Assembly: GCA_031256725.1 (NCBI GenBank)
Contig: JAIRQE010000009.1
Span: 58,543-90,542 of the forward strand
DNA: 32,000 bases
Source of the DNA: Propionibacteriaceae bacterium
GTDB taxonomy: Bacteria > Actinomycetota > Actinomycetes > Propionibacteriales > Propionibacteriaceae
Direction of reading: 5' to 3'
The notes beneath the pieces were generated by a model that saw only the letters and a program-made list of their open reading frames with translations, made no database searches and had not been told where the DNA came from. Of this stretch, positions 1 through 32,000 are shown piece after piece. Every line of letters starts with the position of its first letter. The first letter of the stretch is position 1. Both the position numbers and the translations under genes were made by a program.

Positions 1-601
1 AGATGAACATTCCAGAGTTCCACAACCAGCCGCCACGGGAGACATAGTCCTTCGCTGTAGCGAGATCGGGCTTCTCTGCAAAGCGCTGTACTGTGAAAAC
101 GGTGGGATGGTCATCCAAGGCAGGCCCGCGATGGAGATACCCGTATCCAGTGTGTGGACTCTGGGGTACGACGCCCAATGTTACGAGAGCTGTGGGATGT
201 TCCCGAGCCGCAGAGAAAGCATCCTTAATCACGGAAATAAGGGCTGCCTGTGGAGTGATGATGTGGTCAGCCCCCAAGACAGCCACGACCGCATCTGGAT
301 CACGTTGTGCGATGGTTGCTACCGACCATGTGACTGCTGCGCACGAGTCTCTTCCCTCAGGTTCACTGAGTTGATTCTCCTTAGGGAGATCCGGCAATTG
401 CTCGGAAATGATCTGGGCGTAATCACGCCCTGCGCAAACAATGATGCGCGAAGGGTCAACGAGTGCCTTCGCGCGGTCATAAGCTAGCTGAAGTAATGAT
501 CTGCCATCAATGAACGGCAGTAGTTGTTTTGGCATCCCACGGCGAGAAAGAGGCCACAGCCTCGTCCCCGATCCGCCGGCCATGATGACGACATAATCCA
601 T
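1..601 (-). CDS. manC: Mannose-1-phosphate guanylyltransferase (GDP-mannose pyrophosphorylase), N-terminal ~200 codons; the 3' end lies beyond the left window edge
   Basis: Absent from the ORF track because it runs off the edge. Hand translation of the minus strand from ATG 601..599 gives MDYVVIMAGGSGTRLWPLSRRGMPKQLLPFIDGRSLLQLAYDRA...LGADHIITP...PHTGYGYLH...QRFAEKPDLATAKDYVSRGGWLWNSGMF. This contains the nucleotidyltransferase G-loop (GGxGxRLWPLSR) and later motifs typical of ManC/CpsB-type enzymes. The frame is open down to base 2. Confidence 0.8.
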   Translation of the reverse strand, partial: MDYVVIMAGGSGTRLWPLSRRGMPKQLLPFIDGRSLLQLAYDRAKALVDPSRIIVCAGRDYAQIISEQLPDLPKENQLSEPEGRDSCAAVTWSVATIAQRDPDAVVAVLGADHIITPQAALISVIKDAFSAAREHPTALVTLGVVPQSPHTGYGYLHRGPALDDHPTVFTVQRFAEKPDLATAKDYVSRGGWLWNSGMFI

Positions 602-612
602 AGAAACAAGTA

Positions 613-644
613 TATGTCTGGCCTGCCACCCCAGGCCAGACATA
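613..644 (-). terminator. Putative intrinsic terminator downstream of the coiled-coil gene pair
   Basis: Perfect 13-bp GC-rich stem checked base by base (613-625 tatgtctggcctg / 632-644 caggccagacata) with a 6-nt loop. On the minus-strand transcript it is followed by UACUUGUUUCU (7 U in 11) and then directly by the manC ATG at 601. There is no U-tract in the plus orientation. Confidence 0.45.
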
Positions 645-731
645 CACCCCTATGAGAAATTGAGTTGCACACATCGGGGATTGGCAAGCCATCCCCTCAT
701 GTACGTGGTTTGAGAGACTCCTAAGGGACTC

Positions 732-1688
732 TCACTGCCAGTCGTCGCCTTCGCCCAGTTCTTCTTCAATGTCTTCCAAGAACTCGTCGGCATCATAGCC
801 TGGGTTCACACCCATGGTGGCGAGCATCTGACGAACATTGCTGAGCTGGAGTGTGATAGCGTCACGACGCGCACTTGCAGCCTGGACTTCACGCTCGGAC
901 TCGCGACGTACTCTCTCTGCAGCAGCCTTAGCCTGCTTGAGAATATCGGAAGCCTCGTTGTTAGCATCCCTGATTGTGGTGTCGGCCTGCTCCTGAGCTT
1001 CTGCCTTGTAGCGCTCGGCCTCTTCCTGGATCGCGAACAGTGATTCCTCAGACCTCTGCATGGCCTCATCTTGGGCCTTCATCTGAGTAGCAAAATCCTT
1101 GGCGGCTTCGTCACGACGCTCTGCAAGAGTCTTCTCGAAGTCAGCAGCTGCGACAGCAGCGCGAGCACGCTGGTTTTCGTAAATAGCCTCGGCTTCTTCA
1201 CGACGAGCCAATGCCTCACGGTCAGCCTGATCCAAGATCTCTTCGGCTTCGCGCTGAGCCTGACCAATGATTCGGGTGGCTTCGGTGTCTGCTTGGCTAC
1301 GTACTTCTGCGGCATAGGCCTCTGCTTCTGTCCGTGTTTGCTCAGCGGCTGACTGTGTCTCAGCTGTCAGCTGGTCAGCTTCCCTCTTTGCAGAGGAGCG
1401 CACATCTTCGCTCTCGGCCTGAGCTAGACCCAGCATCTGGGAGATGCGAGAACCCAAGTCGTCGAAGGATGGAGCCTTGGGAGACTGGGCGACGCGATCC
1501 TCAAGATCAGCGGTGTACAGCGACATCTCATCAAGCTCCTGTTGGAGCTGATCGATGGTGGCATGCAACTCTGAGTCCCCACCTCCGGACCCACTGCGAG
1601 CAGCTTCAAGCTCTTGGGTCAAGCGCTCGAACTCGGCATTGACTTCCTCGGGATCATATCCCCGACGGATCATCTGAAAATTGGGCAT
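732..1688 (-). CDS. DivIVA-domain coiled-coil protein
   Basis: 318-aa ORF. The N-terminus MPNFQMIRRGYDPEEVNAEFERL fits the DivIVA N-terminal motif (F..RGYDxxEVDxFL). The rest is an Ala/Glu/Gln/Arg-rich predicted coiled coil with an acidic tail (EELGEGDDWQ). GAGG lies 4 nt upstream of the ATG. Confidence 0.8.
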   Translation of the reverse strand: MPNFQMIRRGYDPEEVNAEFERLTQELEAARSGSGGGDSELHATIDQLQQELDEMSLYTADLEDRVAQSPKAPSFDDLGSRISQMLGLAQAESEDVRSSAKREADQLTAETQSAAEQTRTEAEAYAAEVRSQADTEATRIIGQAQREAEEILDQADREALARREEAEAIYENQRARAAVAAADFEKTLAERRDEAAKDFATQMKAQDEAMQRSEESLFAIQEEAERYKAEAQEQADTTIRDANNEASDILKQAKAAAERVRRESEREVQAASARRDAITLQLSNVRQMLATMGVNPGYDADEFLEDIEEELGEGDDWQ

Positions 1689-1715
1689 CTGTCCTCAATC
1701 TCTTTCTCGTAGTAG

Positions 1716-3011
1716 TTAGGTTCCGTCCGGATTCTCCGGCACGGCAAGAGCTTCAATAACTCCTGACAATTGACCTAGCTGTGCAGCTATATTATCGCGA
1801 CGGCGGGCCAACGTCGAAGCCTCCATGCGGGCACGTTCCATATACTCACGTACTTCATTGCGAATTGCATCGGCATCCTGCCTTGCCTGTGCAACAACAT
1901 CCATTGCCTCCTGGCGTGATCGTCCAGCCCGTTCAGCGACACTGCGCTGCAACTCTTCCATTTCTGCCATGGCGCGAGCACGCGCCTCGGCTGCCACACT
2001 CTCCTGGCGTGCAATACGATCCTCAGCCTGAGCTTTCAGTCTCATCGCATCCTCACGGGCACGAGTAAGTGCAGCGTCGCCCTCAATCCTAGCCTGAGTA
2101 CGCATAGCCTCAGAATCGACCTGGGCTTTGTCCATAATTGCCTGAAATGTTTCATTAAGTTCTGAACGTTTACCCGAGACTTCAATGTCGGCTTCTCGAC
2201 GTATGGCATTCGCCTCAGCCTGGGCTCCCTCAATAAGAGCTCTCATGGATTCCTGGGTGGTGGCCACCTGCTGGGAGACCCGATCAAGACGGGCTTTCGC
2301 CTGAGCACGACCCTCAGCAATGATGGATTCGAATTCCTCTTGAGCCTGACGACGTAGGTGCGATACCTCTTCTTCAGCATCAGCACGCGCAAGATCAATA
2401 GCGTTACAAGTGGTGTCCATCTCCATCTGCATGGCATCCCATAGACGTTGAAGCTCCTCTTCGACTCCGACCCATACCTGTGCAACCTCACGATCCAACT
2501 GCGCACGACGTTGCCGAGACTCATCATCAAGAGCCTTACGCATCGCAGTAATCTCATCCTCAACTGCAGCGCGATAGTCATTGATACGACCATAGGCATC
2601 AGACTCAAAATCAGAGACAACCGAGAAAACAGCTCGCTCACGTTCCTGGGCGCGGTTCTGAGCCTCAATCACCTCATGTCGAGCTCGATCAAGAACATCT
2701 TGTACAAAACCTTCAGCCTCTTTGGCTATACCACGGGCACGGTCAGCAGAATCTCGGACAATAGTTTCCCCAGCTGTTTGGGCAAGATCAACAGCAGCTA
2801 GTACAACCGTTTCGGACTCGCGTCGACGTTGCTCAAGTAGTTGACTCGCTGAACGGTTCTCCTCCATGAGGGCTTCCCAACGGCTCTGCGCCTTCAGGAG
2901 CTCAGCTTCGGTTTCTTCTTTGAGTCGATCAGCAAGAATCTGAGCATGGGTGAGCATATCCTGTGCACCCTGACGCTGCCCAGGGAAAGAAGGAGGTCTG
3001 GCAGCGCTCAT
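1716..3011 (-). CDS. Ala/Glu/Arg/Gln-rich coiled-coil protein of unknown function (~431 aa)
   Basis: Long ORF (track 1716..3023) with extreme A/E/R/Q bias and heptad-like character over its whole length. The track start GTG 3023 overlaps the AGGAG box, so ATG 3011 (MSAARPP...), 11 nt after AGGAG, is preferred. It is 27 nt upstream of, and co-oriented with, the DivIVA-domain gene. Confidence 0.7.
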   Translation of the reverse strand: MSAARPPSFPGQRQGAQDMLTHAQILADRLKEETEAELLKAQSRWEALMEENRSASQLLEQRRRESETVVLAAVDLAQTAGETIVRDSADRARGIAKEAEGFVQDVLDRARHEVIEAQNRAQERERAVFSVVSDFESDAYGRINDYRAAVEDEITAMRKALDDESRQRRAQLDREVAQVWVGVEEELQRLWDAMQMEMDTTCNAIDLARADAEEEVSHLRRQAQEEFESIIAEGRAQAKARLDRVSQQVATTQESMRALIEGAQAEANAIRREADIEVSGKRSELNETFQAIMDKAQVDSEAMRTQARIEGDAALTRAREDAMRLKAQAEDRIARQESVAAEARARAMAEMEELQRSVAERAGRSRQEAMDVVAQARQDADAIRNEVREYMERARMEASTLARRRDNIAAQLGQLSGVIEALAVPENPDGT

Positions 3012-3231
3012 GAAAACCTGCACTCCTTTCCCATAGGTGAGGTCGAGCTAAGGACAATCAACCATCTGCATCTGAGAAGGGAGCATTGTAAATATGCCCT
3101 CCCAGATCTGCGGTTATGCCACACTAACTATTCTTACTTGAGGATATACTACACATCCTTGACATAATTGCTAGGCAACCCCGATGGCGGTTTACACTTA
3201 GGTAATATCTGTAAGTCTCAACCCCACTGCT

Positions 3232-6200
3232 TTAGGCTATGTCACTGAAGATCGAACTCACAACTAGGGTCACCCACTCAATCAAATCAAGGTTCTTCAC
3301 CAGTTGGCTGGGTAGACCTCCTGTCATGGGTGCAGGGATGAGAATGTACCCCTCAGGCTTAAAGATAGAACCGGGATAAAGCCTCGAAACACGAGCCCTG
3401 CGCGAATCTGGAAGTGGTGATTGCGGGGTGAATCGAATGAATTTCCCCTGAAGTACAACTTCAATAACACCGGCTTGACAAGCACTAATACGTAGCTTCG
3501 CTACCTCGATCAGGGCTTGTACCTCCTGAGGTGGGTTTCCGTACCGATCAAGAAGTTCATCACAGACCTCCTCCAGATCCGACTCAGTCACAGCCCCCGC
3601 TATCCTGCGGTACATCTCCAAACGCAGACGCTCCGAATCAATATAGGTACTAGGCAGATGAGCTTCGACAGGGATCTCGATCCTCATCTCAACCTCAGGT
3701 TCAGCTTGGATACCATCTTTAAATTCCGACACGGCTTCACCCACAAGTCTCAGGTAAAGGTCGAAACCTACCTCAGCGATGTGTCCCGATTGTTCTGCCC
3801 CCAACATGTTTCCAGCCCCTCGTATTTCAAGGTCCCTCATGGCTATTTTCATGCCAGATCCGAGGTCGGTATGTGCAGCCATTGTTGCTAGGCGATCATG
3901 GGCTAGTTGGGTCAAGATCTTGTCCTGTGGATAGAAGAAGTACGCATATCCCCGGTCCCTGCCACGACCCACTCGTCCTCGAATCTGATGGAGTTGGCTC
4001 AGCCCCATCACATCTGCTCTATCAACAATCAGAGTATTCGCATTGGAGATATCGAGACCCGATTCCACGATCGTGGTACACACGAGTACATCACTGCGAC
4101 GTTCGACATAGTCCAGCATGACTCGTTCAAGTTCTCTTTCACTCATCTTGCCGTGAGCAACCGAAACCTTTGCCTCTGGTACCAACTCGGAAATCCTATG
4201 AGCAACCTGGTCGATGGAGGCAACACGATTATGGATGAAGAAGACCTGCCCCTCGCGAGCCAACTCTCTCTTAATTGCGGCGCTAATCTGACCCTCGTCA
4301 TAGATCCCGGCAAAGGTGAGTACAGGGTGGCGTTCCTCAGGTGGTGTCTGGATCACAGATAATTCACGAATACCAGTGACCGCCATCTCCAGGGTACGCG
4401 GAATAGGGGTGGCAGACATCGCGAGTACATCAGCATCAAGGCGCAGCTTCTTGAGAGCCTCCTTGTGGTCGACACCGAAGCGTTGCTCCTCATCAATGAT
4501 CACAAGGCCAAGATCCTTGAACTGAACATCCTGGCTTAGGAGCCGATGTGTTCCGATAACCACATCAACTGCACCTGAGGCCAACCCCTCTAGGGTCTTC
4601 TTCTCCCGTGAGACTGTCTCAAACCGGGATAGGGGCGCAAGAGTGAGTGGGAATCCAGCAAAGCGTCCCGAAAAGGTCGCCAAGTGTTGCTGTACGAGCA
4701 GGGTGGTTGGAACGAGGACTGCCACCTGTTTGCCATCCATGGCTGCCTTAAATGCGGCACGTACTGCGATCTCGGTCTTCCCGTACCCAACGTCTCCACA
4801 CACAAGGCGATCCATGGGAGTAATGGACTCCATATCATGTTTGACATCGTCGATACAGGACAACTGGTCTGCCGTCTCAACAAAAGTGAAGGAATCCTCC
4901 ATCTCCTTTTGCCATTCAGTATCCGCAGAGAAAGCGAACCCTTGTACTGCTTTGCGAGCAGCGTACAGACGTACCAACTCGGCCGCAATCTCGCGAACAG
5001 CCTTGCGAGCCCTCGACTTGCGTTTCGCCCAATCTGCCCCACCGAGACGATCAAGACTGGGAGCCTCCCCACCCACATAGGCGGTGACAAGATTGAGTTG
5101 ATCCATGGGTACATACAACCGATCCCCTGGTTGCCCCCTCTTTGATGAGCCGTACTCCAGAACAAGGTATTCACGCTCGACCCCGGAAATCACCCGTGTT
5201 GCCATCTCCACATATCGACCAACTCCATGGGAGTCGTGTACCACGTAGTCTCCTGGATGAAGACTCAGCGGATCAATCTCCTTCTTTCGTCTCGTTGGTA
5301 GTCTGCGACTTGCCTTATCCGTACTCTGGGATCCGGCGAGGTCCCCAGAGGTCACGACAGTCATATTCAGCTTCGAGATGGAGAAACCATGGGCGAGGAT
5401 GGCGGTCATGATGGAGACTCGACCAGGCTGAGGTTCTGCTTGCGGGCTGAGAGTCTCCACCTCGGTACCAGCATCCTGGAAGAGGTCGTGGTACCTCTGG
5501 GCCAGACCGCGACCTTCAGTGGTAAGAACCACTGTCTCACCTAAATCAACTCTGTTCTTGACCTCGTGGATTCCCTCAGTGAGTTCAGTGGTACTCATAG
5601 GCGTGGGTTCTGCCTCAATACTGATGGAGTCATCCTCGGGATCTGATCCAAAGGGAGTCAGCGTCCACCAGGCGAGTCCCCGATCTAGTGCCTCACTTCG
5701 TACGTCCCCCAGTGTGCGATAGGCCGCAGCTCCAAGATCAATGGGGGCCTGTCCTCCCCCGGCGGCTGCCGCCCAGGAGGCTTGAAGGAACTCTTCAGAG
5801 ATCGCAGTCAGATCCTGGGCCCGCGAACGTACCAACTCTGGATCACAGACGAGGACCACTGTTGAAGGATCCACAACATCAGTGAACATCTCCATCCCCG
5901 AGGTTAACGCTGGGGCAAGAGCCTCCATACCGTCGACAGCATGACCATCTGCAATTCGGTCCAGCATGTCAATGAGTTCACTGTGGTGGGGGATAAGCTC
6001 CTTGGCCTTAAGTCGTACCTCGTGAGTCAGGAGCATCTCTCGACAGGGGGTGGCGACAATCTCGTTCAGGGAATTGGGGGATGACCTCTGGTCTGCGACG
6101 GAGAACTCACGAATCTCCTCAACCGTGTCGCCAAAGAAATCGATTCTGACTGGGGTTTCGGCTGTGGGAGTGAACAGGTCGAGAATTCCACCTCTGAGGG

Positions 6201-6720
6201 CAAATTCTCCTCTATGTTCAACGAGGTCCGTACGTACATAAGCCGCTTCGACGAGGGCCTTCGACAGTTCGAGAACATCATAATCGGCACCCACGCGAAT
6301 CATCACCGAGGCCATCTGCCCAAGCCCTGTGACCTGGGGTTGAAGAAGGGAACGTACGGGAGCCACAATCACTCGTGGTGCTGGGCGTTCATCATTTCCG
6401 ACCAGTCGCCTCAAAACCTCAAGTCGACGTCCCACAGTATCTGAACGCGGACTCAGTCTCTCATGGGGCAAGGTCTCCCATGCTGGATAATAGGCCACCT
6501 CATCAGGATTCACGAGGGTTTCCATTGAGGCAACCAGTGATTCTGCTTCACGGTATGTCGAGGTCACCATGAGTACAGGCCGAGCCTCGGATATGGCTGC
6601 TGCCAAGAAGGGGCGAATCTCGGCAATAGAAATCAGGTCACCAGTTGGCTTCGATGTCGCGGCACCAATGGCATCGCGGATAGACTCCTGCCTTGACATC
6701 AGCCGTGTTATCCCATGCAC
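3232..6720 (-). CDS. mfd: Transcription-repair coupling factor Mfd
   Basis: 1162 aa. CarD/TRCF RNAP-interacting region ([14 protein letters not shown]), SF2 helicase Walker A ([11 protein letters not shown]), DEEQRFG box and C-terminal TRCF domain. The pth-mfd neighbourhood is conserved. The start is uncertain (GTG 6720 or ATG 6699). Confidence 0.97.
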
Positions 6721-6890
6721 CCGTACAGATTACTGTGTACCACCAATCATGGATACTTCACGACACGAGGTGTACAACTTCCCATACTGGTTTTCCGCAG
6801 GGTTGGGATTCATATTCGAGCCATTACCTGGATAGCACATACCCTCCATGGGAGAACGTCAAAAGTGTGTGAAGAGGGTAACACTTGTTG

Positions 6891-7487
6891 CTAGGAGTTG
6901 TACCTAGCTTGAGTCTTCTCCAAGCCAGAGGTTACGAGGGATTCCACAGCATCGGCAGCAAGATCCACCATGCGTATTACTTCATCTCTTTCATTGGTAC
7001 GGAAGTTGGTCAACACCCAATCGGTGACCTCCATGCGCACTGCAGGTCGACCAATGCCAACTCGGACACGGAAATAGTCACCTGTACCCACATGGGAGCG
7101 GATTGAGCGTAACCCATTATGCCCATTGTCACCCCCACCGAACTTGATCCTCAGTTGACCAAGATCGATATCCAACTCGTCATGGATAACAATCACATGA
7201 TCGGGGCGAATCCTCTTCTCCATGAGGTTGCGTACAGGCACACCAGAGAGATTCATATATGTACGTGTGGTTGCCACAATGAGTTGGTCTGCTTCGGGGG
7301 AAGGGATACCGATCCCAGCCGGCCCTAGACGTACCTCTGCTGTTTCTGCCCGCTGGATACGACGGGACTTGAAGGAGGCTGACCCACGTTGAGCCAACTC
7401 ATGGGCAACCATGGCACCAATATTGTGCCGATTATGTGCATAGGTTGGGCCAGGGTTTCCCAGCCCAACCACAAGCCAGGTTGCCAA
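6891..7487 (-). CDS. pth: Peptidyl-tRNA hydrolase
   Basis: 198 aa with LVVGLGNPGPTYAHNRHNIG and HDELD signatures. The TTG start is 3 nt after the rplY stop. Confidence 0.95.
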   Translation of the reverse strand: MATWLVVGLGNPGPTYAHNRHNIGAMVAHELAQRGSASFKSRRIQRAETAEVRLGPAGIGIPSPEADQLIVATTRTYMNLSGVPVRNLMEKRIRPDHVIVIHDELDIDLGQLRIKFGGGDNGHNGLRSIRSHVGTGDYFRVRVGIGRPAVRMEVTDWVLTNFRTNERDEVIRMVDLAADAVESLVTSGLEKTQARYNS

Positions 7488-7490
7488 AGC

Positions 7491-8114
7491 TTATTCCTCG
7501 GTTGCCTCTTCGGCTTCCTGTGAACCCTCGCCCTCTTCGGCGGTGGACTCGCCCATATCCTTGGCCTGAGGAGCCTGGATGGACAAGATGAGATCCTCGG
7601 GATCACCAGGGAAGACTGCACCTTCAGGAAGATTCAGATCCTGAGCGAGGATGGTCACGCCAACTTCCATACCATCAACATTGATCTCAATGGAGGCAGG
7701 TATCTTAGTGGCCTCAACCTCAAGCATGATCGTGTTCTGATCCTGGATGATGACACCGGAACCACGAATCTCACCCACCACGGTCAAAGGCACCTCAACG
7801 GTGACCTTCTCACCGCGACGAACGATGATGAGATCAACATGCTCGATGGTACCGCGGACTGGATCACGCTGAATCTGCTTTGGGAGAGCGAGTTGGCCCT
7901 TACCCCCTTCAATGTCTATATCAAGCAGGGCATTTGCTGTACGCAGAGCCATGGCAGTTGCGTGTGCAGGAAGTGCAATGTGTACCGGATCTGTTCCGTG
8001 GCCGTACAGTACAGCTGGAATCATCTTGTCGCGACGCATTCTACGGGCAGCGCCCTTGCCGAACTCGTCACGAGTCTGGGCCTTGATAATGATCTCTGCC
8101 ATTATTCTCCTCAA
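7491..8114 (-). CDS. rplY: 50S ribosomal protein L25 / general stress protein Ctc (long form)
   Basis: 207 aa. N-terminal RDEFGKGAARRMRRDKMIPAVLYGHG and a two-domain Ctc architecture with an acidic C-terminal tail. Lies directly upstream of pth, as is usual. Confidence 0.93.
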   Translation of the reverse strand: MRRIMAEIIIKAQTRDEFGKGAARRMRRDKMIPAVLYGHGTDPVHIALPAHATAMALRTANALLDIDIEGGKGQLALPKQIQRDPVRGTIEHVDLIIVRRGEKVTVEVPLTVVGEIRGSGVIIQDQNTIMLEVEATKIPASIEINVDGMEVGVTILAQDLNLPEGAVFPGDPEDLILSIQAPQAKDMGESTAEEGEGSQEAEEATEE

Positions 8115-8353
8115 CTAAGTCAAACATAGGTGAGCCTCAGCCAAGGGACCGTCGATCACGGGATAAACTCCCCTCGCCGGGCAACCACGCCATCCTACCT
8201 GGTCAGATTCCCGCTTGTCACCCTTCACCCAAATCCAAACTATCAAGAAATCATCAAAAATCAGGTACAGAATGTCCACGCCCTGGACAAAAAGTCTGAA
8301 AAAAACCCAATTGTGGATTATTCTCGTCACTAGGACCATGAGGGGAGACCGCT

Positions 8354-9283
8354 GTGCCTTATCAAGCTTTGGGATATGAGCCGAATCAGAGCGTCATTTC
8401 GACCTTTGGCAGTTTGGGGTTGAATACTCAACCTCCTGATCATGAACTTGACCCCGCGTGGCTACAAGAAGTGGCAGAGGCTCTGGTCAACGGAGAGTGC
8501 GATGTACCCTCTCGTGGTGACTTTGCTGGAACCTGCATGGATGATCGTCTGCGCTCCTGCGGTACAGATCCCCTCCTGCCCAACCTCGCTGGTGGTGCCT
8601 TGGGGTTGCTCTTTGCAGCACGCGCTGTCCTTCCGGCCTATGATCGTCAGACGTTGACTGCGGCGAGTTTCATGAGGATCTTGAGCGACGGTGGACTGCC
8701 CGTTTATGCGCATATTGATGAGGAATTTGTACGAGGCAGAGCCACAGGATGTGCTTTCAACGACCAGATCGCTTTCTCGGGTACTGCACTTCCTCGCATC
8801 CTAACTCGAGCCCACGAGTTTTTCGGGTTCACCGCAGAACCAGAGGTCCTCGACATGATCACAAGTCTGTCTGAACGGGTACATGCTCTAACAAAGGTCG
8901 ATGAGGTCACGGGCATGGACTCCTTTGACGAGAATCCTATCCTTCGCCTCAATGCTGTCAAGGAGGCTGGTGGAATCGTCGAGTTCTATGGAGGCCCTCA
9001 TCTTTCACCAGGCGCAGATATCAGCTTCCGACAACACACCACTCTTGCGCGTGAAACCCTGGATTCTGAACATGATGCCAGAATTTTCCATTTGGACGCC
9101 TGGAGTTACAGATCTACCGCACTCAAGCTGGCAATGGTACTCCCCCAAAGCCAGGCTCAAATTGAGGCTGGAGTCACCTCGGAGGATCTCGTGTGGCAGA
9201 TGGCAACTGCGATGTTCCTGAACAGTTTTTCTGCACTCGCTGCCCGTAGTACCCCTGACTCTTTGCTTGTTGTGCGTCCATAA
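8354..9283 (+). CDS. Hypothetical protein, 309 aa, no family recognised
   Basis: Clean ORF with a GTG start and GGGGAG 6 nt upstream. Codon usage is core-like. No motif could be assigned with confidence. Confidence 0.6.
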   Translation: MPYQALGYEPNQSVISTFGSLGLNTQPPDHELDPAWLQEVAEALVNGECDVPSRGDFAGTCMDDRLRSCGTDPLLPNLAGGALGLLFAARAVLPAYDRQTLTAASFMRILSDGGLPVYAHIDEEFVRGRATGCAFNDQIAFSGTALPRILTRAHEFFGFTAEPEVLDMITSLSERVHALTKVDEVTGMDSFDENPILRLNAVKEAGGIVEFYGGPHLSPGADISFRQHTTLARETLDSEHDARIFHLDAWSYRSTALKLAMVLPQSQAQIEAGVTSEDLVWQMATAMFLNSFSALAARSTPDSLLVVRP

Positions 9284-9311
9284 GGTGGGCGAACTCTTGT
9301 GCCGCCTCACC
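9284..9311 (+). terminator. Possible stem-loop terminator after the 309-aa gene (no U-tail)
   Basis: ggtgggcg...cgcctcacc starts immediately after the TAA. It forms 4 + 4 bp with one bulged base and an 11-nt loop, and no T-run follows. Confidence 0.25.
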
Positions 9312-9428
9312 CCTAGACGGTAGCCTTTGGGGAACTTGGTGACCAATTGCACATTGAGGCGCATTGGCTCCTACGCCCAAACCCTCCGTAACTATGCGGG
9401 GGCTGACGTACGCAAGAGAGGCATCACT

Positions 9429-10040
9429 ATGAGTGAGAAAACCGTCGTGACCGAAATGAAGATGCGCATGTCCGATCCGACAGCACTAGGTGTTTTCGGT
9501 TTGGCTATGGTGACCTTCGTCGCTTCATCCCAGAAACTCGGATGGACGACTGGGGTTGAGCACATCATTCCCTGGGCCATGATGTTGGGATCGATCGCCC
9601 AAATCTGGGCAGCTAAGGTCGATTTCAAGAATAACAACTATTTCGGTTCCATCGTATTGGGTGCCTATGGTTTGTTCTGGATGGCAGTGTCCATCAACTG
9701 GATGATTACCCTCGGCTGGTTCGGCATGACCAAGGGCGATACAACTCAGGTTGCTTTCGGATTCCTGGGGTACTTCATCTTCTCCCTATTTATTACTGTG
9801 GCGGCTTTTGAAGTCTCCAAGGTCTTTGCTGCCATTCTTGTATTGATTGATGTCCTGCTTCTTTCCTTGGGCCTTGCCGCCCTCGGTGTGGCAGAGATCT
9901 TCTCCCACATTGCAGCCTGGTCAGAGTTTGCCATTGCCCTGTTGAGCTTCTACGCCTGTGGTGGCATCTTCCTCAACAATTTCTTTGGCAAGAAGGTACT
10001 GCCTATGGGCAAGCCTTTCGGCTTCATCAAGAAGGGCTAA
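9429..10040 (+). CDS. satP: GPR1/FUN34/YaaH-family acetate/succinate channel
   Basis: Six-TM protein. The (N/D)PxxLG(L/V)xGF/L signature is present as SDPTALGVFGLAM. It is collinear by eye with E. coli SatP through to ...FGKKVLPMGKP. ATG 9429 with AGAGAGG upstream is preferred over the track start at 9327. Confidence 0.85.
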   Translation: MSEKTVVTEMKMRMSDPTALGVFGLAMVTFVASSQKLGWTTGVEHIIPWAMMLGSIAQIWAAKVDFKNNNYFGSIVLGAYGLFWMAVSINWMITLGWFGMTKGDTTQVAFGFLGYFIFSLFITVAAFEVSKVFAAILVLIDVLLLSLGLAALGVAEIFSHIAAWSEFAIALLSFYACGGIFLNNFFGKKVLPMGKPFGFIKKG

Positions 10041-10113
10041 TAAACCCTGAATAACGATGCGGAGGCTGTAGAGTTGGCAAAGCACTCTTCTTATCTGACC
10101 TTTAGGAGTACGC

Positions 10114-11550
10114 GTGACCAACACTGCAGCCGCCGCATCAGCCATCTATACCCAGATTCTTGACGTTGTTTCCACTGTCGAACCGAGAGTCGCCGAAGCC
10201 ATCCGTTCAGAGTTAAGCGACCAACGCGCTTCATTGAAGCTCATCGCTTCGGAGAACTACGCATCGCTGCCGACCCTGATGTCGATGGGTACCTGGCTTT
10301 CCGACAAATATGCTGAAGGTACGGTTGGGCATCGTTTCTATGCTGGATGCCAGAACATCGACACTGTCGAATCGGTAGCTGCCGAACACGCGAAGGCTCT
10401 CTTCGGAGCAGAGTACGCTTATGTACAACCCCACTCAGGGATTGATGCCAACCTCGTAGCCTATTGGGCGATCATGAACCTTCGCGTGGAATCCCCCACC
10501 TTGACGAGACTTCAAGCTGCCACAGTAAATGATCTCAGCGAATCCGACTGGGAGGCACTGCGCAGGGAATTCAATGAGCAGAAGGTGATGGGGATGTCAC
10601 TTGATGCTGGAGGCCATCTCACCCATGGTTTCCGCCATAATATCTCTGGCAAGATGTTCCAGCAGTGCTCCTATGGTACGAACCCCGAGACGGGACTCAT
10701 CGACTATGACGCTCTGCGCACATCAGCCCGCGAGTTCAAACCACTGATTATCGTCGCTGGTTATTCGGCTTACCCTCGTCGGGTGAACTTCGCAAAGATG
10801 CGTGAGATTGCTGATGAAGTGGGCGCCACCCTGTTTGTTGACATGGCTCATTTCGCTGGTCTCGTCGCTGGCAAGGTATTCACTGGCGAGGAGAATCCCA
10901 TCCCTTATGCCCACATCGTTGCTTCCACCACCCACAAGTCTTTGCGTGGACCTCGTGGCGGTTTCGTCTTGGCCACCTCTGAGTATGCCGACTCCGTCAA
11001 CAAGGGCTGCCCCATGGTTTTGGGTGGCCCACTTGGACATATGATGGCTGCCAAGGCTCTGGCCTTTGCTGAGGCTCGAAGCGAATCCTTCCAAACCTAT
11101 GCAGCACAGGTTGCTTCCAATGCTCAAGCATTAGCTGAGGGCCTCATGAAGCGTGGGGTACGCCTCGTCACGGGAGGTACCGACAACCATCTTGCTCTCC
11201 TTGATGTGTCAACCTTTGGTCTGACCGGTCGTCAAGCAGAATCTGCCCTTCTGGATTCTGGAGTGGTAACCAACCGTAACTCTATTCCTCGTGATCCTCA
11301 TGGCGCCTGGTACACCTCAGGTGTGCGTATTGGTACCCCTGCTCTGACGACTCGTGGATTCACCGAAGATGACTTCGATCAGGTGGCTGAATTGATCACT
11401 GAGGTCCTCACGAATACCACACCGACCTCGACACCCAAGGGCCCCTCAAAGGCTAAGTACGTCATCACTGAGGGGGTCGCTGATCGGGTACGAGCCCGTG
11501 CAGGGGAGCTCCTTGATGCCTGCCCGCTGTACCCCGGATTGGTACTCTAG
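10114..11550 (+). CDS. glyA: Serine hydroxymethyltransferase (long form, 478 aa)
   Basis: [30 protein letters not shown] and [12 protein letters not shown] (PLP lysine) motifs are present. Confidence 0.95.
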
Positions 11551-14500
11551 AGTTCTGCCATCGCTTTGAGTATCCTTTTCGACGACACGGTTTCAATGGT
11601 ACGTAGCGACTGAGCGAAGACCTGCAATCGGAACTCTTCAATGAGGTATCCAATCCTGTCGATCTCTTGAGACGACTGCGGATGCGCATCCATCAATTCT
11701 GCGTAAGCATCAAGAACAGGATCCATCTGTTCCATGCGTGATTCATCACGTCGAGGATCTGCCATAGCCGACTTGATCCTCATCTCTATTCCTCTCAGCC
11801 ATGTGGGTACCCTTGCCAGCCACTGGGTTGGAAAGACGTGAAGGAAGCCATTGAAGATGAGGCTATCGATCTGTGACGAGGTGTCTTGAACAAGATAGGA
11901 GTTCTGATCACATTTCGCGAGCAACTGGTGTACTCCTGAAGCTATGCGCAAAGACTCGGCAGCCAGAAGAACTGTAGCATGGGTGGAATCCACTTGATCA
12001 GGGCGTACACATGTGACCATCTCAGTGAAGGTGGGCTCATCTCGTACTGCCCAGGTGTCGTGACCACTGATCAAATTGGTGACGGCTACAAAGCGGGCAT
12101 CAGCTAACAGGTCCGGCACACTCGGATAGGGGCTGGACCCTAAAGCAATCTTGTCCTGGTTCGACAGGTGAGCAATCACCCACTTATAGGGTTCGGGGAG
12201 GTTGAATCCAATCAGGCGAGCTAAGCCCTGGCGATGGCTTGACTGGGCCTGATCGAGTGAGGTGAACAATACCTCAGAAACTTGAGTGACTTCGTCTTTT
12301 AGGCAGGGATAGCCAGTAACAGTCACACCATGATCCTTGATCGACAAGTTCTCAGGCATGGAACCGAAGACCCAGGTGGTCCCGGATTCACGCTTTCGTG
12401 TTGAAGATTTTTCGAGCTTCGAGAGTACCTGGCGGCTAAGATCGGATTGGAGGGTTTCCAGGTCACGACTGTACTGGGTGGATTGGCCTGTGGTGACGAG
12501 GAAACCCATTCGAAGATGATCGGGAAGTGCCTGGGGATCCCAGCCTGTGATGGTCTCACCTGTCAGTGCATGCAGGGCTCGATCCAGTTCCTCTGTGAAC
12601 GGTTTCGTATGGTCTGCATCACTTTTCTTCAACCATGCGAGGGCTTTGGTGGCCCAGTCGGGTGCTGGCACAAAGCGGGTCCTCATGGATTTGGGAAGGG
12701 TACGGATAAGCGCAGTCGCCAGATCATGTCGACTGCCTGGTACCCCCCACGTGAACGGAGCAGGATCCAAGGAACTCAATGTTGCCAGAGGTACGGTGAC
12801 CGTGACTCCATCTCGGAAATCCCCTGGCGAGAAATGGTAATCCAAACCCAGATCAGTCTCCCCAAAGACCCAGGTGTCAGGGTACGCCTCCTCGCTGACC
12901 TGGGAATCCCGACCCAGGAGATCATCAACACCCATAAGCAAGGTGGTCTTATTCCTTGGATCGGCTCGCAACCATTTGTCGAGGGCAGATAGGGAGGATA
13001 TTCCTGCTGGAATCCTGGTGTTAAAAAATTCGAAGACCTCAGCATCATCCACGAGCACTCCACGACGGCGGGCCTTGTCTTCGAGATCCTCAATCTGCTT
13101 CTTGACTACTCCATTATGTTCAGCCACCTCCCAATAAGGTGTGCCTGCACGTGGGAGTGCCAACCCTTCGACGAGCCCAGTTTGAATGAAGATGGCACGA
13201 GCCTGGTCTGGATCGATTCTGGAGAATCCAACCCTTCTTTCGGCAACGAGTACCACACCAAGAAGGGAGATCTTCTCATAAGCTAGGACTGTACCCGTGG
13301 AGGTTGCGAAAAAGGGTTCCGAGTAGGAGCGTTGGAGCATATGTGCTCCCACCTCTTCCACCTGCTCGGCAGTGATAGCGGCAACCATGTGGGCCCACAA
13401 TCGTGTGGTTTCAATCAGTTCGACCGCCACAACTAATTCTGGGGTGGCCTTGGCTAAGACTGATCCTGGAGAGATTGCGAACCTGGATCCCCTGGTTCCC
13501 AGATAGGTTCTGGGACCTCGGCGTCGACCTTGATTCATGCTTCGAGTGTCGGGTTCTATGGCCCCGATATTCGACAATAAACCGGCCATACAGGAGGTTA
13601 ATATCTCGCTCATCTGTGCAGGAACACGATTCGTTGTGAGCTTCATCTGTTTTGTGGCCTCACGCAATTGGGTCACGAGATCCTGCCACTCTCGTACCCT
13701 CAGATAGTTGAGGTACTCAGCTCGACACATACGCCTAAACTGGCTTGAGGACAGCTGTTTTCGCTGAATTTGGAGGTACTCCCATAGTCGAAGCAGTGCC
13801 GAAAAATCACCACCGATATCGGTACTGTTCTGACTGCGGTTCTTCCATCCAGTGTGGGCAGTTGTCCGTTTGGGTTCGCAGTCTGGTGGGTCCGAATCGG
13901 GACCGACTGTGGTGAACCGTGCATGGAAACTATCGGCTTCTTCACGTTTATCCTGGGGGCGCTCACGTACATCTTGGATGCTTAAAGCCGCGACGATTGT
14001 GAGTACCTCCTTCAAGCAACCCCGGGGGCCAGATTCCAGAAGCATTCGAGCCAAGCGAGGATCGACTGGGAGGTTCGCCATCTTTCGGCCGAGTCCCGTC
14101 AAGCGTGGCATACGACCCTCACCCGAGATGGCACCCAGTTCGGTGAGCAGACGCAGACCATCGTGAACCTGCCCACGATCAGGTGGCTCCACGAATGGGA
14201 AGTCTGCGATATCACCCAAGCGCGCATTGGCCATGGCAAGGATCACCGAAGCAAGATTGGTTCTCAGTATCTCAGGTTCGGTGTACTTCTCCCGTGAATC
14301 AAAGTCGGCTTGAGAGTACAAACGCACGCAGATCCCGGGAGCCACACGCCCACATCGTCCAGCCCGTTGATTGGCTGAGGCCTGGGAGATCGACTCAATG
14401 GGGAGGCGTTGTACCTTCGTACGGGCAGAGTATCGAGAGATGCGAGCAAAACCGGGATCGACGACATAGCGAATCCCTGGAACCGTCAGTGAGGTTTCGG

Positions 14501-15329
14501 CGACATTGGTGGCGAGTACAACCCGTTGCCCACCATGGGGAGCAAAAACTTTGGCTTGTTCCTCCATCGTCAGTCGAGCATAGAGTGGAAGTACCTCCAC
14601 CCCCAGTTTGGCATCGCGTATAGCCTTGTCAGCATCCTTGATCTCGCGCTCCCCTATACAGAAAACAAGGACATCGCCCTCACGTGGAAGGCCCTTGATT
14701 GCATCGACAATAGCCTGCATGGGATCATCGTCGTCTCCCAGAGGTGTGTAAAGGATCTCGACTGGGTACCCTCTTCCGGAGACCTCCACGATGGGAGCAT
14801 TACCAAAATGGGCTGAGAACCGAGCCGTGTCAATGGTTGCTGAGGTAATGATGACTTTGAGGTCGGGTCGCTTGGGAAGCAGTTGTTTGAGGTACCCAAG
14901 AAGGAAGTCAATATTGAGACTGCGTTCATGGGCCTCATCAATGATGATGGTGTCATAGCGTTTGAGGAGGCGATCCTGACTGATCTCAGAGAGCATGATC
15001 CCGTCGGTCATGAGTTTCAACCGAGTCTGTGTGGAAGCTGTTGTGGTGAAACGCACCTGGTAGCCCACCAGATCACCAAGCGGAGTACCAATCTCTTGAG
15101 CTATACGCGTGGCCACACTTCGTGCCGCAATCCGTCGAGGTTGGGTATGCCCAATGCGTGTGTGTCCCAATCCTAGACAGATTTTAGGTAATTGGGTGGT
15201 CTTGCCTGACCCTGTTTCTCCAGCAACAACCACGACTTGGTGATCACGAATCAACTGAGCGATGTCATGTGCATAAGCTGAAATGGGTAGCCCCGAATCG
15301 ACCTGGAAGTCGAGGGGCTGGGTACTCAC
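11547..15329 (-). CDS. hrpA: ATP-dependent RNA helicase HrpA (DEAH box)
   Basis: 1260 aa. [13 protein letters not shown] Walker [14 protein letters not shown] box and QRAGRCGR motif VI, followed by HA2/OB and the long HrpA C-terminal region. Confidence 0.95.
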
Positions 15330-15356
15330 TCGGATAATCTACCGTAGGCTGGAACC

Positions 15357-16460
15357 ATGATGCCTGAAGTAACCCCTGCGACCTCATGTGAACTCTCCCA
15401 ATCCGACCTGCCTTTGCCTGGGCGACCCATTCCCGATTCCCTGATCTTGGCCGACCTCACCACCTTCCATATTGGGGGTCCAGCCGACAAGGTCGTCATA
15501 GCCCGTACCGAGATCGACCTCATTAAAGCAGTACGCGAGGCAGATGAGGATTCCACGCCAGTCCTGATCATCTCGGGTGGATCTAATATGCTCATCGCCG
15601 ACGAGGGATTTCGAGGTACCGTCATCGTCGTGGCCACCCAGGGGGTCATTCTTGATGAATCTGCATGTGCTGGAGCCTATCTCAGTGTCGCTGCTGGTGA
15701 AACCTGGGACTATTTGGCGGCTGAAACCATCGCCCACGGATGGACTGGCCTGGAAATGCTTTCAGGGATTCCTGGGTTGGTCGGTGCAGCCCCCATCCAA
15801 AATATTGGAGCCTATGGGGCTGAAGCAGCCTCAACTATTGCCAGAGTACGTACCTTCGACCGACAGAGTTCTCAGGTCACAACCTTCTATCCTGCCGACT
15901 GCCATTTCGACTACCGAACCAGCATCTTCAAACAGGAACCAGGCCGCTATGTGATCCTCAGCGTCGACTTTCAACTCAAACACGGCAGTCTGTCCACCCC
16001 CATTCGATACGCCGAATTGGCCCGCCACCTTGGAGTTGAACTCGGCGATCAAGTACCCCTTGCAAAGGTACGGGAGGCTGTACTGGCACTTCGCCGAAGT
16101 AAAGGGATGGTGGTTGACCCCGACGATCATGACACTTGGAGTGCTGGGTCATTCTTTACCAATCCGATTGTCTCCCCCGATGTCGCTGCTCACCTCCCTG
16201 TAGAGGCGCCACAATTCCCCCAAGAGGATGGGACTATCAAAACCTCTGCTGCCTGGCTCATTGATCACGCTGGGTTCCCCAAAGGCTATGGTCGCGGACT
16301 GGCCACTCTCTCCACTAAGCATGTCCTGGCTTTGACCAACAGGGGTACCGCCACGGCTTGCGACGTCCTCACTTTGGCTAAAGAAATCCAAGAGGGTGTC
16401 CACCTACAGTACGGAATCATCCTAGATCCAGAACCACACCTCATTGGAGTATCATTCTAA
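15357..16460 (+). CDS. murB: UDP-N-acetylenolpyruvoylglucosamine reductase
   Basis: 367 aa. FAD-binding region (TTFHIGGPA, ISGGSNMLI, LSGIPGLVGAAPIQNIGAYG) and a MurB C-terminal domain (GSFFTNP). Confidence 0.93.
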   Translation: MMPEVTPATSCELSQSDLPLPGRPIPDSLILADLTTFHIGGPADKVVIARTEIDLIKAVREADEDSTPVLIISGGSNMLIADEGFRGTVIVVATQGVILDESACAGAYLSVAAGETWDYLAAETIAHGWTGLEMLSGIPGLVGAAPIQNIGAYGAEAASTIARVRTFDRQSSQVTTFYPADCHFDYRTSIFKQEPGRYVILSVDFQLKHGSLSTPIRYAELARHLGVELGDQVPLAKVREAVLALRRSKGMVVDPDDHDTWSAGSFFTNPIVSPDVAAHLPVEAPQFPQEDGTIKTSAAWLIDHAGFPKGYGRGLATLSTKHVLALTNRGTATACDVLTLAKEIQEGVHLQYGIILDPEPHLIGVSF

Positions 16461-16524
16461 AACAATCGCCAAGACTGGGCATCTTTACTCGACCAGTACC
16501 TTGTTGAGGTGAGAGAATTGGCGA

Positions 16525-17712
16525 GTGAGAGATGTTGTTATCTTGGGTTCGACTGGATCGATTGGTACCCAAGCTCTTGATGTTGTCCTTCGACACAAGG
16601 ATCGTTTTCGAGTCATTGGACTCTCGGCGGGAGGCTCCGATATTGACCGTTTGGCTGACCATATTGGTGCTGTACGACCCTCTCATGTTGGAGTACCTCG
16701 TGAAGACACTGCCCTAGCACTCAAGGAGGTGCTGGACGAGAAGGGCATCCCCCAGCCCATCATCCATTCAGGCCCGGATGCTTCATCTGAGCTCGCTGGA
16801 ATGGGAGCCCATGTTGTCCTGAATGCTATTACTGGGTATGCAGGATTGGAACCAACCCTGGCAACCCTCCAAGCGGGATCAACCCTGGCCCTGGCCAATA
16901 AAGAGTCTCTAGTTGTTGGCGGAGAGCTTGTCACTGAGGCGGGGGTACCAGGCCAAATAGTGCCCGTAGATTCTGAGCATTCAGCCCTGGCACAGGCACT
17001 GAGATCGGGTACTGATCACGAGGTGGCCCGGTTGATCCTCACGGCATCTGGGGGTCCCTTTAGGGGGTACACCCGTGAGCAGCTTAGTACTGTCACTGTC
17101 GATGATGCCCTGGCCCACCCCACATGGGATATGGGTCGGGTGGTGACCATCAATTCGTCAACCCTTGTCAACAAGGGACTCGAGCTCATTGAGGCAGCCC
17201 TGCTTTTCTCTATCGACTGGGACAAGATCCAGGTGGTGGTACATCCACAATCCGTGGTTCACTCCATGGTCGAGTTCCAAGACGGGTCAACAATCGCGCA
17301 ATGCTCCCCACCGGATATGCGTCTACCCATTGCCCTAGGCCTCAGCTGGCCTGATCGTCTAGAAGATGTGGCCCAACCCTGTGATTGGACTCAAGCAAGC
17401 ACATGGACCTTTGAGCCACTGGACTCAGACACCTTCCCTGCTGTTGAGTTGGCGCGTACCGTTGGTCAGATCGGCGGTACCCTACCTGCCGTCTTCAATG
17501 CCGCAAATGAGGAATGTGTTGATGCCTTTTGCGAACGAAGACTAGAATTTCTTGGTATCGTTGATACTGTATCGAGTGTGGTGGCTTCCTACTTGAGTGA
17601 GCATCCCGAACTCAGTCAGGATCACCGTCCAGCGACAACACTCGATGATATCCGTGCCGCAGATGCCCTGGCACGGACTATGACAAGGGAAGCCATCGAG
17701 AGGAACTCATGA
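16525..17712 (+). CDS. dxr: 1-deoxy-D-xylulose 5-phosphate reductoisomerase
   Basis: 395 aa. ILGSTGSIGTQALDV NADPH-binding motif, LANKESLV, PVDSEHSA, LTASGGPF. Confidence 0.96.
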   Translation: MRDVVILGSTGSIGTQALDVVLRHKDRFRVIGLSAGGSDIDRLADHIGAVRPSHVGVPREDTALALKEVLDEKGIPQPIIHSGPDASSELAGMGAHVVLNAITGYAGLEPTLATLQAGSTLALANKESLVVGGELVTEAGVPGQIVPVDSEHSALAQALRSGTDHEVARLILTASGGPFRGYTREQLSTVTVDDALAHPTWDMGRVVTINSSTLVNKGLELIEAALLFSIDWDKIQVVVHPQSVVHSMVEFQDGSTIAQCSPPDMRLPIALGLSWPDRLEDVAQPCDWTQASTWTFEPLDSDTFPAVELARTVGQIGGTLPAVFNAANEECVDAFCERRLEFLGIVDTVSSVVASYLSEHPELSQDHRPATTLDDIRAADALARTMTREAIERNS

Positions 17713-18974
17713 ACAACACTCTGGTCACCATCATTGGTGCCCTCATCTTCTTTGCACTCATTATGTTGAGCGTGATGATGCATGAACTGGGTCACTTCAT
17801 TCCAGGAAAGCTTTTCAAGGTGAAGGTCACACAGTTCTTCCTCGGCTTCGGAAAGAACATCTGGAAGACCCAACGTGGTGAAACCGAGTATGGGGTCAAG
17901 ATCTTCCCCCTGGGTGGCTACGTTCGGATGCTTGGGATGTACCCACCCCACAAGGAAGATAAGGATACCTGGCTCAAGCGTGTCGCTGACTCGGCACGGG
18001 AGGCCGAATGGGACGAGATCACCGACGAGGATCTTGAGTCTAGAAGGATGTACTTCCAAAAGCCTCTGTGGCAGCGCATGGTGATCATGCTCTCTGGCGT
18101 GATGATGAATATCCTTCTCGCCTTTGGTCTATTTCTGGGAGTCAACCTTGCCTATGGTGCCGAGCAATCCTCAACCGAGATTGCACGCGTATGGGAGTGT
18201 ATCGACCCTGCAGCGGACATATGTACCCCCACTCCAGCAGCCTCAATGGGACTACAGGTGGGCGACAGAATCACTGCTTTCAATGGTACGACCTTCGAGC
18301 GCTGGGATGATTTAACGGCAGCCATCAGAGCCAATGGTGACAGATCCGTACAATTAGACATCCTTCGTGATGGTGCCCCGATGAAGCTCCCCAAAGTACA
18401 GGGGATGATCAACACTGTGAATGATCCCGACAACCCTGGGCAGACAATTGAGGTTGGATTCCTGGGTGTGACCTCGGGATATGAGATGGTTAAAGTCGGC
18501 CCAGTCCAGACCCTTCAAGAGATGTGGACCATGACCTCCGAATCTGTGAAGGCCATCGTCAAGCTGCCGGTCACGGCAGTCACAATGATTATCGACATGG
18601 TGACAGGGCAACCTCGTGATCCCAATGGGCCCATTTCTATCGTCGGAGCCTCAGTGATCGCTGGTGATGTCGCAGCTGCGGATGCCCCCGCCAGTACGAG
18701 GATCGCCTTCTATCTCAGACTCCTGGCTGGTGTGAATCTCTTTGTGGGGGTCATCAATCTTGTACCCCTGCTGCCCTTCGATGGCGGCCATGTTGCTGCG
18801 GGAATCTTTGAGGGAATACGTCGAGGCTTCGCCAAGCTTCGCGGCAAACCTGATCCTGGACCAGCCGACACTGCCAAACTCTTACCCGTCACCTATGTTG
18901 TATTCGCACTGCTGTGTTTGATTGGCATAACCTTCATCGTCGCAGATATCATTGCCCCTGTCAGGCTTAACTAG
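17709..18974 (+). CDS. rseP: Site-2 (M50) intramembrane zinc metalloprotease, RseP/Rip1 type
   Basis: 421 aa. HELGHF zinc motif in TM1, a central PDZ-like segment and [12 protein letters not shown]. It overlaps the dxr stop by 4 nt. The position between dxr and ispG matches mycobacteria. Confidence 0.9.
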
Positions 18975-18982
18975 GAGTATCC

Positions 18983-20086
18983 ATGTCTGAAGAATCCCAA
19001 CCTTTGACCCCACGGCGTACCACCCGAAAGGTGAAGCTCGGTTCCCTCTTTGTTGGCGGTGATGCCCCCATCACTGTACAGACGATGACGACGACCCCCA
19101 CCAATGATGTGGATGCCACCCTTCAGCAGATCGCTGAGGTGACTGCTGCTGGCTGTGACATCGTACGTGTTGCATGCCCACGGCAAGCCGATGCTGATGC
19201 CTTGAGTACTATTGCAGCCAAGTCACCGATCCCAGTCATTGCTGATATTCACTTCCAGCCGAACTATGTTTTCGCTGCTATTGAAGCAGGATGTGCAGGG
19301 GTACGCGTCAATCCCGGCAATATTAAAGCCTTCGACGACCAGATTGCTGACATTGCTAAGGCAGCGACCGACTATGGTACTGCCCTACGCATCGGTATCA
19401 ATGCAGGATCCTTGGATGATCGGGTCATGGCAAAATACGGGACGGCCTGCCCGGAGGCCCTCGTCGAGTCTGCCCTCAACGAAGCACGATTGTTTGAGGA
19501 GGTCGGATTCTACGATTTTGGGATCTCGGTCAAGCACCATGACGTCGTCACCATGGTCAATGCCTACCGCCTCCTATCCGAGAAGTGCGATTATCCCCTC
19601 CACCTTGGTGTGACTGAGGCAGGCCCCACCCTTCAAGGAACGGTCAAATCTTCAGCTGCATTCGCCATCCTTCTCAGTGAAGGAATCGGAGATACGATTC
19701 GGGTTTCCCTGTCTGCGCCACCAGTAGAGGAGGTCAAGGTTGGCACAAAACTCCTTGAGTCACTCCATCTTCGCCCTCGCACCCTGGAGATCATCTCCTG
19801 CCCGACCTGTGGTCGTTGCCAGGTTGATGTCTATTCCCTTGCTGATCAGGTGACTGAGGGTCTCAAGGATCTTGATGTACCTATGAGAGTGGCTGTGATG
19901 GGATGTATCGTCAACGGCCCTGGTGAGGCTCGTGAAGCCGATCTGGGTGTGGCCTCCGGTCATGGCAACGGCAAGATCTTCGTTCGTGGTGAAGTGATCG
20001 AGACTGTACCTGAGGAGAATATCCTTACCAGTCTCATCTCGCACGCACACAGGATCGCCGAAGAAATCCGGGAGAACCCGAACTAG
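18983..20086 (+). CDS. ispG: 4-hydroxy-3-methylbut-2-en-1-yl diphosphate synthase
   Basis: 367 aa. VQTMT, RVNPGN, and the Fe-S cysteines ISCPTCGRC plus GCIVNGPGE. Confidence 0.96.
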
Positions 20087-20103
20087 ACCTTTGAGAGGCA
20101 ACC

Positions 20104-20934
20104 ATGGGCGAGGTGAGAGTGATCACCCCCAATCAAGCCGATGAGGTCTGGCGCCTCATCAGTCTTCGAATGATCGACAATATAGTTGTCGCCTCCAAGA
20201 TGGAGGAGTTCGGGGTGAATCGAACCAGGTCAGGGATTGAGCTTGTGGGCTATTGGGAGGATGGCCAACTGATGTCCGTACTCTGTAATGGACCCAACCT
20301 GCAGCCGATCAACGCAACCGAGGCGGCCCTCGACTCCTTTAGTACCTACGTCGAATATCGTCGCTGCATCTCCATTGTGGGTGTACGAGAAGAATCCTTG
20401 GGGTTGTGGAATCGGTTGTGTCAACGAAGTTTCACCCAATGGGCTTCCCCACGCGAGGTGAGGGATCATCAGAAGGTTATGCGACTGACTGGCCCTCCTC
20501 AGATCGCTCCCAGCCCCAGTGTTCACCCTATTTCGACACGCCACCTGGATGCCTATCTTCGAGCCGCCATCTCTATGTATACCGAAGAGGTTGGTGTATC
20601 TCCAGCCGATCCCCAGGGTTCCTACCGTGACCATGTTGGTACCCTCATGATGAAGGGTCGTACCTTTGGTGTCATGGATGGTACCCGTGTGGTTTTCAAA
20701 GCCGATATTGTGGCAGCTGCTGCGGGTATCTGTCAGATTGGTGGAGTCTGGTTGGCTCCTGAGTACCGCCACCAGGGGTTTTCTGAAGCTCTCATGTCGG
20801 GTGTGGTTGCCCACTGCCAGGAACGATTCCCAACAGTGAGCCTCTATGTCAATCCCTATAATCACGCGGCTCTACGCTGCTACAAAGCTATCGGTTTTAC
20901 TCAGATTAGTGAGTGTGCGACGATCATGTACTAG
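20104..20934 (+). CDS. GNAT-family N-acetyltransferase (two-domain type found next to ispG in mycobacteria)
   Basis: 276 aa. C-terminal GNAT core with the acetyl-CoA motif VWLAPEYRHQGFSEALM and NHAALRCYKAIGF. The synteny matches the mycobacterial gene next to gcpE. Confidence 0.75.
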   Translation: MGEVRVITPNQADEVWRLISLRMIDNIVVASKMEEFGVNRTRSGIELVGYWEDGQLMSVLCNGPNLQPINATEAALDSFSTYVEYRRCISIVGVREESLGLWNRLCQRSFTQWASPREVRDHQKVMRLTGPPQIAPSPSVHPISTRHLDAYLRAAISMYTEEVGVSPADPQGSYRDHVGTLMMKGRTFGVMDGTRVVFKADIVAAAAGICQIGGVWLAPEYRHQGFSEALMSGVVAHCQERFPTVSLYVNPYNHAALRCYKAIGFTQISECATIMY

Positions 20935-20988
20935 GTCTGTGGGGTCACACCAGTAGACTTGGACGGTTCCATCATTCAAGGAGTGAGT

Positions 20989-22770
20989 ATGTCGTACGCG
21001 CTGATGTCCCAGTTGTTTGTTCGTACCCTAAGGGAGGACCCAGCTGATGCTGAGGTACCAAGCCATCGCTTGCTCGTAAGAGCCGGTTACATCCGCAGGG
21101 CAGCCCCTGGGATCTATTCCTGGTTGCCACTGGGGTTGAAGGTACTGGCTAAGGTGGACCGCATCGTACGAGAAGAGGTCGAAGCTATTGGGGCTCAAGA
21201 GGTGCATTTCCCAGCCCTTCTCCCCAAAGAGCCCTATGAGCAGACCAACAGGTGGACTGAGTACGGACCCAACCTGTTCAGGCTCAAGGATCGCAAGGGT
21301 GTAGACATGCTTCTTGGGCCAACCCATGAGGAGATGTTTACCCTGATCGTGAAGGATCTGTATTCCTCCTACAAGGATCTTCCAGTGATCCTTTATCAGG
21401 TGCAGACCAAGTACCGTGATGAGGCCCGCCCGCGCGCTGGAATCCTTCGTGGACGCGAGTTCACGATGAAGGACTCCTATTCCTTTGATATTGATGAGGC
21501 TGGGTTGCAGGTGGCCTATGACAAGCATCGCGAGTGCTACCAGCGGATCATGGAAAGACTCGGCCTTGAGTATGTGATCGTCAAGGCGACCTCTGGAGCC
21601 ATGGGAGGTTCCCGTTCTGAAGAGTTCCTCGCGTTGGCAGACAATGGCGAAGATACCTTTGTACGCTCTCCTGGCGGGTATGCCGCCAATGTTGAGGCTG
21701 CCTCGGTAGCCCCAGGCGAACCCCAGGATTATTCCACAGTCCCAAGCCCAACAACTATCGATACTCCAGGGGCCTCAACCATTGATCTTCTCGTGACTGC
21801 GGTCAACGAGGCTGCACCCCGCAAGGATCGTGAATGGAATGGTGGTGACACTCTCAAGAATGTCGTCTTCATGAGGGTGACTCCTGAAGGAAAGCGCAGC
21901 CCACTGATCATCGGACTTCCAGGGGATCGCGAGGTTGACGAAAAGAGGTTGGAAGCCGCCATTAGCCCTGATGAGGTTGAACCCTTCAATGATGATGATT
22001 TTGAAGCCCACCCCATGCTCGTCAAAGGCTACATCGGCCCTGGTGTACTCACCGAAAACTTAGCATTGCTTGGAACCAAGGGCAGCTCTCAGATCACCTA
22101 TCTGACTGATCCTAGGGTTGTCGAAGGTACGTCGTGGATCACGGGCGCTAATACTGCCGATACCCACGTCATCAACCTCGTCATGGGTAGAGATTTCACC
22201 TCCGATGGGATCATTGATGTCGCTGAGATCCGTGAAGGTGACCCAGCTCCCGATGGTTCAGGTCCCCTAGAATTGGCTCGCGGGGTGGAAATGGGTCACA
22301 TCTTCCAATTGGGGAAGAAGTACGCTGAAGCCCTCGGACTTCAGGTCCTGGATGCCAATGGGAAACTTGTGACAGTCACCATGGGCTCCTATGGGTTTGG
22401 TGTCACCCGAGCAGTTGCTATGGTGGCTGAGTCTAGCTGTGATGACAAGGGGCTCGCTTGGCCTCGAAACCTCGCACCCTTCGATGTTGTCATCATTGTC
22501 GCTGGTAAGGACGAACAGGCCCACGAGGTTGCTAGCAAACTCGCAGAAGACCTGGATAGTGCTGAAGTTGAGGTTGTCCTTGATGATCGCAATGTTTCAC
22601 CTGGGGTTAAGTTTGCAGACTCGGAACTCATCGGATTCCCGACCTGTGTTGTCGTTGGTCGTGGCTTGAAGGACGGTGTCGTCGAGGTACGTGACCGTGC
22701 TCAGGATACGGCCCGAAATGTACCAGTGGATGAGGCTCTCGCCGAAATACTTTCTGAGGTTCGTTCCTAG
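20989..22770 (+). CDS. proS: Proline--tRNA ligase (bacterial type with INS editing domain)
   Basis: The N-terminus [31 protein letters not shown] is collinear with E. coli ProS. Class II motifs are present ([17 protein letters not shown]). ATG 20989 with AAGGAG 6 nt upstream is preferred over the track start at 20959. Confidence 0.95.
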
Positions 22771-23693
22771 GCGTCCGGCCAGCCGGGCCATACTGCGAAA
22801 CCTATTCCGGCTGATGTTGCTGTAGTCGCTGCCCTGATGAAGAAGGGAAGGGAACGACCCGCATCCTCAGAGGTCGCAACCCAGACCAGACAGGCCTCAA
22901 CGACGCTGTGCTGGCTAGTGACCAAGAGGGCTCGTACTGCTGTGGCATCCCGACCGGCAGGAAGGGCGTAGGCTCCAGGAGACTTGGGTGGTGTGATTCC
23001 AAGGTCAAGAGCAGTACCGATCAGGAATTCCCAGTCACGTTGGAAGGTGGCAAAGGTACGATAAACCTGATCACGGTCGGTACCCTGTCCTAGGAAACCC
23101 AAACCCGCCTGGAGTGAAAAAACAGCCTCGTCATATCGTCCAATCAATTCTGCGATGGCTTCAGCTTCAGTAGGAATCTGAATGGTCACGGTGGGATCCA
23201 TGGGAACAGCCTCACCATAGGAGTTCGTTAACCCCTCCTGGATCTGGGTCAGACTCGCAGTCAAACTCGCCCACAGAGCCGCTGCCAGACCTGTAGAGAC
23301 CTTCACCCGTTCAGTGTGGGCATCCACAGCGGCAGTGAGAGCCGTCTGGGCGGAGGTCATCGTTGTCTCGAAATCCAATCTGAAGGGCTCGCCCACACTC
23401 ACGTTCACTGCACGAATCCTGTTCAACGGATCAGGGCCAACCATCACCTCCCATTGGGACTCAAGGGTTTGGACCATGGCTGCCCACTTGGATTCATCAG
23501 GTTGGTGTTCCACCAAACCAGAGATCGCAGACCATGCTGTTTGAATCTCCTCAGCAGATTTGCGTACTTCGGTGGCAAAAACGGGATCCGTATCAGGGGT
23601 TGGTGGCGTACCACTGAATCGTGGATCAGAGAAAGTACATCCCGATAGGCACACCAGAACCAGGATCATTGAGAAGACAATGAGTTTTCGCAT
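22767..23693 (-). CDS. Putative secreted lipoprotein of unknown function
   Basis: [19 protein letters not shown] is a signal peptide with the lipobox L-S-G-C. ATG 23693 is preferred over TTG 23708. The mature part is helical and Ala-rich, with no family assigned. Confidence 0.65.
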
Positions 23694-23869
23694 GAGATGA
23701 TCGTACAATGGACGTGGGGATCATACCCAAAACCCAGTGCCTGAGCTAGAGTATATGCATGCTCTGACACTATCTTCTTTCCTGAAGTCAGTGAAAGGGT
23801 TGAGGGAGCATAGCGACCAGTACCCCCATGAGGGACAAGTGAACCCGACAATCGAAGAGGAGACCGGCG

Positions 23870-24337
23870 ATGAACTCGTTGCGCGATGTGGTTGAGTCTG
23901 TCCTGCTACGCCGGGGTCATGAACTTGAGGGTCTCACCCAAACCAAGGCTGGATCTAGAATCCTTGTCAAGATCACTATCGACGGAGATGGTAGTGAAGG
24001 CAAGGGTTTGACCCTGGATGAAATCGCTGAAACCTCCAAAGAAATCTCACAGGTACTTGATGAGACCAGCGCAATGGGGAATGCCGCTTATGTTCTCGAA
24101 GTCGGTACACGAGGAGTTGATGCTCCCCTCACGAAGTCCTCCCATTGGCGACGCAATACCGGTCGCCTCGTGAAAATCACAGACGTGGATGGCGGCAAAC
24201 TCACAGCCAGAATCCTTGACTCGGATGACACATCGGTCACCCTGAGCGAGGATCACATTATGGAGTACACCCAGATCAAGAAAGCCATTGTTCAAGTTGA
24301 GATGAATCGCGATGAACAAACAAAGGACGAGGAGTAG
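23870..24337 (+). CDS. rimP: Ribosome maturation factor RimP
   Basis: 155 aa, immediately upstream of nusA (3-nt gap). It has the typical RimP N-terminal domain (LEVGTRGVDAPL) and a C-terminal Sm-like domain. Confidence 0.9.
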   Translation: MNSLRDVVESVLLRRGHELEGLTQTKAGSRILVKITIDGDGSEGKGLTLDEIAETSKEISQVLDETSAMGNAAYVLEVGTRGVDAPLTKSSHWRRNTGRLVKITDVDGGKLTARILDSDDTSVTLSEDHIMEYTQIKKAIVQVEMNRDEQTKDEE

Positions 24338-24339
24338 TC

Positions 24340-25314
24340 GTGGACATCGATTTGAGCGTATTGCGGCAGTTAGAGCAGGATCGAGGGATCAAAGTAGAGG
24401 TAATGATCTCTGCCCTAGAAGAGGCCCTAGTTCACGCCTATGAGAAGGTACCTGGCCATTCCCAGGGTGCCCGAGTCACCCTTGATAGGCGTACAGGCAA
24501 GGTTGCAGTGTGGGTACCTGAACTTGATGACGAGGGTGAGAAGATCGGCGAAGTCGATGGTACCCCTGATGATTTTGGTCGAGTTGCCGCTGCGACAGCC
24601 CGCCAAATCATCATGAATCGTATCCGTGAAGCCGAGGACGAGCAACGCTATGGCCACTTTGTCACCAAAGAGGGCGATATCGTCATGGGTACGATCCAAC
24701 AGGACAAGGACTCTCGCACAGTACGCGTAGACCTGGGCAGTGTCGAAGCCATCATGCCCCTGGCGGAACAGGTCCCCACAGAGACCTATACCCATGGGAT
24801 GAAACTGCGTGTATACGTTTTTGCCGTCCGCAAAGAATTGCGCGGACCCCAGGTTGTGGTCTCGCGTACCCACCCTGGCCTCGTAGAAAAACTCTTCCGC
24901 CAAGAGGTACCCGAAATCTCAGAGGGGTTAGTCGAGATTCGTGAGATCGCCCGCGAAGCAGGACATCGCACAAAGATCGCCGTACGCTCCCGTTCCGCCG
25001 AAGTGTCGGCCAAGGGTGCCCTCATTGGCCCCATGGGTTCAAGGGTACGCGCGGTCATGAATGAACTTGCTGGAGAGAAGATCGACATCATCGATTGGTC
25101 CGAGGATCCTGCCGAGTTCGTGACCCAGGCCCTGTCTCCAGCGCGTGTCTCTTCCGTCACAATCATTGACCTTGTAGGTCGTAAAGCCCTAGTGATCGTA
25201 CCCGACTATCAACTGAGTCTTGCTATTGGACGCGATGGTCAAAACGCGCGCCTAGCCGCCAAACTCACTGGGTGGCGGATCGATATTCGCCCTGACAACG
25301 GCGAGCCCAAGTAA
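24340..25314 (+). CDS. nusA: Transcription termination/antitermination factor NusA (short form without AR repeats)
   Basis: 324 aa. N-terminal RNAP-binding domain, an S1 domain (GDIVMGTIQ) and two KH domains (GPMGSRVRAVMNELAGEKIDII; IGRDGQNARLAAKLTGWRIDI). Confidence 0.96.
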   Translation: MDIDLSVLRQLEQDRGIKVEVMISALEEALVHAYEKVPGHSQGARVTLDRRTGKVAVWVPELDDEGEKIGEVDGTPDDFGRVAAATARQIIMNRIREAEDEQRYGHFVTKEGDIVMGTIQQDKDSRTVRVDLGSVEAIMPLAEQVPTETYTHGMKLRVYVFAVRKELRGPQVVVSRTHPGLVEKLFRQEVPEISEGLVEIREIAREAGHRTKIAVRSRSAEVSAKGALIGPMGSRVRAVMNELAGEKIDIIDWSEDPAEFVTQALSPARVSSVTIIDLVGRKALVIVPDYQLSLAIGRDGQNARLAAKLTGWRIDIRPDNGEPK

Positions 25315-25316
25315 GC

Positions 25317-25544
25317 ATGAGCGCCCCTATTCGTACCTGTGTGGGATGCCGTACCTGTGCGCCTCAATCTGATCTCATCCGGTTAGCTTGGGATGGTTGT
25401 ACCGTGGTCATCTCCCGTACTGCCTCTGGTCGCGGAGCGTGGCTACATCCAGAACAGGCGTGTCTTGATCAGGCCAACCGCAGACGTACCATAACTCGGG
25501 CATTGAGAATCACTTCTTCGGCCCCGACTCCTACTCATTTGTGA
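25317..25544 (+). CDS. ylxR: YlxR/DUF448-family RNA-binding protein
   Basis: 75 aa with the RTCVGCR motif and GRGAWLH. It starts 2 nt after the nusA stop, the canonical operon position. Confidence 0.85.
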   Translation: MSAPIRTCVGCRTCAPQSDLIRLAWDGCTVVISRTASGRGAWLHPEQACLDQANRRRTITRALRITSSAPTPTHL

Positions 25545-25582
25545 ACGCTCACACTAGATGGAATCTAGAGTAGAGTGAGGTC

Positions 25583-26584
25583 ATGGAAACTCGTTCTTTT
25601 GGCTCGACTGGGCGCAATGTCAGTGTTATCGGTCTCGGATGTTGGCAATTCGGTGGCGACTGGGGTGAGGTCAGCGACCTTCAGGCCCTCAACATCCTCT
25701 CGACTGCTGTTGAATCCGGCGTGACTCTCATTGATACCGCTGATTGCTATGGTGATGGTCATTCCGAGGAACTGATCGGAGAATTCCTTTCCATGATTGG
25801 ATCTGCCGAGGATTTTGGACTCACAGTCATGACAAAGATGGGCCGCCTGGCTAACCCTCACATCGAGTTGGCCTACTGTTATGACAACTTCCGTGGCTGG
25901 TTGGATCGCTCCCGCAAGCTGTTGCGCATGGATCGAATCCCTCTGGTTCAACTTCATTGCCCACCAACACCGGTCTATTCCAACAACGAGGTTTATGACG
26001 CCCTGGATCGCCTAGTATCCGAGGATGTCATTGAGGCCTACGGAGTCTCCGTGGAAACCTGCGATGAGGCACTCACCGCCCTAGAACATAACATCGCCTC
26101 AATTCAGATCATCTGCAATATCCTGCGCCGAAAGCCCCTAGAAAAGGTACTGCCTGCCGCCAAGGCCAAGGGTGTGGCCATTATCGCCCGAGTGCCCTTG
26201 GCTTCTGGACTCCTCTCAGGTAAGTTCACCGAAACCACCACCTTCGCTCCCCAAGACCACCGTACTTTCAACCGTTTCGGGGAAGCCTTCGATGTCGGCG
26301 AAACCTTCTCCGGTGTCCCCTATGATCAAGGGGTCCAAGCCGGTCGCGAGGTGGCCAGGATTGCCGCTGAGATGCCAGGACAACCCACACCATCCCAGTT
26401 GGCTCTGCGCTGGCTCATCGACCAGGACGGAATCACCACAATCATCCCCGGCGCCTCCCGAGTAGAACAAGCACGCCTGAATGCTGAAGCCGCCACCCTT
26501 AAACCCCTCTCCCCCGAGATCCTAGACGAACTAGAACAGATCTACACCAAGTACGCAGCCCCCCACGTAGCCGACAAATGGTGA
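25583..26584 (+). CDS. Aldo/keto reductase family oxidoreductase
   Basis: 333 aa. GLGCWQFGG, the DTADCYGDGHSEE catalytic Asp/Tyr region, and QLALRWL...IPGASRVEQ at the C-terminus. Confidence 0.9.
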   Translation: METRSFGSTGRNVSVIGLGCWQFGGDWGEVSDLQALNILSTAVESGVTLIDTADCYGDGHSEELIGEFLSMIGSAEDFGLTVMTKMGRLANPHIELAYCYDNFRGWLDRSRKLLRMDRIPLVQLHCPPTPVYSNNEVYDALDRLVSEDVIEAYGVSVETCDEALTALEHNIASIQIICNILRRKPLEKVLPAAKAKGVAIIARVPLASGLLSGKFTETTTFAPQDHRTFNRFGEAFDVGETFSGVPYDQGVQAGREVARIAAEMPGQPTPSQLALRWLIDQDGITTIIPGASRVEQARLNAEAATLKPLSPEILDELEQIYTKYAAPHVADKW

Positions 26585-26622
26585 TGTGAACAATAAATGC
26601 TTCCTGGAAGAATAGTCATCCA

Positions 26623-26841
26623 TCATGCGTCATCCATCGTATCCTTGAGCCGCGTCATTTCAACATGATAACAAGCATTCGCGCTTCGCTTGATAGCGTT
26701 CAATCGTTCACATTCCACGTGAGCACGATCCTCACTCCACCATGCCGACACACACGTATAACATTCATGAGATGTATATTTATCAATGCGAACAATTAAG
26801 TAGATATGCCTATACTTTAGGTTAGGCTTGTTCATATTCAT
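26623..26841 (-). CDS. Small hypothetical protein (72 aa), putative immunity partner of the decayed cassette 6
   Basis: GGAGG lies 5 nt upstream of ATG 26841. The start overlaps by 20 nt the end of the upstream frameshifted reading frame. There are four Cys/His-containing positions but no recognised motif. Confidence 0.5.
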   Translation of the reverse strand: MNMNKPNLKYRHIYLIVRIDKYTSHECYTCVSAWWSEDRAHVECERLNAIKRSANACYHVEMTRLKDTMDDA

Positions 26842-27190
26842 TACTTCCTCCAGGTTCTGTAATCAATGAACCGAGATACTCACCAGTTCTAGAATCATAC
26901 ACATCACCCGTTCTACCGATTGCCACAGAATCAGCAGCTCCAACCCATTCCTCCATCTCTCATGCGATATCCAGGAGTGTCCATAAAACTATCTAAATAG
27001 TTAGCCAATTGATCACCCCCATATCGTTGGCCCACTGATGAGACTTATCACCTGGAACAGGATCAAAAGCAGTGATACCATCCCTAGTTCAACAGCGTCA
27101 ATAGGTTTATGGGGTTCATATCTCATCCACACCACGCCAAACCTTATGCGCCTCGGAAAAGTCCCTTTCTTAAGCTTGGAAAACGGTTCA
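26822..27190 (-). pseudogene. Frameshift-decayed toxin-tip remnant (cassette 6)
   Basis: In hand translation, three reading frames are open in staggered succession. They read ...KGTFPRRIRFGVVWMRYEPHKPIDAVEL / RDGITAFDPVPGDKSHQWANDMG / GDQLANYLDSFMDTPGYRMRDGGMGW / GAADSVAIGRTGDVYDSRTGEYLGSLITEPGGSNEYEQA*. This is a plausible globular domain only if about 3 frameshifts are repaired. It fills the otherwise empty gap between two cassette genes. Confidence 0.35.
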
Positions 27191-27664
27191 TCAGGTCTCA
27201 GTCATTGAATCTGAAGATTCAGATAAATACTTCGCCGCCAGTAACAACCGGAATTCTTGTCTATCTTCAACTGAAGCTAAAGCCTCATAAATGCCCTCAT
27301 GAACTGCGACCAATGGATCTGGATCAGTAACAAACAAGACAGCAGCCACGGCACGAGCCTTACGAAACATGTCCAGATAGTCTTCTTTTAACTGATCATG
27401 CTCAAATGCCTCAACCTCCGACAGGCGAAAATATAATTCATCATACTCTGTTGATAAATCTTCCAGATACCTTCTATCTTGCTCACTGGAAGACGCCCCT
27501 GATTCCAGCATCGAGAGAATAACTTCAATGCGTTCATCTTGAATCCCATTAAGAAAGATAGCTCTACGACAAACCTTTACAGCCAACAAACGATACCTTG
27601 TCTCATCAAGATACTCCAGATCCTTGACTAGATCTGGATATTCTGCAAATAACCTGGTCACCAT
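27191..27664 (-). CDS. Acidic all-helical hypothetical protein (157 aa), putative immunity protein of cassette 5
   Basis: Its ATG overlaps the stop of the upstream 73-aa ORF (ATGGTGA, 27658-27664). It is rich in E/D/L/R with a helical repeat-like character. Confidence 0.6.
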   Translation of the reverse strand: MVTRLFAEYPDLVKDLEYLDETRYRLLAVKVCRRAIFLNGIQDERIEVILSMLESGASSSEQDRRYLEDLSTEYDELYFRLSEVEAFEHDQLKEDYLDMFRKARAVAAVLFVTDPDPLVAVHEGIYEALASVEDRQEFRLLLAAKYLSESSDSMTET

Positions 27665-27879
27665 GGAACTCTTGCCGGTGTCACAATAGTAGCACCAGTT
27701 CTAACAATTTCTTCGACACAGTTGGGACAAACAGGACGCCCAGCCCCCAGAGTCAGACTGCCTCCAACTTCTTCTGCGTACTCTATGAGTTTAGTCTCGC
27801 CATTATGAATTATGACTCTAATGTCAACACCTTCACGAGTACCCTTCATCCAAACATCAGAGAAATCGACAAGATACAT
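27658..27879 (-). CDS. 73-aa ORF with a PVCPNC motif; putative small or truncated toxin tip of cassette 5
   Basis: Translationally coupled to the 157-aa ORF. It is separated from the upstream junction fragment by 87 nt that carry three in-frame stops. An alternative frame stays open across most of that gap. Confidence 0.4.
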   Translation of the reverse strand: MYLVDFSDVWMKGTREGVDIRVIIHNGETKLIEYAEEVGGSLTLGAGRPVCPNCVEEIVRTGATIVTPARVPW

Positions 27880-27966
27880 TGTCTCAATCCAATTCAGCTG
27901 GGGTCAATGCACGAACCGTACTAGACCTCAACTCCAAATCATGCTGCACCCGTGCAAGCTGCCCAT

Positions 27967-28359
27967 CTAGCACCAAAGCCTCCTTATGAGTAGAACCGCT
28001 GTGGCAGCATCCGAAGCCCTATCCGTAGTACGCGCCAAATCAAAAGCATTGGATGCAGTCCGAGCAGCATCAGCTATATCATCGATATGACCGACAGCAT
28101 TCACGACACCGCGAGCCATACCAGTGGGACTGATGAAACTCGTGACAGTCACAACACCATCAATAATGTTGTATATAGTTTCGTTGCCGCCCAGGAGATT
28201 GTCTTTGATGAAGTTCGTACCCGTGTGCTCGGCCACCATCTCGTTGACATCACGAGCTCCCAAATCCCCCAAACCAGGTATCGCGCTTTGTGAACAGCAC
28301 AAACCAACACCAAGAACACCCACACACAACAGAACCCAGATTTTATGCAAATAATACAT
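27967..28359 (-). CDS. 130-aa ORF: N-terminal hydrophobic segment plus a copy of the pre-toxin junction, ending prematurely
   Basis: Strong RBS (AAGAGGTGA, then ATG 28359). It contains the hydrophobic segment IWVLLCVGVLGVGLCC. Its C-terminal AVGHIDDIADAARTASNAFDLARTTDRASDAATAV aligns at 18/34 identities with VGHIDDAADTIRGVTNTLDTIKSVDKASDTATAI in the main toxin at 31897-31998. Confidence 0.55.
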   Translation of the reverse strand: MYYLHKIWVLLCVGVLGVGLCCSQSAIPGLGDLGARDVNEMVAEHTGTNFIKDNLLGGNETIYNIIDGVVTVTSFISPTGMARGVVNAVGHIDDIADAARTASNAFDLARTTDRASDAATAVLLIRRLWC

Positions 28360-28381
28360 ATATCACCTCTTTCGCGACCAC

Positions 28382-28417
28382 GCAATCAATGCTCACTTAG
28401 CAATCAATGCTCACTTA
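28382..28417. repeat. Perfect 18-bp tandem duplication (gcaatcaatgctcactta x2)
   Basis: Checked base by base: 28382-28399 equals 28400-28417. The second copy contains the stop codon of the 136-aa ORF (28411-28413). The first copy lies in the spacer before the next cassette. Confidence 0.9.
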
Positions 28418-28821
28418 TCAGCCCTCACCCGACTCCATTGAGTATCACACACTTGCGCATCTTCAAAAGACTGCTGCTGCAACAGCACATGGTCAACAAA
28501 CCACACAGGCAACCGAACCGCATGCTCTAAAACATAATGCTCCAGACCCTGCGGCCACATATAGCATCCATCAGACAAATCCATACAACCAAGAACTTCA
28601 CCACATATCCGACACACCGCTTTCCCAAGGTACACCCGAGCTATGAGACCACGACTAAGGTAATCAGCAACAACAGTTCGCTCACCAATCGACCACGCAA
28701 CATCAATCATCTCTTCAGGCCTCGGCCAGTTATCATCACCATTGGACCAATACCCAACCATTTCAAACCTCACAGGCAAAATACTAGCCTCCTGGTGTGA
28801 AAACCTGCCAAGTACCCCCAT
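28411..28821 (-). CDS. 136-aa hypothetical protein, putative immunity/partner protein of cassette 4
   Basis: Starts 9 nt after the stop of the 95-aa ORF. It contains a Cys cluster followed by CRICGEVLGCMDLSDGCYMWPQGLEHYVLEHAVRLPVWF. No family was assigned. Confidence 0.55.
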   Translation of the reverse strand: MGVLGRFSHQEASILPVRFEMVGYWSNGDDNWPRPEEMIDVAWSIGERTVVADYLSRGLIARVYLGKAVCRICGEVLGCMDLSDGCYMWPQGLEHYVLEHAVRLPVWFVDHVLLQQQSFEDAQVCDTQWSRVRADK

Positions 28822-28830
28822 CTAGCATCG

Positions 28831-29118
28831 TCATATTTCCCTACCACTTACAAGAAAAACTGATGTCGGAGCTTTCACACCTACACCAAGAAAATCAGCC
28901 AACTGCTGTGCGATTGGTGCACCCCCTTCAACGGGACATCCCCCAGTCGAGCACGACAACAGACGCACATCCTGACCTTGCCACGCCGGTTGCTGTCGAA
29001 TTATCTGCTCAACTTCATCCGCCGACATTCCCGAAACTGTAGTAGGTGTGCCATGCCCAATGACATCGAAATAGCCTTCTTCTCCTGGGATTTTTAGCAT
29101 TTTGATTCGGGCTCCCAT
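28831..29118 (-). CDS. 95-aa ORF with a GHG...LLSC His/Cys dyad arrangement (clan-CD / CPD-like pattern); putative toxin tip of cassette 4
   Basis: YFDVIGHGTPTTVSGMSADEVEQIIRQQPAWQGQDVRLLSCSTG has a hydrophobic strand + GHG, 34 residues, then a hydrophobic strand + (S)C. The same order and context occurs in C80 cysteine protease domains and CHAT/caspase-fold enzymes. An alternative start at ATG 29100 has GGGAG upstream. Confidence 0.45.
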   Translation of the reverse strand: MGARIKMLKIPGEEGYFDVIGHGTPTTVSGMSADEVEQIIRQQPAWQGQDVRLLSCSTGGCPVEGGAPIAQQLADFLGVGVKAPTSVFLVSGREI

Positions 29119-29204
29119 CAGGGTTAGGAATTACATCTCCATCTAGAATATGGTGACGGCCATCATCCGCTTAATTGCTTTTGAAATTCAATGGGGTTTG
29201 ATAA

Positions 29205-29666
29205 CTACTCAAAGTACTTGGGGCGAGCATCCTTGAGCCCTTGGGGTACCTTTGCATCCTGGTGATCAGCATAAGATTTTTCGACCCAGAAACCATCTTC
29301 TTTCACCCAAAAATAAGCACCCACATCTCCACTGTACCCCCACACAATATCTTCTTCATCCGCCCAATAAACATAATTCTTGTCCCTCGCACGGAATATC
29401 AGATCCGCCTCAAACGGTGGCTCACTTCCATCAACAGTCACAATAAATAACTTATAGCTTCTCACGCCATCATCATCGTAATTCTCAATCACAGCCTCAT
29501 ACTGCCCACTAGGCGAGACGAAAGGTCCATCATAATCAAACAACTCATGATTATTAATCTCAGGAACCTCGTTGCGACTCGTTAACCCTCCGTCACGCCC
29601 AATCGTACAACCTGTAAAGACGCACACCACAACAGCACACAGAGTTATTATTTTGATTCTTTTCAT
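29205..29666 (-). CDS. Lipoprotein of unknown function (153 aa), putative envelope-located immunity protein of cassette 3
   Basis: MKRIKIITLCAVVVCVFTGC is a signal peptide with the lipobox F-T-G-C. AAGGA lies 6 nt upstream of ATG 29666, which is preferred over the track start at 29705. The mature part is rich in D/E/Y/W. Confidence 0.7.
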   Translation of the reverse strand: MKRIKIITLCAVVVCVFTGCTIGRDGGLTSRNEVPEINNHELFDYDGPFVSPSGQYEAVIENYDDDGVRSYKLFIVTVDGSEPPFEADLIFRARDKNYVYWADEEDIVWGYSGDVGAYFWVKEDGFWVEKSYADHQDAKVPQGLKDARPKYFE

Positions 29667-29857
29667 TAGTATTCCTTTCTCGTTATGTGTTGGGAATTTG
29701 GACATGCAGACCTATATGGCATGATATTTGCATGGGGATCCTCTATGTCATTCGCCCAATCAACTGCGGCAATAGTCGCATCCAGAATCCTCATTGTCCG
29801 CTCCACATCCTTCACCTTGCGTACCAGGCGAGATGAATCTACGGGTCGTAGCACCAA
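29666..29857 (-). CDS. Possible 43-63-aa remnant ORF (truncated toxin tip of cassette 3?)
   Basis: It exactly fills the gap between two cassette genes. Its TAA overlaps the lipoprotein ATG (TAATG, 29664-29668). There are no motifs, so it may be non-coding. Confidence 0.25.
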   Translation of the reverse strand: MVLRPVDSSRLVRKVKDVERTMRILDATIAAVDWANDIEDPHANIMPYRSACPNSQHITRKEY

Positions 29858-30360
29858 AACGAACCTCGCGTAGCCACAAGATATAACTCACCATAGGGAT
29901 CACCATAATCTTCCGTATCAATAACTAGACGATATCCCCCCGAGAAAGTAAACACAGGCATATGCCCGTCCTCCCTCTCCGCAGTAACACCCAGAAGAAA
30001 GCGACCACCAAGCATGCCTAGCAAGGGATCGTCACACCAAACATCCTGCGTCTTATCCGACATAACCATTCGATCATCCAACCATAACTCCCACGGACAC
30101 ATAACAGTAAGATACCATTTTGCAAGTTCGCCGTAGTCTTCACTATACCCAAATGAAGAATGTCCCCCAATATTAGGAAAACCACTTATCACCGTGGCCC
30201 AATCTATACGAGCCGGAAATGCCAAGTTCATCCACTCAATTGGCGGCGGCAAAGTACTTCTCCACGTTGAGCCGGAAATCAAAGCCCTACGAACAACTGG
30301 AGCCAACAAAGCCTTGCGAACAACCCGAGTTGGCAACGCTTTACGAACAACCTGCATCAT
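29839..30360 (-). CDS. 173-aa hypothetical protein, putative immunity protein of the HINT-toxin cassette 2
   Basis: ATGA overlap with the stop of the HINT ORF (30357-30360). The N-terminal 30 residues are three VVR(K/R)AL repeats encoded by a 27-bp tandem repeat. The globular part begins about at MNLAFPARIDW (alternative start 30231). Confidence 0.6.
   Translation of the reverse strand: MMQVVRKALPTRVVRKALLAPVVRRALISGSTWRSTLPPPIEWMNLAFPARIDWATVISGFPNIGGHSSFGYSEDYGELAKWYLTVMCPWELWLDDRMVMSDKTQDVWCDDPLLGMLGGRFLLGVTAEREDGHMPVFTFSGGYRLVIDTEDYGDPYGELYLVATRGSFWCYDP
30271..30351. repeat. 27-bp tandem repeat x3 (17-nt core aaagccctacgaacaac, 14-15/17 identity between units)
   Basis: Units 30271-30297, 30298-30324 and 30325-30351 were aligned by hand. 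They are in phase with the reading frame, giving VVRKALPTR / VVRKALLAP / VVRRALISG. Confidence 0.85.
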
Positions 30361-31277
30361 GGGTTCAAATCCATATGCGTCTTATCCCTCGCCTGCTGAG
30401 ACCAGTCAGACGGTTTAGGTCTTGGCGACTGTGGCACCCGGCCGGTGAACGGATCAACAGGGTTCGCATTAGCGTCTCCAAAGAGTACACGTTCCACATG
30501 GTAGCCATCAGCATCCATCACTCTGGCAGTTGTCCCGTCCGGTAGAGTGTAAATAATACCCGAACCCCTGTCTGCGGCCCTTGATGAAGTTGCGACACGC
30601 TGTAACCCCTCCTCCAACTCAGTTCGACTAGTTGGTATCACAGTCCCGTTAGCATCTGCCATGAATCGAGGTGGCGTGACTGGTACCACAGTCCCGTTAA
30701 CATCTACTGTGAAGGTTGCTCGTGGACATGTGAAATTATGAACATTGATTTCACTATTGCCAACATAGTAGGTGTGTGGCCCAGTAACCGTCAGGTTGTA
30801 GACAATCTGTTCACCGTGAGGCCGGGACATCCCACGAACAGTAAGTGTCGACCCATCCGCCGTGAGCAGCAGGTCACCTGGTTCCAAATGATCTGTACGA
30901 ACATAGGCTCGTTTACTGTCAACCCACCACGGATGCGAGGCCGTGGTCTCAATAGTCGTACCGTCACCTAAAGTCAAGATCACAACATCATCGGTATGAG
31001 GCCAGGTTGCGGTCACAGTTTCAACAGATTGAACACCCGTACCAGGATCAAACGCGGTAACACTATCACCAGCCTGGATATCCCCAATAGGTTTCCGGGT
31101 ACCATCCCCCATCAACACAGGAGTATCCGCCGTAAACGACCTCAAACACGACGACGGCTTCGCAGTATTGACTTGCGACGGTGACGTACCCGCATCAACC
31201 TTCGACAGTGTTCCGATCAATTCATACCGCATCAGCATCAGTCGGTCCAAGCACTTCGTCAACCACGCCGTGGCCAA
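30357..31277 (-). CDS. Orphan polymorphic-toxin module: pretoxin HINT domain followed by a ~125-aa C-terminal domain of unknown function
   Basis: SFTADTPVLMGDGTRKPIGDIQAGDSVTAFDPGTGVQ...TTASHPWWV...HLEPGDLLLTADG...IVYNLTVTGPHTYYVGNSEINVHN is a textbook Hint/pretoxin-HINT pattern ending in the HN cleavage motif. There is no N-terminal secretion or repeat region. The likely translational start is ATG 31238 or 31232, overlapping the upstream ORF end. Confidence 0.85.
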   Translation of the reverse strand: MATAWLTKCLDRLMLMRYELIGTLSKVDAGTSPSQVNTAKPSSCLRSFTADTPVLMGDGTRKPIGDIQAGDSVTAFDPGTGVQSVETVTATWPHTDDVVILTLGDGTTIETTASHPWWVDSKRAYVRTDHLEPGDLLLTADGSTLTVRGMSRPHGEQIVYNLTVTGPHTYYVGNSEINVHNFTCPRATFTVDVNGTVVPVTPPRFMADANGTVIPTSRTELEEGLQRVATSSRAADRGSGIIYTLPDGTTARVMDADGYHVERVLFGDANANPVDPFTGRVPQSPRPKPSDWSQQARDKTHMDLNP

Positions 31278-31548
31278 TCACACGCGATGCTTCACTAATC
31301 TCAAAACAGTCACCCACCGAAACATTGCTACCAAAGTAAGACCAAAACGGGAACTCGATTCGCATTTTCAACGTTTCTCCAGGGTAATGACGACACTCGT
31401 CACCGTATCGATGTATTCCAGTGGTTAGAAAGTCTGCCCATTCAAAGCGATGGTGCGGCTGATAGCCGTCCACTACCCCTCTTACCTTCGGATGGGGTAC
31501 ATCAGTTTCGAAGGTAATTGTTGCCAATATCGCTCGCACAGCCGTCAC
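31222..31548 (-). CDS. 108-aa EF-Tu domain-III-like beta-barrel protein; putative immunity protein of the main toxin tip
   Basis: The GTG start abuts the toxin stop (TAG|GTG at 31549/31548). By-eye collinearity with the EF-Tu C-terminal domain covers four motifs. GYQPHHRF matches GYRPQFYF and WAD..TTG matches TTDVTG. YPGETLKMRIEF matches MPGDN..M.V.L, and FEISEASRVIGHGVVDEVL matches FAIREGGRTVGAGVV.KIL. Motif spacings differ by only 1 and 4 residues. Confidence 0.65.
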   Translation of the reverse strand: MTAVRAILATITFETDVPHPKVRGVVDGYQPHHRFEWADFLTTGIHRYGDECRHYPGETLKMRIEFPFWSYFGSNVSVGDCFEISEASRVIGHGVVDEVLGPTDADAV

Positions 31549-32000
31549 CTACAGTGCCTGCCGAATAACGGTGACAATGTCATTGAACGTTGCCAACTGA
31601 TCTTCATGGACAGTGAGCACACCACTTTTGAAAAACCACGGATCAATAGTCTGGCTTATGTCTAGCCCATCTATCGCCGCTAGGCTGCTGGTTGGCACAT
31701 CTGCAGCGACAATCGCCGCATAATTAGAATTAGTATCAGCAAATGCCAGCGTCTCTTCAAAATCAAATCCAAATTGCTTCATCTCTGCCCCATTCGGTGG
31801 AAGGCTAAACTGTCCCGTACTCATAATAGACTCATACTCGTTAGGGTCTACGGCACGGAAAACAGTTGTCGTATCGCTAGTCTTATCCGCATTCCTAATC
31901 GCAGTGGCTGTGTCACTGGCTTTATCAACACTCTTGATAGTATCCAACGTATTCGTGACACCCCGGATTGTGTCTGCTGCATCATCAATATGTCCGACAG
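31549..32000 (-). CDS. C-terminal tip of a polymorphic toxin (ORF open past the right window edge); toxin domain of unknown type
   Basis: The track ORF 31549..31947 extends in frame, with no stop, to base 32000. Hand translation reads VGHIDDAADTIRGVTNT-LDTIKSVDKASDTATAIRNADKTSDTTT. This T/D/S/A-rich linker is followed by a ~105-aa domain, VFRAVDPNEYESIMSTGQFSLPPNG...VIRQAL*. Confidence 0.7.
   Translation of the reverse strand, partial: VGHIDDAADTIRGVTNTLDTIKSVDKASDTATAIRNADKTSDTTTVFRAVDPNEYESIMSTGQFSLPPNGAEMKQFGFDFEETLAFADTNSNYAAIVAADVPTSSLAAIDGLDISQTIDPWFFKSGVLTVHEDQLATFNDIVTVIRQAL

Follow-up and report, generated by a model that had tools for sequence, protein, structure and literature searches.

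Rhs toxin loci with orphan rhs-CT/immunity arrays are known from Enterobacteria and Pseudomonas, and among Gram-positives from Bacillus as WapA. In these systems a variable C-terminal toxin comes after YD repeats and an Rhs core that bears a cleavage motif, the immunity gene lies immediately 3', downstream orphans carry pieces of the conserved part, and the cassettes vary between strains. In actinobacteria, a 2026 survey found Streptomycetaceae toxins in which a PT-TG pretoxin domain leads into PT-HINT and then a variable tip, the N-terminal part being unannotated (PMC13483458). Among individual toxins, TreTu of Salmonella Rhs1 is a small Rhs C-terminal domain of about 110 aa that modifies EF-Tu, and its immunity protein TriTu consists of a five-stranded sheet and two helices (7zhl, 7zhm; PMC9825190). 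The ADP-ribosyltransferase (ART) immunity proteins known so far cover the catalytic pocket as lids (PMC9825190, PMC13617354).

The region described here lies in a 32-kb window, the whole stretch of Propionibacteriaceae DNA that was analysed. It very probably represents the 3' end of a polymorphic toxin gene of the Rhs (YD-repeat) type, followed by an immunity gene and five orphan modules. All features are on the minus strand, and the ORFs listed in an earlier sequence-only reading are all present at the positions it gave. G+C drops from about 0.54 to 0.44-0.51 across the region, and no secretion genes were found within the window. The locus type itself is ordinary; the source contig carries the NCBI MAG locus tags LBG99_033xx. 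The family, with YD repeats and Rhs core seen in the relative L007, shares the features of the known arrays listed above but differs from them in its actinobacterial host, in its long cargo after the core (about 440 aa, made up of helical repeats, a hydrophobic stretch resembling a hairpin, a low-complexity linker and, in some members, PT-HINT), and in the placement of the orphan homology tracts in the post-core region rather than the core. Like the Streptomycetaceae toxins (PMC13483458), it runs from a pretoxin region through PT-HINT to a variable tip behind an unannotated N-terminal part; unlike them, it gives no match to PT-TG (PF14449), and its upstream part, as seen in L007, is Rhs.

The terminal toxin tip and its partner

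The main toxin ORF is open at the window edge and runs from 32000 to a stop at 31549-31551. Its last 111 aa (31552-31884), tip 1, form a toxin domain whose AF2 model (pLDDT 76.6, pTM 0.73; one of five models confident) looks like an ADP-ribosyltransferase fold, nearest to TreTu. Every top Foldseek match in the PDB has this fold, with E from 7e-3 and none better, and these matches include Tpt1, TreTu (7zhl), RhsP2, CC0527, cholera toxin, DarT and PARPs. The best phmmer match in the PDB is also 7zhl (E=0.32), and hhalign gives P=2e-4 against TreTu; a HMMER profile of tip 1 fails to recover TreTu. R6 and E12 of TreTu correspond to the invariant R10 and E16 of tip 1, and the equivalents of F41 and W68 are aromatic or hydrophobic, but those of S25 and H31 are unmatched, identity is just 22-34%, and no E-value reaches 0.001. 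Homologues were found in L002 (76%), in P0001 (52%) and at the C-terminus of a 2205-aa FG-GAP/TcdB_mid/RHS protein of Pseudomonas (46%), where a homologue of the partner gene accompanies it. Tip and partner occur together in four loci, including this Pseudomonas one. Locus L006 encodes its tip 1 homologue as a separate 109-aa ORF that has an ATG of its own and adjoins the partner and an ABC permease gene. A search of 5.8 billion proteins with tip 1 did not return the main protein of the window itself.

The presumed immunity protein, partner 1 (108 aa, 31222-31548), abuts the tip in a TAG/GTG junction at 31549/31548 and is, by sequence comparison, a remote homologue of EF-Tu domain III. Its own match to the NCBIfam EF-Tu model has E=0.095, about 42 of the 45 PDB matches of its profile are EF-Tu domain III (best E=0.007), hhalign supports the relationship (P=1.6e-7, probability 94%), and p values in shuffle tests range from 1e-5 to 2e-9. 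In tblastn, the L006 homologue matches an ORF annotated as elongation factor Tu (E=8e-7), and the Pseudomonas homologue matches PF03143 (E=0.024). Partner 1 aligns with this domain end to end and has the motifs 'GY.P.f.F', 'PG[DE]' and 'F.I.E..R.[VI]G.G.V.E[VI]' in common with it. In contrast to the domain in EF-Tu, it is a stand-alone protein of 100-113 aa that falls under the Pfam curated cut-off, has V, I or L at the position of Thr382, and is encoded after a toxin tip and not in a translation operon. It does not resemble TriTu.

Most likely, the active tip is an NAD-dependent ADP-ribosyltransferase, and EF-Tu domain III is the ancestor of the partner that neutralises it. The likeness of partner 1 is specific to bacterial EF-Tu, extends over the whole length of domain III, rises with each family member added and passes through an intermediate sequence bearing an EF-Tu annotation, and independently the nearest named toxin relative of tip 1 is TreTu, which modifies EF-Tu. 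These observations count against a view that nevertheless stands only a little short of an even chance, namely that the likeness is uninformative about the toxin's target, a common beta-barrel having been reused to block the active site in the manner of the lid-like immunity proteins (PMC9825190, PMC13617354); in keeping with that view, TreTu binds the G domain of EF-Tu and not domain III.

The main ORF and its delivery

Upstream of tip 1, the open frame continues as a linker (31885-32000) that is collinear with the post-pretoxin linker of family members (P0012 residues 188-224, p ~7e-5). The repeated pre-toxin junction that the sequence-only reading had noticed is indeed present: 'VGHIDD.AD..R...N..D......D.ASD.ATA' is common to the main ORF and to a 130-aa junction fragment in orphan 5 (27967-28359), at 53% identity over 34 aa (E=1e-7). 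This fragment comprises the C-terminal half of the family pretoxin region and the linker. Used as the query in an exhaustive HMMER search, it retrieved 10 relatives (E from 2e-10 to 4e-4) that belong to a small Propionibacteriaceae family seen only in metagenomes. In these, one conserved, hydrophobic pretoxin region and linker bears differing tips, with PT-HINT present or absent, which upholds the reading of the region as a polymorphic toxin locus. Two members from one metagenome (L002 and L004) are identical in the pretoxin part and differ in their tips, L004 having DUF4279 and Barstar genes downstream, while P0015 carries PT-HINT and a Colicin_E5 tip (E=2.5e-26; Colicin E5 RNase).

The main ORF is most likely an Rhs toxin, because in the relative L007 the sequence upstream contains YD/RHS repeats as well as an Rhs core. 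The Rhs identity is drawn from this one relative. Its ORF, open at the contig start, passes the curated cut-offs for RHS_repeat (E=2.9e-6), YD_repeat_2x (E=9e-10) and, at aa 451-530, Rhs_assc_core (E=1.9e-20). Behind these come the family pretoxin region and homologues of tip 4 and partner 4. In relatives the cargo runs from an Rhs core with cleavage motif through a helical repeat region, a hydrophobic stretch of about 40 Gly/Ala-rich residues around the motif 'VNDMVADATGTNFIKD', and a low-complexity linker to the toxic tip, with a PT-HINT domain between linker and tip in some members. In P0012, P0016 and P0022 the pretoxin part is preceded by a helical region that aligns collinearly with what follows the core in L007.

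It is improbable that the locus, while a polymorphic toxin locus, has a main ORF delivered otherwise, for example as a WXG/LXG-type substrate of type VII secretion or as a wall protein exported through Sec. Tips and partners do cross delivery types (tip 1 has both Pseudomonas and Propionibacteriaceae carriers, and partner 5 has homologues in CDI loci), a 172-aa WXG100 protein is encoded 1.4 kb from a related array in L005, and the Streptomycetaceae proteins lack an annotated N-terminus (PMC13483458); however, the sole relative with visible upstream sequence is Rhs, the collinear helical regions agree with it, and no family member matches LXG, WXG or PT-TG, the last being undetected in all 10 even at E up to 10.

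The orphan cassettes

All six couplings described for the region read in the sequence as reported, and are given with their genes; the 9-nt gap of cassette 4 is probably not a real gene boundary.

Orphan 2 (306 aa, 30357-31277; start called at ATG 31232 by NCBI and 31238 by IMG) consists of a short linker remnant (~31149-31238), a complete PT-HINT (~30735-31148) and a 125-aa tail, tip 2 (30360-30734). A match to PF07591 that clears the curated cut-off (E=2.1e-16) confirms the pretoxin-HINT assignment. Its HINT part shares 63-69% identity with those of P0012, P0015, P0018, P0019 and P0024, whose tails differ, and tip 2 has no match in Pfam, NCBIfam, PDB or plasmids. Partner 2 (173 aa, 29839-30360), coupled by ATGA at 30357-30360, has three 9-aa repeats (family D2) in its N-terminus. 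A 99% identical copy occurs in another sample (P0006/L003) after a divergent, frameshifted toxin tail.

In cassette 3, nothing supports the suggestion that the 63-aa ORF (29666-29857) is a toxin remnant; it has no family match and is partly kept in L003, directly behind partner 2. The 153-aa predicted lipoprotein (29205-29666; 29205-29666/29705 as an ORF) has a signal peptide and the lipobox 'VFTGC', is coupled by TAATG at 29664-29668, starts at the same position in the Logan gene call and has no family match in Pfam or NCBIfam. Its gene, missing from L003, is predicted to be a lone immunity-type gene.

Tip 4 (28790-29118; 95-aa ORF 28831-29118) is missing its 5' part and, judged by homology, shifts frame near 28840, its C-terminal end carrying on in another frame. 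It shares 65-67% identity with the P0014 and P0022 tips and is a member of a widespread, unnamed toxin domain in which His-Gly ... Cys is conserved; homologues occur in Streptomyces, preceded by a HINT end (E=7e-9), and in Ralstonia, where an 800-aa ORF ends in one. Partner 4 probably starts at GTG 28773 (120 aa, 28411-28773, the form called by NCBI) and not at ATG 28821 (136 aa, 28411-28821), so the gap at 28822-28830 would be a product of reading the longer ORF. It is 50% identical to an L005 ORF after a tip 4 homologue, and homologues also follow this tip in L007 and Streptomyces L010; the pair is found together in four loci.

Behind the junction fragment of orphan 5, three-frame reading shows a tip 5 remnant (27658-27966) with two frame changes and then a 73-aa ORF (27658-27879); it has no match in Pfam, PDB or plasmids, and its 3' end is more decayed in L003. 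Partner 5 (157 aa, 27191-27664), coupled by ATGGTGA at 27658-27664 and with its start kept in L003, belongs by tblastn similarity to a family adjoining CdiA/hemagglutinin genes in Burkholderia and Ralstonia (B. pyrrocinia, 36% identity, E=3e-13; 32 plasmid records in total).

Orphan 6 (26842-27135) holds multiply frameshifted tip 6 remnants and a decayed HINT start (27041-27135), recognised because 27041-27132 repeats the beginning of the orphan 2 HINT domain (31026-31118; 72-74% identity), which makes a second repeated junction. A 44-aa ORF (26822-26956) overlaps partner 6 by 20 nt at 26822-26841. One tip 6 piece is 50% identical over 26 aa to a tip piece at L005:3832-4017, and partner 6 (72 aa, 26623-26841) is 40% identical over 70 aa to L005:8694-8933. 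By eye, the small domain of partner 6 also terminates 308- and 295-aa partner ORFs of L005.

The cargo is therefore less unassignable than first proposed: tip 1, partner 1 and partner 5 can be related to an ART fold, EF-Tu domain III and a CdiA-adjacent family, while tips 2, 5 and 6 stay unplaced and tip 4 belongs to a domain without a name.

Function and history of the array

By analogy with known Rhs toxins, the most likely course is that the Rhs shell would enclose the cargo and carry it into a neighbouring cell, the hydrophobic stretch would aid passage of the tip through the target membrane, HINT, if there, would release the tip by cutting, and the gene downstream of the toxin would shield the producer. 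That the cassettes are instead a series of modules for toxin-antitoxin or defence functions inside the cell, and not secreted toxins, is very unlikely: the small ORF pairs look like type II modules and the L006 tip stands alone, but tips form in-frame fusions with a conserved pretoxin part, with PT-HINT and with Rhs cores, and most toxin halves in the window are frameshifted or without starts.

The orphans retain short conserved tracts (a pretoxin half, a linker, or a HINT start or end), which are probably the routes by which tips were formerly swapped onto the main gene. Main and orphan junctions are about 70% identical in DNA, and this is too low for frequent recombination now. Cassette content was found to vary between samples, a check set beforehand, since L003 lacks about 2 kb containing cassettes 3, 4 and part of 5. 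In cassettes 4, 5 and 6 the toxin piece is truncated or frameshifted; the partner ORFs are intact. Most toxin pieces are dead today, and the intact partner genes probably give protection against the toxins of relatives. What is new here is the pairing of a predicted TreTu-like ART tip with an EF-Tu domain III-like partner.

Layout and surroundings of the toxin island

A sequence check found every ORF of the sequence-only reading in its place on the minus strand of the toxin island (26585-32000), and the six tip/partner couplings agree exactly with its description. The cassettes are numbered 1 to 6 leftwards from base 32000, each described there as a toxin end (tip) plus a presumed immunity ORF (partner). 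G+C content is lower in the island (0.44-0.51) than in the housekeeping genes beside it (about 0.54); the flanks hold mfd, pth, glyA, hrpA, murB, dxr, ispG, proS, rimP, nusA, ylxR, and an aldo-keto reductase gene. GC skew at 26000-32000 is -0.2 to -0.33, far more negative than at the window's other minus-strand genes. Next to the island, at 23870-26584, lie rimP-nusA-ylxR and then the aldo-keto reductase gene, with the toxin island convergent to them; infB, the usual gene after ylxR, does not follow it here and was not found within the 32-kb window. Three ORFs among the housekeeping genes, at 1716-3023 (435 aa), 8354-9283 (309 aa), and 22767-23708 (313 aa), have no Pfam match at E up to 1e-5. 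A scan revealed no tRNA gene beside the island, and promoter and terminator scans gave nothing above shuffled expectation. A 5.4-kb Logan contig (L001, SRR14710887) matches window 25574-31025 at 100% identity and breaks off within the HINT ORF. That ORF aside, no island ORF had a convincing match in Pfam or NCBIfam.

The repeated pre-toxin junction noted from the sequence alone was recovered as 'VGHIDD.AD..R...N..D......D.ASD.ATA', common to the main ORF (the one open at base 32000) and the 130-aa junction fragment of orphan 5 (27967..28359, minus strand), the latter being NCBI protein MDR0488423.1, locus tag LBG99_03315, of a Propionibacteriaceae MAG, encoded on a contig of 90.5 kb. A second repeat, missed in that reading, pairs 27041-27132 with 31026-31118, where the HINT domain starts, at 72-74% identity; because of this match, the frameshifted remnant of cassette 6 is read as a decayed HINT start. 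In the form of these junction and HINT-start repeats, the downstream orphan cassettes keep homology tracts to the main gene.

A pretoxin family and its probable Rhs delivery part

The 130-aa fragment covers the C-terminal half of the pretoxin region together with its linker. An exhaustive HMMER search recovered ten relatives at 35-51% identity, all of them singletons on short metagenome contigs (15 kb or less) that end at the conserved part. The conserved region comprises a hydrophobic stretch rich in Gly and Ala ('VGKVALMVGGAALTIATLGAAGPVVGAIMIAGLVASTAM', about 40 residues), the motif 'VNDMVADATGTNFIKD', a second hydrophobic segment with 'GPxGA' at its end, and a low-complexity linker, after which comes either the tip directly or a PT-HINT domain and tip. 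The region recalls the known pretoxin domain PT-TG (PF14449), an identity rejected upon finding no match in the 130-aa fragment or in any of the ten family members at E up to 10.

In the family alignment, at least eight different tips are carried on one pretoxin region and linker. The tip of P0015 is a Colicin E5 RNase (E=2.5e-26); P0014 and P0022 carry an intact version of the window's 95-aa ORF. Two loci from one termite-gut metagenome, L002 and L004, are identical in pretoxin part and linker and differ in their tips, with DUF4279 and Barstar genes downstream in L004. Tip 4 and partner 4, the presumed immunity gene directly downstream, occur together in the window, the ENA contig L005, the P0022 contig (L007), and a Streptomyces plasmid. 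Exchangeable tips on one conserved body are what defines a polymorphic toxin, and the earlier polymorphic-toxin reading stands, supported by the shared body with alternative tips, the co-varying partners, and the homology tracts of the orphans.

A delivery part is visible in the relative L007, where the sequence continues upstream of the pretoxin region in an ORF still open at the contig start. Upstream repeats match RHS_repeat (PF05593, E=2.9e-6) and YD_repeat_2x (TIGR01643, E=9e-10), and aa 451-530 form an Rhs-associated core with a cleavage motif (TIGR03696, E=1.9e-20) whose C-terminal end is '...NRYTYAWSDPVNMSDPSGY'. The core is followed by three 19-aa helical repeats, a helical segment that aligns collinearly with N-terminal stretches of P0012 and P0016, the pretoxin region with its linker, and the tip 4 homologue; beyond these lie the partner 4 homologue and another orphan with a HINT end. 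Because L007 has Rhs parts upstream and the visible linker of the window aligns where expected in family members, we infer an Rhs identity for the ORF that crosses base 32000 as well. The YD/Rhs repeats envisaged upstream of the pretoxin region are thus seen in this relative only, and would extend to the window's ORF by that step. The Pseudomonas carrier of tip 1 also has a YD/RHS-type part upstream of its tip.

A type VII delivery route is less likely. No LXG or WXG100 domain was matched in the visible parts of family members, and no type VII secretion genes lie in the 32-kb window. In L005 (ENA ERZ27257293 k141_155430), positions 10902-11944 encode a protein of 172 aa, with a WXG100 domain at its N-terminus (E=6.6e-8), and then a 175-aa ORF; the two lie 1.4 kb from a related orphan array and are a hint of type VII secretion in the bacteria concerned.

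The locus behaves as Rhs polymorphic toxins with orphan arrays do and most probably is one of them. Departures from the classic enterobacterial Rhs cases are the host phylum, the long cargo behind the core with its hydrophobic stretch and optional HINT domain, and the location of the orphan homology tracts inside this cargo.

Decay and persistence in the orphan cassettes

Cassette 1 is intact, with its tip in frame with the main ORF and a complete partner of 108 aa. In cassette 2, orphan 2 (306 aa, 30357..31277, minus strand) holds a complete PT-HINT domain at aa 62-181 (PF07591, E=2.1e-16, 60.8 bits against a curated cut-off of 27.7), preceded by about 20 linker residues; the domain's ends can be read in the sequence as an N-terminal Cys ('SSC|LRSF') and a C-terminal His-Asn ('VHN|FTC'). 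The tail beyond had no match in Pfam, NCBIfam, PDB, or plasmid searches. It contains an internal duplication (window 30633-30713; 33 nt at 85% identity, 48 nt apart) encoding 'FTVDVNGTVVP' and 'FMADANGTVIP'. Partner 2 (173 aa) is 99% conserved in another sample (L003), where it stands behind a divergent, frameshifted tail. Three 27-nt repeats at its N-terminus (30280-30351) encode 'VVRKALPTR / VVRKALLAP / VVRRALISG' and are also conserved in the ENA homologue P0006.

Cassette 3 has no demonstrable toxin piece and consists of a lone predicted lipoprotein. In cassette 4, the toxin part lacks its 5' portion and has a frameshift near 28840, and the partner, which probably starts at GTG 28773, shares 50% identity with its counterparts in L005 and L007. 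Tip 4 is, by sequence comparison, a widespread domain with a conserved His-Gly ... Cys motif, kept in four homologues spanning phyla; the proposal that it is a caspase- or CPD-like enzyme built on this motif found no profile or PDB support and stands only as a lead, and an AF2 model of the homologue P0014 (pLDDT 43) was unusable. A perfect 18-nt tandem duplication (GCAATCAATGCTCACTTA x2, 28382-28417) crosses the partner 4 stop codon at the boundary with orphan 5 and may be a recombination or slippage scar.

In cassette 5, two frame changes are needed between the junction fragment and the 73-aa ORF. In Burkholderia and Ralstonia, homologues of partner 5 adjoin CdiA/hemagglutinin genes; a comparison of tip 5 with the CdiA-CT that precedes the Burkholderia homologue, considered as its intact version, showed the sequences to be unrelated. 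The motif 'PVCPNC' in the 73-aa ORF suggested half of a DddA-type deaminase. This assignment was rejected, with no support from Pfam, PDB, or plasmid searches and with the wrong spacing of the candidate catalytic motifs. Cassette 6 retains frameshifted tip pieces behind its decayed HINT start, one of which matches a tip piece in L005, and its 72-aa partner matches a partner in L005. An orphan at L005 7453-7887 comprises a HINT end and a tip with 'CAE' and 'PICPTC' 32 residues apart, without a Pfam match; this is a deaminase-like signature.

Cassette content varies between samples, as the sequence-only reading had expected: in L003, 230 bp stand in place of the roughly 2 kb that comprise cassettes 3 and 4 and a portion of cassette 5. 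Toxin halves that decay, partner genes that persist, and content that varies by sample make up the usual picture of an orphan array. The view that most of the cargo is unassignable has been narrowed and not removed, since tip 1 now has a probable fold and partner 1 resembles EF-Tu domain III, while tips 2, 5, and 6 were not placed in any family. An Rhs toxin with orphan tips is a textbook type of locus, and the pairing of tip 1 with partner 1 is the one unexpected feature of this otherwise ordinary example.

A tip with a probable ADP-ribosyltransferase fold and its EF-Tu-like partner

Tip 1 and partner 1, its presumed immunity gene directly downstream, occur as a pair in the window and at three further loci: L002, L006, and a P. 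aeruginosa replicon. Identities to the window are 76% (tip) and 66% (partner) in L002, and 52% and 45% in L006. In P. aeruginosa, the tip 1 homologue forms the C-terminus of a 2205-aa FG-GAP/TcdB_mid/RHS protein, with the partner beginning 8 nt downstream; in the region 324270-327000 of CP109682.1, the gene for this protein directly follows Mu-like genes (DUF3164, GemA, Mor). In L006 (JGI Ga0116229_10440372, 209-893), the tip homologue stands alone as an ORF of 109 aa with an ATG of its own. The partner comes next, and the tip lies directly 3' of the apparent end of an ABC permease gene. The pair may here be an orphan, or it may be used in a toxin-antitoxin-like way. Tip 1 matched nothing in the representative genomes scanned.

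It is probable, from modeling, that the 111-aa tip 1 has an ADP-ribosyltransferase (ART) fold. The AF2 model reached a pLDDT of 76.6, confident in one of five models only, and the top 20 Foldseek matches in the PDB were all ART folds (probability up to 0.99, TM 0.5-0.6, E 7e-3 or worse), among them Tpt1/KptA, the Salmonella Rhs1 toxin TreTu, RhsP2, CC0527, cholera toxin, DarT, and PARPs. Independently of the fold search, the best PDB sequence match was TreTu (E=0.32), and hhalign of a four-member tip 1 profile against TreTu gave P=2e-4; HMMER profiles alone did not recover TreTu. In the hhalign alignment, the invariant R10 and E16 correspond to the NAD-contact residues R6 and E12 of TreTu, and F48 and W83 (TreTu F41 and W68) are conserved as aromatic or hydrophobic. 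The TreTu NAD contacts S25 and H31 have no match in the tip 1 alignment.

Homology of partner 1 to EF-Tu domain III is well supported by sequence comparison. Pfam PF03143 did not match the window's partner 1 at E up to 0.1, and gave E=0.024 (15.4 bits, below the cut-off of 27) with the Pseudomonas homologue; the NCBIfam EF-Tu model gave E=0.095. In PDB profile searches nearly every match was EF-Tu, in each case along the full length of the C-terminal domain, and the best E-value went from 0.082 to 0.007 on adding a divergent member. In hhalign, the partner 1 family against EF-Tu domain III gave P improving from 3.4e-5 to 1.6e-7 (probability 94%), with only two of the five EF-Tu rows in that alignment taken from tool output; shuffle tests using the tool-derived EF-Tu segments only gave p from 1e-5 to 2e-9. 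A tblastn search with the L006 partner (E=8e-7) led to a 130-aa ORF that stands alone and bears the annotation 'elongation factor Tu'. This ORF, on the Spartinivicinus ruber plasmid pA (NZ_CP048879.1, 86574-86966; WP_222937783.1), consists of EF-Tu domain III only, with a sequence between those of EF-Tu and the partner 1 family. Its surroundings are toxin-antitoxin and integrase genes, with no evident tip 1 homologue beside it. EF-Tu Thr382, where the Doc kinase acts, aligns with V, I, or L in partner 1; the substitution would suit a non-modifiable copy and proves nothing.

It is possible, though doubtful, that tip 1 is an Rhs-delivered ART that recognises EF-Tu through domain III, and that its partner is a stand-alone, non-modifiable decoy copy of that domain, in a cassette shared by Rhs proteins of Actinomycetota and Pseudomonadota. 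Tip 1 would then modify EF-Tu, or something on EF-Tu such as aminoacyl-tRNA, and partner 1 would give immunity by target mimicry, not as an active-site lid. Known ART immunity proteins cap the active site, in contrast to the target mimic proposed for partner 1, and TreTu docks on the G domain of EF-Tu, whereas the decoy reading of tip 1 has recognition through domain III. Both the action of the toxin on EF-Tu and the role of the partner as a decoy are steps that we infer. Searches in an incomplete literature library returned nothing on EF-Tu domain III-like immunity proteins.

The analysis documents an Rhs family of gut Propionibacteriaceae with an unusually long cargo of helical repeats, a hydrophobic stretch, and an optional HINT domain, a layout that bears on how the tip leaves the shell and crosses the Gram-positive envelope. 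It also pairs a probably TreTu-like tip with a look-alike of EF-Tu domain III. If the partner is a decoy of the target, it would represent a new principle for toxin immunity, and the target of such a toxin could be read from its immunity gene.

Follow-up and report, generated by a model that had tools for sequence, protein, structure and literature searches.

TreTu and TriTu, the toxin and immunity protein of the Salmonella Typhimurium Rhs-main locus (PDB 7ZHL/7ZHM; toxin domain Pfam TreTu_C, PF24691), form the described pair closest to the locus analysed here. TreTu ADP-ribosylates GTP-bound EF-Tu on Asp21 in the G domain (domain 1), and its proposed anchor on the target is helix D, not domain 3 (PMC9825190). 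The NAD+ site of the enzyme is built from R6, E12, S25, H31, F41 and W68, of which R6 and E12 contact NAD+ and are essential (PMC9825190). TriTu neutralises the toxin as a flat beta-sheet lid. Other toxins that bind or modify EF-Tu are known from CdiA-CT NC101/EC869, Tse6, Serratia Rhs2 and the Doc–Phd system. To our knowledge, an immunity protein normally has no kinship with the target of the interbacterial toxin that it counters, and no description of an EF-Tu-like immunity protein was found in open-access papers and preprints. Here we describe such a candidate from the window, the whole 32,000-nucleotide stretch of Propionibacteriaceae DNA that was analysed.

The gene at 31222–31548 and its neighbours

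The ORF of interest occupies positions 31222–31548, as verified, and lies on the minus strand within a series of toxin-related features:

31222–31548, minus strand: gene of the probable immunity protein, a free-standing EF-Tu domain-3-like beta-barrel, 108 aa counted from the first GTG
31549–31872, minus strand: C-terminal toxin tip, 107 aa plus a TAG stop, beginning TTTVFRAVDPNEYESIMSTG
31873–32000, minus strand: pre-toxin linker in the same ORF as the tip (VGHIDDAADTIRGV...DKASDTATAIRNADKTSD)
30357–31277, minus strand: downstream orphan toxin cassette, with a pretoxin-HINT (PT-HINT) domain (E = 2e-16) and a C-terminal tip without a known family
29839–30360, minus strand: 173-aa ORF with a 4-nt overlap at the stop codon of the PT-HINT cassette
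27967–28359, minus strand: orphan fragment from the pre-toxin region of a toxin of this type

The reading frame of the linker runs uninterrupted up to the edge of the window; the gene of the carrier toxin therefore extends past 32000. On the other side, the immunity gene shares the last 56 nt of its 3' end with the ORF of the PT-HINT cassette. The 173-aa ORF had no family match, and its position suggests that it is the immunity gene of the orphan cassette. The orphan fragment has VNEMVAEHTGTNFIKD in common with the carrier of another locus (L004) and the AVGHIDD junction in common with 31981–31998.

Spacing between the toxin and immunity ORFs is zero: the first GTG of the latter abuts the toxin stop codon in the same frame (...CAG GCA CTG TAG/GTG ACG GCT GTG...), and no terminator was found. 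The true start is likely the GTG at 31539–31537, giving 105 aa; it is preceded by a Shine-Dalgarno-like AGGTGA that spans the TAG stop of the toxin, and the 105-aa form is also the one annotated by NCBI (P0001, from a Propionibacteriaceae MAG). The product thus has its own start and its own stop, comprises 105–108 aa and carries neither a G domain nor a domain 2. The ORF is a real, conserved gene: homologues occur in Actinobacteria as well as Beta- and Gammaproteobacteria, and 35 columns are invariant across the eight closest sequences.

Homology to EF-Tu domain 3

The sequence-only reading had likened the ORF to a free-standing EF-Tu domain 3 and had paired four motifs with EF-Tu by eye. BLASTP against E. 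coli TufA reproduced all four pairs (31% identity over 74 residues, 5 gap positions, pairwise E = 4e-5), in an alignment that reaches the last residue of EF-Tu and that places a Val opposite EF-Tu Thr382, as proposed. With the single sequence as query, Pfam, NCBIfam, PADLOC, PHROGs and PDB yielded no match; among Pfam families none was reached at E ≤ 1, and the 27-bit cut-off of GTP_EFTU_D3 (PF03143) was not attained. A profile of the ORF and seven close homologues, run against 177,635 PDB sequences, gave 54 matches at E ≤ 10, 51 of them to EF-Tu; every EF-Tu match fell on residues ~320–404 (best E = 0.0018), and EF-Tu domain 3 was the sole natural PDB protein matched. The HMM of the window subfamily matched residues 323–412 of E. 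coli TufA (E = 9e-7), and a 71-member family profile matched EF-Tu domain 3 at E = 2e-18, with 42 of the 71 members matching Pfam GTP_EFTU_D3 individually (best E = 1e-15).

The fold gave the same answer. The AF2 model of the ORF product is all-beta and confident (pLDDT 84.8), and each of the 50 best Foldseek PDB matches was EF-Tu (E from 3e-5, TMq 0.62–0.71, 21–24% identity, rmsd ~2.4 Å). The similarity to EF-Tu is thus real, although it is visible only by profiles or structure, and profiles and Foldseek together bear out the proposed kinship. The product is homologous to EF-Tu domain 3, with which it has the beta-barrel fold and the collinear motifs in common. In EF-Tu the domain is the C-terminal part of a three-domain translational GTPase, whereas here it stands free. 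Members of the window subfamily have diverged too far for Pfam to detect them and carry a signature of their own (GY.PHH.F, HYPGE, FPxW, VSVGD.FEI).

The absence of a Pfam or NCBIfam match for the single sequence, together with a first GTG directly adjoining the upstream stop codon in frame, could be taken to mean that the resemblance arose by chance or that the ORF is no gene at all. The probability of this is negligible: conservation of homologues across three bacterial groups, the confident structure model and profile and fold searches that return EF-Tu almost exclusively refute it.

The profile of the ORF extends to a much wider family of ~319 clusters. Most of these relatives are free-standing proteins of ~100 aa, and many give a direct match to GTP_EFTU_D3. 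They are named 'EF-Tu C-terminal domain-related protein' by NCBI and UniRef, with no function recorded. Several relatives are fusions: P0038 joins a Tri1-like ADP-ribosylarginine hydrolase to a domain-3-like (D3-like) domain, which links the family to ADP-ribosylation, and P0023 and P0138 join the D3-like domain to an L7/L12 C-terminal domain, P0023 being close to the window subfamily. A tblastn search of plasmids with a member of the broad family retrieved mostly genuine tuf genes.

The toxin tip and its D3-like partner

Fourteen independent loci (the window, L004, L006, L007, L010–L016, L018, L019 and L027 of P. aeruginosa) carry the same ~107-aa tip with a D3-like gene immediately behind it. 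The carriers of the tip vary, including CdiA-type (DUF637/DUF6862), Rhs-repeat and FG-GAP/Rhs proteins and an actinobacterial toxin, and the tip also occurs as a stand-alone 105-aa toxin gene that forms a two-gene pair with the D3-like gene. The identity matrices of tip and partner are correlated (Mantel r = 0.84), a value reached by none of 5000 permutations. The pairing is thus strictly conserved and co-varying. Conserved placement downstream of the tip on such varied carriers, together with co-varying identities, strongly argues that the ORF encodes the cognate immunity protein of the upstream tip, and the role assigned to it by the sequence-only reading is thereby supported by position and by pairing. 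We restrict this role to the window subfamily, because three members of the broad family (P0165, P0181 and P0180) have no recognisable toxin adjacent to them.

Since EF-Tu serves Tse6, CdiA-CTs and Serratia Rhs2 as a cofactor or in entry, the D3-like protein could instead assist its toxin, for instance as a chaperone, as an EF-Tu-imitating cofactor of activation or delivery, or as a co-toxin. We regard this as very improbable: the gene occupies the canonical immunity position, it accompanies the stand-alone 105-aa toxin gene in the manner of a toxin–antitoxin pair, and orphan copies without a toxin (L002, L005, L017) are typical of immunity genes and would be pointless for a chaperone.

The tip represents a new family with distant similarity to the TreTu ADP-ribosyltransferase (ART); the similarity is weak, and we give the relation moderate confidence. 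With a three-sequence profile of the tip, the best natural PDB match was TreTu (7zhl/7zhm, E = 0.1), and the match was lost in HMMER with deeper tip profiles. The comparison therefore rests on hhalign with a shuffle null: the tip family aligned with the TreTu family at a probability of 78% and a score of 34.4, against 11.1 ± 2.2 (maximum 24.4) for 200 column shuffles, that is, 10 SD above the null. The alignment spans 62 columns at 32% identity and covers the N-terminal ~62 residues only. The structure model of the tip is poor (pLDDT 46), and Foldseek against 350,542 chains was accordingly read as a ranking only; TreTu held ranks 1–4 (probability 0.85–0.95, E ~0.06–0.13), followed by the ART-fold proteins Tpt1/KptA, CC0527 and diphtheria toxin. 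None of 13 tip sequences matched Pfam TreTu_C (PF24691) at E ≤ 0.5, a model that detected TreTu itself at 2e-44 and a 47%-identical TreTu homologue at 2e-30.

At the residue level, an invariant Arg and Glu of the tip align with TreTu R6 and E12 at equal spacing, and a conserved Phe/Tyr aligns with F41. The aromatic residue of the IDP[FWY] motif, a Trp in the window tip, may correspond to W68. H31 aligns with Met/Ile and S25 with Pro/Gly/Leu, neither of which is conserved. Both domains begin right at the toxin junction. These likenesses moderately support the view that the tip is a TreTu-like ART acting on EF-Tu, and they make EF-Tu, the target proposed from the sequence, a credible one. The EF-Tu-modifying Rhs ADP-ribosyltransferase mentioned there in passing is TreTu.

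A Doc/Fic-type kinase was also considered for the tip and was rejected, as the tip showed no likeness to Fic. The domain-3 loop of EF-Tu aligned with SRVIGHG of the immunity ORF contains Thr382, the residue phosphorylated by Doc, and the replacement of this Thr by Val had been read as the mark of a non-modifiable copy. That argument is not supported: the tip does not resemble Fic/Doc proteins, and the residue that follows the conserved Arg varies freely across the family.

Possible modes of neutralisation and comparison with known systems

The immunity ORF would go back to a duplication of the domain-3 region of a bacterial EF-Tu gene. The tip would most likely be a small NAD+-using enzyme that ADP-ribosylates EF-Tu or an EF-Tu-containing complex and so halts translation in the rival cell. 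In the producer, an immunity gene translationally coupled to the toxin gene would supply a protein that binds the tip one-to-one and blocks it, through a surface inherited from EF-Tu domain 3 that would replace the part of EF-Tu docked by the toxin or its ancestor. Such mimicry of the target or of a docking site is our working hypothesis for neutralisation; it is plausible since tip and immunity protein both point to EF-Tu, and it is unlikely that an EF-Tu-derived antidote and a toxin related to an EF-Tu modifier are unrelated facts that coincide. It is weakened by the fact that TreTu modifies Asp21 and has its proposed anchor on helix D, not on domain 3, which also leaves the earlier proposal of domain III as the site of action unsupported. 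We give the explanation as a whole, a D3-derived cognate immunity protein that opposes a TreTu-like, EF-Tu-directed tip by docking-site mimicry, an even chance.

The lid mode of TriTu shows that a beta-barrel could block the tip likewise without any mimicry. The ORF product would then be a cognate immunity protein whose EF-Tu ancestry is incidental, a scaffold covering the active-site cleft of a toxin that never touches domain 3. TriTu achieves this although its sequence has no kinship with the D3-like family, models place TreTu on helix D and switch I of EF-Tu and not on domain 3, the motifs common to the ORF and EF-Tu (GY.P, PG[DE], E..R.VG.G) belong to the core of the fold, and many folds have been recruited as immunity proteins. 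However, the recruited fold is a domain of the likely target, a coincidence that needs explaining, and relatives are fused to the EF-Tu-interacting L7/L12 C-terminal domain or to an ADP-ribosylhydrolase. We consider an incidental scaffold possible but rather unlikely.

The L7/L12 fusions, one of them close to the window subfamily, together with helix D, where L7/L12 binds and where TreTu is proposed to anchor, would also fit a D3-like protein that shields the toxin site on EF-Tu or the translation machinery, helped by the L7/L12 C-terminal domain in some relatives. This is improbable: the divergence of the partner keeps pace with that of the toxin and follows it, which fits binding to the toxin and not to the highly conserved EF-Tu, stoichiometric shielding of an abundant essential factor would be costly, and toxin binding is the rule for nearly all characterised immunity proteins.

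Under docking-site mimicry, a broader extension can be put forward tentatively, and we rate it as doubtful: free-standing copies of EF-Tu domain 3 may be a widespread, unrecognised class of target-derived antidotes, with several hundred 'EF-Tu C-terminal domain-related' proteins acting as decoys. The window copy would be a high-affinity stand-in for the EF-Tu surface docked by a TreTu-like ART, relatives would join the copy to an ADP-ribosylhydrolase or to the EF-Tu-binding L7/L12 C-terminal domain, and decoys built from parts of the translation machinery would guard against EF-Tu-directed toxins.

Two uncharacterised families are defined by this analysis: the tip, whose carriers are of CdiA, Rhs and actinobacterial kinds, and its D3-like partner. 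The tip is a candidate for a second and divergent branch of ADP-ribosyltransferases directed at EF-Tu, and a first functional lead is gained for the unstudied 'EF-Tu C-terminal domain-related' proteins. If true, an antidote recognisable as a copy of the target domain would represent a new evolutionary route to immunity, and the ancestry of an immunity protein could hint at what an uncharacterised toxin attacks.

Among known systems, CdiA-CTs, Tse6, Rhs2 and Doc differ from the locus on both sides: the tip has no similarity to their tRNase, NADase, HNH and Fic folds, and their immunity proteins or antitoxins are not EF-Tu-like. TreTu and the window tip are both ~110-aa C-terminal tips of polymorphic toxins, directly followed by an immunity gene of ~90–105 aa, and both pairs are linked to EF-Tu. 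The two toxins have in common the essential Arg and Glu, an aromatic residue, a predicted beta1-alpha1-beta2 order and a C-terminal helix; unlike TreTu, the tip has no TreTu_C match, does not keep H31 and S25, and remains unaligned in its C-terminal third. The partners belong to separate families, a five-stranded sheet with two helices in TriTu and an EF-Tu D3 barrel in the window. A TriTu-like immunity protein was rejected for lack of likeness in sequence or fold, the D3-like HMM giving E > 0.2 against four TriTu-position proteins and hhalign a probability of 0.4%. Tri1, the ADP-ribosylarginine hydrolase that confers immunity to the T6SS ART Tre1, resembles the window protein in opposing an ART toxin, if the tip is one; unlike Tri1, the window protein has no hydrolase domain, and any protection that it gives must come from binding and not from reversal of the modification.

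A free-standing homologue of EF-Tu domain 3

Searched alone against Pfam, NCBIfam and the PDB, the ORF that the sequence-only reading had likened to EF-Tu domain 3 (D3) gave no match. Seven homologues were found (53–99% identity, 35 invariant columns), and an 8-sequence profile run against all PDB sequences returned 51 EF-Tu entries among 54 matches at E ≤ 10 (best E = 0.0018), each EF-Tu match covering all of domain 3 and reaching the C-terminal end of the chain. Compared by BLASTP with authentic E. coli TufA, the ORF was 31% identical over 74 residues (pairwise E = 4e-5), and the alignment reproduced every motif pair listed in the sequence-only reading, including Thr382 aligned with Val. The structural likeness proposed there was borne out as well: the AlphaFold2 model built from the 8-sequence alignment was all-beta (pLDDT 84.8), and its best 50 Foldseek matches in the PDB were all EF-Tu (E from 3e-5, TMq 0.62–0.71, 21–24% identity).

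Against 1.84 billion representatives, the 8-sequence profile retrieved 319 clusters at E ≤ 1e-3, mostly free-standing proteins of ~100 aa with motifs nearer still to EF-Tu (e.g., ..EEGGR.TP..SGYRPQ.KF); some members of this broad group carry the UniRef name “EF-Tu C-terminal domain-related protein”, without a stated function. A 71-member alignment that included the window ORF matched EF-Tu domain 3 in the PDB at E = 2e-18, with no other natural protein at E < 0.4 and no eEF1A or SelB chain, and 42 of the 71 members individually matched Pfam GTP_EFTU_D3. The ORF is thus confirmed as homologous to domain 3 of bacterial EF-Tu, in a diverged form that stands on its own.

Organization of the toxin/immunity array

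The following minus-strand features were distinguished in the window:

31548 to 31222, minus strand: D3-like ORF of 108 codons
30357–31277, minus strand: orphan toxin cassette, a pretoxin-HINT (PT-HINT) domain (E = 2e-16) with a ~120-aa tip of no assigned family
29839–30360, minus strand: 173-aa ORF, overlapping the stop of the PT-HINT cassette by 4 nt
28831–29118, minus strand: small ORF of 95 aa, sub-threshold match only
28411–28821, minus strand: small ORF of 136 aa, sub-threshold match only
27967–28359, minus strand: 130-aa ORF repeating the pre-toxin region of the main toxin type

The ORF upstream of the D3-like ORF shares its frame and has no stop codon between the window edge (32000) and a TAG at 31551–31549. 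The spacer between its stop and the D3-like ORF is 0 nt (...CAG GCA CTG TAG GTG ACG GCT GTG CGA...), and no terminator-like site was found between the two. Since an AGGTGA spanning the toxin stop lies 5 nt ahead of the second GTG (31539), where the homologues also begin, as does the protein annotated by NCBI (P0001, 105 aa, Propionibacteriaceae MAG), the real D3-like gene is probably 31222–31539, translationally coupled to the upstream gene.

Elsewhere the window is unremarkable actinobacterial chromosome, with genes for Mfd, HrpA, ProS, NusA and SHMT. The G+C content of the last 6 kb (26001–32000) is 0.47–0.50, versus 0.52–0.56 elsewhere, and by its composition the array resembles a separate island beside these housekeeping genes; GC skew is strongly negative across 26001–32000. 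The small genes arrayed here on the minus strand, the orphan PT-HINT cassette among them, have the layout of a polymorphic-toxin locus. This cassette begins within the 3′ end of the D3-like gene (56-nt overlap), and the 173-aa ORF may be its immunity gene. The 95- and 136-aa ORFs, with sub-threshold matches to DUF6668 and DUF7919, may be a further pair of degraded toxin fragment and immunity gene.

The 130-aa ORF has VNEMVAEHTGTNFIKD in common with the toxin carrier of metagenome locus L004 (E = 5e-8), as well as the junction AVGHIDDIADAARTAS...DRASDAATAV. The same junction, as VGHIDD...DKASDTATAI, stands ahead of the main tip (31950–31998, minus strand); it is therefore likely a recombination point for tip swapping.

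Pairing of the toxin tip with the D3-like gene

The C-terminal ~107 aa of the upstream ORF form a domain starting TTTVFRAVDPNEYESIMSTG, the tip, and a D3-like gene directly follows this tip in every informative locus retrieved. In L004 the tip is 85% identical and its carrier shares the pre-toxin region; L006 holds an orphan tip (46% identity) at a locus that also has an Rhs/PT-HINT toxin and an integrase. In L007–L009 (in L007 at 3619–4282), the toxin domain is encoded by a stand-alone 105-aa gene with its own start codon, placed immediately behind ABC-transporter permease genes and followed by a D3-like gene; it is not borne by a large secreted toxin, and the two genes form a free pair of TA-like type. 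A reference-genome scan recovered both genes in 9 of 11 loci, all Burkholderiales, where ORFs of >1000 aa have the tip as their C-terminal ~105 residues; the four large carriers scanned are CdiA-type (DUF637, DUF6862) or Rhs-repeat proteins. In P. aeruginosa, the tip is carried on a 2206-aa toxin with the D3-like gene after it.

This adds up to 14 independent pairs, distributed over Actinobacteria, Betaproteobacteria and Gammaproteobacteria. At four loci a D3-like gene lacks the tip (L005; L017; the fragment L020; and L002/L003, where it comes after a degraded PT-HINT remnant), which is the orphan immunity gene pattern. At L002 (870–1142 and 1203–1523), the remnant is frameshifted (…TATWPHSDTVVTLTLGDGSQVETTAS…) and resembles the orphan cassette of the window; a different tip and immunity pair lies upstream, and the tip expected before the D3-like gene is missing. 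These pairs and orphan copies uphold the proposed assignment: the D3-like protein is very probably the immunity protein of this tip. The pairwise identities of the tips track those of their partners (r = 0.84), a correlation that none of 5000 permutations reached; the two genes are therefore inherited as a single cassette and diverge as one, although the correlation by itself is no proof of physical interaction. An explanation by target protection fits this co-divergence and the orphan copies poorly and is improbable; an accessory role of the D3-like protein, which meets the same difficulty, is more improbable still.

Probable relationship to TreTu and a possible mode of inhibition

No Pfam model matched the tip family members. 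The best natural PDB match of a 3-sequence tip profile was 7ZHL/7ZHM (E = 0.1–0.24), the structure of TreTu, an Rhs toxin of Salmonella whose ADP-ribosylation site is Asp21 of EF-Tu (PMC9825190); this match was gone with 6- and 13-sequence profiles. The AlphaFold2 tip model was poor (pLDDT 46), and its top four Foldseek matches among 350,542 chains were TreTu chains (prob 0.85–0.95), followed by the ADP-ribosyltransferase-fold proteins Tpt1/KptA, CC0527 and diphtheria toxin. Profile–profile alignment with full TreTu-family sequences from metagenomes gave a probability of 78% and a score of 34.4 over 62 columns (32% identity), compared to 11.1 ± 2.2 (maximum 24.4) for 200 column shuffles and 9.2 for the reversed alignment. 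It starts at residue 1 of both toxin domains and places R6 and E12 of TreTu, NAD+ contacts that are both essential (PMC9825190), opposite two invariant tip residues, R and E, and F41 opposite a conserved F/Y. In contrast, H31 and S25 are not conserved, and the last third of the tip does not align; the aromatic residue of its conserved IDP[FWY]IF (W in the window) could be the counterpart of W68. Pfam TreTu_C matched TreTu and a 47%-identical relative and gave no match to the tip, which lies outside that family as defined. We regard the tip as a new family; on several lines of evidence, each weak but pointing the same way, it is probably a distant TreTu-like ADP-ribosyltransferase.

EF-Tu is indicated by two independent observations: the antidote descends from it, and the toxin is probably related to an enzyme that modifies it. 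As the likely target, EF-Tu thus has support beyond that available to the sequence-only reading, which had favored it. That reading's argument from Doc and Thr382 is inapplicable, since the tip has no Fic similarity and the position following the conserved Arg varies freely, and we found no indication of domain III as the modified site. In the simplest model explaining both observations, and the most likely one, the toxin would have, or its ancestor would have had, affinity for an EF-Tu surface of which domain 3 is part; a copy of that domain, arisen by duplication, would have been captured as a tight-binding inhibitor and would now sit on the docking or active-site surface of the toxin in producer cells. 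Domain fusions lend this model some support: P0038 (417 aa) joins D3 to a Tri1-like ADP-ribosylarginine hydrolase (ADP_ribosyl_GH, 4e-74), and in P0023 (143 aa), a near relative of the window subfamily, as well as in P0138 (211 aa), the D3-like domain is fused to the C-terminal domain of L7/L12 (1e-22 and, more weakly, 3e-3), the ribosomal module that binds helix D of EF-Tu.

Against capture of domain 3, TreTu modifies the G domain of EF-Tu, and modelling places it at helix D and switch I rather than domain 3 (PMC9825190); TriTu, its immunity protein, inhibits simply as a beta-sheet lid; moreover, the motifs common to the D3-like protein and EF-Tu are fold-core features. For these reasons the main rival is a plain lid made from an incidentally recruited barrel, which we consider possible but rather doubtful. 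TriTu itself is unrelated to the D3-like family.

In the broad family, P0181 (255 aa; L032–L034 5001–5768) combines an N-terminal domain of no assigned family with EF-Tu D3. Its gene belongs to a run of unannotated genes, all in one orientation, within an integrative element that also has a primase, P22_AR_N and an excisionase-like HTH_17 gene; the run may be an array of acquired immunity genes, and no recognizable toxin was found nearby.

A search of open-access papers and preprints gave no description of an EF-Tu-like immunity protein, and EF-Tu is absent from the 2012 census of polymorphic toxin systems. Polymorphic toxins encoded with an immunity protein are familiar, and this system is one of them. 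Its unusual side is that the immunity family derives from a domain of the probable target and is paired with a new toxin-tip family.
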